Positions 1-64,000 of a DNA stretch of 64,000 bases are shown here, in pieces (positions within the stretch are counted from its first letter, which is position 1; every line of letters starts with the position of its first letter). A program made the position numbers and the translations under genes. The notes beneath the pieces are model-generated. The model made no database searches and was not told the origin of the DNA. It saw only the letters and a program-made list of their open reading frames with translations. Source of the DNA: Candidatus Poriferihabitans sp. (lineage in GTDB: Bacteria; Pseudomonadota; Gammaproteobacteria; Arenicellales; Poriferihabitantaceae). The stretch is taken from the NCBI GenBank assembly GCA_965220975.1, contig OZ244855.1, forward strand, positions 1,139,879 through 1,203,878. Reading direction: 5' to 3'.

Positions 1-1432
1 GCGACCCATAGCCTTGGGTTACGGATTTTAACCTGTCAAAAAAATCCACAACGACTTCAGTTAATGGAATTTCAAAGTCCAGCATCACCTGTCGCCCATG
101 ATAGTGAATATTTTTCTGGATTCCTCGACGCTCTACACAGAGGCCCATAACTGCACCAACATAATCATGGGGAATAAGTATGTGAGCAATAATATACGGT
201 TCCTGAATGTAATCGATACGCGATAGATCAGGCAGTTTTGACGGATTGTCGATTTCAATGACTGTCCCATTTTTCATATGGACTTCGTAAACCACGGTTG
301 GAGCTGTGGTTATCAATTCAATCTGATATTCACGCTCAAGCCGCTCCTGAATGATTTCCATATGCAGCATGCCAAGAAATCCACACCGAAAACCAAAGCC
401 AAGCGCAAGGGACGATTCTGGTTCATAGGATAGAGATGCATCGTTCAGACTAAGTTTCTCCAAGGCTGTGCGAAACGAATCAAAGTCAGCGTTATTAACT
501 GGATAGAGTCCTGCAAAAACGGTTGATTTGACTTGCTTAAAGTCGGGCAGTGGTTTTGATGCCATGTTGTGAGCCAGAGTTATGGTATCACCTACTCTTG
601 CAGAATGAATATCTTTCAAGCCGGCCATGACATATCCAACATTACCGGTTGAGAGTTCTTCAACTTCAACCGGTTTGGGAGTAAAGATGCCGATTTTCTC
701 CAGCTGGTATTCTCGACCCGTCGACATGATTGTAATACGAGTTTTTCCAGAAGGCAGGGCTCCGTCAACAATCCTGACTAATGAGACAACTCCGAGATAG
801 TTGTCGAACCAGGAATCGAGCACCAGGGCTCGCAGGGGCAATTTCCGATTATCCGGCGGGGGTGGCATATGACTGATAATTTGTTCGAGTACTTCTTCGA
901 TTCCTTGCCCAGTCTTTGCACTGACCTCGATTGCTTCTGAGCAATCCACTCCTATGACATCTTCGATTTCTGAAAGAACCCGATCCGGTTCAGCAGAAGG
1001 CAAGTCAATTTTATTCAAGACGGGTATAACCTCGAGACCACGATCGACTGCGGTATAGCAATTTGCAACAGTCTGCGCCTCAACTCCTTGCGCAGCGTCG
1101 ACTACCAAAAGAGCTCCTTCACATGCACTCAATGATCTCGACACTTCGTATGAAAAATCGACATGGCCAGGAGTATCAATCATGTTCAATTGATATCGCT
1201 TTCCATTTTTGGCTTCGTAGAACAAGGTAACGCTCTGGGCCTTGATGGTGATACCCCTCTCACGCTCAAGCTCCATTGAGTCGAGCACTTGTTCCTTCAT
1301 TTCTCTACTTTCCAGGGCACCGCATCTCTGAATAAAGCGATCAGCAAGAGTCGATTTACCATGGTCTACATGAGCAATAATCGAAAAATTGCGGATGGTG
1401 GTTATATCGGAATTGACCGATTTTTCATGCAT
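1..1432 (-). CDS. lepA: Elongation factor 4 (LepA); 3' part runs off the window start
   Basis: Not in the ORF track. Manual minus-strand translation from ATG 1432: [38 protein letters not shown]...ERERGITIK...IDTPGHVDF...[14 protein letters not shown], all LepA motifs. Confidence 0.97.
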
Positions 1433-1696
1433 GTTTGGAGTTACTCGCTATTCTTGAGGTGTAAGCACCAGATTGTGAAATTACTCGCGCTCAATTAGAA
1501 ATAATTTGTTATTGGATATACTTTATTAATTCGGTGTTAGGGCTGTCTCTATATGAACACAAGTATAAACATCCAAACCTGTAGATTTATACAAGCTCAG
1601 TTTTGTGGAATCCGTTCAAATGTCAGAATTTCGCAACATGCATATCCATCGGGTTTTGATCTTACTCGACAAACAACATGCGAATCAGGCGAATGA

Positions 1697-2140
1697 GGGG
1701 TTATGGCTGAAAGTAGTGTGTGAGGCGATGAGTATTATATCCAGCGGCCAGCGCTTTCATGTCTGATTGTACCTCAATACCGTCCCTTAAATTCACACCC
1801 TCGATAACCTGGCCAACTTTCCGTACCCGCATAGCCTGCGCCAGCGGGATTCCGCACACTGGCCGAACTTGAACATCATGGCGAGCATGGTGTCACGGCT
1901 CAGACAGCTCTTGGTCGCCCGAGTCCTATGGCGGATCGTAGCAAAGGTCGATTCGATCGGGTTGGTGGTACGAATGCTTTGCCAGTGCTTGACCGGGAAG
2001 TCGAAGAAGCTCATCTGGTTCTCGTGGTCCTTGATCAGCTTGCGGGAAGCTTACGGATACTTCACTTCACGGCACGCCAGGAACTGGTCGAAAGCCTGGT
2101 TGGCATAGTCTCGGGTTTCCGCTATCCAGGCCCCCTACGG
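1697..2140 (-). mobile_element. IS256-family transposase C-terminal remnant (frameshifted) with a probable terminal IR
   Basis: FFDFPVKHWQSIRTTNPIESTFATIRHRT is the IS256 C-terminal catalytic-E region. It continues after a frameshift as QVIEGVNLRDGIEV. End-like sequence GGGTTATGGCTGAAAGTAGTGTGT at ~1698. Confidence 0.85.
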
Positions 2141-2627
2141 AAAAAATCCATCTGCCTATTCTCCCAGCAAGCCACTCAGCATCTTTTGGCATGTCATGAT
2201 TTATCCCTAGGCTGCCTGAGAATTCCGAGAAACCTTGCATTAAATCAGCTGAAGCCATTGTCGAATCAGCGGTATCAGCCGAGAAATAATTTGCAAGGGA
2301 TTTCCTGTCTCACAATGCCTGCTTAACCAATGTCGTTTTCCCTGTGTAACGAGGCTCGGTAATAGTAATGATATGGCGTGGCTCCTCTCTCAATCGAGAA
2401 AGCAAAACCGACAATTGTTTCCGTTTGAATTCACTCATGATCGATTTATGGCATATTGGTATACTTGCTCACTATCGATTATTTGATCTTCTGGTCTTGT
2501 CGCTTTTTCAGATAGATTATGTCGAGAGTCGATGATTTGTTGTTACTGGCATATCGACATATTTCAATCATTCAGGAATAGCAGACCTGATGATACAATC
2601 ACTCACTTTAATTGAATCAATCGGTCT

Positions 2628-4355
2628 ATGCGCACCTCACAAATACTACTTGCAACCCTAAAGCAAAACCCTGCCGATGCAGAAGTCATCTCACACCAGT
2701 TAATGGTTCGAGCTGGACTGATCCGTCGTGTTGCGGCAGGAATTTACAACTGGTTGCCAACCGGTATGCGGGTGCTGAACAAGGTCAAACAAATCGTTCG
2801 CGAGGAAATGAATCGATCTGGAGCCCAAGAAGTGTTGTTACCTGGTGTGCAACCCTCTGAACTATGGCAGGAATCGGGACGATGGAATGACTATGGGCCG
2901 GAACTCCTACGATTCAAGGATCGCCATCAACGCGATTTCTGCTTAGGACCAACTCATGAAGAAGTAATAACCGCATTGCTAAAAAACGAGGTGCGAAGTT
3001 ATCGACAATTACCCGGTAACTTCTATCAAATCCAGACCAAGTTTCGCGACGAAATCAGGCCTCGTTTTGGCATCATGCGAGGCCGTGAATTCATTATGAA
3101 AGATGCCTACTCATTCCATGATAGCCAGGAATCCCTCCAGAAAACATACAATGTGATGCATGACACCTACTGTGCAATATTCGACCGAATCGGACTCCAA
3201 TATCGCCCTGTAGCAGCTGATTCCGGTAGCATCGGTGGTGAAATTTCCCATGAATTCCATGTCCTTGCCGAATCCGGTGAAGATGTGATCGCCTTTTCAA
3301 CTTCAAGCGATTATGCTGCCAATCTTGACTTGGCTGAAGCAATACCCCCTACCACATCAGCAGTCGAACCTGTCATGGAGTTGACGCTAGTCGATACTCC
3401 TGGACTCAGAACCATTAGTGACTTGGTTGAACAATTTCATCAGCCAATTGAAAAAACGATTAAGACTCTAGTTGTTGAAGCGGCACAAGAGTCTCAACAT
3501 AAACTCGTTGCCATGCTGGTTCGTGGTGATCATGAATTAAATCCGCTAAAGGCCGAAAAACTCGACATCGTTGCATCCCCCTTGCGTATGGCTGATGCAG
3601 ATATGATTCGATCAGAAATTGGTGCTGGCCCCGGATCACTAGGCCCAGTCAATCTTCCCATTCCCTGTATCGTCGATCATTGTGTTGCGGGTATGTCTGA
3701 TTTCTCAGCCGGCGCCAATCAGGATGACAAACACTACTTTGGGATTAACTGGGGTCGCGATGCGGAAGCCACGACTGTAGCCGATATTCGAAATGTTGTC
3801 GATGGAGACCCATCTCCCGATGGACGTGGGAAAATCAAGGTGGTGCGTGGCGTAGAAGTTGGTCACATTTTTCAACTCGGTTTGAAATATAGCGCCGCTC
3901 TGAATGCGACAGTCCTGGACGCCGAAGGAAAGTCAATTCCAATGCACATGGGCTGTTATGGAATTGGAGTCACGCGAATCGTTGCCGCAGCAATCGAACA
4001 GAACCATGACAGCAAAGGCATCATCTGGCCTGATTCAATTGCACCCTGGTCAGTAGTGATTGTTCCGATCGGACTCAAAAGGTCAGAGGCTGTCAAAAAA
4101 CTGACCGAGAATTTGTACGAATCACTCCTGAATGCCAACATTGAAGTCTTGTTAGATGACCGAAATGAACGCCCGGGTGTACTGTTTGCGGATATGGAAT
4201 TAATTGGCATTCCGCATCGGATCGTCATTGGCGAGCGAGGTATAGAGAAGCAGACTGTGGAGTACTATCATCGCCCGACCAATCAAACTAGAGACCTCCC
4301 TGTCGAAAATCTCCTCGACGAGTTCATTGCAATCATCCAAAGCAAACAATCCTGA
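2628..4355 (+). CDS. proS: Proline--tRNA ligase
   Basis: [44 protein letters not shown] and [10 protein letters not shown] motifs; editing insertion present. Confidence 0.99.
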
Positions 4356-4458
4356 AATTCCAACCAAAAAGCAGTTCTGGAAGATTGCAATGACCGTTAA
4401 ATTATCCTTTGACTACCCATCACTCAATCGCAACACCGTTCCTACTGCATAAAAACCG

Positions 4459-5799
4459 ATGAGTTCGAGCTTAACCATTCTTGCAATTGGCGATATTCAT
4501 CTTGGCACAATACCAACTCGACTGCCCGAAGATCTGCCGGACGCTGGATTTGCAAAACAAGATTTAACGCCAGCTGCGGCATGGGAGAGCGCTGTTGACT
4601 ACGCAGTCGATATGCAAGTCGATGCTGTGTTGCTCGCTGGTGACGTAGTAGAGAGCACCAATGCACGTTTCGAGGCATTAGTACCACTCGAGCAAGGTGT
4701 ACAAGAGTTAATCAAACATAACATCAAGGTCATCGCAGTAGCTGGAAATCATGATACCGATGCCCTACCCCGCCTGGCAAGACTAATCGAAGGATTTCAT
4801 CTTCTGGGAGAAAAAGGCATATGGGAAAAAACCGTCTTGTCAAAAGATGACAAACCAGTAGCAGCCATCATTGGCTGGTCTTTTCCCGAAAGACATGTGC
4901 GGGATAATCCAGTCGCCAAACTCAATCAAAATGCACTTGAACTTGACTCCTTGTCGCTGTGCAAGATTGGCTTGCTGCATGCAGACCTCAATGCTTCAGG
5001 CGGACGTTATGCGCCTGTCAGAACGGATGATTTGCGTTCCAGTGGTTTTGATGCCTGGCTTCTGGGACATATTCACAAGCCGTCATTATTGCAAACTGCT
5101 GGAGAATCGAACAAGGAGGCTATTGGATACCTTGGCTCCCTAGTTGGGCTGGACCCGACAGAAACCGGGCCACATGGTCCATGGATTCTGAAAATAACCG
5201 AAAGTGGTATCGAGGAAATCAGACAGATACCCATTGCTCCTCTGCGCTGGGAACACATTAATGTTTCATTGGACGAGGTTGGCAATATCGAAGATCTATC
5301 CGACTTGTTAGTTGACCAGGCAACCAAAGCCTTGCAAAAAATAACAGATGATGGATCGGCTCCTCTTGTACTAGGGGTACGAGCCACAATGATTGGTTGC
5401 TGTAGTTTCCAAAAGGATCTTCAAGCATGGATCAACAATGATGAGTTCAAAAAAATACAACGTCAGGTAGACCAAACATGGATTTTCTACAACAGGATAA
5501 TCAATTCGTCGAACCCTATGATCGATGTTTCCGAGATTGCGAAAGGAGATGACCCTGCTGCAATACTTGCTCAGAGAATTGTTATTCTGGAAAACAACCA
5601 GCCTGAAGCCAAGAAGCTCATTGAACAAGGCCGCTCTGTATTGGAACCCGAAGTCAAGGACAGTCGCTGGTCACCGGCTGATGATCACCGAAATGCCATT
5701 GATCGCCTCTCGGATGAACATGTGAGAGAATTGCTCATTCGTGCGGGAAAAAGCGCTCTTCACAATATGCTAGATCAAATTCCGGATAGCAAACCATGA
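4459..5799 (+). CDS. Mre11/SbcD-like metallophosphoesterase nuclease (YhaO-like)
   Basis: GDIHLG, LAGDVVE, AGNHD, GLLH and LGHIH phosphoesterase motifs. Overlaps the next gene (ATGA). Confidence 0.9.
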   Translation: MSSSLTILAIGDIHLGTIPTRLPEDLPDAGFAKQDLTPAAAWESAVDYAVDMQVDAVLLAGDVVESTNARFEALVPLEQGVQELIKHNIKVIAVAGNHDTDALPRLARLIEGFHLLGEKGIWEKTVLSKDDKPVAAIIGWSFPERHVRDNPVAKLNQNALELDSLSLCKIGLLHADLNASGGRYAPVRTDDLRSSGFDAWLLGHIHKPSLLQTAGESNKEAIGYLGSLVGLDPTETGPHGPWILKITESGIEEIRQIPIAPLRWEHINVSLDEVGNIEDLSDLLVDQATKALQKITDDGSAPLVLGVRATMIGCCSFQKDLQAWINNDEFKKIQRQVDQTWIFYNRIINSSNPMIDVSEIAKGDDPAAILAQRIVILENNQPEAKKLIEQGRSVLEPEVKDSRWSPADDHRNAIDRLSDEHVRELLIRAGKSALHNMLDQIPDSKP

Positions 5800-8700
5800 T
5801 ACTGAAACGATTGAATATCATTCGATTGCCCGGCATTGATGAATCTTTTCAGGTTGACTTCAAAGGATCAGGTTTCCATATCATACATGGCCCGAACGGA
5901 ATCGGAAAATCCAGCCTTTGCAAAGCAGTCGAACACTTGTATTGGGGAGATTCAAAAACCAATTCGCCAATATCTGTAACTGGACATATCGAACTGAATG
6001 GAGTGAACTGGTCAATTGAGCGCGATGGCAGAAGCCTTAAATGGTCTAGAATTGACGGGCTGGAAACAGATCTTCCGGAATTACCGCCAAGCTACCAAGC
6101 AAAGTGTTTCTTTCTTCAATTGAGAGATTTGATCGATCCATCAAAAGACAGTTTGGCGGATATCGCAACACAGATAAATCGGCAAATGGCCGGAGGTTTT
6201 GATCTTGATGCAGTCATTGAATCCTTTCCAGAACTGACCCGACATCGCACAGGCAAGCTTAGCAGGGATTTTATCCATGCCAACTCCAATATAGACAAAA
6301 AGCAAAAAGAACAATCACACCTTCAATCCCGTGAAAATCATCTGGAGACTCTTCAAAAGAAACTGGAATCCGCCAGGGAAGAAGCGAACCGTGAAGCAAG
6401 CATCGATCGAGCATTAGGGTTGCTTGAGAAACGCAAGGAGCTTGATCAGTTAAGACCTGATTTGTCCAGATTTCCGTCAGAAATTAGCAAGCTACAAGGA
6501 AATGAGATTGACAGGCTTAATGGATTGGAAGAAAGAATCCAAAATTTGTCCGAAGAAATCAAACAACTCACATTTGAGGTTCAAATTGCTGAGGATGAAC
6601 AGCATGACTCCCAGCTATCCGCCCCGTTGGATTCAATCAATCTCACTGCAAAAAAATCCCAGGTCGATAAACTGATTCGACTGGAAGACAAGATACAAAC
6701 TATCGATAGCGAAATTGCAGGTGATGAGAATGGACTATCAAAAGCAATGAAAGCCATCGGCGGCGCTGTCCGTTTGGATCGCCAATATACACTCGAAGAA
6801 CATGGTCAACTGTATGAATTTCTGGGGCAATGTACAAGCGCACAAAATCAGCAAGAAATCATCACTACAAAAATAAAGCTTCTCGAAACTGATTCTCTCG
6901 ATCCAATATCCGGGTCGAATTCCAACGAGTACGAGAGTGCAATTACTGCTCTGCGAATGTGGCTGAGAGCCCCAGTACCCGGAACATCATTCCTCACGAA
7001 AACCAATGCCATATGGGGGCTGTTGGTCGGTTTAATTACAAGTTTGCTCGGAGGAATACTGACAGTTTATTTTTCTCTTACGGCACTCATTCTAGTTGGT
7101 ACCGGTTTGAGTATCCTGTTATTTGCTTTTTTTGTTTTTTTGTCGACTCACGATTCCCCATCTACTTCAGATACCCAGGAAGCAGCAGAAAACGATTACC
7201 GGCAAACCAGTCAGCCAGAGCCGGAGCCTTGGGAATTCTTATCAGTGAAACACTTGCTGACACAACTGGAAACTGAACAGGCAAAAGCACTCGCTAAAAT
7301 TCAGTTGAAAGAGTGGCGCAAAGTCGAGCTCGCACAACTCAAACTTGAATTAGAAACGGTTAGGGACGAACAGGAAAAACTGGATATTAAGCGTCTGGAG
7401 CTTGCAAAAGAACTCAATCTTGAACATATACCCGATGCGAAACTTGTTGACTATGCACGATCTCTTAATGAAATCCAGGAGATACATAACAGACTTAATG
7501 AACGCAAGGGAACCTCGCAAGAGTTAAAAGCCAGTTACGCCAAGGAACTTGAAATTATTAGAAACTATATCTCGGAATATGGAACTGATCAACCTCAGAA
7601 CGGATTTGAAGCAAAAGCAATTATTGATTCACTAGGCGTTCGTAGCAATCAACTGGAAAAGGCCATATCCAAAAAAAGATCAGCAGAAAAGCAAATCGAA
7701 AGAAGGAACTCAGAGAAACAACAAGAAGAAAAACATGTTCAGGATATCTATGCAAGTTTGTCGATTGAACAGGGGGATTTCGCAAAACTGCGGGACATGC
7801 TGAATCAACAACAAGAGTACCTTGAGCTAGGCAAACGAATCTCGAAGCTCGAAAATCTGATTGACGGTGATATGCAGGAACTACATGCCGCCAATCAATC
7901 TGACCTGGAAAACTTGACTATCGAAGACTTGCAGCAACTCAAGAAACAGGCCGAACAAGCCAAGCATAGGGTTGAAGAGATTTCCAAGGAGATCAGTGAA
8001 ATTCAGACTCTGACCAATCAAGCAAAACAGGGAAGTACCATGCAAGATCTGATCACAGAGCAAGAGAATGCCCGGATGAACTTGCAAGATGCCCTTGATG
8101 TTCAATTGCAATCACAAGCCGTGAAATTTCTGATCTCTCAAGTGAAAGAACAGTATGAACAGAGACATGTACCCCGCTTGTTTGAGCGTGCAAAATTTCA
8201 ATTTCAACGCTTTACCCACAACTCGTACGATCTGCAAATTGCACGACATGATGGAAAACCGGCCCTGCGGGCAATGGATCTGCATGCAGGCAAAATACGG
8301 GAACTGGATCAATTATCGGATGGTACGCGTGTTCAATTGCTGATTGCTGCACGCATTGCATATGCCGAAGAAATCGAGAAAAATCTCAAACTGCCCTTCT
8401 TTCTTGACGAAGCATTGGATCAAAGTGATCCGCAACGTTTTGCTGCCATTGTAAAGTGTCTCGGTCAAGTATCAGCAGATCAGAAGCGGCAAATAGTCTA
8501 CTTGACGAGCGATCCGTCTGACCAAAATCGCATCAATCACGCTTTGGAGCATGCTGGCTACGAGGTCGCTTCTATCATTGATTTGGGGGGAATTCGAAAT
8601 AGGTCGGTTCGTGTAGATGACGCAACCAAGCTCGAAGTTCAGTCTGAAGCAGACATTCCGGCACCGTCCAGCCAGCCATATTCACAATATGTGTTCGATC

Positions 8701-9290
8701 TGGCCATACCAGAATTTATACCAACAAGAGGATGGAACAGCCAATCAATTTGCTATGTACTACCCGAGAACAATGAATTGTTGTATCGATTTTTCAAGAA
8801 TGGCATTCGAACTGCAGGACAATGGAGCATTGTTCAAGGACAACCGCTCGCCAATGAATTATGCAACGAACTTCTCAATCCAGAAGAGATAGGCAACCGC
8901 GTCGAATTATTCAAGGTGTTCTGTGAGCTATGGTCTGTAGGTCGTGGTCGTCCGCTAGATCGGCATGCTCTAGAAACCAGTGAAGCAATCAGCGATCGAT
9001 ATATTCAGGGTATTTCGGATATTGCAAAAGAAAACCAGGGTAGTGCATCAAAAGTCCTCGAGATATTAAGAGGAAGAGAGGATGAGAGAAGTAGTAGCTT
9101 TCGTCACAACCAGATCGAGAAACTGGAGCAGTATTTTTTGGATAACGGTTATCTTGAAGAACGCGAAATACTGGATAAAGATGAACTATTGCTACGGATA
9201 CGTGCAACTCCAGTAGCGAGCAAGCTTTCGGAAGATGCAAGCCTCACTTTAATTCGGAAGTGGCAGGCTCTGGCCGATCGGTTTTCTTAG
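5796..9290 (+). CDS. Rad50/SMC-like coiled-coil ATPase (YhaN/SbcE-like) with central hydrophobic helices
   Basis: Walker A GPNGIGKS, long coiled coils, two hydrophobic segments (~aa 405-450), signature LSDGTRVQL, Walker B FFLDEALD. Confidence 0.88.
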   Translation: MILKRLNIIRLPGIDESFQVDFKGSGFHIIHGPNGIGKSSLCKAVEHLYWGDSKTNSPISVTGHIELNGVNWSIERDGRSLKWSRIDGLETDLPELPPSYQAKCFFLQLRDLIDPSKDSLADIATQINRQMAGGFDLDAVIESFPELTRHRTGKLSRDFIHANSNIDKKQKEQSHLQSRENHLETLQKKLESAREEANREASIDRALGLLEKRKELDQLRPDLSRFPSEISKLQGNEIDRLNGLEERIQNLSEEIKQLTFEVQIAEDEQHDSQLSAPLDSINLTAKKSQVDKLIRLEDKIQTIDSEIAGDENGLSKAMKAIGGAVRLDRQYTLEEHGQLYEFLGQCTSAQNQQEIITTKIKLLETDSLDPISGSNSNEYESAITALRMWLRAPVPGTSFLTKTNAIWGLLVGLITSLLGGILTVYFSLTALILVGTGLSILLFAFFVFLSTHDSPSTSDTQEAAENDYRQTSQPEPEPWEFLSVKHLLTQLETEQAKALAKIQLKEWRKVELAQLKLELETVRDEQEKLDIKRLELAKELNLEHIPDAKLVDYARSLNEIQEIHNRLNERKGTSQELKASYAKELEIIRNYISEYGTDQPQNGFEAKAIIDSLGVRSNQLEKAISKKRSAEKQIERRNSEKQQEEKHVQDIYASLSIEQGDFAKLRDMLNQQQEYLELGKRISKLENLIDGDMQELHAANQSDLENLTIEDLQQLKKQAEQAKHRVEEISKEISEIQTLTNQAKQGSTMQDLITEQENARMNLQDALDVQLQSQAVKFLISQVKEQYEQRHVPRLFERAKFQFQRFTHNSYDLQIARHDGKPALRAMDLHAGKIRELDQLSDGTRVQLLIAARIAYAEEIEKNLKLPFFLDEALDQSDPQRFAAIVKCLGQVSADQKRQIVYLTSDPSDQNRINHALEHAGYEVASIIDLGGIRNRSVRVDDATKLEVQSEADIPAPSSQPYSQYVFDLAIPEFIPTRGWNSQSICYVLPENNELLYRFFKNGIRTAGQWSIVQGQPLANELCNELLNPEEIGNRVELFKVFCELWSVGRGRPLDRHALETSEAISDRYIQGISDIAKENQGSASKVLEILRGREDERSSSFRHNQIEKLEQYFLDNGYLEEREILDKDELLLRIRATPVASKLSEDASLTLIRKWQALADRFS

Positions 9291-9301
9291 CTATAACTTG
9301 C

Positions 9302-9952
9302 CTATGAGGTTTTTCTCTCGAAATTCGAGACCTGTCTCAAGTCACCGCCCTGCCAAAGATAAAACATGACTAGAGGTTCATCGCAAGTTTCAAAAGAATG
9401 AGGAAGCGAAGATGAAACAAAAATTATTTCATCTGACTTTCTCAACGATTTTGGTTGACCCCGACCAATTTGAAACCGTGCAGTCCCGGAGAGAATCCAG
9501 TAAATCTCCTCTGCTTCATGCCAGTGCAACGGATATTCCACACTTGGACCCCAAACACCGATACCGCTTCGCAACCGTTCGCTAACGAAAGGGCCTCGGC
9601 GTCCACTAATCTCACAAAACGCGTACGCTGATAACAATGAATCGCCAACCACACCGTCTTCTTTGGTGTAGGTCTGTTCCCAGAATAATGATTCCCGATT
9701 TGAGATCAATTGACTTAGGAGTTTTCCTGCATGGGTTTCAGCATCCGGATGAATTTGATTGAGCAGGCAGGTAACCGGGAGAACTTTGCATCCAACATCA
9801 AGCCAGCGTTCTCTGAGATGATGGAAACCATCCTTGAATTTCTGAACATGTGGATTGTTACTTTCACAGACCATCCACTCCATTATTGCGAGAATTTCAG
9901 CATGTATCGCATGAATTTGGGATGTTCCATTCATTTGTTGCAACGTCATCAA
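9302..9952 (-). CDS. Cupin of the DMSP-lyase (DddQ-like) family
   Basis: WEQTYT..., EISGRRGPF, cupin motif 1 YPLHWHEAEEIYWILSG, motif 2 SSLPH, C-terminal FYLWQGGDL. Confidence 0.7.
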   Translation of the reverse strand: MMTLQQMNGTSQIHAIHAEILAIMEWMVCESNNPHVQKFKDGFHHLRERWLDVGCKVLPVTCLLNQIHPDAETHAGKLLSQLISNRESLFWEQTYTKEDGVVGDSLLSAYAFCEISGRRGPFVSERLRSGIGVWGPSVEYPLHWHEAEEIYWILSGTARFQIGRGQPKSLRKSDEIIFVSSSLPHSFETCDEPLVMFYLWQGGDLRQVSNFERKTS

Positions 9953-9967
9953 ACTGATGGATTCAGC

Positions 9968-11119
9968 TCATACGACGACCAGATCTGTTGGATGACGGCT
10001 TAGCCTTTCAATGCCATCACGAGTAACTCGTACAGTCTGGCCCAGAGTCATTGAATTGCCCGACTGGCTATTCATTAGAATTATGTGTACAAACAGCACA
10101 TTATTGGCCTGCATGACATAAGGGTTATCGGCATAGAACATCGGGTAGTCCATCCAGATAGGACTGAACATGGCTCCAAGGCTATATCCACAAGCATTCA
10201 TTCTGTGCTCCTGATAACCATGCTCATCCAGAACCCTTGCATGCTCGGAAAATACCGTGCCCATTGTCTCACCCGGGCGAATCGAGTCCAAACAGGCCTC
10301 CATCGCCTCCGAGCAAGCCGTATGCATGTTCTTGTGCTCGCTCGACACATCGCCAATCAGAAAGGTCTGCATAAGACATGCATGATAGCGTCGATAGGCT
10401 CCTGCATACTCCAAAGTGAGTTGATCCTGTTCATCCAGTGTTCTTCGCCCTGAAAAATATCGACACAGCAGTCCACCCGCACCAGAACCAATGATGAATT
10501 CATTGCCAGGATAATCACCGCCGCCGCGAAAAACGGCAGATTGCATTGCAGCCAGAATATCCCCCTCAAAAACCCCGGCACCAGCCGTCTCGATAGCCGC
10601 TGACATGGCATCATCAGCAAGCTCTGCTGCTCGTTTCACATGTATGATTTCCGACTCACTCTTGACCGCGCGGATGACCCCAACCAGCGAGGATTCATCC
10701 CTGAGCTTGCAAAATCCATTTAATGCCTGATCCAAACTTTTGCCATAAGCCGCCGACAGCCCGTAAGCATTGTATTCACATCCAAGAATCTTTCCGAAAA
10801 CGCCGTAGTCAGACAATGCATTCCGCAAATCCAGTGATGGATTTGCTTGCTCTGCATCGACCCAGATGCGTATATCTTCGATATCGGAAGTGTATTGTGC
10901 CTGGCGTAGATCAGGGGCTCTTGTCAGAAGAAAATATCGACCATCGACTCCCAGATACAAGCACTGAAAAAAACAGAATCCAAAGGTGTCATAGCCGGTT
11001 AGATAGTACATGCTTTCCTGCTTGAAAATCAGCAGCCCATCGAGACTTTTCTTTTTCAGCTCTGCTATGACCTTGTTCCGGCGCTTTACTAATTCAGAAT
11101 TTTCAAAATGTAGGGACAT
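9968..11119 (-). CDS. M24 (pita-bread) family hydrolase, creatinase/ectoine-hydrolase-like
   Basis: Creatinase_N-type start (LHF...YYLTGYDTFG), IRAVKSESEI, LEYAGAYRRYHA, CGYSLG. Confidence 0.85.
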   Translation of the reverse strand: MSLHFENSELVKRRNKVIAELKKKSLDGLLIFKQESMYYLTGYDTFGFCFFQCLYLGVDGRYFLLTRAPDLRQAQYTSDIEDIRIWVDAEQANPSLDLRNALSDYGVFGKILGCEYNAYGLSAAYGKSLDQALNGFCKLRDESSLVGVIRAVKSESEIIHVKRAAELADDAMSAAIETAGAGVFEGDILAAMQSAVFRGGGDYPGNEFIIGSGAGGLLCRYFSGRRTLDEQDQLTLEYAGAYRRYHACLMQTFLIGDVSSEHKNMHTACSEAMEACLDSIRPGETMGTVFSEHARVLDEHGYQEHRMNACGYSLGAMFSPIWMDYPMFYADNPYVMQANNVLFVHIILMNSQSGNSMTLGQTVRVTRDGIERLSRHPTDLVVV

Positions 11120-11300
11120 TTCAGCTCCAAGACGTTGTGTTTCCTGTTTGAACTCGGGGATTTTGTTCTCAGCGCAAAATTATATATCCAAATCAGGACC
11201 GCAAGTAAAATCTGGAGTCAGCAAGGATTTCTCAGTGATCATTCAGATACGCTCTGCTTCCAGTATAATTTCCCGCAACTCAATTCTTGCCCTCTCCCCT

Positions 11301-12605
11301 ATGCCACGACCGACCCGAACTCGATTCGATACTCTTTCTTTGCATGCCGGACAACGACCTGATCCGGTTCACGGTGCACGGGCCGTTCCCATCTATCAAA
11401 CTACAAGTTATGTTTTTCGAGACAGCGACCATGCAGCATCGTTGTTCAACATGGAAAGGCCAGGGCATGCCTACTCTCGTCTTTCCAATCCAACTACAGC
11501 AGTCCTCGAAGAACGAATTGCAGCCCTGGAAGAAGGAATTGGGGGCATTGCAACCTCTAGTGGCCAGGCTGCGCTCCATCTGGCTATTGCCACCTTGATG
11601 GGTTCGCAATCACACATCGTTTCCTCTAGCGCTATCTACGGTGGATCTCACAATCTGCTCGAATACACCTTGCCCCGGTTTGGCATAGCAACGACCTTCG
11701 TCTCACCGCGTGATATCGATGGTATTCGTACAGCCATTCGCCCCAATACCCGGCTAATATTTGGCGAGACAATCGGCAATCCTGGAAATGACATCATGAA
11801 TATTCCAGCTGTTGCCGAAATTGCAAACGAGCACAAAATTCCGCTCATGATCGACTCGACATTTACCACTCCATACTTAATGAAACCCTTTGAACTTGGA
11901 GCGAGCCTGATTATGCATTCGGCAACCAAATTTCTATCTGGACACGGCACAGTAATTGGAGGTGTTCTGGTTGATCATGGAAGGTTTGACTGGGAAGCGA
12001 GTGGTAAATTTGAAACACTTTCAGAGCCTTATTCTGGTTTTCATGACATGACTTTCGATGAGGAAATGAGCCAGGGCGGATTTCTTCTGAGAGCTCGCCG
12101 CGAGGGAATGCGGGATTTTGGAGCATGCATGTCACCAACAGTAGCCTTCTATATCCTGCAAGGCATCGAGACACTCTCGTTACGAATGCAACGACATACC
12201 ACGAATACCCGAAAAGTGATTCAATATCTTCAGTCATCGGATCAAGTTGAGGCAGTCAGTTACCCCGAGTTACCCGAGCATCCAGATTACGAATTGGCAA
12301 AAACTCTTCTGCCCCGTGGAGCAGGTTCAATCTTCAGTTTCTCGTTAAAGGGAGGGCGAAAAGCAGGTAAAGCATTTACTGAAGGGCTCGAGGTTTTTTC
12401 GCATTTGGCAAATGTTGGAGATGCAAAATCCCTCATTATTCATCCAGCCAGCACGACCCATCACCGCATGAGCAAAGATGACCTGGAAAAGGCTGGGATC
12501 ACCGAAGGAACAATCCGATTGTCGGTTGGACTTGAAGACATTGATGATCTAACCGAAGATCTCTCTAAAGGACTCTATCTCGCAAAGAAAGCATCCGATA
12601 AATAA
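11301..12605 (+). CDS. metY: O-acetylhomoserine aminocarboxypropyltransferase / sulfhydrylase
   Basis: FDTLSLHAGQ, AVPIYQTTSYVF, YSRLSNPT, HSATKFLSGHG (PLP lysine), HLANVGDAKSLIIHPASTTH. Start moved to ATG 11301. Confidence 0.93.
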   Translation: MPRPTRTRFDTLSLHAGQRPDPVHGARAVPIYQTTSYVFRDSDHAASLFNMERPGHAYSRLSNPTTAVLEERIAALEEGIGGIATSSGQAALHLAIATLMGSQSHIVSSSAIYGGSHNLLEYTLPRFGIATTFVSPRDIDGIRTAIRPNTRLIFGETIGNPGNDIMNIPAVAEIANEHKIPLMIDSTFTTPYLMKPFELGASLIMHSATKFLSGHGTVIGGVLVDHGRFDWEASGKFETLSEPYSGFHDMTFDEEMSQGGFLLRARREGMRDFGACMSPTVAFYILQGIETLSLRMQRHTTNTRKVIQYLQSSDQVEAVSYPELPEHPDYELAKTLLPRGAGSIFSFSLKGGRKAGKAFTEGLEVFSHLANVGDAKSLIIHPASTTHHRMSKDDLEKAGITEGTIRLSVGLEDIDDLTEDLSKGLYLAKKASDK

Positions 12606-12616
12606 GTTCACTGCAA

Positions 12617-13414
12617 ATGTATATCAACCTGCAAAACACTCCATACTACGCTTATACCGCTACACATGAACTCCAGCCAGAATTAGAAACGATTGTGTTT
12701 GTACATGGTGCCTCGATGGATCATTCCGTGTGGTCTCATCAAAGCCGATATTTTGCCTACCATGGATACAATGTATTGGCTGTCGATCTTCCTGGACATC
12801 GATTAAGCAAGGGTAAACTTCTTTCGAGCATTGAAGACATCGCAAAATGGCTGATTCAGATTCTTGGCAACGTTCAGTGTCGAACAGTCCATTTGGTTGG
12901 TCATAGTATGGGAGCACTGGCTGTGCTTGAGGTTGCCTCGCAAATTGATGTCGATGTACATAATCTGAAATCATTATCCTTGGTCGGCTTTTGTTATCCA
13001 ATGCAAGTTGCCCCGGCTTTAATGAATGCAGCCAAAGAAAATCCAAGCAAAGCCTATTCCATGATGACGCAGTGGAGTCATGCATCAAGAACTGGCGGTG
13101 AACCGGTACCAGGATTCTGGTCAGCCGGCATGCAAATGAGCATGATGGAAAATAACAAGAAAGCTGCGATTCATTGCAATTTGCAAGCATGTCGTGATTA
13201 TTTGGGTGGTGAGCAAGCATTTGCAAAAGTGAAGTGTCCCATCCTGTTCATTAGTGGAAAACTAGACAAAATGGCCCCCGCGAAACTCGCTGTCCAACAA
13301 GCGAAAAAAAACAAGAATGCGAAAATCCAACTGCTTGATGGATGCGGTCACAATATCATGTTTGAATCGCCTGATGGTGTTCTCGAATGCCTGAATCGAT
13401 TCATTCGTCCTTGA
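12617..13414 (+). CDS. Alpha/beta-fold hydrolase
   Basis: FVHGA, DLPGH, nucleophile elbow GHSMG, C-terminal GCGH. Confidence 0.9.
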   Translation: MYINLQNTPYYAYTATHELQPELETIVFVHGASMDHSVWSHQSRYFAYHGYNVLAVDLPGHRLSKGKLLSSIEDIAKWLIQILGNVQCRTVHLVGHSMGALAVLEVASQIDVDVHNLKSLSLVGFCYPMQVAPALMNAAKENPSKAYSMMTQWSHASRTGGEPVPGFWSAGMQMSMMENNKKAAIHCNLQACRDYLGGEQAFAKVKCPILFISGKLDKMAPAKLAVQQAKKNKNAKIQLLDGCGHNIMFESPDGVLECLNRFIRP

Positions 13415-13524
13415 ACTGGCGAATTTTCCCCGTACCGCAAGGTCAATAATGAATTACCGCGGATGCAGAACAGCATCCGGTGCATCAGCCATCCAGCCGA
13501 AGAGCGCGAACAGGTATTCGACGT

Positions 13525-13879
13525 TCATTCTTCTGGAGGCCAGAGCTCCTCAAGCAACACCTGAATAATATGATGCAGTTCGGGCAGTTCATTTTTTGCG
13601 TAAGACCATGTTCGATAAGACTTTACCTGGCATATCCACGGATCAACAAGTTTCGGAAATCCACGATCTTCCGCAAGTCGGGAATACGTCCCGCAAGCTC
13701 AGGATCAACGCCATGCAGTCGATTTAGCGCTTCACCGATGATTTCGAACTTGCGTTCGACCGATGCCTGTTTTCCCCATCGCTAGAGTAGGTATCAAAGT
13801 CAAACCCTTCAAGATACTCTGTAATATCTCTGGCAGCCTGATCGACATCTGGGAGAAAAACACGAACGTCAGGACTCAT
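13525..13879 (-). pseudogene. HepT-like (DUF86/HEPN) ribonuclease toxin, frameshifted
   Basis: MSPDVRVFLPDVDQAARDITEYL..., then in another frame ASVERKFEIIGEALNRL...IVDFRNLLIRGY*. The HEPN R-x4-H histidine is replaced by R, and there are further frameshifts/stops. Confidence 0.8.
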
Positions 13880-14180
13880 ATATTAATTCTTTTGACTTAT
13901 TGATGGCTACACGAAGATATGGATTACGAATTGCTTCGACTTCAACCAGGTCAACCGGATGTCCAACCGCACGAGACAAGGCATCCCGGAAGTCAAAATA
14001 CTGCCCCAGTGTACAGTTTTCATCCTGATGACAGAATTCCACCAGAAAGTCGACATCGCTTGTTTCAGGGTCAAAATCCACCCCTCTCGCGCCAGACCCG
14101 AAGATTTCGAGACGAGTCACGCCATGGAGCTTGCAAAGTTCCACCAGCTTTTCCCGCTTGTCAGCTATTGCATCATGCAT
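13869..14180 (-). CDS. Minimal nucleotidyltransferase (MNT) antitoxin
   Basis: From ATG 14180: MHDAIADKREKLVELCKLHGVTRLEIFGSGARGVDFDPETSDVDFLVEF (GS...DxD motif), VDLV, IRNPYL. Confidence 0.9.
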   Translation of the reverse strand: MHDAIADKREKLVELCKLHGVTRLEIFGSGARGVDFDPETSDVDFLVEFCHQDENCTLGQYFDFRDALSRAVGHPVDLVEVEAIRNPYLRVAINKSKELIYES

Positions 14181-14237
14181 TACCAGATTCCTCAGTATCG
14201 TGGGTAAAAATTCATTGCTCCAGCTCAAGTCGGAACT

Positions 14238-14503
14238 GCAAAACTGCCCTCCGATTGAAAACTCATGAACAAATTTGTATCGGTGTGCATGGCCGCGAGT
14301 GCAAGATGAGCACCTGTATCTGACCATTCTGGTCAGTGGTGGTGGCAATCTCACCATGGTGGAATCATATACGGGATTGTCGGGCTGCGCAAGACTCGGC
14401 GAAAGGCCTCCCGATGGCTTTTGCTTTGGCAAATGAAATTCAATTGAAAGCTTTCCAACATCATGAAGAAAAAGGTGTCAGTACCGATATGACCTCCCCA
14501 AAA
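14238..14503. repeat. Left arm of long inverted repeat (pairs with 15212-15477)
   Basis: Its reverse complement aligns to 15212-15477. 14401-14494 is identical to the reverse complement of 15221-15314 (94 bp); the outer part is more diverged. Confidence 0.95.
14364..14392 (-). promoter_or_regulatory. Putative sigma70 promoter (TTGCGC-N17-TATGAT) facing the MNT gene
   Basis: Minus strand reads TTGCGC agcccgacaatcccgta TATGAT. Confidence 0.55.
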
Positions 14504-15239
14504 CCTACAAAAAGAACTCAGATATTTCAAACTGAGTCATTACCCAAAAGGCCTCTCCCGCTCGTACTGCCCTAACTGAAATCAGGCGGCACGCAGTAAT
14601 TCCCGGTTCTTTTCACGAACAGCTGTTCGTTCCGGCAGTCATCGTCAGTCCGCGAGCGGTTCGTTGCCTGTTCGATCCCGGGCTTTCAATCATGTGACTT
14701 CCAGCCCATGAAAAACTTCATGCGGGGTCCGATAGCCAAGGCGGTTGCCGCCGGCGGGCGAATGGTGCGCAGAAAGTCGCACAGGATCGAATAGCCTCCG
14801 TCATGACCCCGCTCCTCGATCTCGGGCTTCAGCCGACTCGCAGACAGTTCGGGATACGCCTGCAAGCGACCCGACAGGAACTCCTTTTTACGAATCCAGC
14901 TTGCTGCCCACCACGCGCGAACCGGGCATCCCGCCGCCCCCAATGTCGGTGTTCAGGCATTTGCGAACGGTCTTGCGATCCCTTCCCGCACGGTGTGCGA
15001 TGCCGGTAATCGAAAGCCCCTCTTCTCGCAACTTCTCCATCATCAGGTATTCCTAAATATCGTTCATTCTCCGTCCTCTTTTCAAGTTGGTAAAAACAAC
15101 TCGAAACTACGGGAAGACTTTCCTCTCCACTCCCCCCCCCCCAAACGGGAAAAATGGATCAGTACTTCCGGGGATTCTGAATCGGTAGAAGTGGGGAAAC
15201 TCGATCGGTACTTTTGGGGCGGTCATATCGGTACTGACA
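14476..15239 (-). mobile_element. Internally deleted IS21-family element (istA N-terminal pseudogene)
   Basis: TG...CA ends with 28-bp IRs TGTCAGTACCGATATGACC(T/G)CCCCAAAA and repeated (G)TACCGAT sub-terminal boxes. Broken IstA HTH region: KLREEGLSITGIAHRAGRDRKTVRK / RLKPEIEERGHDGGYSILCDFLR. Confidence 0.85.
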
Positions 15240-15477
15240 CCTTTTTCTTCATGATGTTGGAAAGCTTTCAATTGAATTTCATTTGCCAAAGCAAAAGCCA
15301 TCGGGAGGCCTTTCACCGAGTCTTGCGCAGCTCGACAATCCCGTATATGATTCCACTCATGGTGAGATTGCCATCACCATTGAACAAAGTGGGCAAATAC
15401 AGGTGCTCATTTTGCACTCGCAACCATACATACCGGTATAACTCTGTTCATGGGTTCGCAATCGGGGGCAATGTTGC
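15212..15477. repeat. Right arm of long inverted repeat (pairs with 14238-14503)
   Basis: See left arm. Confidence 0.95.
15323..15351 (+). promoter_or_regulatory. Putative sigma70 promoter (TTGCGC-N17-TATGAT) facing mtaD
   Basis: TTGCGC agctcgacaatcccgta TATGAT. Confidence 0.55.
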
Positions 15478-15518
15478 GCTTTGATCATACGTTTTCTTTT
15501 ACCTTGAAACATTCGCTT

Positions 15519-16841
15519 ATGGATCATGTTGAACAAATCCTCTTTCCCAAGTGGGTTATACCTGTCGATGAGGAAAATTCCGTTCATGAAGGTTACGGCA
15601 TAGCAATTGATGCCGGACGTATCGTTGCAGTAGCCAAAAAACTGGAAATGGAAGCCCAATATACTTCGAACGACGTTGCGGTACTAGACGATCATGCCAT
15701 TATTCCTGGATTGGTCAATGCACATACGCATGCTCCCATGACTCTATTCCGGGGACTGGCTGATGATTTGCCAATGCAAGAGTGGCTCAATGAGCATATC
15801 TGGCCAGCTGAAGCGAAATGGGTTGATGAAGAATTTGTACGTGCAGGGACCAACCTTGCTTGTGCAGAAATGTTGCGTTCGGGTACGACCTGCTTCAATG
15901 ACATGTATTTCTTTCCGAATGTTGTAGCTGAGCAATGCGAAGCTTGTGGCATACGGGCTTGTGTCGGCATGATCGTGATTGAATTTCCAACAATCTGGGC
16001 AAACAATCCAGATGAATATATTCAAAAAGGTCTCGATCTCCGGAATTCCTTCAAGCAATCAAGTCTTATTACTACCTGTTTATCACCTCATGCGCCCTAT
16101 ACCGTATCCGATAATACTCTTGAGCAAATTGTCGAGTTGTCAACAGCACTAGACTGTCCGGTTCATATGCACGTACACGAAACCGCCGAAGAGGTAGAAC
16201 GGGCGGTTTGCGAAACTGGTGTCCGCCCGCTTGAACGTTTGAATCATCTTGGACTACTCAACAAGCGCCTGATGGCGGTTCACATGACTCAACTCACATC
16301 GGATGAGATTAAAACCCTTGCTGAGAGCAAGGTCCATGTGATTCATTGCCCTGAATCAAATCTCAAACTGTCTTCCGGAAATTGTCCAGCTGGCATATTG
16401 ACTAGCCATGATGTCAATATTGCTCTTGGCACTGATGGTGCTGCAAGCAACAATGATCTGGACATGTTCGGCGAAATGCATACAGCTTCATTATTGGCAA
16501 AAATAGTCGGTGGCTCCGCTACCTTCATGAATGCCTATACAACACTTCGCATCGCGACCTTGAATGGAGCCAAAGCTCTTGATCTCGATCATGAAATTGG
16601 TTCCATTGAAATCGGAAAATCAGCAGACTTAGCGGCAATTGATCTGTCTCATCCAGCGACTCAACCTTGTTATAACCCGGTCAGCCAAATTGTATATAGC
16701 GCATCCCGCGATCAAGTTACCGATGTTTGGGTAGCTGGAAAACGGTTGTTAAATGCAGGAAACCTCACTACGGTTGATGAGCATCAATCCATATCGATTG
16801 CCCGAGACTGGCGTGACAAAATTTATCATTCAAGAACATGA
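15519..16841 (+). CDS. mtaD: TRZ/ATZ-family amidohydrolase (5'-methylthioadenosine/S-adenosylhomocysteine deaminase-like)
   Basis: PGLVNAHTH, DMYFF, PHAPYT, HMHVHET, HCPESNLKL, GTDGAASNNDLD; conserved position before ubiG. Start moved to ATG 15519. Confidence 0.9.
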   Translation: MDHVEQILFPKWVIPVDEENSVHEGYGIAIDAGRIVAVAKKLEMEAQYTSNDVAVLDDHAIIPGLVNAHTHAPMTLFRGLADDLPMQEWLNEHIWPAEAKWVDEEFVRAGTNLACAEMLRSGTTCFNDMYFFPNVVAEQCEACGIRACVGMIVIEFPTIWANNPDEYIQKGLDLRNSFKQSSLITTCLSPHAPYTVSDNTLEQIVELSTALDCPVHMHVHETAEEVERAVCETGVRPLERLNHLGLLNKRLMAVHMTQLTSDEIKTLAESKVHVIHCPESNLKLSSGNCPAGILTSHDVNIALGTDGAASNNDLDMFGEMHTASLLAKIVGGSATFMNAYTTLRIATLNGAKALDLDHEIGSIEIGKSADLAAIDLSHPATQPCYNPVSQIVYSASRDQVTDVWVAGKRLLNAGNLTTVDEHQSISIARDWRDKIYHSRT

Positions 16842-17572
16842 AAACAAGCCAGTCCTTCCACATAGATAATAATGTGGACAGTAGTGAACGCGTGAAATTT
16901 GAGGTATCCATTGATCAATGGTGGGATCCTGAAGGTGATTTCGCATCACTGCACCGTATCAACCCACTTCGATTAAGCTTCATCGACGAGCGTACACCTC
17001 TACTCGACAAAATGGTCTGCGATGTCGGCTGTGGTGGCGGCATACTGAGTGAAGGCATGGCAAAAATGGGGGCTAGAGTCACGGGTATCGATATCTCGGA
17101 TGAAATTCTGGAAGTAGCAAGAACGCATGCTCAACATCTGAATCTGGACATTGATTATCAGTGCATGGATATCCACAAACTCGCTAAAACCAACACGAAA
17201 CAATGGGATGTCGTGACATGTCTGGAGGCGCTTGAGCATGTTCCAGACCCATTCAGCCTGATCCAAGGATGCGCAAAACTGGTCAAACCAGGAGGTTCAG
17301 TCTATTTTTCAACCATGAACCGCAATCTCAAATCGTTTGCACAAGCGATAGTCGGAGCGGAATACATTCTCGGGTTGCTACCGAAAGGAACACACGACTA
17401 CGGCAAATTTATCCGCCCTTATGAACTTCTAAAGTGGTGTGAACAATGTGGCATGGATCTGGCTGATATGAAAGGAATATCTTACAACCCTATTTTCGAT
17501 CAATATTCCATCGTGGAATCAACAGAAGTCAATTACATCGCTCATGCTATCTATCCTGAAGCAGTTGTATGA
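16838..17572 (+). CDS. ubiG: Ubiquinone biosynthesis O-methyltransferase
   Basis: WWDPEG, LHRINPLRL, DVGCGGGILSE, LEHVPDP, GTHDYGKFIRP. Confidence 0.97.
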   Translation: MKTSQSFHIDNNVDSSERVKFEVSIDQWWDPEGDFASLHRINPLRLSFIDERTPLLDKMVCDVGCGGGILSEGMAKMGARVTGIDISDEILEVARTHAQHLNLDIDYQCMDIHKLAKTNTKQWDVVTCLEALEHVPDPFSLIQGCAKLVKPGGSVYFSTMNRNLKSFAQAIVGAEYILGLLPKGTHDYGKFIRPYELLKWCEQCGMDLADMKGISYNPIFDQYSIVESTEVNYIAHAIYPEAVV

Positions 17573-18249
17573 ACAATCCACTACCCTCTCCAATCCAGAA
17601 CATATTATTCGATCTTGACGGCACTCTGGTTGATTCACATGGCGATCTCTGCAATGCGCTAAACCGACTCGAAACAGAGTGCGGAAAGCCCCCAACACCG
17701 CATGATGTGATCCGTCCATACGTCTCGCAAGGGGCTATGAAAATGATTTGTGTTGCTTTCGATGTTGAGCTCAACAAGGACAATCCTCGACTCCAATCTT
17801 TATGGCGACAATTGCTTCAATTCTATCGAGAGAATATTGCCTCGGTGTCGAGACTTTTCCCGGGAATGCCCGAGGTTCTTGACCATTTGCGACTGAATGG
17901 AATAGGATGGGGGATTGTAACCAACAAACCTGAAGGGCTTTCGCGTCAACTACTTACTGCACTGAATATCCAGCCACCAAAAGGATGCATTGTCGGTGGA
18001 GATACGCTACCATCCAAGAAACCGGAGCCTGAAACTTTGTTATACGCCTGTCAGTTACTTGCAGCCGAACCAAAAAAGACGATCTATGCAGGAGATGATC
18101 CACGAGACGTCATGGCCGGGAAAAACGCGGGTATGGCCACGATAGCTGCCAGATATGGATACTATATGCCTGATAATCCACCAGATTTCTGGGGAGCAGA
18201 TCGCATCATTGATCATCCAATCGAATTGATTGATATCTTGTCGAACTAG
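17569..18249 (+). CDS. gph: HAD-family phosphatase (phosphoglycolate phosphatase / MupP-like)
   Basis: FDLDGTLVDS, VTNKP, KKPEP, GDDPRD; follows ubiG. Confidence 0.85.
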   Translation: MNNPLPSPIQNILFDLDGTLVDSHGDLCNALNRLETECGKPPTPHDVIRPYVSQGAMKMICVAFDVELNKDNPRLQSLWRQLLQFYRENIASVSRLFPGMPEVLDHLRLNGIGWGIVTNKPEGLSRQLLTALNIQPPKGCIVGGDTLPSKKPEPETLLYACQLLAAEPKKTIYAGDDPRDVMAGKNAGMATIAARYGYYMPDNPPDFWGADRIIDHPIELIDILSN

Positions 18250-18255
18250 AGTTCA

Positions 18256-19122
18256 GTGGAAATTCTGAACAACCCTCAAGCTGCCCAGAAATTATGTCAT
18301 TTGTGGCGTGAAAATGGCTTGCAAGTTGGCTTTGTGGCAACCATGGGAGCACTTCATGACGGACATTTATCTCTACTTGAACAAGCGATTTCTGAAAACG
18401 ATCGAACCTGCGCAAGCATCTTCGTCAACCCGTTGCAATTTGATGACTCTCAAGACTTGAAGAATTACCCAAGCAATATGGAAAAAGATTTGGAACTACT
18501 TGATCATTATGGATGTGATATGGCATTTTCCGGAACGATGGAAACGTTCTTCCCGGAAGTCAATCATCCTGATCAGATTGAACAAATCGATCCGGGGCCC
18601 TGCGCCAGAGATTTGGAAGGGGCCTATCGACCGGGCTTTTTTGAAGGTGTTGCAACAATCGTAGATCGCCTGTTTCGGACTGTTGGTGATTGCAAGGCCT
18701 ATTTTGGCGAGAAAGACTTTCAGCAAACCTTGGTAATCAAGCACTTGTCTAGTCAATTGAAAATTACCGGAATCAATATTGAAGTTGTTGTATGTCCCAC
18801 TATCCGAAATGAAGACGGACTTGCGTTATCCTCACGCAATCAACATTTAGGAATAACTCAGATTGAAACTGCGAACCAAATATATCGTGCGCTGAATCAG
18901 ACACAACTAGCCTGGAGATCTTCGATTCGTGATCGAAGTACGCTTATGGAGATACTGCAAACGGAACTGAAACATCCGCAAATTCACATCGACTATGCTG
19001 AAGTTCGTAACCCTGAAAACTGGAATTCAACCGAACCAGAAATGGCCGATGCAATTGCACTTGTAGCAGTACGCATTGGTGGTGTTCGCCTTATCGACAA
19101 TCTCCGCCTCAATCAGCCGTGA
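18256..19122 (+). CDS. panC: Pantoate--beta-alanine ligase
   Basis: TMGALHDGH, SIFVNPLQF, FGEKDFQQ, GLALSSRN, RLIDN. Confidence 0.97.
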   Translation: MEILNNPQAAQKLCHLWRENGLQVGFVATMGALHDGHLSLLEQAISENDRTCASIFVNPLQFDDSQDLKNYPSNMEKDLELLDHYGCDMAFSGTMETFFPEVNHPDQIEQIDPGPCARDLEGAYRPGFFEGVATIVDRLFRTVGDCKAYFGEKDFQQTLVIKHLSSQLKITGINIEVVVCPTIRNEDGLALSSRNQHLGITQIETANQIYRALNQTQLAWRSSIRDRSTLMEILQTELKHPQIHIDYAEVRNPENWNSTEPEMADAIALVAVRIGGVRLIDNLRLNQP

Positions 19123-19207
19123 AACCATGGTTCAGTCAACATAGCAGCTCGAACAAAATTACCGGATACAGCAACAATTACCCTATCCTGCAAACGGAAC
19201 AAAGATT

Positions 19208-19912
19208 ATGAATCACCCAAACGACAAAAAGGCAATCGTACTCGGAGGAAGTTCGGGCATTGGACTAGAAACTTCCCGGCTCTTGGCAAAACATGGGGTC
19301 GAGGTAATTGTCGGTAGTCGACGTGGAATGCTTGATGAACCTTTATCAGGTGTTCATGCAGAAAGTGTTGACGTGCTCGATAGAGCATCTCTACAGAATT
19401 TTTTCGAACGTCAAGGACAAGTTGATTATCTGGTCAATTCAGCCACGGGTGGCAAGCGGGCTGTTGGCTCATTTCTGGATATGGATATTGAGGGGTTTCG
19501 TGGATCATTTGCGAAACTCTGGGGTTATACCAACTCGGTTCACCTAGGTGCCAGGCACATCAAGGCGAATGGGGCAATTGTTCTGGTCAGCGGTTATCCA
19601 GCCAGACGCTTCAAACCCGGTTACATAGCGATTTCCACTGTAGGGAATGCTGTCGAAGGTTTTGTTCGCGGGATGGCTCATGAATTGAAGCCAATAAGAA
19701 TAAATGCGGTTGCACCTGGCTTAATCGATACACCCATGTTTGCACAACAAGGACATGAACGAGAAATTTTTCTTTCCGAATCCACGAAAGACCACTTGAT
19801 TCCCAGAGCTGGAAATCCCGAAGAAGTAGCTAAAGCGATCCTATTTGCACTCGAAAATGAATTTGTTACAGGAACCACTATCGATGTTGATGGTGGCGCA
19901 TTGATTCATTGA
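19208..19912 (+). CDS. Short-chain dehydrogenase/reductase (atypical)
   Basis: GGSSGIG, RINAVAPGLIDTP, VTGTTIDVDGG. Confidence 0.9.
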   Translation: MNHPNDKKAIVLGGSSGIGLETSRLLAKHGVEVIVGSRRGMLDEPLSGVHAESVDVLDRASLQNFFERQGQVDYLVNSATGGKRAVGSFLDMDIEGFRGSFAKLWGYTNSVHLGARHIKANGAIVLVSGYPARRFKPGYIAISTVGNAVEGFVRGMAHELKPIRINAVAPGLIDTPMFAQQGHEREIFLSESTKDHLIPRAGNPEEVAKAILFALENEFVTGTTIDVDGGALIH

Positions 19913-19923
19913 GCAATTCAAAA

Positions 19924-21114
19924 TCATGTCTTATCGACTTTTTTTGAGCCGACTGAACGACCGAGCTGAATCACATCACGCCCAAATCGATTGCGGATTT
20001 TGTCGGTCAAGCGATCAAGATGTCCAGATGAACTGGCGCTCTGATTGATTTGCGCTGAGTGATCAAATATTGAACTTTGCTGACTCGCTTCACAATCGAA
20101 TCCCGATATTCCAACTCCGATCAATCTCACTTTGAAGGCATGGTTCTGCAATTCTTCCGCAATCAAACTACGCACAATATTCCAGGCAGTCTGCGTGCAA
20201 TTACTGGGACTTTCTAGAGTTCGTGATCGACTGACTGTGTTGAAATCTGCATAGCGAATTTTCACTTTAACCACTCGACCTTCAAGGTTTGCATTGCGAA
20301 GCCGATAGCAAACACTCTCAGTCAGGTAGATTGCTGTTGACTCAATTGCCCTGTAATCACTGATGTCTTGCGCAAAGGTCGTTTCCTGCGAAATTGATTT
20401 CACCTCGTTGTCGGGTGTGACTTTTCGATCATCAATTCCGCAAGCGAGTTTTTGGACCGCCGAAGCATCCTGACCCAATAAATTCCGAATTACCCTCGGG
20501 TCAGCCAATCGCAAGTCCTTAATGGTTTTGATACCCGAAGATTTGAATTTTGCGCCACTCACTTTACCAATCCCCCAAAGACGTTCGATAGGCTTTGAGT
20601 CCAAAAATACCTGAACCTGCTCCTGCAAAATTACGGTAAATCCATCGGGCTTCCCTTCATCGCTCGCAAGTTTGGACAAGAACTTGTTTGGCGCGATACC
20701 CACAGAAGCAATTAATCCAAGTTCATTTGCGATATCTGATTTGATTAGCTTGCCTATATTGACTGCATTACCGTAAAGTTTTTCACTCCCGCTACAGTCC
20801 AGGAATGCCTCATCAAGAGACAATGGTTCAATAATTGGTGTGTAATGTGAAAATATATCGACAATTTGTCGAGATACTTTTCGGTACAAGGAATGTCGTG
20901 GGCGGATAATCAGCAAATCTGGACATTTCTGAACAGCCAAAGCTGTGGGCATTGCACTGTGTATCCCGAACTCTCTAGCTGGATAGTTGGCAGCCGAGAC
21001 CACCCCTCTTTTGTCTGGGAGTCCTCCAACAATTAATGGCTTGCCTCGAATATCAGGATTTTCCCGTTCCTCTACGGATGCATAAAAGGCGTCCATATCA
21101 ACGTGAATAATCAT
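19924..21114 (-). CDS. dinB: DNA polymerase IV
   Basis: IIHVDMDAFYASVE, YPAREFGIHSAMP, LSLDEAFLD, KPDG, RLIGVG. Confidence 0.96.
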   Translation of the reverse strand: MIIHVDMDAFYASVEERENPDIRGKPLIVGGLPDKRGVVSAANYPAREFGIHSAMPTALAVQKCPDLLIIRPRHSLYRKVSRQIVDIFSHYTPIIEPLSLDEAFLDCSGSEKLYGNAVNIGKLIKSDIANELGLIASVGIAPNKFLSKLASDEGKPDGFTVILQEQVQVFLDSKPIERLWGIGKVSGAKFKSSGIKTIKDLRLADPRVIRNLLGQDASAVQKLACGIDDRKVTPDNEVKSISQETTFAQDISDYRAIESTAIYLTESVCYRLRNANLEGRVVKVKIRYADFNTVSRSRTLESPSNCTQTAWNIVRSLIAEELQNHAFKVRLIGVGISGFDCEASQQSSIFDHSAQINQSASSSGHLDRLTDKIRNRFGRDVIQLGRSVGSKKVDKT

Positions 21115-22551
21115 GGTTTATTGCTGTCAGAGAAGCCATATAGGATCAAAATACACAAAAGACGGGAATTCAGTATTGATTCACCCTTTCGACGAAACAC
21201 TAACGAAGTTTGCAACCAGGTTTGTAATGGGAATATCTGCAATCTGGTTTTCCTTTTGAAGGAAACCCGCAAACTCATAATGACAATCCACTTTCCTTTT
21301 CATGATGTTATAGTTCTCGCGATTCGCATTTATATAGTAGGCAAGATCAATTCTAACTTGTTCCATGAGTTATACGAACAGATGAGAATAACGATGATTA
21401 AATTGTGAATTTCTGATCGCCAAACAGAGGCAATAGTTCCACTTGCAAGTGTGCACAAGAGTTGCCCTTCCTGCCACAATATGCTATGATTTCCGCATCC
21501 GATTTCACAACCATTAGAGGGCAAGATTATGACACAAGAAACACATCTCGAAAAATGGGAGGACAGCCCGGAAAAAACGGATCTGGCGCAAACCCGCCGT
21601 CCGGTTCATGCTATCGGTGGAATGACACATAGCGGGCCTTATACAGGCAAGGCCTTTGAAGACCCCGATTACACTGTTCGTGATGATTTAAGGGATGTGG
21701 ACTGTTATTTCCAGCAAGAAGCCGATCGGATAACTGTATGCTCATGATGTCATAACCATGGCGGGTAGTGCCGGTTCAATCCTGTACGATGTCAAATGCA
21801 GACGGTTCTGAGCCTGCCCGCACTGCATCGATGAGTAGCCTCAAGCCGACATGCGCTAAACCGCGGTTGTCTGTCTGGGGACTCGAGGCATGCCGTATTT
21901 CCCCAGTAATACTTGCTAAGGACATCTTTCAAGGTGGTGCTCGGCCTTGGCGGGTCAAGCGAGTGCTCGATGCGGGTACGTGTAAACTCTCTCCACCGAG
22001 TCAAGAATCCGACTTGGATGCATGTTGTCCTGACCACAGATCGACACATGGCCGCTATCAAAATAGAATGTATATTGCAAATTTTCACACCTCAGTTTAC
22101 TTTTCGTTAAATTTTTCGGAGTGAACGACCATTAAATATTCTTGCATGGCGTATTTAATTCGCAAAGGATCAACAAAATAACCTCGAACAGATTTCGATG
22201 GGAGTTCGCATCAATTTCACTGCTCCCTCTCAATCAAATACATTGATTATGAATTGTCCTGTCTACCAGAACCAACATCAAACATTGTTTGCGAAAAGAA
22301 CAGGAGAGGAAATTCACATAAAGGTTCCCAATCATGTTGAATTTTGCATGATAAATGAATTTCCTTCGGAAGCTCAAAACAAAAAATTGTATTGTCTCGT
22401 CTTCTCAATTGAACAACCATCGGATTACAGTCGACCGTCTGCATTATCTTGATGGAGACGATGTCTGATCAACAGACCTTTCGATTCATTTGCTCGCAAA
22501 CTAGTTTATGCAGATTACAGATTGTTGAATACCGAACTTCCAAAGCAGGCA

Positions 22552-23190
22552 ATGCTGTCATTAATCAATCTGACATGTGAACGTTCCAATCAGATTTTAT
22601 TCTCAAATTTATCGTTTTCTCTTGAGAAAAGTCAGGGGTTGAGAATTCTTGGGCCCAATGGTTCAGGAAAAACCACTTTGATACGTACAATTGCAGGAAT
22701 ACACAAACCCGTCTCGGGGGAGATTTGCTGGAATCTTGATGGAAAGGGTGGCGACAACCACATGCAAAAACCAAAAATTGCCTATGTGGGGCATACTACT
22801 GGTCTTCGAGGGGAGTTGACCGCGCTCGAGAATCTGGAGTTCTATGCACGCATCAGCGGCAACCTTTCAGGCTTATCACCAATGGAATGTCTGGACAAAA
22901 TGAACATGGGACATTGCTCGAAACGACCTTGCATAAGCCTATCAGCTGGACAACAACAACGAGTCAGTCTCTCGAGACTCGCTCTCAATCAATATGATTT
23001 ATGGCTACTTGATGAACCTGCTACGTCGCTCGATAACCAAGGCATCGACCTCTTGCTCGATCTGACAAAAACTCACTTGGATGCGGGTGGAATGTCCATC
23101 TACTGCTCCCACCAATCAATTTGTTTTGGTTTTGAGCGAGATGAACAAATTGATCTGCGAAATTACAAAAATGAACTCGTTCAATGTTGA
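22552..23190 (+). CDS. ccmA: Heme exporter ATP-binding protein
   Basis: GPNGSGKTT, LSAGQQQRV, WLLDEP. Start at ATG 22552. Confidence 0.95.
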   Translation: MLSLINLTCERSNQILFSNLSFSLEKSQGLRILGPNGSGKTTLIRTIAGIHKPVSGEICWNLDGKGGDNHMQKPKIAYVGHTTGLRGELTALENLEFYARISGNLSGLSPMECLDKMNMGHCSKRPCISLSAGQQQRVSLSRLALNQYDLWLLDEPATSLDNQGIDLLLDLTKTHLDAGGMSIYCSHQSICFGFERDEQIDLRNYKNELVQC

Positions 23191-23843
23191 TAACCATTAT
23201 CAAACGTGATCTAAAATGCGTTTCGCAAAATCTTTCTGGCGCGATTCAACCAATCGGTTTCTTTTTGATTGTCATATCCCTATTTCCTCTAGCCGTTACT
23301 CCAGAACCAGAAATCTTGCAAAGAATTGCGCCTGGAGTAATCTGGATTTCAGCACTATTGGCTACGCTGCTAGCTCTGGATAATCTATTCAAGGAAGATT
23401 TCAACAATGGAACCATTGATCAGATGTTTATTGCTGCGAACTCACTTTATGTCGTAGCCCTTGCTCGCATAATCTCTCACTGGCTAATATCGGGATTGCC
23501 TCTCATCGTTATGTGCCTCATAATAGCTATGATGTTGCAAGTTCCGGCACATGCTGTTGACGCATTAGCAGCAAGTCTTCTGCTTGGTACACCAACTTTG
23601 AGCATGGTTGGCTCCATCGGTGCTGCCCTGACTGTTGGTCTTCGTTATAGCGGGGTATTGCTGACAATGATTACTCTTCCCCTTTACATACCGGTGCTAA
23701 TTTTTGGCGCCAGTTGTATCAGCTCTGACCTCATTGGTCTTCAGTGGACTGGTCAGGCATATTTATTAAGCGCGATTCTGGTACTCAGCGTTACTCTTGC
23801 ACCATTTGCAACAGCAGCAGCCCTTCGAATCAACTTGAATTAG
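23184..23843 (+). CDS. ccmB: Heme exporter permease
   Basis: IAPGVIW, SLLLGTPTLS, LPLYIPVLIFG. Confidence 0.95.
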   Translation: MLITIIKRDLKCVSQNLSGAIQPIGFFLIVISLFPLAVTPEPEILQRIAPGVIWISALLATLLALDNLFKEDFNNGTIDQMFIAANSLYVVALARIISHWLISGLPLIVMCLIIAMMLQVPAHAVDALAASLLLGTPTLSMVGSIGAALTVGLRYSGVLLTMITLPLYIPVLIFGASCISSDLIGLQWTGQAYLLSAILVLSVTLAPFATAAALRINLN

Positions 23844-23895
23844 AAGCAAACTAAATCGGATAAAATATTTGCCGAGTTGTTGTTTTTGAACAAAC

Positions 23896-24684
23896 ATGAC
23901 ATCACAATACACTGAATCAAAGGATCGTCTACCAGGACGAACGCGCAACTCTTCGATCTGGTTTCATCGCTTTGGCTCTCCTTCCTATTTCTATCGCATG
24001 GCCTCACGTTGGGGGCCACGTACAGGATGGTGTGCGCTTATTTTGATGATAATTGGCCTCTTCATGGGACTTTTTGTAGCACCTCCTGATTATCAGATGG
24101 GAGATAGCTATCGCATCATCTATATACATGTGCCTACAGCCTGGATGTCTCTGTCCGTTTACTTGTTGATGGCCATTTCAGCGGCCATTGGACTTATCTG
24201 GAGGATGAAGGTGGCTTTTTGCGTGTCCAGATCCTGTGCCCCTATTGGCGCTGCATTCACATTTTGCGCACTGATTACCGGATCACTATGGGGCAAACCC
24301 ACTTGGGGAACCTACTGGATATGGGATGCTCGATTAACCTCTGAACTTGTATTACTGTTCTTGTTTATGGGATACATGGCCTTGGATAGAGCAATACTCG
24401 ATCGGAAAACAGCCTCACAAGCAACCGCGATACTTAGCCTTGTTGGATTGGTAAACATCCCCATCATTCATTACTCTGTTGAATGGTGGAATACACTGCA
24501 TCAAGGCTCAACAGTGATTCGAATGGATGGCCCGAGTATAGATATACAAATGCTGATTCCATTACTTATTACGACAGTTGCCATGAATCTGTATTTCGTT
24601 TCGGTCCTGTTTTATCGGGTTCGATGTGAACTTCTGGATCTTGAACGAAGAACGCAATGGGTTAGAGAGGTCGCAAATGGCTGA
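23896..24684 (+). CDS. ccmC: Heme exporter protein C
   Basis: YRIIYIHVP and WWD domain WGKPTWGTYWIWDARLT. Confidence 0.97.
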   Translation: MTSQYTESKDRLPGRTRNSSIWFHRFGSPSYFYRMASRWGPRTGWCALILMIIGLFMGLFVAPPDYQMGDSYRIIYIHVPTAWMSLSVYLLMAISAAIGLIWRMKVAFCVSRSCAPIGAAFTFCALITGSLWGKPTWGTYWIWDARLTSELVLLFLFMGYMALDRAILDRKTASQATAILSLVGLVNIPIIHYSVEWWNTLHQGSTVIRMDGPSIDIQMLIPLLITTVAMNLYFVSVLFYRVRCELLDLERRTQWVREVANG

Positions 24685-24832
24685 ATTGATGAATATGGGC
24701 GGGCATGGTTTCTATATATGGACCAGTTATGCGGTGGTGATTACTGTGTTGGCATTGGGTATTGTCATACCAATTCGCCGTCATAAAGACTTGATCAATG
24801 AAATCACAGAACATCGTAAATCAACCAAATAA
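24677..24832 (+). CDS. ccmD: Heme exporter protein D
   Basis: MAELMNMGGHGFYIWTSYAV followed by a TM segment; lies between ccmC and ccmE. Confidence 0.9.
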   Translation: MAELMNMGGHGFYIWTSYAVVITVLALGIVIPIRRHKDLINEITEHRKSTK

Positions 24833-24873
24833 CCTATTCCTAATCATCATACGATCAGTCATCATTCAAGACA

Positions 24874-25326
24874 ATGAAAGCACAACGAAAGGCAAGAATG
24901 TTAATTGTCGCCATGGTCCTGCTCGGGGTTTCAATTTCGGCAGTGCTTGCACTCCTATCGTTAAAAGAAAACATCAACCTGTTCTATAGTCCGAGCCAAG
25001 TGCATGCGGGGGAAGTTCCTCCAGATGCGTCAATTCGAATTGGAGGAATGGTCGTCAAAGGATCAGTAGATCGGGATCCAGATAGTTTGGAAGTAAATTT
25101 TGATCTAACCGATACAGCAAAAGTTGTGACTGTCGTCTATACCGGTATACTGCCAGACCTGTTTCGAGAAGGCCAAGGTATCGTCGCAACAGGAAAAATG
25201 AAAGAAAATCGATTTCATGCTGATCAGGTTCTGGCCAAGCATGATGAAACATACATGGCACCTGAAGTAAGCGAGTCCATAAAGGCAGCCCATGGTCAGA
25301 AGTCAATAGAAGGATACGAACAATGA
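24874..25326 (+). CDS. ccmE: Heme chaperone
   Basis: YTGILPDLFREGQG, VLAKHDETY. Confidence 0.97.
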   Translation: MKAQRKARMLIVAMVLLGVSISAVLALLSLKENINLFYSPSQVHAGEVPPDASIRIGGMVVKGSVDRDPDSLEVNFDLTDTAKVVTVVYTGILPDLFREGQGIVATGKMKENRFHADQVLAKHDETYMAPEVSESIKAAHGQKSIEGYEQ

Positions 25327-27281
25327 TTCCGGAACTCGGACATTTTTCTCTGATTCTTGCTCTCGCTGTTGGCATTCTGATGTCAACCTTGCCTTTAATC
25401 GGTGCTCAACGAGGCATAGTTACCTGGATCGCCTTCGCCAAACCGGCTGCACTGGGTCAGTTTTTTTTGATTTCATTTTCGTATCTCTGCCTAAGCTGGG
25501 CATTTCTGAGCAATGACTTTTCGGTATCATATGTTGCAAACCATTCAAACACCGAATTGCCTCTGATTTATAAAATTTCAGGGGTATGGGGTGGACACGA
25601 AGGTTCGCTTCTGCTTTGGATTCTGATTCTATCCGGGTGGACTACAGCTGTAGCTCTATTTTCAAAATCCCTGCCCTCTTCCTTGTCAAGTCGGGTCTTG
25701 GCTGTGATGGGTCTGGTTTGTGTTGGATTTTTACTTTTTACATTGCTTACATCCAATCCATTTACTCGTTTATCCCCAGCTCCGCTAGAGGGACGTGACC
25801 TTAACCCGCTACTTCAGGATTTTGGACTGGCCGTGCACCCTCCTATGCTCTACCTTGGCTATGTTGGGTTTTCTGTGCCTTTTGCCTTTTCAATTGCAGC
25901 ATTGCTTGATGGTCGATTCGATTCCGCATGGGCGCGCTGGACTCGTCCTTGGGCAAATATGGCATGGGTGTTTCTCACTATTGGTATCGCTCTAGGATCC
26001 TGGTGGGCCTACTATGAGCTCGGATGGGGTGGCTGGTGGTTCTGGGACCCCGTTGAAAATGCCTCCTTTATGCCTTGGCTGGTCGGTACGGCTCTCATTC
26101 ACTCATTAGCAGCTACCGAAAAACGAGGCGTTTTCAAATCTTGGTCGGTCTTACTGGCAATCCTGGCTTTTTCTCTTTCACTGCTAGGAACATTTCTGGT
26201 CCGATCCGGTGTTCTAATATCAGTACATGCATTTGCTGCTGATCCCACTAGAGGCCTTTTCATATTGATCTTCCTGGGCGTTGTAACTGGTAGTTCACTG
26301 TTGCTGTATGCTTACAGAACCTCAACCATAGTAAGCCAAGTCCGATTCCATCCGGTTTCAAGGGAAATGATGATTCTAATTAACAATGTGCTGTTTGGGA
26401 TTTTGTGTTTTTCGGTCCTGCTTGGAACGCTGTATCCGTTAATCTTCGATGCATTGAATCTTGGAAAGATTTCAGTTGGCCCACCTTATTTTGATTTCAT
26501 ATTCACCTGGCTTGGGTTTCCACTCCTTATCGCAGTTGGCATTGGTGCATTGCTCCGATGGAAAAAAGATGATTTTTCACGCATGCGAAGTCGAATCTTG
26601 CTTGTTGGTATCGCATCCGTAATTTGCGGATTTCTCATTCCAATTGCGATGCCATTTTACTCATTCGGGGTGGCCGCTGGCATCATTGGCGGCACTCTGG
26701 TGATCCTGCTCAGTCTCTCGGTAATAGTAGACAGAATGGGTAGAGTGAACCGCTTCAGGAATCTGCGATCAACACCACGGGCCATATATGGAATGATCAC
26801 TGCCCATATCGGGCTAGGAATATTCATTATTGGTGTCGTCATGACTACTGTCTACAGTATTGAAAAAGATATTCGCATGCAAGTCGGAGATCAGCATGAA
26901 ATCGAGAACTACACCTTCATTTTTGAAGATATAGTCAGTCGTGAAGGACCTAACTACAGTTCCGTAACCGGGTTGTTCAATGTATATCAATCGGATCGTC
27001 ATGTTGTGCTCCTAGAGCCAGAGAAACGCGTTTATCGCGTCCAGCAAAATCCGATGACCGAAGCAGCGATTGACCCGGGATTCACGAGAGATTTATATGT
27101 AGCGTTAGGCGAGCCACTTGAGAACTCGCAGGTCTGGGCGGTCAGAATTTACTGGAAACCATTTGTCCGCTGGATTTGGTTAGGAGCAATATTCATGGCT
27201 TTTGGGGGACTTCTAGGCGCTACCGATAAACGCTACCGCAGTCGAGCCAGAAACAGGCAATTGGAACCTGCACGAATCTAA
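25323..27281 (+). CDS. ccmF: Heme lyase CcmF
   Basis: MIPELGH, WGGHEGSLLLW, WAYYELGWGGWWFWDPVEN. Confidence 0.98.
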   Translation: MIPELGHFSLILALAVGILMSTLPLIGAQRGIVTWIAFAKPAALGQFFLISFSYLCLSWAFLSNDFSVSYVANHSNTELPLIYKISGVWGGHEGSLLLWILILSGWTTAVALFSKSLPSSLSSRVLAVMGLVCVGFLLFTLLTSNPFTRLSPAPLEGRDLNPLLQDFGLAVHPPMLYLGYVGFSVPFAFSIAALLDGRFDSAWARWTRPWANMAWVFLTIGIALGSWWAYYELGWGGWWFWDPVENASFMPWLVGTALIHSLAATEKRGVFKSWSVLLAILAFSLSLLGTFLVRSGVLISVHAFAADPTRGLFILIFLGVVTGSSLLLYAYRTSTIVSQVRFHPVSREMMILINNVLFGILCFSVLLGTLYPLIFDALNLGKISVGPPYFDFIFTWLGFPLLIAVGIGALLRWKKDDFSRMRSRILLVGIASVICGFLIPIAMPFYSFGVAAGIIGGTLVILLSLSVIVDRMGRVNRFRNLRSTPRAIYGMITAHIGLGIFIIGVVMTTVYSIEKDIRMQVGDQHEIENYTFIFEDIVSREGPNYSSVTGLFNVYQSDRHVVLLEPEKRVYRVQQNPMTEAAIDPGFTRDLYVALGEPLENSQVWAVRIYWKPFVRWIWLGAIFMAFGGLLGATDKRYRSRARNRQLEPARI

Positions 27282-27282
27282 C

Positions 27283-27831
27283 ATGAGCTCATCAACCAAG
27301 CGATTGAAAGGGTTATGGCCTTTCGTTATTTTTTGTGCCTTGGCTGTGCTTTTGTATGTTGCGCTCGGAAAAAACCCGGAGCATATCCCTTCTCCGCTAA
27401 TTGGAAAACCGACCCCAGAATTTAAATTGCCGGATCTTGAGAACCAGTTCTCACTTTCCAATCGGGATATGCAGGGGCAGGTCTGGCTTCTCAATGTCTG
27501 GGCTTCATGGTGTGTTGCCTGCGTTGAAGAACATCCACTTCTAAATGATCTCTCAAATAGTGGAGCTGTTCAAATCGTAGGATTAAATTACAAAGATGTG
27601 CAAGCAGATGCCAAAGAATGGCTCGAAAAACATGGCAATCCCTATCGCTTTATTGCTGTTGACAGTACTGGGGATGTAGGGATTGATTACGGGGTGTATG
27701 GTGTTCCTGAAACTTTCCTGATTGACACGGTTGGAACTATTCAATACAAGCATATTGGTCCATTGACTCAGGAAATTATCGACCAGCAGATCATTCCATT
27801 AATTGATCAATTGCAGAAGCAGGAGTCGTAG
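27283..27831 (+). CDS. ccmG: Thiol:disulfide interchange protein DsbE/CcmG
   Basis: NVWASWCVAC, GVYGVPETF. Confidence 0.96.
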   Translation: MSSSTKRLKGLWPFVIFCALAVLLYVALGKNPEHIPSPLIGKPTPEFKLPDLENQFSLSNRDMQGQVWLLNVWASWCVACVEEHPLLNDLSNSGAVQIVGLNYKDVQADAKEWLEKHGNPYRFIAVDSTGDVGIDYGVYGVPETFLIDTVGTIQYKHIGPLTQEIIDQQIIPLIDQLQKQES

Positions 27832-27839
27832 CTTCGACT

Positions 27840-28331
27840 ATGTTGCAAAGCCGAATCATTTTTCCGCTTGCTATCGCGGTATTGGTCATGACGATTTCTC
27901 CAGTGGTTACCGCTACCGCTGAGCCATTACCGGAACTGCCAACATCCGAACAGCAAAAAACCTATGATCGGTTAATTCGGGAATTACGCTGTCTAGTTTG
28001 CAAGAACCAGAATTTGCTTGACTCGAACGCTGAGTTAGCTACAGACCTTAGAAAAAAAGCCCATCAACTGGTAGCTGAAGGCAAAAACTACGAGGAGGTT
28101 GTCAAGTACATGACTGATCGGTTCGGAACATTTGTAATGTACCGCCCTCCACTGATGGCCTCAACATATGCCCTCTGGGGGCTACCATTTCTGGGGTTTA
28201 TGCTGATTCTATCCTTGATTATCATCCGCATCCGTAAACGCTCTAATTTTCAGTTACTTGAGCTCAACAACAACGAACGAAAAACTGCAGAGGATTTACT
28301 TGAAGAACGAAAAGGAGAGTCCTCTTCGTGA
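27840..28331 (+). CDS. ccmH: Cytochrome c biogenesis protein CcmH
   Basis: LRCLVCKNQ motif. Confidence 0.94.
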   Translation: MLQSRIIFPLAIAVLVMTISPVVTATAEPLPELPTSEQQKTYDRLIRELRCLVCKNQNLLDSNAELATDLRKKAHQLVAEGKNYEEVVKYMTDRFGTFVMYRPPLMASTYALWGLPFLGFMLILSLIIIRIRKRSNFQLLELNNNERKTAEDLLEERKGESSS

Positions 28332-29515
28332 TACCAGTACTGATCATGCTGTTACTGACTGCTGTCGCAATCATTTCCATGTTGCCTGCGTTGCTGAATC
28401 GTTTACGAATTGAGCAACATGGAAGGGAACTGTCCAATACAGACATTGCGCTTCATCGAATGGATGAAATTCAGGATATGGATCAAGAAGAACGTAACGA
28501 GGCCGAAGATGAAATAAAGAACAACTTGCTGCAAGACACAAAATCTACAGAAACACCTGCAAACAAAATTATTCCGTTTCGGCACTCCCTCTGGATTCCG
28601 GTTTTCTTGATCGGAATCTCGGTCGGGACTTATTTCCAGATCGGCAATCCTTCATTGATGTTTGGTCTTTCTCACCATGCACGAACAGACACAGCAAATC
28701 TTCCAGAAAATATTGAGCAAATGATCCTTCAACTGGAAGAGAGGATTGAACAAAGCCCCAATAATATCGAAACTCTAGAAGTTGCGGGTCAGGTGTATTC
28801 GACGCTCGGAAATTCTGTCAAAGCTGAAGCAGTCTACGCCAAACTGAATGACCTATCGCCCGGAAATCCTGATTATCTCACGCGTCTTGCGAATGCTGTA
28901 ATTCTGAACAACAATGACACCTACACGCGCGAAGCTGAATCATATATCGAACAAGCTCTCGCCATTGATCCGCTACATCAGGATGCAATATGGATTTCAG
29001 CGCTAGGCGCAAGCAGTCGAGGTGAAATCGAAAACTCCCTCGAACAGCTAGAATTATTGTTGACGCTGGTTGAGGATGAAGAAGAAGTTCGTCAATCACT
29101 ACTAACAATGATCAGGCAACAACAAGCGCTGTTAAGCACCAATGATGAAACTGATCAAGTTGGTCAGGGCAAAATTTTGACTATAGAGGTTGTGCTGGAT
29201 AATAATCTGTCTCAACATGTTTCTTCAACCGACACAGTTTTTGTTACTGCCAAAGCTGCCAATGGCCCCCCTGCGCCGCTTGCCATTCGCAAGTTGACCG
29301 TTGGGAATCTGCCTCAAATAGTGCATTTGTCAAATGCACATTCCATGATTGAAGGCATGACGGTTGATCAATTTGAAGACATCGTCATTCAGGCAAGGGT
29401 TTCAAAAAGTGGAACAGCGCAAAGGAGTTCGGGAGATATTGTTAGTGATTCTATTCAAATCTCCGGTCATCCAGAGAATGTTCTATCACTAACAATCAAT
29501 GCGATCATTCAATAA
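28328..29515 (+). CDS. ccmI: Cytochrome c biogenesis TPR protein CcmI/CycH
   Basis: N-terminal TM segments, TPR-like centre, C-terminal GPPAPLA...ARVSKSG domain. Confidence 0.88.
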   Translation: MIPVLIMLLLTAVAIISMLPALLNRLRIEQHGRELSNTDIALHRMDEIQDMDQEERNEAEDEIKNNLLQDTKSTETPANKIIPFRHSLWIPVFLIGISVGTYFQIGNPSLMFGLSHHARTDTANLPENIEQMILQLEERIEQSPNNIETLEVAGQVYSTLGNSVKAEAVYAKLNDLSPGNPDYLTRLANAVILNNNDTYTREAESYIEQALAIDPLHQDAIWISALGASSRGEIENSLEQLELLLTLVEDEEEVRQSLLTMIRQQQALLSTNDETDQVGQGKILTIEVVLDNNLSQHVSSTDTVFVTAKAANGPPAPLAIRKLTVGNLPQIVHLSNAHSMIEGMTVDQFEDIVIQARVSKSGTAQRSSGDIVSDSIQISGHPENVLSLTINAIIQ

Positions 29516-29569
29516 GCACGTCCCCCTCGACTCCGTCTGCAATTTGGGTGCAAATCAACGAGTCTAAAA

Positions 29570-29593
29570 TAGCCTTGAGTTCAATCAAGGCTA
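29570..29593. terminator. Hairpin downstream of the ccm operon
   Basis: TAGCCTTGA-GTTCAA-TCAAGGCTA, a 9-bp stem preceded by an A run (U-tract on the minus strand). Confidence 0.45.
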
Positions 29594-30136
29594 AATGGTT
29601 TTCATGGGAAATCTTGGGCTATGAAACAGGCAATAATTCACGCTAGGGATTCAATTCACCGCCTGATCATGCATAAGAGTGTCGATTATTTTTTTGCTCA
29701 TGCATTCGATATCTAGCCGAGATCAACATGATTTACCCATGTCCAGAATAGTTTGCATGGTCGGCGACTACGCGCTTCATGCCCCATAAGGCTACCTTAG
29801 TCTATCTTTGTATTTGTTGCGTCGATCTTGTTTCTCGTTGCTGTGCAAATATGGCAGATCCCAGCTTTTGCATTGTTCAGGATAAATTGGCTTGCAGTTA
29901 ACCATTTACTCCATTCGGTCAAATGCGATTTCAGGATTTTCATGGCAATCTTGAAAAGAACACTTGGTTAACTTGGCACCTGCTCCACAGAGGCTGTCAC
30001 ATTCCAGCTAGGGTTCAAGTTCGCTTAATTGCTTCCAGTCATTCGATAAAATTGCCATCGTTTTCAATTAATCGCTCACTATTCCTCTTTTCAGTCTTCG
30101 AAATTTGGAAGTTAGCGACGAAAGATATCCGGGGGG

Positions 30137-30784
30137 TTACCTTGACTTTCCTGACTCAGGTGTCGGTTTGATTTCTTGCTGGGTGGTCAGTTTTACAGCA
30201 CTTGCATCATCCTTTTCACTTGTTATGGTCGGTTTTGATGGTTTTTGCGGTGTGGTCAGCTTAACCGCCGGGTCAATGGCTCTTGCCTTTGGGGTTTCTA
30301 CAGGCGGTTTTTGATGTTGGCTGCGATTTTTGGAAGTTTCAGCACTTTTACTCTTGGCAATGCTCTGTCCGTGAAATGAACTGACTGCATCAATGGTCAA
30401 CACGGTCGCTGCCAAGGTTCCCTCAACATTTCCTCCAGCAATCAATTCAATTCTATCGAAGTCAGCATTCCCAGTGAAACGACCTGAAATAATTAATTTC
30501 GCTCCAAAAATATCACCATCAACATACCCATTCTGACCGATAATTACAGTCGAATTTGAATGAATTTCGCCCTTGAAATTGCCATCAATATGCAAATCGT
30601 GCTTATCACTATTGATTTCCATTCGACCAGTCAACTGGATTCCCGGACCAATTGATGTTACCTCTTTGGTAGAATTTCCACTGGGTTTTCGTTCTATATT
30701 CATTTTGAGTTTTTCTTTCACATCTGGTGTTCCCATCACCGGAGTGGTGCCGTCGTCGTCCGTTGGTTTTTTGAATAATGACAT
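30137..30784 (-). CDS. Bactofilin (polymer-forming cytoskeletal protein) with low-complexity tails
   Basis: TSIGPGIQLTG...LHIDGNFKGEI...IGQNGYVDGDI...ISGRFTG beta-helix pattern; K/P/T-rich C-terminus. Confidence 0.88.
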   Translation of the reverse strand: MSLFKKPTDDDGTTPVMGTPDVKEKLKMNIERKPSGNSTKEVTSIGPGIQLTGRMEINSDKHDLHIDGNFKGEIHSNSTVIIGQNGYVDGDIFGAKLIISGRFTGNADFDRIELIAGGNVEGTLAATVLTIDAVSSFHGQSIAKSKSAETSKNRSQHQKPPVETPKARAIDPAVKLTTPQKPSKPTITSEKDDASAVKLTTQQEIKPTPESGKSR

Positions 30785-30921
30785 TGAATATTCTCTCTTT
30801 CGTTGTAGGGTCTATGGCTAATAGCCCAACCTATGGTCGTGTCAATTTTGGGATTATATCATCACACCTGCTAATATTTTTACCTTGAAAAAGACAATTG
30901 CCAACAAAATTATAGTGTAAA

Positions 30922-31160
30922 TGTTGTTAACAAATAAGCTGTCCGGTTAGTGGCACATAAACTGTCCGCTTTTTGGAGAGGTTCATGAAGCGGGCATGAT
31001 GGCAACAGGAGACCAGACTGATGAGGTTTGAAGAGGCCTATGAGGGTTGGACGGAGAGGCGTCTGAGCCAGGAGGAAGCGGCGTCGCTACTGGGGGGCTT
31101 GTTTCTGCACCTTCCGGCGTCATGTGTGCCGATACGAGGAGGAGGGTTGCGAGGGGCTGA
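30922..31160. mobile_element. Isolated IS21-family-like end with GC-rich remnant
   Basis: TG terminus (TGTTGTTAACAA) followed by ATAAGCTGTCCG (30934) and ATAAACTGTCCG (30957), 23 bp apart, then an abrupt GC rise. Confidence 0.6.
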
Positions 31161-31241
31161 TTGTCGTATAATTCAAGTCTCTTTGGTTCATCCATAAGAT
31201 TTCTTTTCAATAAACCAAGCTCATCCCTAACCATATCCATT

Positions 31242-32075
31242 ATGAACACATCCGATCTGGAAAATATTATTACTGAAGCTTGGCAGGGACGCGAGAGTAT
31301 TAACCCGAATAGCGTTTCTGCCGAAATTGAAAATGCTATACGCGCAAGTATTGAATTGCTTGATGCCGGTCAGGCCCGTGTTGCAGAACCGAATGGTCAG
31401 AAATGGAAGGTGAACCAGTGGTTAAAAATGGCTGTATTGCTTTCCTTCCGAATTGACAAGAATCGAGTCATGGGTACCAATCCAATCCAATACTATGACA
31501 AGGTGGAAACAAAATTCAACAATTACGATGAACATACTTTTGCCAGCGGCGGTTATCGGGTTGTTCCACCTGCCGTGGTCAGAAAAGGTGCCTATATTGC
31601 AAATGATGTTGTATTAATGCCAAGTTATGTGAATATCGGTGCTTTTGTAGGCGAGAAAACGATGGTAGATACATGGGCGACCGTTGGTAGTTGTGCCCAG
31701 ATCGGTGCAAACGTTCATCTTTCAGGAGGGGTTGGTATAGGTGGAGTATTGGAGCCCTTGCAGGCATCTCCAACCATTATTGAAGACGATTGTTTTATCG
31801 GCGCTCGAAGTGAAGTAGTCGAGGGTGTGATCGTAGGCAGAGGGTCAGTTATTTCAATGGGGGTCTATCTTGGTCAAAGTACTCGGATTTATGACCGGAC
31901 AACCAAAGAAGTGAGTTATGGGTATGTTCCACCTGGGTCAGTTGTCGTGTCTGGCTCATTGCCTGCCGAAGATGGCAGTCACAGCCTGTATTGTGCAGTC
32001 ATTGTCAAACAAGTTGACGAAAAAACTCGCAATAAAGTTGGGATCAATGAACTCATCCGAAATATCCAACCCTGA
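31242..32075 (+). CDS. dapD: Tetrahydrodipicolinate N-succinyltransferase
   Basis: [49 protein letters not shown]. Start at ATG 31242. Confidence 0.98.
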
Positions 32076-32088
32076 TATTCCAGATAAG

Positions 32089-33444
32089 CTACTGGGCTGG
32101 GAACTGAATCGTCAGCAATGCGCCGCCCAAAGGACTTGATGAAATTTCCAGAGTGCCAGAATAGCGTTGTACAATTTCATTGACCAAAGACAAGCCGATT
32201 CCCTGTCCAGATGCCCGTTCATCTAACCGGACACCTCTTTTCAGAATGTCTTCACGATCTTTTGGATTGATGCCTGGACCATCGTCATGAATCTCAATGA
32301 CCACTCCATCGTGAACAGCATTTGATTTTTTAATGGATGACGTTCGACACAGGATCTCCCGATTGGTCCATTTGAAGGCGTTCTCGAGCACATTACCGAG
32401 CAATTCAAACAGGTCACCTTCATCACCGTAAAATTCAACTCGAGGTTCAAGTTCAAGCTTAATTTTCAGACCTCGATCTGCATGAATCTTGCAAAGGGAT
32501 TGATCCAGTCGACGCAGTATTTTTTCAACTTCGACTGCCTTGTGTATTACCGAAAATTCCGATGATGAAGCTCGTTTCAACTGATATTCAACAATGCTGT
32601 TCATGTCGGCAGTCAACTCTTCCAGTCTTTTGCGATCTGGCGATTCCTTGCTTCCAGACATGATGATGATCTCGGCCAGAGGTGTTTTTAGACTATGCGC
32701 AAGATCCGCTAATGCATTACGATAACGAGTCAGGTTTTTTCGCTCATTTTCAAGAAATAGATTAATGCGAGTGCTCAACTGAGCAATCTCGTCCGGATAT
32801 TGGCCCATAATTTTTTCCTGATGAGCATGCTCGATTTGATCGAGTTCACGGCTGACCTGACGCAATGGACTCAACCCCCAAAACAGGCTGACTACCTGTA
32901 CCAGCAGCAATACCAGTCCGGTTAGCCCAAGAGTTTTGAATAGCGTCCATCGAAAATCATAAATTCGCTCAACATGCACGCTCGCATCGTCAACCAGCAC
33001 CAAAGTAATATCCTGGCTGATTCCAAACCGAATCCATCCAACCGTCAAACTTGCAATAAAAGGACTATCAAGATCATTTCCGGATCGAAATACATCAACT
33101 TCCATACTCGTCTCTTTGGGAAGATATTTTGAAAGATTGGCTTCGGATGCAGACATTGATCTCCATATTTCGCGATTCCAGCTGTCCAAAATGAAAGCAA
33201 ACAGGCCCGAATCTTCACGAAACAGACGCGGTTCAGCAAATCGACTAATGTACATACCACGCCCTCTCGGGTTTTCCAGGGCAAACATCAGAGCATGGAG
33301 ATTAGCTTGCATCTCACCTGACACGGATGCAGACGAACTGGATATGAAATTTCGATCAAGTACCCAGAGTGTACCTCCCAAAATCAGCAACAAAATTAAC
33401 GCAAAGGCGCTCAGCAATCTGACTCTAAGAGATGTTTGTTTCAA
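32089..33444 (-). CDS. Sensor histidine kinase, PhoQ/CarS-like
   Basis: Two TM segments, HAMP, H-box LADLAHSLKTPL, NVLENAFKW, DDGPG, GQGIGL. Confidence 0.92.
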   Translation of the reverse strand: MKQTSLRVRLLSAFALILLLILGGTLWVLDRNFISSSSASVSGEMQANLHALMFALENPRGRGMYISRFAEPRLFREDSGLFAFILDSWNREIWRSMSASEANLSKYLPKETSMEVDVFRSGNDLDSPFIASLTVGWIRFGISQDITLVLVDDASVHVERIYDFRWTLFKTLGLTGLVLLLVQVVSLFWGLSPLRQVSRELDQIEHAHQEKIMGQYPDEIAQLSTRINLFLENERKNLTRYRNALADLAHSLKTPLAEIIIMSGSKESPDRKRLEELTADMNSIVEYQLKRASSSEFSVIHKAVEVEKILRRLDQSLCKIHADRGLKIKLELEPRVEFYGDEGDLFELLGNVLENAFKWTNREILCRTSSIKKSNAVHDGVVIEIHDDGPGINPKDREDILKRGVRLDERASGQGIGLSLVNEIVQRYSGTLEISSSPLGGALLTIQFPAQ

Positions 33445-33484
33445 CGAAGAAAGAGGGGCATCTAGCCCTTGCGGACTGCTTTAT

Positions 33485-34162
33485 TCAGGCCGGGTTCTGA
33501 ATAAGTTGATAGCCGCGACCTCGCAAGGTTCGAATAAACCGTTCGCGATTTTTAGGATCCAGCTTTGCCCGAAGTCTACCTACCAGCACTTCGATAACAT
33601 TACTGTCTGGATCATCATCTCCTCGGTAGAGCTGATCAGCAAATTCCATCTTGGTCATGACCTTGCCGATGTTCAACATCATGTGTTGCAAAAGAACAAA
33701 TTCATAAGCTGTCAAATCCATTTTTTTTCCTTCAACGAATACATCTTGCGTGATGGTATCCAGCACAATGGCTCCGTTGCTGAGAATTGAGCTACTATGA
33801 CCGGAAGCTCGTCGAACATGCGCATCAATGCGAGCCTTGAGTTCCTCAAAGTAAAACGGTTTGGTTAGATAGTCATCAGCACCAGATTCCAAGCCTTCAA
33901 CCTTTTGTCTCCAATGCGAACGTCCCGTGAGAATAAGTATCGGATAGGTTTTTCCGCTTGAGCGCAATTTCTGGATGAGTTCAATCCCGTTCAGTTTGGG
34001 AAGACCAAGATCAATAATTGCAAAATCTATCGCATATTCCATTCCAAAAAAAAGTCCTTCTTCCCCATCCGTGGCTGTATCTACCAGATAACCGCATTCT
34101 TCCAGCTTGGCAGTTAACTGCAAACCCAGGTCTTTCTCATCTTCGACAAGCAGAATTCTCAT
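33485..34162 (-). CDS. OmpR-family response regulator, PhoP/CarR-like
   Basis: MRILLVEDE, IDLGLP, GADDYLTKPF, DSNVIEVLVGRLR, TLRGRGY. Confidence 0.94.
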   Translation of the reverse strand: MRILLVEDEKDLGLQLTAKLEECGYLVDTATDGEEGLFFGMEYAIDFAIIDLGLPKLNGIELIQKLRSSGKTYPILILTGRSHWRQKVEGLESGADDYLTKPFYFEELKARIDAHVRRASGHSSSILSNGAIVLDTITQDVFVEGKKMDLTAYEFVLLQHMMLNIGKVMTKMEFADQLYRGDDDPDSNVIEVLVGRLRAKLDPKNRERFIRTLRGRGYQLIQNPA

Positions 34163-34503
34163 CGAGATAACTGTTTAAGATCAGGTTCCATCGGGTCAAC
34201 ATCGACAATGACCAGCTTGCCATCATATCTTTGTAGTTTGAACCGGTAATACCGAACTCCAGTATCATCGTCCTCCTTGTCGAAATACTGAAGTATGGTC
34301 CACTCCTCATATTGCTGGATATCCCGCACAACATCATGAATGCTGGTATGGGTTAAGGCCTGCGTCTGAGCATTCGATTGAGGTTGAACTTGCTGGGCAT
34401 TGACTCCTAAAACAGCTCCTAGTGTTAATACAAGAGCAAGCAGGAGAATGGCTCTTCTTTGAACACTGATACATCTAGCTAGAATGTCAGCAGGCAATTT
34501 CAT
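34159..34503 (-). CDS. Small exported protein, PepSY-like
   Basis: Signal peptide, YRFKLQRYDGKLVIVDVDP, translationally coupled to the response regulator. Confidence 0.65.
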   Translation of the reverse strand: MKLPADILARCISVQRRAILLLALVLTLGAVLGVNAQQVQPQSNAQTQALTHTSIHDVVRDIQQYEEWTILQYFDKEDDDTGVRYYRFKLQRYDGKLVIVDVDPMEPDLKQLSR

Positions 34504-34517
34504 CCTCCTGAATGTAC

Positions 34518-35063
34518 TTAATTAACCGGCAATACGCTGACACTTACCCTGATGGTCTGACCGGGCTGATTCTGGGTTAGTGCTGTGAATATCTGACCAT
34601 TGTATTCATAGGTAACGTTGTAGCCTTGAAGTCGTTGCTCTGTCGAGACATTATTCACGGTTCGACAGCGTTGCTCATAAACCGTACGACTGTTGGCTCT
34701 CTGGTTCTGCTTTTCTATGTCATGACCAATTGAACCCCCGAGAACTACACCTGCAAGTGTTGCAACATCCCTGCTTTTACCCGAACCAAACTCATTGCCA
34801 ACACTACCTCCAATGATTGCACCGAGGATAGCAGGGGTGCTTGAATATTCATCGGATTGGGCCTGAACCGGTTCCTGCCAACACTCCTGACTAGGGTTAC
34901 TAACTTGTATGGTTTGGAATACGGGTTCAGATCCGATAACACGAGCCTCCGCTATGATTGCTGAAGACTGCGCCATAACACCTGCAGACCAACAAGCGAA
35001 TACGATTGTCGCGAAGACCGCCTGCATGGCCTGCTTGAAATTTAATTGAATTGAGCTCATCAT
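34518..35063 (-). CDS. Glycine-zipper 2TM envelope protein (YcfJ-like)
   Basis: CWQE..., GAIIGGSVGNEFGSG...GVVLGGSIG, GYNVTYEYNG. Confidence 0.88.
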   Translation of the reverse strand: MMSSIQLNFKQAMQAVFATIVFACWSAGVMAQSSAIIAEARVIGSEPVFQTIQVSNPSQECWQEPVQAQSDEYSSTPAILGAIIGGSVGNEFGSGKSRDVATLAGVVLGGSIGHDIEKQNQRANSRTVYEQRCRTVNNVSTEQRLQGYNVTYEYNGQIFTALTQNQPGQTIRVSVSVLPVN

Positions 35064-35161
35064 GAAAACCGATACGAAATGAATTGGGCTAAAATCATAA
35101 TGCGGCTAGCATGAACATTGACTGAACCAACAACCATCGTATAGCTAGCCATTAAGTGACT

Positions 35162-35887
35162 TCAAGAATTTGGAGACTCGACTACCTCAATCAGTTCAAT
35201 CTCGAAAATTAGTACCTGGTTTGGACCGATTACGTTCTCAATTCCTGTTTCTCCATACGCCATTTCTGGCGGCAATGCGATTTTCCAAATATCTCCGGGA
35301 CGCATGATCTGTAGAACCTCAGTCCAGCCAGGTATAATTCCGGTTAATGAGAAACGTGCTGGAACATCCCGACTACGACTACTGTCAAATACTGTTCCAT
35401 CAATTAAGCTTCCCTCGTAATGAACAACCACTGTATCTTCTAGACTCGGAGAATTTCCTGTTGGATCTCCTGACTGAATGACCTGATACTGAATTCCGGA
35501 TTCTGTGACGATAACTCCGTCTTTCGTCTTGTTCTCGTCAAGATATGCGCGGCTTTTTTCAGCATTTTCTTGTGCTCGCTGCATGGTCTCCTCCTGAATT
35601 TGTTGCTGCACGGCAATCATTACGTCGGACATTTCTTGCTGGCTCATTACTGAGTCTTCCCCTTTTAGTGAAGCTGAGATAGCCTCGAGAAAGGAGGTCA
35701 TATCAAGATTTGGCACCGTCTCAATCTGGGTCAGAACACTCTGCCCTATCCGATATCCAATGACATAAGAGAATTTTTTATTATCATCATCATCCAGACT
35801 GGATTGGTCCTGGGATTGTACAGAAGAACATATCAATGCTGTTGCAATCGACACCGCAAGAATCGGAAATTTCTTGTAAAAATGCAT
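35162..35887 (-). CDS. FKBP-type peptidyl-prolyl isomerase (FkpA/Mip-like)
   Basis: SYVIG, TESGIQY, VHYEGSLIDGTVFDSS, IPGWTE, AYG, LIFEIEL. Start at ATG 35887 gives a signal peptide. Confidence 0.95.
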   Translation of the reverse strand: MHFYKKFPILAVSIATALICSSVQSQDQSSLDDDDNKKFSYVIGYRIGQSVLTQIETVPNLDMTSFLEAISASLKGEDSVMSQQEMSDVMIAVQQQIQEETMQRAQENAEKSRAYLDENKTKDGVIVTESGIQYQVIQSGDPTGNSPSLEDTVVVHYEGSLIDGTVFDSSRSRDVPARFSLTGIIPGWTEVLQIMRPGDIWKIALPPEMAYGETGIENVIGPNQVLIFEIELIEVVESPNS

Positions 35888-35936
35888 TTGGGTAAAACCT
35901 GGGAGAAAAATATGAATGTTTAAAGTATAACTCAAA

Positions 35937-35981
35937 CGGCCGAGTAGACGGGGCTTGGTAACAACCCCGTCTATTCGGCCG
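35937..35981. repeat. 17-bp-stem palindrome, REP-like
   Basis: CGGCCGAGTAGACGGGG-CTTGGTAACAA-CCCCGTCTATTCGGCCG. Confidence 0.75.
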
Positions 35982-36083
35982 CTAAAACAATTATCAGTCG
36001 CTCCAAAATTCCGATAAATTTATAGGGGTAAAAGCATCAATATACTGCTGTGCAAACCCATTCAACCAAGACTTCTTGTTCTA

Positions 36084-37181
36084 TCAAAGAGTATTTCGTG
36101 AATCGTATTTTATTTTTCTTGGTACGCGAGTGTTCAGCTTGCATACGACTTCATAGGTGTTTGTGCCAGCCCATGTTGCTACTTGATTGACCGAGGGCGA
36201 ATCTCCCCAAAGAACTGCCCAATCTCCAATTTCGACTTCTTTAATGTTGCTGACATCTACTGTCATCGAGTCCATGGATATCCTGCCTACAATGGGGGCT
36301 TTCTGATTCTGAATGACAACATAAGCCGATTCGTTCATCATTCGTAAATAACCATCTCCATAGCCGATTCCCAGATTTGCAATTCTCATTGGTTTGGATG
36401 CAGTGTAGGTTCTTCCATAGCCAACAGCATCGCCCTGATTCAGATTTTGGAACGAAATGACTCTTGCCTGCAGTTCCATAACCGGATTCAAACCACAAAT
36501 TTTGTTGTCCTGATCCAGAGGAGAAATTCCATATAGCATGATACCCGGACGGACCCATTCGAAATGTGAATCTTGCCAGCACATGATTCCAGCTGAATTG
36601 GCAAGACTTCTCTCTTTTTCAAGACCTGAGGTGACCTGATTAAACTTTCGGATCTGCTCATTGGTGAAGTTATCCTTCCAATCCTCGGCAATCGCAAAGT
36701 GTGACATCAGTCTGATAGTTGCAATATTCGGATTCACAGCAAGCATCCGAAAAGCCTGAGCAAATTCGTGGCGATCCAGACCGAGACGATTCATTCCACT
36801 ATTTAACTTCAGCCACACATCAACTGGACTACCCGAATAGTCCTGCAACCACTTAATCTGATGGAAGGAATGAATAACCGGATCTAGCCGGTTACTACTG
36901 CATTGCTGTAGTTGTGATGGGAAACATAAGCCGGACAGGACCATCAATGGCAACTCGCTATCGATGTCTCGCAAGGAAAGTCCTTCTTCAATGGTGGCTA
37001 CTGCAAATCCATCAACTCTAGGTTTTAAATCTTGAACAATGATTTCCATATCATGCCCGTATGCATTGGCCTTTACTACAGCGATAAGCCTGGATTTTGG
37101 CGCTAGCCTGCGAATGGCTTTTATGTTGTGCCTGAGAGCAGACAGATTAATCAGAGCACGATTTTTGCAGTCGGTACCCAC
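36084..37181 (-). CDS. alr: Alanine racemase
   Basis: AVVKANAYGH, GMNRLG, VRPGIMLYG, GYGDGY, GRISMD. Confidence 0.97.
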   Translation of the reverse strand: MGTDCKNRALINLSALRHNIKAIRRLAPKSRLIAVVKANAYGHDMEIIVQDLKPRVDGFAVATIEEGLSLRDIDSELPLMVLSGLCFPSQLQQCSSNRLDPVIHSFHQIKWLQDYSGSPVDVWLKLNSGMNRLGLDRHEFAQAFRMLAVNPNIATIRLMSHFAIAEDWKDNFTNEQIRKFNQVTSGLEKERSLANSAGIMCWQDSHFEWVRPGIMLYGISPLDQDNKICGLNPVMELQARVISFQNLNQGDAVGYGRTYTASKPMRIANLGIGYGDGYLRMMNESAYVVIQNQKAPIVGRISMDSMTVDVSNIKEVEIGDWAVLWGDSPSVNQVATWAGTNTYEVVCKLNTRVPRKIKYDSRNTL

Positions 37182-37230
37182 GTTCAGCAGACTCGGATGA
37201 ATTGATTCGATTGAGAATCAGGAAAGCGAA

Positions 37231-38613
37231 TCAGAAAGCTTCGTCAGGCACATAGTTCTGGAAACGGGTAAGACTTGATTGATATGTTAACCTGACCGAA
37301 TCGATAGGGCCATTTCGTTGTTTGCCGATGATAATCTCGCCCGTGCCTTTGTCATTTGAATCCGGATCATTAACCTCTTCCCTGTGAATGAACATGATGA
37401 CATCAGCATCCTGTTCAATCGCTCCTGATTCTCGCAAGTCGGAAAGTTTGGGACGCTTTTCAGTTCTTGTTTCAATTGATCTGTTCAGCTGTGATAAAAC
37501 CACGATCGGAACATCAAGCTCTTGCGCCAATAATTTTATATTACGAGTAATTCCAGAAATTTCAGTTGCTCGATTGTCCGTATTTTCGACACCGTGCATG
37601 AGTTGCAGGTAGTCGACAACAATCAAACCCAGCTTTCCATAAGTTGACTGCATCTTTCGACTTCTCGATCGCAATTCATTGACATTGAGACCACTTGACT
37701 CATCAACGACTATGGGCACTTGTTCAAGCGTCTGAATTGCCTGGTCGATCCTCGGCCAATCTGCATCATTCAGCCTGCCAGTTCGAATCCGATTCGAATC
37801 AACTGCACTTAACGATGACAATAATCGCATGGTCAATTGTTGACCCGACATCTCAAGACTGAATATGCCTACGGGTAGCTTTTGTTTCACACCTACGTAT
37901 TCAGCAATATTCAGGGCTAATGAAGTTTTGCCCATTGATGGACGTCCAGCGACAATAATCAAATCTCCCTTCTGTAAACCACTCGTTAATAAGTCAATAT
38001 GTTTAAAACCAGTGGGTACACCGGTAATGCCGGTTGCAGACTCCTGCAGTTCATTGATTCGGGTTATGACACCTTTCAACAAATTATCAACAGTTGTGAA
38101 TTCCTTTCGGCGGCTATCGTGACTTTCGGATATCTCCAAAATTAATTTTTCGGCAATATTCAGTATATCCTCTGTAGACTGGCCGTCTGGATTATACGCA
38201 TGCTCCAGAATCAGGTTTGAGCCATTGATCAGGGAACGCAGTATGGAGTGATTCCGAACAATATTGGCATATGTTAGCAAATTCGCGATTCCTGGCGTGT
38301 TCTCAGCCAATCTGGAAAGATAGGCTATCCCCCCCTGTTTTTGGAAACCTTCCTGGTCGGAAAGTTTTTCCGATACAGTCACGACATCCACCGGGTTGTC
38401 GGAATTGACCAGTTCGGTCATCGCCTTGAAAATAGTTTGATGATTTTTGTGATAAAAGTCGTCAGCCTGGACCACAGAATTGACATCATCCCATTTCTGG
38501 CTCTCCAACAAAAGACTGCCAAGCAATGATTCCTCGGCCTCAATTGAATTAGGAGGAACTTTTGCAGTTCGCTGTACTGGAGATTGGGGGATTAGATGGA
38601 CTTGTTCGCTCAC
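37231..38613 (-). CDS. dnaB: Replicative DNA helicase (no intein)
   Basis: PPNSIEAE, AGRPSMGKT, VDYLQLM, SQLNR, DLRESGAIEQDAD, KQRNGP. Confidence 0.99.
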   Translation of the reverse strand: MSEQVHLIPQSPVQRTAKVPPNSIEAEESLLGSLLLESQKWDDVNSVVQADDFYHKNHQTIFKAMTELVNSDNPVDVVTVSEKLSDQEGFQKQGGIAYLSRLAENTPGIANLLTYANIVRNHSILRSLINGSNLILEHAYNPDGQSTEDILNIAEKLILEISESHDSRRKEFTTVDNLLKGVITRINELQESATGITGVPTGFKHIDLLTSGLQKGDLIIVAGRPSMGKTSLALNIAEYVGVKQKLPVGIFSLEMSGQQLTMRLLSSLSAVDSNRIRTGRLNDADWPRIDQAIQTLEQVPIVVDESSGLNVNELRSRSRKMQSTYGKLGLIVVDYLQLMHGVENTDNRATEISGITRNIKLLAQELDVPIVVLSQLNRSIETRTEKRPKLSDLRESGAIEQDADVIMFIHREEVNDPDSNDKGTGEIIIGKQRNGPIDSVRLTYQSSLTRFQNYVPDEAF

Positions 38614-39165
38614 GATTCAGTTGGAAGTTTCGGTAGGGCAAAAGCATACCGAAATCTGCTCGACATGTCATCATTTTTCAGCACTCTTAATAAAAGAACT
38701 GGAAAATGATTTGGGTCTTTTTGAAAATCAGAGAGATGTCAGAATTTGTGAATGCTATCGGTTAACCAAACCGGGAACAATTTACAGATTTTGGATTATT
38801 AGTGGTACAGATCGAACGAGGGAAATTTGGATTGCTGATATCCATGTATCTATTCAGTGATCGAAAAAACAGGCATTCGCGCATTGAAAATTGGCTATGG
38901 ATACAAATGACTACCCGAATGTTGCGGAATGGGTCGAAAAAAAAGGCTGAAAAAAGGCTTATCGAAGAAATCGATACAGTGATTGGCAAATACTCGGTCA
39001 ACCCTGTAAAAGCCATGAGAAAGTGTTGTTTGCTTGGCGAAGATCGCATGTTCTTTTTTATGAAACCGCACATCCTCTTTGAGTTCAGCGTTTTCGTTCG
39101 ACCTCAGGGCTTCTCCGCCCGAATATCCGGCAGGTTTCGAGCTTTCTTGCCAAATGCCATTCCGA

Positions 39166-40152
39166 TCAGGTGAATCGGTTCCCCGCGGTCGAGATACTTG
39201 TCGGCATGCTTTTTGCACGAATTTGCCCGATCGCCTTGTCCAGTTCTTCTTTCGTCCTTTCTTCCATGTTTTCGCCGCCTTCCAGCATCTTGAACTCGAA
39301 CACGAACACCTGATTCTCATGCAGCAGCAGCACCATGTCCGAGCGGCCATGGCTGGTCATTTCCTCGACTGCCAGTTGCAGCCGTTGTACCAAGCACGAA
39401 TCCTGTCCCGACCCAGCCCCTCAAGCTCGGGAGCAAATACAGTATCCAGATCATGATCGGTATAGCCACAAATCGATGCCAGGGGAGGGTAGAGACTGAT
39501 GTCATCGAGATTGTTGAGACCCGAGGAAAAGCCGTCCTTGGAAAACATCGTGATGCCGGTCACGAACACGAAGCGGATGTGTTTTTGAGCACTCTTCAGG
39601 ATGCTGTAGATTTCTCTGGGGCTATCCCGGTTCGCTTTAGCCTTCTCGTCATCTTCCAGTACATCCAGCACCGGCTTGTCATGTTCATCGACCAGTACCA
39701 CTGCCTGTTGACCGGTCGCCTGGTGCAGGCGGGTCAGAATACTCCGAAGCGGTTAGGAGAATCTGTGACCGGAGGCAAGGATTCGAGATCGAACACCAAC
39801 ATGGTCTCGTGCAACTGGTCAAGCATGTTTTTCTCCAGGGACCCGGGCGTGCTGACTGTTCCATCCAGGGTCAGGCGAACCACCGGGTGCCTGACCGACC
39901 GTCCCAGTGCGGATGAATGTCCAGACCTCGAAACAGGGGCTCATTGCCCTCGAACAGTTCCTGCAAGGTATCGACCAGCAGACTCTTGCCGAAACGGCAC
40001 GGACGTGAGAGGAAGTAGAAATCACCCTCGTTGATCATTTGCCGGATCAGAGACGTCTTGTCAACATGGCAGCAACCGTCCTGTCGAAGGTCGGAAAATG
40101 ACTGGTAGCCAAGCGGTAGCGGATGGCGTTCTGTCAGATTTTGTTCACTCAT
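39166..40152 (-). pseudogene. AAA-ATPase-like / PD-(D/E)XK nuclease (DUF1703-type) gene, fragmented and internally deleted
   Basis: Fragments in several frames: LPLGYQSFSDLR...VDKT...FLSRPCRFGKSL; VLVDEHDKP...FVFVTGITMFSK...SGLNNLDDISL...ICGYT...WYNG; EEMTSHGRSDM...VFVFEFK...AIGQI. Confidence 0.88.
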
Positions 40153-40660
40153 GACGTGATCATCTTATCATGGTTGGGGAGAACGATTGCCTTTTCTTTG
40201 TCTCGTGACATTTTATTGATTTATCGATGTTCTGGCTAAAGACACTCCTCGTAGAAACACTGTTTCCTGAGCTCCCACTGACACCAGAAGTCCTTCTATT
40301 CCAAATGGTTTTTTGAACAACCATTCCGCAATTTTGGTCTCGACTCAACCTTGAACGGTCATGCATCAAGTCCATTAGAAATCCAAGTATTTCATGGCAA
40401 GCAGAGCGATTGAAATGCCAATATCAAATGTCTCTGCTAGGAATGGCCGAATTCTTACAGGGATTGTTCCTGTCCTCCAAGACAAGCTCTCTTAATCTCG
40501 GAAATTCTCGTTCAACCAACAAAAAACCACGGAAGGGAAGAGAGATAAAACCAGGATATACAGGATTATATAAAGAGGATCCAGCCCAGCTCAGCGCTCT
40601 GCATAATTCCAGATTTCGGATTTGCCCATTTGGCAATGCATCTCCTGGTAATTTGGAAAG

Positions 40661-41203
40661 TCAATTTCCTGAGACTTCCGAGTCTAATTCATTAGCTGCC
40701 TCTTCATTGATGCTAGGCTCCACATCCTGTCCTTCGATATTTGCGAGATGAGATTCTTCACTCTCTTCTTCTGCAACAATTACATTAACTGAAAACACAA
40801 CCTCCGGATGAAAGCTGACTTCGACATCATAATTACCAATTTCCTTGATGTGGCCGATGTTCTGGACTTCGGATTTATCGACAGCCGCACCCAAAGCAGA
40901 TAAGCCCTCTGCGATATCAGCTGGCGTTACAGATCCATAAAGATGACCGGTTTCGGTGCATAAACGTCTGACGGTTATTTCTTTGGCAACCTTTTCAGCC
41001 CGCATCCTGAAATCCTCAATAATCTGGCTCCGCTGCTTCGCATACTCCATGCGTAATTCTTCGGCCTTTTTCAGGCCGTCTTCATTGGCGCGCATAGCTT
41101 TCTGTTGCGGGATCAAGAAGTTTCTGGCGTAGCCGTTTCGGACATCCACTACATCGCCTATTTCGCCAAGTTTCTGAACAGTTTCTAACAATACCAGTTT
41201 CAT
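40661..41203 (-). CDS. rplI: 50S ribosomal protein L9 with acidic tail
   Basis: MKLVLLETVQKLGEIGDVVDVRNGYARNFLIP, LYGSVT. Confidence 0.98.
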   Translation of the reverse strand: MKLVLLETVQKLGEIGDVVDVRNGYARNFLIPQQKAMRANEDGLKKAEELRMEYAKQRSQIIEDFRMRAEKVAKEITVRRLCTETGHLYGSVTPADIAEGLSALGAAVDKSEVQNIGHIKEIGNYDVEVSFHPEVVFSVNVIVAEEESEESHLANIEGQDVEPSINEEAANELDSEVSGN

Positions 41204-41211
41204 GAGACTGC

Positions 41212-41442
41212 CTAGCTTTTGTGCTGATCGGTATAGGGGAGTAAAGCAAGATAACGAGCTCTTTTCACTGCCATACTTAATTGTCGTTGAAATCGAGTTT
41301 TTGTCCCAGTACTGCGCTTTGGCAGAATTTTGCCGGTTTCACTAATATTTTGCTTGAGCAAATCCAGGTCCTTATAGTCAATCGATTCTATGCCTGCCGC
41401 AGTAAATCGACAGAATTTCGGGCGTTTGTAATGCCTGTTCAT
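41212..41442 (-). CDS. rpsR: 30S ribosomal protein S18
   Basis: [27 protein letters not shown]. Confidence 0.98.
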
Positions 41443-42134
41443 TTTGCCTCCTTCTTTTCACTCTTTTCTGGTACTTCTGAAGTAGCAGATTCAGGCTTCT
41501 GCTCTTCATCTGATGATTGTTCTGCCGCATCCGGAGTATCATCCACTCCAAGCTTGCTATCTTCATTCGCTGCTTTTTCGGCAACTTCATCGACGCTTTC
41601 CTGTACGGCTGGTTGTTCGTTTTCAGCATCAGCATCTTCATTTGCTTCGGGGGCGGTTTCTACAACCTCTTCGTTCGCTATCTCTCCATCCTTCTGATCT
41701 TCCGTTTCTTGGTCTTGACTGTCATCCGATTCTTGAGATTCATCATTATTCTGATTCGCTAAATCTTCTCGCATTTTTCTCTCACGAGCTAGTTGTTCAG
41801 CTTCATCTTCTTGAATTTTTGCTGTAAGAATTGCAGACTGTTCAACAATGGCCGTTTTTCGCCGGATGACCAGATGACGCATAATCGAATCATTAAATCG
41901 GAAATGCGCTTCAATCTCCTGAAGCGTAGACAGGTCACACTCTACATTCATAAGCACATAATGCGCTTTATGCAAATCATTGATCATGTAAGCCATGATT
42001 CTTCGTCCCCAATCTTCTTCACGATGCACTTGACCGCCATTGGACGTGACCATTTTTCGGTATCTCTCCACCATGCCAGATACCTGTTCACTCTGGTCCG
42101 GATGTACCAGAAATACTATTTCATAATGTCTCAT
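41439..42134 (-). CDS. rpsF: 30S ribosomal protein S6 with long acidic C-terminal extension
   Basis: [39 protein letters not shown]. Confidence 0.98.
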
Positions 42135-42968
42135 TGATGTCTCCTCTCGGATTTCATTCTCCTGATATTTGCAAATCGAGCAAAACAGTAAGAAAAGGAG
42201 TGTTGATTAGCAGATTGCGTATTATAAGGGTAGCAATGATCAGATTCAATCTCAATTGGCCCTAATTGAGATTTTTTCGTTGAAGCAAATTGCCTTGATG
42301 CCAAGGTTGCGAACTGGAATCATGCTGAGCAAAACATAATCAAAACACCATTAAACAAAGTCAGTCCGTCATGACTCGGCATTTGGAATCAACCCGTCAT
42401 TGGCAATTTATGTTAAGAATCCGACTTAAATAAATAATTTAAAAAAACATTCTGTCCAGGACTGCTTGAAATTTTCCTCACATCTGACCAGTCCTCTATT
42501 GTTTCAACATTTCGGATATTTCAAAATAAGAAACCGCTTGAACTTTGGCTTTTCGAGTGTTTTTTGCTTAATGTCCACTGGAACAAAGCACTTCTGTTCG
42601 CAGGCGATCTCCATGAAAGATTCTTGATAAGTCTTCTGTAGCGAATACCAAGCGGCAGCTATTGTTCTGTTCTGGCAGTTGAGCCCGATAAACAGAGTAG
42701 ACTTTCCTGCGTCAAATTCCATGACCTGGAGTTATTCAAACTTCCATGAATGATATTGTCGACCAATGAACCACCCGGTCCAGGTGAGACGCATAACTTG
42801 CTGCAACACACGAGAATCTGCGATGGAATTCAAGCGATTTGCAGGGCGATGTCTGCGGTACATTTTTAATCTCGGCCGGATTGGGAATCACCAATACCTG
42901 GACTGGAGTTGTTTTCAGAATATGGACCTGTAATGCTACCCTCTATTCGTCATTTGTGTCAGGCATCC

Positions 42969-44327
42969 TCAGTCAACTTGCGACCATTTCCCCGAGTAAT
43001 TCTCTTGGGACATTAACCACCCCATGGTGGCATCACTCATTTTCACGTCAAGTACCATGCTTCCATTGTCAAGATAGGTTTCTTTCAGGATTTCACATCT
43101 TTGGAATAACTTGGCACGTAGTTTTCCTGCATCCGGCTTCAGCTCAATTCTATACTGGATATATTCCTTGCTGACCTCTGATGCGATTGTCTCCATCAAC
43201 AAGTCTAAGCCTTTCCCGGTCGTGGCAGAAAGCATGACCGAATCAGGCATACCGTTGTTGGAGATTACTTTCGGTGCCTGACCAATCATGTCGATTTTAT
43301 TGAATACATGGATAACAGGTATGTTTTCAGCACCAATTTCCTTTAATACATCCCGCACATGCATTCGTGTTTCCTGATTGTCTGGTGCCGAAATATCCGT
43401 AACCAGCAGGAGAAATGCTGAATTCAGCACTTCTTCTAGCGTGGACTTGAATGATGCGATCAAGCTGTGCGGCAAATCTCTGATAAATCCAACGGTATCC
43501 GAGAGTACTACCGTGCCCGCTTTTGGCAAATTCAGGCGACGCATAGTAGGATCAAGCGTTGCAAACAACCGGTTATCACTGAGAGTATCTGAACCTGTAA
43601 GCGCATTGAACAAGGTGGACTTACCCGCATTGGTATATCCAACCAGCGAAATCGTTGCAACCGGCGCTCTTTGCCTGGCTCTTCTCCTCAGTTTCCTTTG
43701 CAATTCGACACGCTCAAGCCGAGATGCCAAAGTTCGGATGCGCTGACCAATTAATCGACGGTCTGTTTCGAGTTGTGATTCACCCGGACCCCGTAAACCA
43801 ATACCGCCTTTCTGGCGCTCTAGATGAGACCAGCCCCTAACCAGTCGAGTCGAGAGGTGTCGTAACTGGGCTAACTCAACCTGAAGCTTGCCCTCCATTG
43901 ATGTGGCTCGTTGTGCAAAGATTGAGAGGATTAAGCCAGATCGATCGAGAACGCGACACTGAATTTGCTTTTCGATGTTGCGTTCCTGAACCGGACTAAT
44001 TGAATGATCGAAAATGACCACCGACGCACAATGGTATTCAACCATGCCTGCTAGCTCCTCAACCTTGCCCTTGCCCAAAAAAGTCGCTGCAACGGGTTTT
44101 GAGCGAACGGACACCATACGGGCGCAAACGAATGCACCCGCGGAAATTGCCAGTTCATTCAGTTCATCGAGTGCATGGTCATTTGCAAGAACAGAATTTG
44201 CAACCTGACAGGCAATGATCACTCGATCCCGGTTATCAAATTCGACGCTTGATCCCAAGGCAGAACCGAACTGAATGGAATTCTCGTATTGCTCATCGAC
44301 AATATAGCCGGAGCGTTGGCCAACCAT
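42969..44327 (-). CDS. hflX: Ribosome-rescue GTPase HflX
   Basis: GPGESQLETDRR, VGYTNAGKST, LFATLDPT, DTVGFI, NKID. Confidence 0.97.
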   Translation of the reverse strand: MVGQRSGYIVDEQYENSIQFGSALGSSVEFDNRDRVIIACQVANSVLANDHALDELNELAISAGAFVCARMVSVRSKPVAATFLGKGKVEELAGMVEYHCASVVIFDHSISPVQERNIEKQIQCRVLDRSGLILSIFAQRATSMEGKLQVELAQLRHLSTRLVRGWSHLERQKGGIGLRGPGESQLETDRRLIGQRIRTLASRLERVELQRKLRRRARQRAPVATISLVGYTNAGKSTLFNALTGSDTLSDNRLFATLDPTMRRLNLPKAGTVVLSDTVGFIRDLPHSLIASFKSTLEEVLNSAFLLLVTDISAPDNQETRMHVRDVLKEIGAENIPVIHVFNKIDMIGQAPKVISNNGMPDSVMLSATTGKGLDLLMETIASEVSKEYIQYRIELKPDAGKLRAKLFQRCEILKETYLDNGSMVLDVKMSDATMGWLMSQENYSGKWSQVD

Positions 44328-44386
44328 CTCTGCCCTATAGCAAATTGGGAAAATATTGATTCACGAGTAATCAAACACGGCCGGTT

Positions 44387-44629
44387 TTAACTCGTGTCTT
44401 CTTCATCAGGCATAAATTTCACCGGCCGAGTCGGAACAATGGTTGAGATGGCATGCTTGTATATGATCTGGTTAACCGAGTTCTTCAACAGAATCACATA
44501 CTGATCATAAGAGTCGATTTGACCTTGTAATTTGATGCCGTTAATCAGAAATATTGATACTGGTATACGTTCCTTTCGCAATGTGTTTAAAAATGGATCC
44601 TGCAGAGCCGTACCACTATGTTTTTGCAT
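44387..44629 (-). CDS. hfq: RNA chaperone Hfq
   Basis: [38 protein letters not shown]. Confidence 0.99.
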
Positions 44630-45143
44630 TTGCTATTCTCTTATTCATTAAATTTTGGTTGTAGTATTCGTTGGTCTATGAATTCAACAGTTCGTTCCCG
44701 TGTAATTTGTGATTTCGGCCTTGTCTTCAATCGAAAATATCATGATCATGCATGTGATTCACGTCTATACAAGATCGAGCCATGATCAGAAAAACTGGCT
44801 ATTTCGCTATGAAGAAATTCTGTCAAGTTGGCATTCGCCAGCATACCGCGTGAATTTTTTGCACAGACTTCAATCATCTTAACATAGGGAAGCAAATTGT
44901 TTGGATAATTTGATTTCGATATCCTGCACGAATCGAAACCTGCCAGTTGTACCCTGCAGACATCTCGATACATCCTTGTCAAAACAAAATGAATGGCCTC
45001 GGCGGATCCCTAAAATCGTCAATTCGATTTGAGGCTACGATCAATGAGTCCCACTTCAATGTATCGATGAAGTACAGAAATTTTTTCGCAGACAGAAGAG
45101 AAATATCGCATGACATTACTGTTCTGATCAAAAGGGAGAGGAA

Positions 45144-46292
45144 TTACTGGTCGCTTCGTTTATACCACTCGATCTGGCTGTTTTCTTCAGTACGAGATGG
45201 GGCAGGATAATCCGGTTTCTCATCAACCCCATCTACCCAAAATGGGGAGCGGACTGAACGAAGCCGTCCTTCTGTTGGATGATCTATTTCACTAAAAAAA
45301 CCAACATCGTTCAGGTGTTCATCTTTGAAAAGGTCACCCAGAGATTGGACAGGGGAGCAGGGAATATCAAGACCGCGCAATATTTCCAGCCAAGCCGAAT
45401 TGGAATTTTTCCGCATCGCCTGTTCAAGGATGCTGTACAGTTCACTGATGCGTTCGCTTCGCCGTGCAGGATCTCGTACCCAATCCGCTTCTGCCAAGTC
45501 GGATCGACCAACAGCAATGAAAAAGTCTTCCCAGTTTTTTGTGCTGTAGGGAAGTACAGCCAGATAACCATCTTTAGTTGCATAAGGTTTTCGATAGGGA
45601 GAAACAATACGCTCATATCCTACTGTTCCCATTGCAGGCACAAAAGTTTCGCCATCAAGATGCTCGGACAATAAAAATGACGCTATGCCCTCATACATCG
45701 GGACTTCAATATAACACCCCTTACCTGTCTTTGCCTGATGAATAAGTCCCGATAGAATCGCAAGAGCCAAATGAAGCCCACTCACCTTGTCGCACAGGAT
45801 TGTGGGCAGGAATCTGGGTTCTTCCTTTTCATTTTGGTTTAGGTCGGCCGCTCCGCATGCCGCCTGAATGATGTCATCATAAGCAGGCAAGTCGGCATTT
45901 CTTCCACCACTGGCATAGCCCGCCGAACAGCAATAAACGATTTTTGGAAATGCTTCGCAAATGAATTTCGGATCAAGACCTAACTGATTTGCAGTTATGA
46001 GGCGCATGTTGTGAACAAGGACATCAGCTTCATCCAACAGGGATAGAAGCCGTTCCTTGCCTTTCGAGGACTTTATATCCAATGTGACGGACCGCTTGTT
46101 TCGGTTACTGTTGAGATATCCGGCTCCCATGCCCTCTGAACGAGCGGGACGCACATAACGAAAAAGATCACCCGATGGTGCCTCTACCTTGATAACATCC
46201 GCTCCGAAATCACCAAGATAGCGTGTAGCAAATGGACCGAGCACGATCGTTGTCAAATCCAGAATTCTGACATTTTTGAGCAGATCATACAC
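45144..46292 (-). CDS. Family III CoA-transferase (CaiB/BaiF)
   Basis: RILDLT, GPFAT, GADVIKVE, NRNKRS, catalytic AYDDIIQA. Likely GTG start at 46292, overlapping the cupin stop. Confidence 0.92.
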   Translation of the reverse strand: MYDLLKNVRILDLTTIVLGPFATRYLGDFGADVIKVEAPSGDLFRYVRPARSEGMGAGYLNSNRNKRSVTLDIKSSKGKERLLSLLDEADVLVHNMRLITANQLGLDPKFICEAFPKIVYCCSAGYASGGRNADLPAYDDIIQAACGAADLNQNEKEEPRFLPTILCDKVSGLHLALAILSGLIHQAKTGKGCYIEVPMYEGIASFLLSEHLDGETFVPAMGTVGYERIVSPYRKPYATKDGYLAVLPYSTKNWEDFFIAVGRSDLAEADWVRDPARRSERISELYSILEQAMRKNSNSAWLEILRGLDIPCSPVQSLGDLFKDEHLNDVGFFSEIDHPTEGRLRSVRSPFWVDGVDEKPDYPAPSRTEENSQIEWYKRSDQ

Positions 46293-46674
46293 TTTCAAGC
46301 TCCACTCGTGCTCCCTCATTGTATGGAGGCCCATAGACAACCAGAACTCGGACAGGCTCGCTCCCGGTTGCAGTAAAAACGTGAGGCGTATCAGCAGGAA
46401 AAAAACATCCCTCGCCAGGCCCAACCTGGCGAGTTTCAGTTCCGATGGTTACACTGGCCGTACCCTGAAGCATATAGCAGAACTGGTCAATTCCAGGATG
46501 GAAATGAGGACTCGCACCCTGTCCAGGTTCGATTGTCCCCAGGACGACCTCAAGGTGTTTTGCACCTTGCTCGGGGCCAACAATACGGCGATTGACAGTA
46601 CCCGTATGTCCTGTCGGTTGATATGGGGCATGATCACTCTCCCGAATGAATAACTTGCTTTTTTGATTGTTCAT
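46285..46674 (-). CDS. Cupin-2 domain protein
   Basis: PHFHPGIDQFCYMLQG and FFPADTPH cupin motifs. Confidence 0.88.
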   Translation of the reverse strand: MNNQKSKLFIRESDHAPYQPTGHTGTVNRRIVGPEQGAKHLEVVLGTIEPGQGASPHFHPGIDQFCYMLQGTASVTIGTETRQVGPGEGCFFPADTPHVFTATGSEPVRVLVVYGPPYNEGARVELESV

Positions 46675-46686
46675 CCCAAGAGCATG

Positions 46687-48048
46687 TTATCCCATCAGAC
46701 TCGGCAGCCACAAAACGATCTGCGGGAAAGCGAGCAGGATGCCAACGGTAATTACATCCGCAACAAAAAATGGTCCAATCCCGCGAAAAACATCCTGCAA
46801 GGGTATTTCCAGTGAATTTCCCTGATCATCCTGCAAGTCCCGAGACACTCCAGCTACCACAAAACAATTGAGTCCTATAGGTGGAGTGATCAAGCAAATT
46901 TCGGCCATCTTCACGACGATGATGCCAAACCAGATAGGATCATATCCCAACGCAACTACAGCCGGATAGACCACTGGCAAAGTCAGGATCAGCATGCCGA
47001 TTGCATCCATGAACATGCCTAACACGGCATAGGCTAGCAATATGCAAATCATGATGAGTATTGGTGGCATGTCCAAACCGACCACCCAATCTGCAAAAAC
47101 CGATGGCAGTCCAGCGAAACCCAGAAACCGGACAAACAGAAATACACCCCAGATTAGGGTAAATATCATGACTGTCAATTTTGCGGTCTCCATCAGAGCC
47201 TCGTGTAACCTGCCCTTCATTTGAGACACTTGTCCCAGCTTCAAAGCCCGATACACATACAATGCAAATACCACGCTTGCACCGAGGGCTGCGGCCTCTG
47301 TGGGCGTTGCCGTTCCAGTATAGAGAGAACCGAATATGATCCCGATTACCATGATGATCGGCAAGGTGCCTGGTAGACTCTCGAATCGCTGTTTCCAGGT
47401 AAACCCCTTGATTGGGCTCCCCATGTCTGGACGCACCATGCACATGCCAACAATCAATGTGGCATAGATCAGTGCTGATGCTATTCCGGGCAGGAATCCA
47501 GCAAGCAGGAGCTTGCCGACCGATTCCTCAACAATAATTGCATAAATAACCAAAATGGCAGAGGGCGGAATCAGCGAAGCAAGTGTACCGCCAGCAGCGA
47601 TTACTCCTGCTGTCAACCTCTTGTCATAGCCGACGCGTTTCATATCGGGTATCGCCACGCGCGAAAATACCGCCGCTGTTGCTGTAGAGGCTCCGGACAC
47701 CGCCGCAAATCCGGCCGTAGCAAAAACGGTAGATACAGCAAGACCTCCAGGCATCCAGCCTACCCATCTTCGGGCAGCCTCAAACAGTTTGGAAGTTAAA
47801 CCGGCGTAAAAAGCCAAAAACCCTATCAGGATGAATAAGGGCAGAACCGACAAGGGGTAGGTCACTGTCTTTGAATGCGGAATGGTGCCGGCAATGGCTG
47901 CAGCTACGTTCCAGTCCCGAAGTATGCACAGCCCCAGAAATCCAGTTAATGCTGCCGCAACATACACTCGCACGCCTAGAACGACCATCACAATCAATCC
48001 AACCACGCCCAGAATACCGATTTCACTATTGCTTAGTTCTGCCAGCAT
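46687..48048 (-). CDS. TRAP transporter large permease (DctM)
   Basis: SGASTAT, GGTLASLIPPS, TPTEAAA, ITPPIGLN. Confidence 0.95.
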   Translation of the reverse strand: MLAELSNSEIGILGVVGLIVMVVLGVRVYVAAALTGFLGLCILRDWNVAAAIAGTIPHSKTVTYPLSVLPLFILIGFLAFYAGLTSKLFEAARRWVGWMPGGLAVSTVFATAGFAAVSGASTATAAVFSRVAIPDMKRVGYDKRLTAGVIAAGGTLASLIPPSAILVIYAIIVEESVGKLLLAGFLPGIASALIYATLIVGMCMVRPDMGSPIKGFTWKQRFESLPGTLPIIMVIGIIFGSLYTGTATPTEAAALGASVVFALYVYRALKLGQVSQMKGRLHEALMETAKLTVMIFTLIWGVFLFVRFLGFAGLPSVFADWVVGLDMPPILIMICILLAYAVLGMFMDAIGMLILTLPVVYPAVVALGYDPIWFGIIVVKMAEICLITPPIGLNCFVVAGVSRDLQDDQGNSLEIPLQDVFRGIGPFFVADVITVGILLAFPQIVLWLPSLMG

Positions 48049-48643
48049 CTGCTTTCCCTCCAGTTTGCGAGATTTCCTCTTCGGCTTTCTCCTCAGAACT
48101 CTTTGATAGCGGCACTCCTACCGGCACCAAGCTTGGATCAAAAGCCAGTCTGAGATAACCGACCAACTGAATAGACAGGCGAATGAATAAAAAACCCAGC
48201 GCGAGCGGTACCAACAGTTTGGCCGGCCAAGTAGGAATTTCAATATCGATTGTGCTGTCACCAAAATTGAATGCTCTTAGAAAGTGAGAATAGGAATATG
48301 GAATCAGTATTGCCACGATAAACATCGCAGCTGTGGTGGAGAGCGCTTCGACGAACCAGTTTGTACGTCCCTTCAATCGAGCAATCAAGAGCTCCATTCG
48401 GACATGGCCGCCTACGCGTTGCACATAGGCAATCGAGAGCACCGCAAATCCCACCATCGAAATTTCAACGATGTCAATGAATCCGTAGATCGGGGCATTG
48501 AAAATGTTACGCATGATGATCTGGACTACGCCAAGAAACATCATTATGAAAACCAATACACCCGCGAAAAGATTGAAAAAATTCTCAACGACACCAAACA
48601 TCCGATCAAGGTGCTGGATACCACGTCCAAGAAAATCTGTCAC
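48026..48643 (-). CDS. TRAP transporter small permease (DctQ)
   Basis: Four TM segments, GGHVRMELL motif. Confidence 0.92.
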   Translation of the reverse strand: MTDFLGRGIQHLDRMFGVVENFFNLFAGVLVFIMMFLGVVQIIMRNIFNAPIYGFIDIVEISMVGFAVLSIAYVQRVGGHVRMELLIARLKGRTNWFVEALSTTAAMFIVAILIPYSYSHFLRAFNFGDSTIDIEIPTWPAKLLVPLALGFLFIRLSIQLVGYLRLAFDPSLVPVGVPLSKSSEEKAEEEISQTGGKADAGRTKQ

Positions 48644-48682
48644 TCTAAACTTTCCCAGTTGTCACGAATACTTGCACCATTA

Positions 48683-48714
48683 ATCTGTCCGGCATGGTGC
48701 AATGCCGGACAGAT
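48683..48714. terminator. Intra-operon stem-loop after the TRAP binding-protein gene
   Basis: Perfect 13-bp stem ATCTGTCCGGCAT-GGTGCA-ATGCCGGACAGAT. Confidence 0.65.
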
Positions 48715-48772
48715 CTCAGATGTGCTCAAGCCAATCAAGCACCAAGAACTTCGTTCAGGCTTGAGATTCAAC

Positions 48773-49804
48773 TCAATAAGTTGAGCCTACAGATGCAAAT
48801 ATCGCCTCGATCAAGCCACGCGCATCAAACTTGCCCTGATTTTCTTCAATCCAGGCATCAATGACCGGACGGCCAGCTCCTTTCCGGAAAATTGCAAGCT
48901 CTTCATCCGAATACACAACCTCTGTCAACTCCCCTTGCAGCATGGGTATATTGACTTTGTCTATGTCAATATAAGCCTGAATCTGGGCCGCAATGACATC
49001 TTCCTTTACATTCTCAAGGAGAGTCTTGTATTGATCAGGTAATGCGTTATATGCACTGATGGAAAAAGCCACTGGGCATTCGGAAGTGCCCGGCGAGAGA
49101 TTTGAGGTATACCAATCTGCTACTTCATGAATCTTGTAAGCTACATGACTGTAGGTAAAGGGAAAGGAGGCAGCGTCCATGGTACCTTGCTGAATACCGG
49201 TATAAACTTCTGTGGCAGGCAAGCTTGTGGGAGTTGCTCCAAACACTTTCATTGCCTGAGCGACACCTCCACCAGCCCGTACTGTCTTGCCTTCCCAGTC
49301 CTTTAACGTGCGAGGTGGTTCTCCGGTACCCATGAATTCATATTGCGGCAGAAATGATGAAGAATAGATCATTGCATTCCATTGAGCCAGCTCTTTTTTC
49401 ACGGCTTCGCTATTGAGCACCGTATCACGGATTTTGCGACTGTTGTCCCAATCACCCATGGGCAAGAACGGCATTGTCAAGGACATCAGTGCCGGATTCT
49501 TCTGAGGGTGATAGAAGTTGCAAAACATTGCACCTTCAAATGCGCCTATAGCAAGACCATCGAGATTTTCCTTGCCCTTGGATAACGCTTCACCATAATG
49601 CAACTTGATCTCCCAATTGCCTCCTGTCTTTTCGCTTACAAGTGAAGAAAGCTTTTCTACTCCTGCAGTGAAGGCACGTTGCTTGCCCCACAGTGATATG
49701 TTCCACTGTAATTTTGGGCCATCGACCTCTGCCGCGTATGTGCTCGGCATGATGAACGCGACAAGCATGGACATAATGACTGTGGTTCTAAGAATTATTT
49801 TCAT
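48773..49804 (-). CDS. TRAP transporter substrate-binding protein (DctP)
   Basis: Signal peptide, DWEGKTVRAGG, EVYTGIQQGTMD. Confidence 0.92.
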   Translation of the reverse strand: MKIILRTTVIMSMLVAFIMPSTYAAEVDGPKLQWNISLWGKQRAFTAGVEKLSSLVSEKTGGNWEIKLHYGEALSKGKENLDGLAIGAFEGAMFCNFYHPQKNPALMSLTMPFLPMGDWDNSRKIRDTVLNSEAVKKELAQWNAMIYSSSFLPQYEFMGTGEPPRTLKDWEGKTVRAGGGVAQAMKVFGATPTSLPATEVYTGIQQGTMDAASFPFTYSHVAYKIHEVADWYTSNLSPGTSECPVAFSISAYNALPDQYKTLLENVKEDVIAAQIQAYIDIDKVNIPMLQGELTEVVYSDEELAIFRKGAGRPVIDAWIEENQGKFDARGLIEAIFASVGSTY

Positions 49805-49880
49805 GTTTTTCCTCTTTTTGTTGGATTAAAGGTTCTAATTTATCTACATTGTTGCGGACCAATCCGCAATTTTCTCTGGT

Positions 49881-51062
49881 TTAATAGGATTTCGGCATCT
49901 CCAGCGCTTTTTCTGCCACGAAATTCAGCACCATCTCCTGACTCACTGGTGCCAGATAAGGAATCATCACTTCACGCATCAATCTCTCGACATGGAATTC
50001 ACCTGCATAGCCCATACCGCCGTGGGTCGCCATGGACTGCTTGCAGGCGTTGAATCCGGCCTCAGCCGCCAGGTACTTGGCGGTATTGGCTTCAACCCCA
50101 CAGGACTGACCTGTATCATAGAGCCAAGCCGCTTTCATCATGGTCAGATAAGCAGCCTCAAGCTGCATCCAGATTCTTGCTATCGGATGCTGAATGGCTT
50201 GATTCTGACCGATGGGGCGCTGGAAAACGATACGTTCCCGCGCATATCGTGCTGCACGATCAAGTGCATTGCGACCGATGCCAATCGCTTCGGCAGCCAT
50301 GAGGATGCGTTCGGGATTCAAGCTCTGCAGGATATAGCGAAACCCCTTTCCTTCGTCTCCAATACGGTCTTCAACTGGTATCTCCATGCCTTCAAAATAT
50401 ACTTCATTGGTATCGACCGCGTTGCGACCCATTTTGTCAATCTCGTTAATCGTTACTTTCGACCTGTCTAAATCAGCAAAGAAAAGGCTCAGCCCTGCAG
50501 TTGGTTTCGCATCATCACGAGGACTAGTTCTTGCCAGCAACATCACTTTCTTGGCAATTTTTGCAGTGGATGTCCAGACTTTTTGACCGCTTACTACATA
50601 ATGATTGCCACTTCGTTGTGCTCGACAGGAAATACGTGTCGTATCCAGACCCGCATCAGGTTCAGTAATCGCAATGCACATCTTGTATCTCCCATTAATG
50701 ATATCTGGCAACCAGCGCAGCTTCTGTTCTTCAGTGCCAAAAGATTCGATCGACTTGGGTCCAAAGATATTCATATGAATACAGGAGGCCGCGGTCATAC
50801 CACCGGATGCGGCGATCGTCATCATCATCAAGGCAGCCTCGGTCACGCCAAGTCCTGATCCACCATACCTCTCTGGCAATGTAATCCCCAGCCAGCCATC
50901 TGCGGCAACAGTGTTGAAGAAAGCCTCTGGAAATGCTCCAGATTTATCAGCATCGCGCCAGTAATTGTCCGGAAATTTTGCCAGGATCCCCTGCAGGGCT
51001 TCCTTGATTGCCTGTTGATCTTCGGTTGTCGAAAATTCCATTAGCACCTGTACGGTCATCAA
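49881..51062 (-). CDS. Acyl-CoA dehydrogenase family protein
   Basis: PERYGGSGLG, AITEPDAGLD, GQKVWTS, RIVFQRPIGQNQAIQH, HGGMGY. Confidence 0.93.
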   Translation of the reverse strand: MMTVQVLMEFSTTEDQQAIKEALQGILAKFPDNYWRDADKSGAFPEAFFNTVAADGWLGITLPERYGGSGLGVTEAALMMMTIAASGGMTAASCIHMNIFGPKSIESFGTEEQKLRWLPDIINGRYKMCIAITEPDAGLDTTRISCRAQRSGNHYVVSGQKVWTSTAKIAKKVMLLARTSPRDDAKPTAGLSLFFADLDRSKVTINEIDKMGRNAVDTNEVYFEGMEIPVEDRIGDEGKGFRYILQSLNPERILMAAEAIGIGRNALDRAARYARERIVFQRPIGQNQAIQHPIARIWMQLEAAYLTMMKAAWLYDTGQSCGVEANTAKYLAAEAGFNACKQSMATHGGMGYAGEFHVERLMREVMIPYLAPVSQEMVLNFVAEKALEMPKSY

Positions 51063-51147
51063 TTCGATTTAACGATAATTTATGATAATGCATCGATTAA
51101 AAAAATTTATTTGCATTTTTTTGATTATTATTTAATATATTTTAATA

Positions 51148-52089
51148 ATGAATGTCGAGTTAAAACACTTTCGGGCCTTTGTTGCTGTTGCGAAACATCT
51201 CCATTTCGCATCGGCAGCACGAGAAATTCATGTCTCTCATCCAACGCTCAGCCTTTGGGTACACCAGCTTGAGGATCTAATAGGTGCACCACTGTTCAAA
51301 CGGAGTACGCGGCATGTAGAACTTACTGATATGGGCAAGGAATTTCTGCCGAGAGCGGATCAGGCGCTCAATGCCGCTTCATCTGCTGTTGGTTTCATGC
51401 AGGACTTTGTTCACATGAGGCGAGGCAAGGTAACGGTAGCTGCTTTTCCTTCCGTTGCGACAAGACTATTGCCGAGTATTGTTTCCGAGTTCCGGCAAAA
51501 AAACCCAAATGTAACCGTGAACATTCTCGATGGTATTGCAGACTTCATTTTGAAACGGATTCAAACTGGAGCGGCAGATTTTGCTATTGCGAGTGAATTG
51601 AATGAAAAGGAAGATCTGGAATTCATCCCTATATTCGAAGATAACATTGTTCTGCTTCTTGGTAAAGACCACAAACTCTCGCGTAGAAAATCGGTAGCAT
51701 GGAGGGAGTTTATCGATGAAAATGTCGTGACCGTATCTGCTGAAACGGGTATTCGTCAGACGATTGATCACACACTTGACAAGCAAGGCCTGAAAATGAA
51801 AGCGATCATTGAACCACAAATGATTCATACTGTTCTCGCCTTGTGCGAAGCCGGGGTTGGATCGGGGATCGTGTTGTCTTCCTATTTAAGAGGTACGCCG
51901 CCTGGTCTGGTCGCCGTCAAGGTTCGCGAACCGGTAATCCGGCACCGGATTGGCATTATCAAGAGATCTTCAGCCATGCTGACGCCTGCCGCCTCTGCTC
52001 TGTTTACCCTGACCACTGAACGATTATCGAGTATAGCTAGCGTCTGCCAGAAAAACCCTGTTTTTCGGAAGTCGGGAGGCCGAGTGTAG
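51148..52089 (+). CDS. LysR-family transcriptional regulator
   Basis: N-terminal HTH (HFASAAREIHVSHPTLS...LE..IGAPLFKRSTR); divergent from the acyl-CoA dehydrogenase gene. Confidence 0.95.
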   Translation: MNVELKHFRAFVAVAKHLHFASAAREIHVSHPTLSLWVHQLEDLIGAPLFKRSTRHVELTDMGKEFLPRADQALNAASSAVGFMQDFVHMRRGKVTVAAFPSVATRLLPSIVSEFRQKNPNVTVNILDGIADFILKRIQTGAADFAIASELNEKEDLEFIPIFEDNIVLLLGKDHKLSRRKSVAWREFIDENVVTVSAETGIRQTIDHTLDKQGLKMKAIIEPQMIHTVLALCEAGVGSGIVLSSYLRGTPPGLVAVKVREPVIRHRIGIIKRSSAMLTPAASALFTLTTERLSSIASVCQKNPVFRKSGGRV

Positions 52090-52134
52090 CAGAAGGCGAA
52101 TCGGAATGTTGCGAAATCCGGCACGGAACCGGTC

Positions 52135-52562
52135 TCTTCCCGATCCCGATCCGTCGCGATGGCACGGTAGACGAATCCGTCTTTCAGGGCACTTTCCCCA
52201 TCCACCGAATTCAACTGCTGTTCCTGCATCCTGATCTCCATCTGCCCGGGCTGTGCCGGGGCGTCCGGGTCTTTCGGCTTGACCTTGCCGAGGACTCAAG
52301 TTTTCTGTATCACCAGACAAAAGGCTTCCGGCGTCTTGCTCATTGCATGCCAGGTTCGGGCGAGAAACTCGGTCTCGGAGACCGTACCATCCTCATCGAC
52401 TACCGGTTGCCACTCCGACTCCGGAATCTCGGCAATCACGGCATGGACATTCTGGCTCATCCTGGCTCGAATGGCGAAACGGGCTCCCTGTTCCCGGCAG
52501 GTATTGATTGATGACGGCTGCCTGACAGGAAGCAGCATCTGCTCGAAACCTGGAAACCATAA
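52135..52562 (-). mobile_element. Internal fragment of an IS1380 transposase, paralog of 54773-56155
   Basis: Near-identical peptides (CREQGARFAIRARMS, EIPESEWQPVVDEDG, ESALKDGF.YRAIATD) with frameshifts. Confidence 0.92.
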
Positions 52563-52589
52563 CTCTTAATCACTTCAGGTATTTGCAAA

Positions 52590-54545
52590 TCACACTTCAT
52601 AAGAACTGGATTTCTGAAAGTGAGGGGAAGGATAGGTATTCGCTGGAGTGAATGAAGTATCGTATCTCGGGTAATTTGCGTTGGGGTCGAATCCGTTATT
52701 GAAAGTGGCATTAGAGTTCTTCAGGATGTTGATTGTTGCATCAAGGGCCATTCGCAAGGCCGGTTCAGTCCAACCTCCCTCAACGCTATAGTTTTCTCCT
52801 GCAAAATAGATTTTCGAACTACTACTATGTTCTTGATTATATGATAATAATGAATAATTCAAGGACCAATTTCTCTGACGATACAGCTTAGCACAACCAT
52901 GAAAATATGACTTTGTTGACCAGTGAATTATTTTTGGACTGACGGTTTGGTCGACGTACTGACTAACTGTCTCACCGACTGTAGATTCGCAAATTTCATC
53001 AAGTTTGTCGAGCGTAATCTCCGACAAATAGTTATTGTCGTTTGCATAAGGCAAAAGCTTGGTCGCATCATCTTCCCAAGTATAACTTGCTAATAATGAA
53101 CCATTTTCACCACTTTCGCCTGACCATTTCACTCCATAAGCATCTTGCACATATTCATCAGTAACGATAATTTGCGGTATTTTGGAAACACCATTTTCCC
53201 AATATGTTTCCTTTAATCTATAAAATACTTTGCAACTGGTGATATTGTGTTGTGAATTACGGGCCGAGAAAACCGATGATGGAATTTCTGATTGATTGAA
53301 CCCTGTTAGCTTGATATTCATCTGCAAAGCCCATAATGTTGGAGTAACAACCACATGATCTACCTCATATGAATTATCATCTCCAGATTCGTACAGATTA
53401 ATCTTGATTTTTCCGGTTGAGGAATCCTTCTGCAACTCGTATACAGGTGAATCAACCAAAATCCGAATATCTGAGTTAGATTGTTTTGATGCATCATACA
53501 GTGATAAATCACTCCCAGGGGGAGGAGCATAAAACAACCATTCGTCAAGTGCTTGAATGCCCTTGTATAGTGGAGGCTCAAGCTTATTTCCATTACTATC
53601 AGTCACATCCGAATTGTAATGTGGCAAGTTCGATTTGTCAGTGATACCGACCACGGTTTGTAAACTTGAATTAAAGCCAAACATCACACATCTGATAAAC
53701 CACATAGAACTCACTTCAAAGAAAGCTCCCCAGCTACCGTCCCCAGATCCAATGAGTGCAAATATTTCCGCTTGGTCATCATTCATGCCAAAACCTCCAA
53801 ACCAGCCGTCATTTTGATATTCAGCAATTGCAGGAGCATATACCAAGTCATTTACATTCATCTGCTCATAGTTATTTGAAACACTTTTCCAGAATTCGCC
53901 CCATTCATCTCCGTCATACAATACGCTCGCCTTTTGTGTAAACAGGGATATAAAGGCAGAAACCTTCTTGTAAACTTCCTTCAACTTATCGTTATCTGGA
54001 GGAGAGGGGCCTGATGGTGTGTACGGCCAATCAATTAACGTTGGTTTTAAGTATTCATTATCAGGTCCATAACCCTTATTGATATAGATCCCGGTGTTGC
54101 CCGGTGCTGCACCTGGGTTGGGGAATTTCTGCAAAGTACAGTTGCTTTCATCCAAAACATAGTACTCGGTTATAGAGTTTTTGCTACCGGGTTTCGAAAA
54201 GAATGGAAAACGCATGGCCCCCATTTCCATGTCCGTAATTTCTTCTGTATGAATTGTATAGTGCCTGCCGCAAATTCTGCTTGTTGCTTCAATAAAAACA
54301 ATTTTATAGCCACAACGATACAATTCCCTAGCCGCGGTGATCCCCGCAATGCCACCACCAACTATGCCGATAGTTGGTGGATTACTAGAATCGGAGACAT
54401 TACCAATTGAGTTTTTGTTTTCTCTTGCGAGTGTCAGCAAATGATAATAGTTGAATCGGAAATCTGGAGGACTAGGATATGCGGGAAGCCACCCATTGGC
54501 AGAATGAACAACCTCGTGAGGCGGGATGTCAAATATTGCTTTCAT
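52590..54545 (-). CDS. Flavin amine-oxidase family protein, tryptophan-2-monooxygenase (IaaM) / L-phenylalanine-oxidase-like
   Basis: IGIVGGGIAG (FAD), GR..EMGAMRFP, LASYTWEDDATKLL, FAGENYSVEGGWTEPAL. Visibly AT-richer than neighbouring genes. Confidence 0.82.
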   Translation of the reverse strand: MKAIFDIPPHEVVHSANGWLPAYPSPPDFRFNYYHLLTLARENKNSIGNVSDSSNPPTIGIVGGGIAGITAARELYRCGYKIVFIEATSRICGRHYTIHTEEITDMEMGAMRFPFFSKPGSKNSITEYYVLDESNCTLQKFPNPGAAPGNTGIYINKGYGPDNEYLKPTLIDWPYTPSGPSPPDNDKLKEVYKKVSAFISLFTQKASVLYDGDEWGEFWKSVSNNYEQMNVNDLVYAPAIAEYQNDGWFGGFGMNDDQAEIFALIGSGDGSWGAFFEVSSMWFIRCVMFGFNSSLQTVVGITDKSNLPHYNSDVTDSNGNKLEPPLYKGIQALDEWLFYAPPPGSDLSLYDASKQSNSDIRILVDSPVYELQKDSSTGKIKINLYESGDDNSYEVDHVVVTPTLWALQMNIKLTGFNQSEIPSSVFSARNSQHNITSCKVFYRLKETYWENGVSKIPQIIVTDEYVQDAYGVKWSGESGENGSLLASYTWEDDATKLLPYANDNNYLSEITLDKLDEICESTVGETVSQYVDQTVSPKIIHWSTKSYFHGCAKLYRQRNWSLNYSLLSYNQEHSSSSKIYFAGENYSVEGGWTEPALRMALDATINILKNSNATFNNGFDPNANYPRYDTSFTPANTYPSPHFQKSSSYEV

Positions 54546-54640
54546 CTTTCATGGTAAAGAATTATTTGAATATGAGCATGTTAATTATAAATTTTTTGAC
54601 AAATTTTTCTTGCGATTAAATTCATATACTAGATACTCAA

Positions 54641-56386
54641 CCCTAATCGACAATTAGAAATCGGGAAAAATAGAAAAATCCTTGTGAAAATAGAGTATTA
54701 GTGGTAAAATAGGCGTTCCATAAACATCACCCGTTGGGTGAAAAAAATCAACCACTCCATTTCACAAGGATCATGAAAATTCTACCCTACAAAACCGCGA
54801 AAAGCAATCGAAAAATCACCGCCCGTGCCGGACTGACCGTTCCAGCAGCCCTGCTTGAGCGTCTCAAACTCGGGGCAATCATTGATCAACAGATGCCTGC
54901 CCCGGGCAGCAATCGAGGCTATCGACACAGTACCCTCTTTCATATCTTCATGCTGATGTTGCATGAAGGCGCCAAGCACCTCGATGACATCGTGCACCTG
55001 CGCAAGGACCGGAGCTTGATGAAACTACTGGGATTCCAGTCGATTCCCTGTTCCAGTACCCTGGGCAACTGGCTGCGTTCGGTCGGCAAGCATCGGGCCT
55101 CAAGGAATGTCTTGCCCGAGGTCAATCGTCAACTGTTGCAGGCGAGTCTCGGCACCCGTGATCATGTGACCCTGGATATCGATGCGACGGTGATTCATGC
55201 GAAAAAGAAAACCGCAGATCGTACGTATAAAGGCAAGCGGGGATTTACCCCGATGGTCGGGCACATTGCAGAGACCGGTCAAGTGCTGCACGCGGAACTG
55301 CGCAAGGGCAATGTGCCGCCGTCGGCCCGCAATGTCGAGTTTTTCAAGCACTGTATCGAGGCCTTGCCAGAAGGCGTTCGGGTTGCCAAGTTTCGAGCCG
55401 ATGCCGCTTCCTGTCAGGCGGCAGTCATCAATCTCTGCCGGGAACAGGGAGCCCGTTTTGCCATTCGGGCCAGGATGAGCCGGAATGTCCGTGCCTTGAT
55501 TGCGGAGATTCCGGAATCGGAGTGGCAGCCGGTAGTCGATGAGGATGGTTCTCTCTCCGAGACCGAGTTTCTCGCCCGAACCTGGCATGCGATGGACAAG
55601 ACTCCGGAAGCCTTTTGCCTGGTGGTGCAGAAAACCCGAGTGCCCGGCAAAGTCAAGCCTCAGGACCCCGATACTCCAGCGCAGCCGGAGCAGATGGAGA
55701 TTGCGATGCAGGAACAGCAGTTGAATCCGGTGGATGGGGAAAGTGCCCTGAAAGACGGATTCATCTACCGTGCCATCGCGACGGATCTGGATCGGGAAGG
55801 GCTCGGCGATGCGGAGATCGTGTGGTGGTACAACCAGCGTGCAGACAGCTCGGAAAATCGTCTCAAGGAACTGCGCAGCGACTTCAGTGGTGCTCACTTG
55901 CCCTGCAGCACATTCCGAGCCAATGCGGTCTATCTGTACTTGAATGTGATTGCCTGTAACCTGCTGGTTCTGCTGCGCATGACACTCGGTCTCGAGTGGC
56001 ATGGCAATCGGGCCGGAACGTTCCGAAGCCGGTTGCATGATATTGCCGGTCTGATTGTGCGTCACTCTCGGGAGTGGGTGCTGAAGGTCAACCCGGTGGA
56101 TCTGAAACTGCTGGATGAAGCACTCTGGATGATCCGCACCTGCCGCCTGTTCTGATTCCCTGATTCCTCTGGACCCATCCAGGACTGGCCGAACAGAGCC
56201 ATGGATTCGCACGCCCGGAATTTGCTCTGAGGCTCAAAACCCGCCGCCGCGCCACGATCTGGCAAATGAATGAGAATCATTCTTGATCGGAATCCGGCCG
56301 CCCGGACCATTCTGGACCATTTTTCCGCTCAACTGCTCGAATACCGGCTCATAACGGGTAAAATCATTTCTATTTAAGGATTAGGG
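54641..56386 (+). mobile_element. Complete IS1380-family insertion sequence with 5-bp TSD CTCAA
   Basis: IRs CCCTAATCGACAATTAGAAAT and (reverse complement) CCCTAATCCTTAAATAGAAAT; CTCAA at 54636-54640 and 56387-56391. Confidence 0.93.
54773..56155 (+). CDS. IS1380-family DDE transposase
   Basis: TLDIDAT, RADAAS, YNQRADSSENRLKELRSDF, LPCSTFRAN; open frame from ATG 54773. Confidence 0.95.
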   Translation: MKILPYKTAKSNRKITARAGLTVPAALLERLKLGAIIDQQMPAPGSNRGYRHSTLFHIFMLMLHEGAKHLDDIVHLRKDRSLMKLLGFQSIPCSSTLGNWLRSVGKHRASRNVLPEVNRQLLQASLGTRDHVTLDIDATVIHAKKKTADRTYKGKRGFTPMVGHIAETGQVLHAELRKGNVPPSARNVEFFKHCIEALPEGVRVAKFRADAASCQAAVINLCREQGARFAIRARMSRNVRALIAEIPESEWQPVVDEDGSLSETEFLARTWHAMDKTPEAFCLVVQKTRVPGKVKPQDPDTPAQPEQMEIAMQEQQLNPVDGESALKDGFIYRAIATDLDREGLGDAEIVWWYNQRADSSENRLKELRSDFSGAHLPCSTFRANAVYLYLNVIACNLLVLLRMTLGLEWHGNRAGTFRSRLHDIAGLIVRHSREWVLKVNPVDLKLLDEALWMIRTCRLF

Positions 56387-56390
56387 CTCA

Positions 56391-56430
56391 AAGTTATACT
56401 GTACAATATAAAGTTATACTGTACAATATA
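56391..56430. promoter_or_regulatory. Tandem 20-bp direct repeat of a near-palindromic operator-like site
   Basis: AAGTTATACTGTACAATATA x2; the core TATACTGTACAATATA is a palindrome except for one mismatched pair. Ends 61 bp before the flotillin ATG. Confidence 0.7.
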
Positions 56431-56491
56431 ATATCATACTCCTTATTATGAAATAGGCCTGAGCCCGCAAACGAAAATATCGAAAGCCAAT

Positions 56492-58057
56492 ATGACCTCG
56501 TTTGTTGTTTTTTTCATCGCAATCATTCTCATGGTAGTGATTATTAGTGTGTTTAATCGGTTCTACCACAAGGGTTCACGTGAGAAAGCCTTAATCAGAA
56601 CAGGTGCAGGCGGACAAAAAATTGTCTTGGATGGAGGTTGTCTCGTGTTGCCGTTTCTGCATCAAGTCGATCTGGTTGACATGAGAACAGCATACATGGA
56701 AGTTGTGCTGGAAAAAAACAACTCCATACTTACGGAAGATCGGATGCGCGTCGACCTCAGCGTCGCATTTCATGTCCGGGTCATTCCTACCACTGAAGGC
56801 ATTGCTACTGCTGCTCAGACAGTCGGGGTCAGATCCCTCAATCCTGAAAGGCTACTCGAATTCCTGAAAGGCAGACTAATCGATGCTCTGCAAAGCGTTG
56901 TCGCCACACACACCATGGACAACTTGCATGAAAATCGATCTCAATTTGTAGCGAGGACAACCGAGCTACTTAAACCAAGCCTTGAGGAAAGTGGACTGAA
57001 ACTCGAATCCGTGTCTTTAGTAAGACTGGATCAGACTGAATTCTCCGCACTGAATGAAAACAACGCATTCAATGCTGTCGGGATGAGGAAGTTGGCTGAA
57101 ATCGTTACCTCGAACCGCCGAAAACGCAAGGAAGTCGAATCAAATGCAGATTTGGCGATCCGCCGAACCGAACTGGAGAATACCAAAAACCGGATACTCA
57201 TCGATCTGGAAAAAGAGAAGGCGGAATCGGAAAAAACCATTGAAATAGAACAGCTCAAGGCGGAAATGGCCCGACGCTCATCCCATGAGCGCGAACAGGC
57301 AGAAATCGCATCAGGCCAGGCCAAGCTGAATCGGGAACTTGAACTCAAACGTTCTGAAATCGAACGCGATCAACAAGTTCGAACAGCCGAAGTGACCGCA
57401 TTAAAGGCTGTCGAAGATGCCCGAATTCAAAGTCAAATAGAACTGTCTGAACGCAGGGTGCAGGAATCCCAGGCCATGGCAAACGCCGAATCAAGCCGGC
57501 AAGCAATTATTGAAGCGGAAGAATCTATCAATCTGGTACAAGATCGACTGACCGCACAAAGAGCTGGTGAAATAGCCAGAATCAATGCAGAACAGGAATC
57601 CGAAACCGCCCTTCACAAGGCCGAGAAAGCTGCGCAAATCGCGCAAATTGAATCACAAAGTAACAAAGCCTCTGCAGACCTTGCCCAGGAACAGCTCAGA
57701 AATGAAATGTCGGTGATGGCTAAAGGTAAGCTTGAAATGATCAATGCAGAAAATGCCATGGATTCTGGGTTAATTGCAATGAAACTCGAAGAAAAGAGAT
57801 TGAGCGTCCTACCAGACATGGCAGATAAAATGTCAAGACCCCTAGAAAAAATCGGCAAGATTCACATCAATCATGTGGCGGGGCTAGGTTCTGCCTCTAG
57901 GGACGGAGAACAGTCCCAAAGCACTGGTTCAATTGTTGACGAAGTTCTTGATCTTGCCTTCCGGATGCCAGCCGTCAAGAAACTCGGGGAAGCGATCGGC
58001 ACTGAAATCGTCACTCCAAGAAATAATGATGAAATAACCAAAAACAAAAAGAAGTAA
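56492..58057 (+). CDS. Flotillin-family (SPFH/band 7) membrane protein, YqiK-like
   Basis: N-terminal TM, ALIRTGAGG, ILTEDRMRVD, LESVSL..LDQT..NNAFNAVGMRKL, EA-rich coiled coil, PLEKIGKIHI. Confidence 0.92.
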   Translation: MTSFVVFFIAIILMVVIISVFNRFYHKGSREKALIRTGAGGQKIVLDGGCLVLPFLHQVDLVDMRTAYMEVVLEKNNSILTEDRMRVDLSVAFHVRVIPTTEGIATAAQTVGVRSLNPERLLEFLKGRLIDALQSVVATHTMDNLHENRSQFVARTTELLKPSLEESGLKLESVSLVRLDQTEFSALNENNAFNAVGMRKLAEIVTSNRRKRKEVESNADLAIRRTELENTKNRILIDLEKEKAESEKTIEIEQLKAEMARRSSHEREQAEIASGQAKLNRELELKRSEIERDQQVRTAEVTALKAVEDARIQSQIELSERRVQESQAMANAESSRQAIIEAEESINLVQDRLTAQRAGEIARINAEQESETALHKAEKAAQIAQIESQSNKASADLAQEQLRNEMSVMAKGKLEMINAENAMDSGLIAMKLEEKRLSVLPDMADKMSRPLEKIGKIHINHVAGLGSASRDGEQSQSTGSIVDEVLDLAFRMPAVKKLGEAIGTEIVTPRNNDEITKNKKK

Positions 58058-58165
58058 GCATTAAACCATGTTCAGCAGTCGATCAGATAATCAGATGCTG
58101 ATTCCTTGAACATCTAATATCAAATCACCTACATACGTGCACAATCGAAAGAGGATTTATCCGAT

Positions 58166-59401
58166 ATGAATATCAAAAGACGACAATTCATTCAGGGAGC
58201 TGGCGTAGCCAGCGCATCGCTATTCGTTCCCCAAATCTCATTTTCTGCTTCTGGGCCAGTCAAAATGGGAGTTTTGCTTGACACTTCAGGCCCATTCAGC
58301 GCCTATGGAACACCCATGGAAATGGCGACACGCTTAGCGGTAAAGCAAATCAATGATGGCGGTGGATTGCAAGGAAGAGAGGTCGAAATTGTATTTCGCG
58401 ACACTCAGTCAGACATGAATAATTACTCGACTTTTGCTAATCAACTGGTACGTGAAGGCCTGGACGTATTCCATGGCGGCATTCTTTCTGCCTCAAGAGA
58501 AGCAATCAGACAAATACTGCGCCAAAGGGGCGTGCCATACTTTTACAACGTCCTGTATGAAGGTGGTGTATGCGATCGCAATACTTTTGTTACTGGAACG
58601 ACACCCGCACAACAGGTAGACGCATTAATTCCATATGCGATGAATAAGTACGGAGCAAAGAAACTATACGTTTTGGCCGCAAACTACAACTATGGGCAGA
58701 TTACTTCCGCCTGGGTCAATGAATATGCAAAAGCGAATGGCGCCACCAATGTCGAGGTCGAATTTTTTGACTTGGCAGACGGCGAATTTGGACCCGCAGT
58801 GATTGCCAAGATTCAAGAGGCCGACAGTGATTTGGTAGTATCGGTTCTTGTTGGTGCTGCCCATTTGAGCTTCTATGGACATTGGGCGGAAACGGGCATG
58901 AACCAGAATCCAGATGTCCATTTGATTTCAACGACATTTGGCGTGGGCAATGAACATAAAGTATTGCCAGCCAACCAGAGTGATGGCATGCTGATCGCGA
59001 ATAACTGGGCTCCCGACAACCCATCTGTGCCGGAAAACCAAGCGTTTCTGGACAGTTGGGACGCAGAGTACGGTGATACCAATGCCATCCATGAGATTGC
59101 AGTTTCACAATATCATGGCATCCTGCTTTGGGCTGAGGCCGCAAGACAGGCAGGCGGAGTGGACAGGGATTCCATTACCAAGGTTCTTGAAAGCGGCTTC
59201 TCAATAAGTGGCCCTTCCGGTCTGGTGAAAATGGATCCACTTACCCACCATTGCAGTCTTGATATTCACATTATGGAATTAAAAGACCAGAAATTGAATG
59301 TTGTCCAGAAACTTGAGCAACGCGAACCACTTGACACGCGTCGCTTCTGCAACTTATCAGAAAATCCTGATTCAAACGTACAGTATGAAATAACCCTGTA
59401 G
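58166..59401 (+). CDS. ABC substrate-binding protein, UrtA/AmiC (amide/urea)-like, Tat signal
   Basis: KRRQFIQGAG Tat motif, GGILSASREAIR, FYNVLYEGGVCD, AANYNYG, DPLTHH. Confidence 0.9.
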   Translation: MNIKRRQFIQGAGVASASLFVPQISFSASGPVKMGVLLDTSGPFSAYGTPMEMATRLAVKQINDGGGLQGREVEIVFRDTQSDMNNYSTFANQLVREGLDVFHGGILSASREAIRQILRQRGVPYFYNVLYEGGVCDRNTFVTGTTPAQQVDALIPYAMNKYGAKKLYVLAANYNYGQITSAWVNEYAKANGATNVEVEFFDLADGEFGPAVIAKIQEADSDLVVSVLVGAAHLSFYGHWAETGMNQNPDVHLISTTFGVGNEHKVLPANQSDGMLIANNWAPDNPSVPENQAFLDSWDAEYGDTNAIHEIAVSQYHGILLWAEAARQAGGVDRDSITKVLESGFSISGPSGLVKMDPLTHHCSLDIHIMELKDQKLNVVQKLEQREPLDTRRFCNLSENPDSNVQYEITL

Positions 59402-59461
59402 AAAAAATTATTTGCAAGTGATCCTGCCGATTAGGATTATTCTTTCATTCCTTGTTTGCAA

Positions 59462-59501
59462 TGAGATTGCGTTTCACATTTGCTGTTGAGACGCAATCTC
59501 A
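59462..59501. terminator. Intra-operon stem-loop after the ABC binding-protein gene
   Basis: TGAGATTGCGTTTCA...TGAGACGCAATCTCA, a 15-bp stem with one G-U pair. Confidence 0.55.
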
Positions 59502-59569
59502 ACAATCTTCTGGTTCACACCCATCCCTAAACAACAACAGGATAGGGACATTTTTGTTCTTCGAATGAG

Positions 59570-60436
59570 ATGGACATTCTTTCCATATTCATGCTGCAAA
59601 TTCTTTATGCCATAGCCTTGCTGGCTATGATCTCTTTTGGACTTGCGCTGATATTCGGGATGATGCGCGTAATTAACCTGGCTCATGGCGAATTCCTGAC
59701 TCTCGGTGCCTATGCGACAATTATTGCTACCAAAATGGAAGTTAACTTATGGGTATCTATGCTCATCGTTTCTCCTTTGGTGGTTGGCTTGTGGAGCTTG
59801 TTCATCGAACGTTGCCTGATCAGATTCCTATATGGTCGACTCGTATATACGATGTTGGCCACATGGGGATTAAGCCTCGCCATGGCTGGCGCAATGACTA
59901 TGATTTTTGGAACCACTACCGAAGGTGTGTCTGCTCAGGCTGGATCTTTTTCAATTGGAGCCTATCAGGCAAGCTTGTATAGTCTTTTTGTAATTGTGAT
60001 AACGATTATCCTTGCCATAACTATTGCTTTCGTTCTGTTTGGAACAAACTATGGCCGTATCGCCCGGGCCGCCATGGAAAATCGGGAAATGGTCGAAGCA
60101 TTCGGGTATCCGATCAATAAGGTGTACATGGGAACATTCGTCGCAGGTGGCATGCTGTCAGGCCTAGCCGGAGGCATATTGGCGCCAACTACGGGAATTT
60201 CGCCCTACAGTGGAAGTACCTGGATAGCTGACGCCTTCATCACGGTCGTCTCAGGCGGAACAGGTTCGGTCATGGGTACGCTGGTAAGTGCCGGTATTTT
60301 GGGATCCGTATCTTCGATCACTTCATTTATTTTCAGTTCTGCGTCTGGTGGAGTCGCCCTGCTGATAGCTGCCCTCGTGCTATTGCGTATTCTTCCTACC
60401 GGTATATCCAGCCTGTGGCAACAGCGTAACCGATGA
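59570..60436 (+). CDS. ABC permease, UrtB/LivH-like
   Basis: GLALIFGMMRVINLAHGEF, MLATWGLSL, AFITVVSGG. Confidence 0.92.
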   Translation: MDILSIFMLQILYAIALLAMISFGLALIFGMMRVINLAHGEFLTLGAYATIIATKMEVNLWVSMLIVSPLVVGLWSLFIERCLIRFLYGRLVYTMLATWGLSLAMAGAMTMIFGTTTEGVSAQAGSFSIGAYQASLYSLFVIVITIILAITIAFVLFGTNYGRIARAAMENREMVEAFGYPINKVYMGTFVAGGMLSGLAGGILAPTTGISPYSGSTWIADAFITVVSGGTGSVMGTLVSAGILGSVSSITSFIFSSASGGVALLIAALVLLRILPTGISSLWQQRNR

Positions 60437-61467
60437 GTCTTCGTCAAAACAATCTCGCAAAGAGCATAGTTGCCCCGCTACTCTTGGCAATTCCAGTAAT
60501 TGTTATTGCGCCATCGATTATGCAGCCCTATGCATTAGCACAGCTTTCCATCTTCGCCATTCTGGCATTAAGCCTTGGCTTGATATGGGGATATGGGGGA
60601 ATTCTGTGCTTTGGACAAGGCGCTTTTTTTGGCATTGGAACCTATTCATATGTAATTCTAGTTACAAATTTATCTCTTCCTTGGACATCGCTGGTTTTAG
60701 CGATTTTCTGCACAATGCTTGTTGCAGGATGTCTGGGGCTGGTTATGTTTTACGGAAGATTAGGAGATGTTTATCTCGCTGTTGTTACCCTTGTCTTCAC
60801 CCTGATTCTGAATCGATTCATGAACGCAACCGCTGGACCCGAGTATCACATTGGGTCAGCCAGATTGGGCGGATTTAACGGTATACCCGGGTTTGACATG
60901 CTGAAACTGCCTTGGAGCGATTTGATGTTCATTCCGGACATTCTATTTTTTTACATCTGCCTTGGATTTCTGATCTTGGCCTGGATATTTTGCCGCTGGC
61001 TATTGAGCACTCATTTTGGCAGAGTAATGGTTGCCATTCGCGAAAACGAGAGGAAAGTCGAATTTGCTGGCTATGACACGCGACTGCATAAAACTGTCAC
61101 GTTTGCCATTGGGGGCGGACTGGCGGGAATGGCCGGCGTTTTATATGCAAACTGGGCTGGAATCGTCACACCAAACCTGTTTAGCCTAACCCAGTCCGCA
61201 GAAATAATTATTTGGACAATTGTAGGTGGACTTGGCACATTAATTGGGCCAATCATCGGTGCCGTCCTGTTGATGCTACTGAAGCTCTTTCTTGGATACC
61301 AGACGGTTGTCGACAACTATTTCTTGATGGGAATTCTGTTAATTCTCGTAGTACTGTGGTTTCCCAATGGAATTGCCGGTACCGCAATGCAATCAAAGCT
61401 CCTCCGAAGAAACACAACAACCAAAAAATGGCAGACACATTCCAATCGAACGATGAATGCCAAATGA
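60433..61467 (+). CDS. ABC permease, UrtC/LivM-like
   Basis: LIWGYGGILCFGQGAFFGIG, FGRVMVAIRENE, VGGLGTLIGP. Confidence 0.92.
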   Translation: MSLRQNNLAKSIVAPLLLAIPVIVIAPSIMQPYALAQLSIFAILALSLGLIWGYGGILCFGQGAFFGIGTYSYVILVTNLSLPWTSLVLAIFCTMLVAGCLGLVMFYGRLGDVYLAVVTLVFTLILNRFMNATAGPEYHIGSARLGGFNGIPGFDMLKLPWSDLMFIPDILFFYICLGFLILAWIFCRWLLSTHFGRVMVAIRENERKVEFAGYDTRLHKTVTFAIGGGLAGMAGVLYANWAGIVTPNLFSLTQSAEIIIWTIVGGLGTLIGPIIGAVLLMLLKLFLGYQTVVDNYFLMGILLILVVLWFPNGIAGTAMQSKLLRRNTTTKKWQTHSNRTMNAK

Positions 61468-62212
61468 TGATATTGGTTTAGTTGCAATGTCAAACCTTGC
61501 TGTGCTCCAAGTTGAGGATTTGGTCGTCAAATTTGGCGGAGTAGCTGCCGTTGACGGTGTCAATCTTACCCTCAATAGGAACGAGCTACGCTGTTTAATT
61601 GGGCCGAACGGAGCAGGAAAAAGCACCCTGTTCAAAGCCATTGCCGGCATGGTGCGACCATTGTCTGGAAGAATTTGGGTCAAGGGTAACGAAACAACTC
61701 GCCTGCCCCCGCATCTGGTAGCTCGCCAGGGAATTAGCGTAAAAACACAGGTTCCAAGTTTGCTGGAAGGGTTAACGGTTTATGAAAATCTATGGATCGT
61801 TGCGCGACGGAAATATCGCCAGCACAGTTGCCGAAAAATGATCGATCCAGTTATGGAAAGCGTTGGAATCTCGAATGACTCCACAACAATCGTAAACACT
61901 ATGGCTCATGGAAGGCGTCAACTAGTTGAATTCGCAACAGCCCTGATTGCCAAGCCTTCGATTATGCTTCTGGATGAACCGGCTGCAGGACTGTCTGATG
62001 ATGAAGTTGAAGATTTTGCCAAATTACTGCACACCCTACCCACCCAAATGTCATTGCTGGTTGTTGAGCACAACATGAAATTTGTGCGCATGATCGCACA
62101 ACAAATCAGCGTACTTCATAAAGGCCGACTTCTTGTTTCAGGAGAGCCAGATCTTGTTTTCAATGATACAAGGGTTCAGGAAGTCTATCTTGGCAAGGAG
62201 GTCACCGCATGA
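61457..62212 (+). CDS. ABC ATPase, UrtD/LivG-like
   Basis: FGGVAAV, GPNGAGKST, LLDEPAAG, VEHNM, VQEVYLG. Alternative start at 61487. Confidence 0.93.
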   Translation: MPNDDIGLVAMSNLAVLQVEDLVVKFGGVAAVDGVNLTLNRNELRCLIGPNGAGKSTLFKAIAGMVRPLSGRIWVKGNETTRLPPHLVARQGISVKTQVPSLLEGLTVYENLWIVARRKYRQHSCRKMIDPVMESVGISNDSTTIVNTMAHGRRQLVEFATALIAKPSIMLLDEPAAGLSDDEVEDFAKLLHTLPTQMSLLVVEHNMKFVRMIAQQISVLHKGRLLVSGEPDLVFNDTRVQEVYLGKEVTA

Positions 62213-64000
62213 ACGAGAATCCCTCTTTGGATTTGTTGACAGTTAACAATCTGAACGCGGGTTACTCGGGATTTTCTGTACTCAGAGATGTTAATCTGCA
62301 TGTTAGTGAAGGCGAGTGTGTTGGTCTGTTCGGCCATAACGGAATGGGTAAATCAACACTGCTTCGAACCTTGATCGGCCTGATTCGGCCTTTGTCAGGT
62401 TCCATTGAGTTTGATGGCCAAGATATTACTCGCCTCCCTACATGGAAACGGGCAAGGTTGGGGATGGGGTACTTGCCTCAGGGACGCGGTATTTTTCCGG
62501 GCTTGTCTGTTTCCGATAATATCGGGATTGCATACAACCCAGATACTCGGGACAAGGATGAAATGTCTGCTCTAGATGGAGCGGTCGCACGCTTTCCAAC
62601 CCTGGAACCTCTGATCAAGCAAGCAGGCGGCACTCTAAGCGGGGGTGAACAGCAGATACTGGCACTGGCAAGAGCGCTAACCGCTGATCCAGTCATGCTA
62701 CTGCTTGACGAACCAACAGAAGGAATTCAACCATCCATTGTCATGGAAATTGCGATTGAACTCTCTGCGATCGCCAAAAATACTGGGTTGACGATATTGA
62801 TGGTTGAACAGAACATCGATTTCCTGAATGCATTGGCTGATCGCATCTTGCACATTGAAAACGGCATAATTGTCGAGCAGGAACGTCGCCCTGCAGATAG
62901 TTCAGTCAAGCCAAAAACGCAAACTCCAGTATCTGCATCTGATTCTGAACTGGAAAAAACTTTCGAAGGTACCAATGAACAAATTTTGGAGAAAAATATG
63001 GGAGTATCGAGACCAACAATAGAGCAAATGCAACAGGTATCGTCGGACCTTCATTTCCAAATGGACAAAAATGCCCTGACTGAATACCTAGATCTGGCTC
63101 AGTCAACGATTGATGCTTATGACATTATCGATGCAATGCCTGATGAATTACCGGAGGTAAAATACCCGAGAACCAGTGGTTACATACCAGCAGAATCAGA
63201 AAATCCACTGAACGCATGGTATGTGAAATGCGATATTTCGGGCTCGCCAGATGGCCTGCTTAGGGGCAAGCCAGTGGTACTGAAGGATACCATCTGCTTG
63301 TCGGGCGTCAGAATGATGAATGGAGCATCAATCATGGATGGTTATGTACCGGATATTGATGCATCGATCGTTACCCGAATTCTGGATGCTGGCGGTAAGA
63401 TTGCTGGGAAGGCGCGCTGTGAATATCTCTGCCTATCTGGCGGTAGCCATACTAGCACTGGCGGGCCAGTTAAAAACCCCTGGCGAACGTCTCACTCATC
63501 AGGGGGCTCTTCATCAGGCTGTGGTGCTCTGGTCGGATCAGGTGAAGTGCCCATGGCGATTGGCGGTGATCAGGGTGGATCTATCAGGATTCCTTCTTCA
63601 TGGTCGGGATGTTATGGCATGAAGCCTACTCATGGACTAGTGCCCTACACGGGTGTCATGGCCATCGAGAGCACGATTGATCATGTTGGACCCATGACTA
63701 CAACCGTACAAGATAATGCGCTACTTCTGGAAGCCATTGCAGGCTTGGATGAGGGATTGGATCCTCGGCAGTACATCACAAATACCTGTGCGTATGCGAA
63801 AGATATGCTTCAAGGAATCGCCGGGTTGCGAATCGGGGTCGTTAATGAAGGATTCGGGTGGCCAAACAGTGAACTGGATGTTGACGACACTGTCCATTCG
63901 GCAATTGACCTGCTACGCTCTATGGGAGCTACGGTTGAAGAAGTGTCCATACCCCTGCATCGACAGGGAGCCGCAATATGGACTCCCATCGCCCTTGAGG
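62209..64000 (+). CDS. Fusion protein: UrtE/LivF-like ABC ATPase + linker + amidase-signature amidase (runs off the window end)
   Basis: Manual translation shows no stop from ATG 62209 to 64000: GHNGMGKST, YLPQGRGIF, LSGGEQQ, LLDEPTEGIQPS, VEQN; linker RRPADSSVKPKTQTPVSASDSELEKTFEG; then MGVSRPT...ENPLNAWYV...LKDTI...CEYLC...GGSSSG...GGDQGGSIRIP. Confidence 0.93.
   Translation, partial: MNENPSLDLLTVNNLNAGYSGFSVLRDVNLHVSEGECVGLFGHNGMGKSTLLRTLIGLIRPLSGSIEFDGQDITRLPTWKRARLGMGYLPQGRGIFPGLSVSDNIGIAYNPDTRDKDEMSALDGAVARFPTLEPLIKQAGGTLSGGEQQILALARALTADPVMLLLDEPTEGIQPSIVMEIAIELSAIAKNTGLTILMVEQNIDFLNALADRILHIENGIIVEQERRPADSSVKPKTQTPVSASDSELEKTFEGTNEQILEKNMGVSRPTIEQMQQVSSDLHFQMDKNALTEYLDLAQSTIDAYDIIDAMPDELPEVKYPRTSGYIPAESENPLNAWYVKCDISGSPDGLLRGKPVVLKDTICLSGVRMMNGASIMDGYVPDIDASIVTRILDAGGKIAGKARCEYLCLSGGSHTSTGGPVKNPWRTSHSSGGSSSGCGALVGSGEVPMAIGGDQGGSIRIPSSWSGCYGMKPTHGLVPYTGVMAIESTIDHVGPMTTTVQDNALLLEAIAGLDEGLDPRQYITNTCAYAKDMLQGIAGLRIGVVNEGFGWPNSELDVDDTVHSAIDLLRSMGATVEEVSIPLHRQGAAIWTPIALE

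Follow-up and report, generated by a model that had tools for sequence, protein, structure and literature searches.

To our knowledge, no described importer ATPase carries a catabolic enzyme for its own cargo. Importer ATPases with C-terminal regulatory domains are known, such as MalK and MetN, and FmdDEF is a short-chain-amide ABC importer. NrtC and CmpC resemble the protein described below in having a large C-terminal domain, but, in the accessible parts of the reports on them, that domain is binding-protein-like and it regulates and does not catalyse (PMC10945777, PMC13287603). PCATs have a hydrolase domain on an ABC transporter subunit; according to the available part of the source, however, they are exporters whose peptidase processes the cargo before export (PMC6959990). 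In Bradyrhizobium japonicum, an Urt-like cluster lies beside acetamidase/formamidase and aliphatic amidase, and it was argued, in the accessible portion of that report, to move an amide and not urea (PMC3098086). In these urea and short-chain-amide importer systems, the hydrolase has a gene of its own and belongs to a different family. The locus studied here, which lies in a stretch of 64,000 nucleotides (the window), shares with UrtABCDE and the short-chain-amide importers the five-part layout and an amide hydrolase within the same cluster. Here, in contrast, an amidase-signature enzyme is fused to the UrtE-like subunit, and genes for a flotillin and a CoA ligase are added. We found no paper on the ATPase-amidase fusion or on its cassette in the literature searched, outside which lay subscription journals and some PMC articles. 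We consider it rather probable that the conserved gene fusion of this locus belongs to an operon for the uptake and breakdown of an uncharged carboxamide, and that a free amidase is made from the same gene.

A continuous ATPase-amidase reading frame

It had been predicted from the window that the last ATPase gene of an Urt/Liv-type importer has no stop and reads into an amidase, with the ORF leaving the window. The frame is indeed continuous. From the ATG at 62209 on the forward strand it is free of stops to the window end (597 aa, open at the 3' side), and in locus L002, from the same genome, it ends at a stop at 8394, 515 bases past the window end and equivalent to window position 64515. The full-length fusion protein has 768 aa, which corresponds to about 84 kDa as estimated by residue count, and consists of an UrtE-like ABC ATPase (residues 1-230), a linker (residues 231-263) and an amidase (residues 264-768). 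Its start overlaps the stop of the upstream UrtD-like ATPase gene as ATGA. A Pfam search with the fusion found both domains, ABC_tran (PF00005) at residues 25-170 (E 2.3e-34, 119.4 bits) and Amidase (PF01425) from residue 345 (E 4.2e-66; 224.3 bits on the window-cut ORF). The motifs quoted in the prediction (Walker A, signature, K, GGSSS, GGSIR and CEYLC) were all located (Table 1).

Table 1. Positions of the cassette genes and of the domains and motifs of the fusion (window coordinates unless L002 is named)
Feature	Position	Strand	Matches and remarks
Flotillin-like membrane scaffold gene	56492..58057	+	521 aa, first in cassette; Flot 67.8 bits, Band_7/SPFH 56.2 bits
Periplasmic substrate-binding protein, urea/amide branch	58166..59401	+	Peripla_BP_6 253 bits, Peripla_BP_5 213 bits
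UrtB-like permease	59570..60436	+	BPD_transp_2; TIGR03622 209.2, below cut-off 374.25
UrtC-like permease	60433..61467	+	BPD_transp_2; TIGR03727 237.9, below cut-off 575.55
UrtD-like ATPase, partner nucleotide-binding subunit	61457..62212	+	ABC_tran 107.8 bits; TIGR03411 224.3, below cut-off 304.1
UrtE-like ATPase domain of fusion, residues 1-230	62209..62898	+	ABC_tran; TIGR03410 239.1 bits
GHNGMGKST (Walker A)	62332-62358	+	
LSGGEQQ (signature)	62635-62655	+	
LLLDEPTEG (Walker B region)	62698-62724	+	
Linker, residues 231-263	62899..62997	+	unconserved, low complexity, stop-free
Candidate internal ribosome-binding site and start	62988..63000	+	GGAG 62988-62991, 6-nt A-rich spacer, ATG 62998-63000 (Met264)
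Amidase-signature amidase domain, residues 264-768	62998..64000, plus 515 bases beyond the window to L002 8394	+	NF005565, 3a1k_A
Catalytic Lys in VVLKD (Lys359)	63283-63285	+	
CEYLC (C-x3-C)	63418-63432	+	
GGSSSG, Ser434	63508-63510	+	
GGSIR, Ser458	63580-63582	+	
Acyl-CoA ligase, 3' of fusion, outside window	L002 8401-10221		AMP-binding 322 bits

An assembly artefact, or a stop lost in this one genome, would give the same open frame. The junction was without differences on contigs of runs X1, X6 and X12, which come from three studies, one of them maybe the assembly's own source. The same architecture was present in 54 of 63 related loci, and both PF00005 and PF01425 were found in 120/120 best database matches. 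Furthermore, a single frame is open across the linker in 55 of the 57 loci that hold both halves. The contigs of several studies, the related loci and the database matches refute an artefact or single-genome stop loss. A locus was counted as fused if it gave a single stop-free match over residues 1-767 or was established by an explicit ORF check. We dropped the open-frame length given by the genome search as proof of fusion because this figure reads through stops. One candidate, G224, was rejected as not fused; its apparent open frame of 1122 is 493 + 1 + 628 with a TGA between.

The fused architecture occurs in at least 120 protein clusters of three proteobacterial classes. Its cultured carriers include Mesorhizobium zhangyense, Zhengella mangrovi, Pacificispira spongiicola, Denitrobaculum tricleocarpae and Pelagibius sp. 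The M. zhangyense protein is WP_165117264.1, and that of Z. mangrovi is WP_099302942.1. The fused proteins are currently named only "amidase" or "indoleacetamide hydrolase" in the databases.

Domains of the fusion protein

The N-terminal half of the fusion has the properties of an ABC nucleotide-binding domain (PF00005). An alignment of 120 fused proteins shows no variation in Walker A, in the signature motif, at Gln91 of the Q-loop or at Asp167-Glu168 of Walker B. TIGR03410, the UrtE equivalog, aligns over residues 10-227, but its score is below the cut-off of 285.8. Because of this score, we call the ATPase domain UrtE-like and not a urea transporter subunit.

RhAmidase is encoded beside nitrile hydratase. 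This enzyme of Rhodococcus sp. N-771 (PDB 3A1K/3A1I) is, in the accessible part of its description, a free dimer in which the N-terminal helical domain contributes to the substrate tunnel (PMC11732141), whereas the amidase here is joined to an ABC ATPase. The resemblance of the C-terminal half to nitrile-hydratase-associated amidases of Rhodococcus, part of the original prediction, held for the enzyme and failed for the nitrile-hydratase link, as the gene for the nitrile hydratase alpha subunit lies about 1.7 Mb off in the same genome. The best solved structure was 3a1k_A (456.8 bits), in which chain positions 6-499 match residues 269-761, including the N-terminal helical domain. The PRK07235 amidase subfamily model NF005565 scored 759.4 bits against a cut-off of 545, with residues 264-767 covering positions 1-505 of the 506 in the profile. 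The domain shares with RhAmidase this full-length match, the Ser-cisSer-Lys triad and the C-x3-C motif, and it belongs to the amidase-signature family (PF01425) by the triad and the GGSS(S/G)G signature. Lys359, Ser434 and Ser458 align with Lys96, Ser171 and Ser195 of 3a1k, in the numbering given in the accessible text of PMC11732141. None of the 120 proteins departs from these three residues, from the GGSS signature or from GGSIR. The amidase is complete and, as predicted from these features, catalytically intact and of the Rhodococcus N-771 type.

The amidase domain might instead be a regulatory or sensing appendage that gates transport by binding the amide, without hydrolysis; the C-terminal regulatory domains of NrtC and CmpC would be a precedent. 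We regard this as highly improbable. The invariance of the catalytic residues and motifs speaks against it, as does a score that clearly exceeds the threshold for a subfamily of catalytic amidases. In addition, the gene for a CoA ligase of the product comes next in 45 of 48 loci.

A low-complexity linker joins the two halves. It had been described as about 40 aa long and rich in P, S, T and E, but it has 33 aa, is rich in S, T, E and K, and contains only 2 prolines. Linkers of the relatives are rich in A, P, S, G and T, and the linker length ranges from 32 to 153 aa across loci. Mean column conservation is 0.30 in the linker, compared with 0.70 in the ATPase and 0.80 in the amidase. The two alternative forward frames of the linker DNA run into stops in 37/55 and 32/55 loci. 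Such a long and variable linker argues against fixed docking between amidase and ATPase, and therefore any coupling would be by proximity only. A promoter scan placed no site in the linker; in total it gave 6 sites compared with 12.1 in shuffles, and since this is fewer than in the shuffles, the scan carries no signal. Contigs of the RNA-library run X14, a run without a silent control, cover parts of both halves (L002 6346-6488 and 7073-8121), and none extends across the linker.

A conserved seven-gene cassette

The fusion gene belongs to a conserved cassette of seven genes, in which it is preceded by those for a flotillin, the periplasmic binding protein, the two permeases and the UrtD-like ATPase and is followed by that for the acyl-CoA ligase. 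The importer is of the five-component Urt/Liv type (HAAT), with one binding protein, a pair of BPD_transp_2 permeases and two ATPases that differ from each other. All Urt equivalog models score below their cut-offs for this cassette, and this includes the two UrtA equivalogs, for which the binding protein gave 301.7 against 494.8 (TIGR03669) and 187.7 against 492.75 (TIGR03407). The binding protein begins with a twin-arginine-type signal (MNIKRRQFIQ...). Among solved structures it comes closest to 8tg1, the urea binders 7s6e/8hic/7s6f and AmiC 1pea, with 70-133 bits for the urea binders and the AmiC structure. The transporter genes are retained almost throughout: the binding protein is present in 43/44 loci, the UrtB-like permease in 47/47, the UrtC-like permease in 47/48 and the UrtD-like ATPase in 51/51. 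The importer has a single UrtE-type subunit, whereas the amidase family is dimeric.

The first gene encodes a flotillin by its matches to PF15975 and PF01145 and its hydrophobic N-terminus, and of the 44 fused loci with enough flank, 43 have a homologue upstream in the same direction. The ligase at the other end of the cassette carries AMP-binding and AMP-binding_C domains; it just missed the fatty acid CoA ligase model NF009233 (PRK12583), with 807.2 against 832. The flanks of eight loci were compared, and they have no catabolic genes in common from which the substrate could be named.

Origin of the fusion

Unfused counterparts were found in loci L081, L078 and L066-68, in which an UrtE-like gene is followed, in the same order, by a gene for a PRK07235-type amidase (40-59% identical). 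The ATPase stop (TGA), the Shine-Dalgarno sequence and the amidase ATG share one frame in these unfused relatives. Because the closest unfused relatives have these three elements in the same frame, the fusion probably arose by loss of the stop. In a quick tree, all 42 fused sequences sampled fall into a single group that also contains one remnant, and L081 branches as its sister (SH-aLRT 92). The ATPase part was deleted in the L075 genome, and the amidase and the ligase remain. Free amidases that are 55-61% identical also exist, some of them beside a separate UrtE-like gene. Thus, fusion is not required for the pathway.

This raises the question whether the fusion is real but kinetically neutral, a "Rosetta stone" of co-expression with an amidase that acts like any cytosolic enzyme. 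Separate genes in the same order suffice in the close relatives L078, L081 and L066-68, loss of a single stop codon is enough to create the fusion, and the linker has no conserved sequence. However, all of the sampled fused sequences belong to the one group with its one remnant, and no stop was regained although linkers were wholly rewritten and differ in length as described above. In many of the loci, the linker DNA does have stops in its other frames. Moreover, flotillin and ligase genes accompany the fused form, and the unfused loci L078 and L081, as retrieved, showed no homologue of either. A neutral fusion is unlikely on this evidence. As judged by sequence comparison, the fusion is genuine and under selection, and the ATPase-amidase architecture is widespread and old, not a one-off.

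A candidate internal start

ClpB, IF2 and CheA are encoded by genes with internal starts that give two proteoforms. Pairs of proteoforms from in-frame internal starts have also been studied genome-wide (bioRxiv 10.1101/520783). The fusion gene resembles the known bacterial cases in that an internal, in-frame Shine-Dalgarno sequence and ATG would yield a proteoform made up of one complete C-terminal domain. It differs in that the start would be the retained start of a once-separate gene, and it is read from comparison of loci only.

A GGAG 6 nt upstream of the ATG at 62998 had been suggested as a start for a free amidase, and the motif was confirmed. Met264 is the first residue of the amidase domain; position 1 of the NF005565 profile aligns there, and free amidase homologues start at the same Met. 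The internal ATG was present in 55/55 loci and the Met in 120/120 proteins, while the residues just upstream were wholly changed. The mean anti-Shine-Dalgarno pairing energy was -6.95 kcal/mol at the internal ATG; real starts averaged -6.57 and the remaining in-frame ATGs -2.78. In 53/55 loci, the Shine-Dalgarno pairing was stronger than the average over synonymous recodings (Wilcoxon p 1.6e-9, 47 distinct 21-mers), these loci being related and not independent. The mRNA around the internal start is weakly structured: 43 of 49 windows fell in the least-structured quarter, and the residual openness after GC correction was +1.17 SD. The 3' end of the 16S rRNA in the host genome is canonical. The sequence in the window itself gave -6.4 kcal/mol, and 12.6% of other in-frame ATGs reach -6. 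This value is unremarkable alone, and therefore the case for the internal start rests on conservation among related, non-independent loci.

The invariant ATG, the start-strength Shine-Dalgarno sequence held by codon choice and the open mRNA support a second, free amidase product. The comparative signals thus agree with the expectation of two products from one gene, and the gene very probably also yields the amidase in free form, with a mass of about 55 kDa as estimated by residue count. We find it somewhat doubtful that only the full-length protein is made and that the Shine-Dalgarno sequence and ATG are a leftover ancestral start or a Shine-Dalgarno-like pause site at the domain boundary. The signals are ancestral, as seen in the unfused relatives, and Shine-Dalgarno-like motifs occur inside genes, as the fraction of in-frame ATGs given above indicates. 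On the other hand, a leftover would not account well for an ATG that is invariant in all loci and proteins while adjacent upstream residues change, for codon choice that keeps the pairing above the mean synonymous alternative, or for mRNA that is unusually open at the internal ATG. Pausing would need no ATG.

Proposed mechanism

In the mechanism we favour, the binding protein, of the urea/amide branch and exported by Tat, would pass an amide to the five-part Urt/Liv-type ABC importer, the second ATPase subunit of which would bear the amidase on a flexible 33-aa tether. Tethering to the ATPase subunit would keep the amidase where the transporter opens into the cytoplasm, and the enzyme would there convert a membrane-permeant amide to a charged acid and ammonia, and the acyl-CoA ligase would trap the acid as a thioester. 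The role of flotillin may be to cluster the assembly within the membrane. The free amidase could raise the enzyme level, supply the second dimer protomer for the single tethered copy per transporter, or both. The covalent linkage and the operon content suggest import-coupled hydrolysis through tethering. We infer the substrate class, the kinetic benefit of tethering, the role of flotillin, the dimer pairing and the two protein products.

A further-reaching version, which we hold to be quite unlikely, is a covalent transport metabolon, in which tethered and free protomers dimerise at the importer, hydrolysis is followed by CoA trapping, and the importers lie in flotillin patches. If this were true, the amide would be hydrolysed on emergence and the acid trapped by CoA, so that uptake would be in effect group translocation. 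If, in addition, protomers of two transporters paired, the enzyme would cross-link importers into arrays.

Significance

As far as we found, the function of the architecture has so far been without description. The novelty lies there and not in rarity, because the architecture is widespread, old and filed only as "amidase". The current names hide the transporter half in annotation.

Do bacterial importers hand their cargo straight to the first catabolic enzyme? This old question is difficult to address by experiment, since such contacts are weak. In the present fusion the contact is covalent by nature and was preserved across the protein clusters and the three classes, and the close unfused relatives are natural controls. 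The cassette also gives flotillin a defined, genetically linked client. Furthermore, the locus is a clean case of a gene fusion that keeps the downstream gene's own start, which suggests that the fused and the free forms are both needed. Cultured carriers exist, and therefore the system is testable.

The fusion gene and the reality of its junction

The open reading frame of the fusion gene has no stop codon up to the end of the window and continues into L002, a stretch of the same genome that extends the window, giving a product of 768 aa. Its start codon overlaps the stop codon of the preceding ATPase gene (ATGA). In a Pfam search, residues 25-170 were assigned to ABC_tran and the part from residue 345 onward to Amidase. 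Residues 10-227 were closest to UrtE in NCBIfam, at 239.1 bits and below the cut-off of 285.8. The NCBIfam amidase model NF005565 (PRK07235) matched residues 264-767 with 759.4 bits, above its cut-off of 545, and was covered almost end to end (profile positions 1-505 of 506). This indicates that the amidase is complete and that the model starts at Met264, the internal ATG. The closest solved structure was 3a1k, the amidase of Rhodococcus sp. N-771 (456.8 bits, residues 269-761), which bears out the resemblance to Rhodococcus amidases noted at first. The ATPase and amidase motifs quoted earlier were all found in place. Walker A, Gln91, the signature motif and Asp167-Glu168 of the ATPase, and Lys359, Ser434 and Ser458 of the amidase, were invariant in 120 aligned sequences. 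Judged by sequence, both domains look active. Besides the fusion, the source genome has five amidase-signature genes and, outside the window, a gene for nitrile hydratase alpha (290.6 bits) some 1.7 Mb away from the fusion.

An assembly artefact was ruled out by two kinds of data. Contigs from the public sequencing runs X1 and X6, which belong to different studies, cover the junction with zero differences, and a contig from X12 (third study, record 4) covers the entire linker and the internal ATG, although one of these runs is possibly the source of the assembly itself. Furthermore, PF00005 and PF01425 occur together in 120/120 best matches from a collection of 5.8 billion proteins (lengths 755-866 aa, identity 52-83%). 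This comparative evidence for a real junction is stronger than that of the contigs.

Coordinates of the features discussed
Feature	Location	Strand
Fusion gene	window 62209 to L002 8394	
Internal ATG (Met264)	window 62998	
X1 and X6 contigs	L002 5336-8394	
X12 contig	L002 6770-7036	
Genes upstream of transposase	window 46687-54545	
Upstream transposase	window 54734-56155	+
ISAzo13-type fragment	L002 10440-10802	+
Mutator-family (IS256-like) gene	L002 11111-12466	-
Nitrile hydratase alpha gene	G000:C1:2942300-2942848	-
Unfused gene pairs	L078 6631-8949	-
	L081 10983-14348	
	L066 8367-10622	
	L067 8696-10954	
	L068 8657-10999	
Remnant	L075 7934-11557	
Peripla_BP_5/6 protein	L012 1805-3475	
	L039 2126-3846	
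	L041 2952-3806	
	L074 15247-16296	
Second amidase-signature gene	L026 14082-15494	
	L039 14039-15445	
3' flank of cassette, Bradyrhizobium MAG	L022 14198-19610	

Conservation and distribution of the fusion

A search for related loci gave 63; including the window's own, both the ATPase end and the amidase start were held by 57. One stop-free frame ran across both halves in 55 of these 57. In the two exceptions, L055 and L064, the frame is also broken within the amidase, so these copies carry errors or are in decay and do not represent clean splits. Seven loci fell outside the 57: L034, L047 and L052 are cut by contig ends, L061-63 are free amidases (43-47% identity), and L065 is without amidase. 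The linker is A/P/S/G/T-rich and its length ranges from 32 to 153 aa among the loci and from 33 to 116 aa (median 69) among the 120 aligned proteins, in which the linker had a mean column conservation of only 0.30 (ATPase 0.70, amidase 0.80). In the 55 loci, picked as open in frame 0, the other two forward frames of the linker DNA contained stops in 37 and 32 loci. From base composition alone, the probability that a locus has an open linker frame was 0.21 (median). The linker frame is therefore held open by selection while its sequence drifts. Such a combination is the signature of a flexible tether, and a linker this variable speaks against a fixed ATPase-amidase interface.

Carriers are labelled as Arenicellales (the closest ones, at 62-86% identity), Alphaproteobacteria, Burkholderiales and other Betaproteobacteria, Granulosicoccaceae and further groups; cultured species are found among them too. 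When 201 genomes from the order of the window were surveyed, 28 (counting the source genome itself) gave a single uninterrupted match over residues 1-767; one further fused copy (G161) was verified as an 862-aa single ORF, and fusion is probable in five further genomes. Only one additional fused copy, in G556 with the full cassette, was verified among 401 genomes sampled across the phylum. Thus, the fusion is frequent within this order and thinly scattered outside it. L005, a 3076-base contig labelled Chloroflexi, carries a fused gene 84-87% identical to the window's and placed inside the Arenicellales clade; this short contig probably reflects mis-binning, not cross-phylum transfer.

Origin of the fusion

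Several loci have the two genes unfused and in the same frame. In L078, the UrtE-like gene stops at TGA and the in-frame amidase ATG is six codons on, after AGGAGAAGGAGG. In L081, TGA closes the UrtE-like gene and an amidase of 59% identity follows in the same frame after a 375-nt in-frame spacer that has no stops or starts. L066, L067 and L068 show a like in-frame layout with one stop between the genes (40% identity). These five loci look like the pre-fusion state. A quick maximum-likelihood analysis of 77 amidase domains, in which supports were moderate, put the 42 fused domains and one remnant in one group (SH-aLRT 83), to which L081 was sister (SH-aLRT 92). The data are consistent with, but do not prove, a single origin of the fusion through loss of one stop codon. 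L075, in genome G101, is a remnant that has lost the ATPase part and the transporter genes and has kept the amidase and the downstream ligase. Its amidase is 61% identical, has a 107-aa N-terminal extension still matching the ATPase tail and linker, and could be made only from an internal start. Within the retrieved stretches of the unfused loci L078 and L081, no flotillin or ligase homologue was seen. Close relatives operate unfused, so the pathway does not depend on the fusion.

The cassette and its flanks

The cassette is a run of genes in one direction, with the fusion in sixth place. The fusion is preceded by genes for a flotillin (SPFH and Flot domains), a binding protein of the urea/amide branch with a twin-arginine signal, two permeases and a UrtD-like ATPase, and is followed after 6 bases by the seventh gene, an acyl-CoA ligase. 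In fused loci with enough flank, the partners were present as follows: flotillin 43/44, binding protein 43/44, permeases 47/47 and 47/48, UrtD-like ATPase 51/51 and ligase 45/48. Every score against the Urt equivalog models was under its cut-off, and therefore the system is not classed as a urea transporter. This is similar to the conclusion of a published analysis that a Bradyrhizobium Urt-like cluster adjoining amidases handles amide, not urea (PMC3098086).

A DDE_Tnp_1_4 transposase gene lies upstream of the cassette, and an ISAzo13-type fragment and a Mutator-family gene lie downstream; L006, a related locus, likewise has an upstream DDE_Tnp_1_4 fragment. The cassette may be mobile as one unit. 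In several carriers (L012, L039, L041 and L074), a second protein, of the Peripla_BP_5/6 type and about 380 aa, is encoded just 5' of flotillin, in two loci beside a MarR regulator; it may serve as an additional binding protein or as an AmiC-like sensor. The window is without it, and the transposase occupies that place. Further upstream in the window are a TRAP transporter (DctPQM), an acyl-CoA dehydrogenase, a LysR regulator and a 650-aa flavin amine oxidase, which are not kept beside the cassette in other loci. In L026 and L039, another amidase-signature gene (about 470 aa) comes directly 3' of the ligase, and next to it L026 has genes for an enoyl-CoA hydratase and an acyl-CoA dehydrogenase. 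The 3' flank of the cassette in the Bradyrhizobium MAG encodes an AmiC-like protein, an AmiR (ANTAR) antiterminator and a second Urt-like transporter, and so resembles the amide cluster treated in PMC3098086.

The probable internal start at Met264

ATG is the first amidase-domain codon in 55/55 fused loci, and Met occupies this position in 120/120 aligned proteins. The three preceding residues vary by lineage (EKN, ENF and EIA in Arenicellales; GGA, GET, GVS, GVT and GNT elsewhere), and despite these changes GGAG, GGGAG, AGGAG or AGGGG is kept 6-9 bases upstream. The 16S 3' end of the genome is canonical. Mean anti-SD pairing was -6.95 kcal/mol at the internal ATG. These genes have 1547 other in-frame ATGs, where the mean was -2.78; at 130 approximate true starts taken from these loci it was -6.57. 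When the seven upstream codons were recoded synonymously with each gene's own codon usage, the sites averaged -4.01; the observed SD was stronger than the recoding mean in 53/55 loci and within the strongest quarter in 48/55. Furthermore, the 45-base window at the ATG was weakly folded (-5.9 versus -11.0 kcal/mol elsewhere), 43 of 49 distinct windows fell in the least-structured quarter, and the weak folding persisted after GC correction (+1.17 SD, positive in 47/49). Because the loci are related, the p-values make the case look stronger than it is. The pattern is nevertheless present in every sub-clade, across linkers without common sequence. Free homologues begin at the same Met. A leftover start is disfavoured because decay would be expected of it, and a simple pause site is disfavoured because a pause needs no ATG. 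Initiation signals for a second start are present at the level of sequence, and in-frame internal starts are an established origin of bacterial proteoforms (bioRxiv 10.1101/520783).

Novelty and proposed working

Each of the elements is already known on its own, namely Urt-like amide importers next to amidases, enzymes with the amidase signature, flotillins and internal starts. In the full-text literature searched, we found no description of an importer ATPase bearing a catabolic enzyme for its presumed cargo in a seven-gene set with a retained internal start. The only names that databases give to the fusion proteins are 'amidase' and 'indoleacetamide hydrolase'.

What the sequence shows directly is a covalent link, catalytic motifs that are intact, an operon and signals for initiation; the following steps we infer. 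An uncharged amide would be caught by the binding protein and moved inward by the importer. The tethered amidase, within reach of the exit, would convert the amide to acid and ammonia before back-diffusion. The ligase would then fix the acid as acyl-CoA, a trapping step similar to vectorial acylation in fatty-acid uptake. Urt/Liv-type importers have two different ATPases, one copy each, and the two distinct ATPase genes here fit this layout. RhAmidase is a dimer of about 107 kDa, and a unique N-terminal helical domain contributes to its substrate tunnel (PMC11732141). A free protomer started at Met264 would give each tethered protomer a partner without two transporters being bridged; it may also just lift the enzyme level above transporter stoichiometry.
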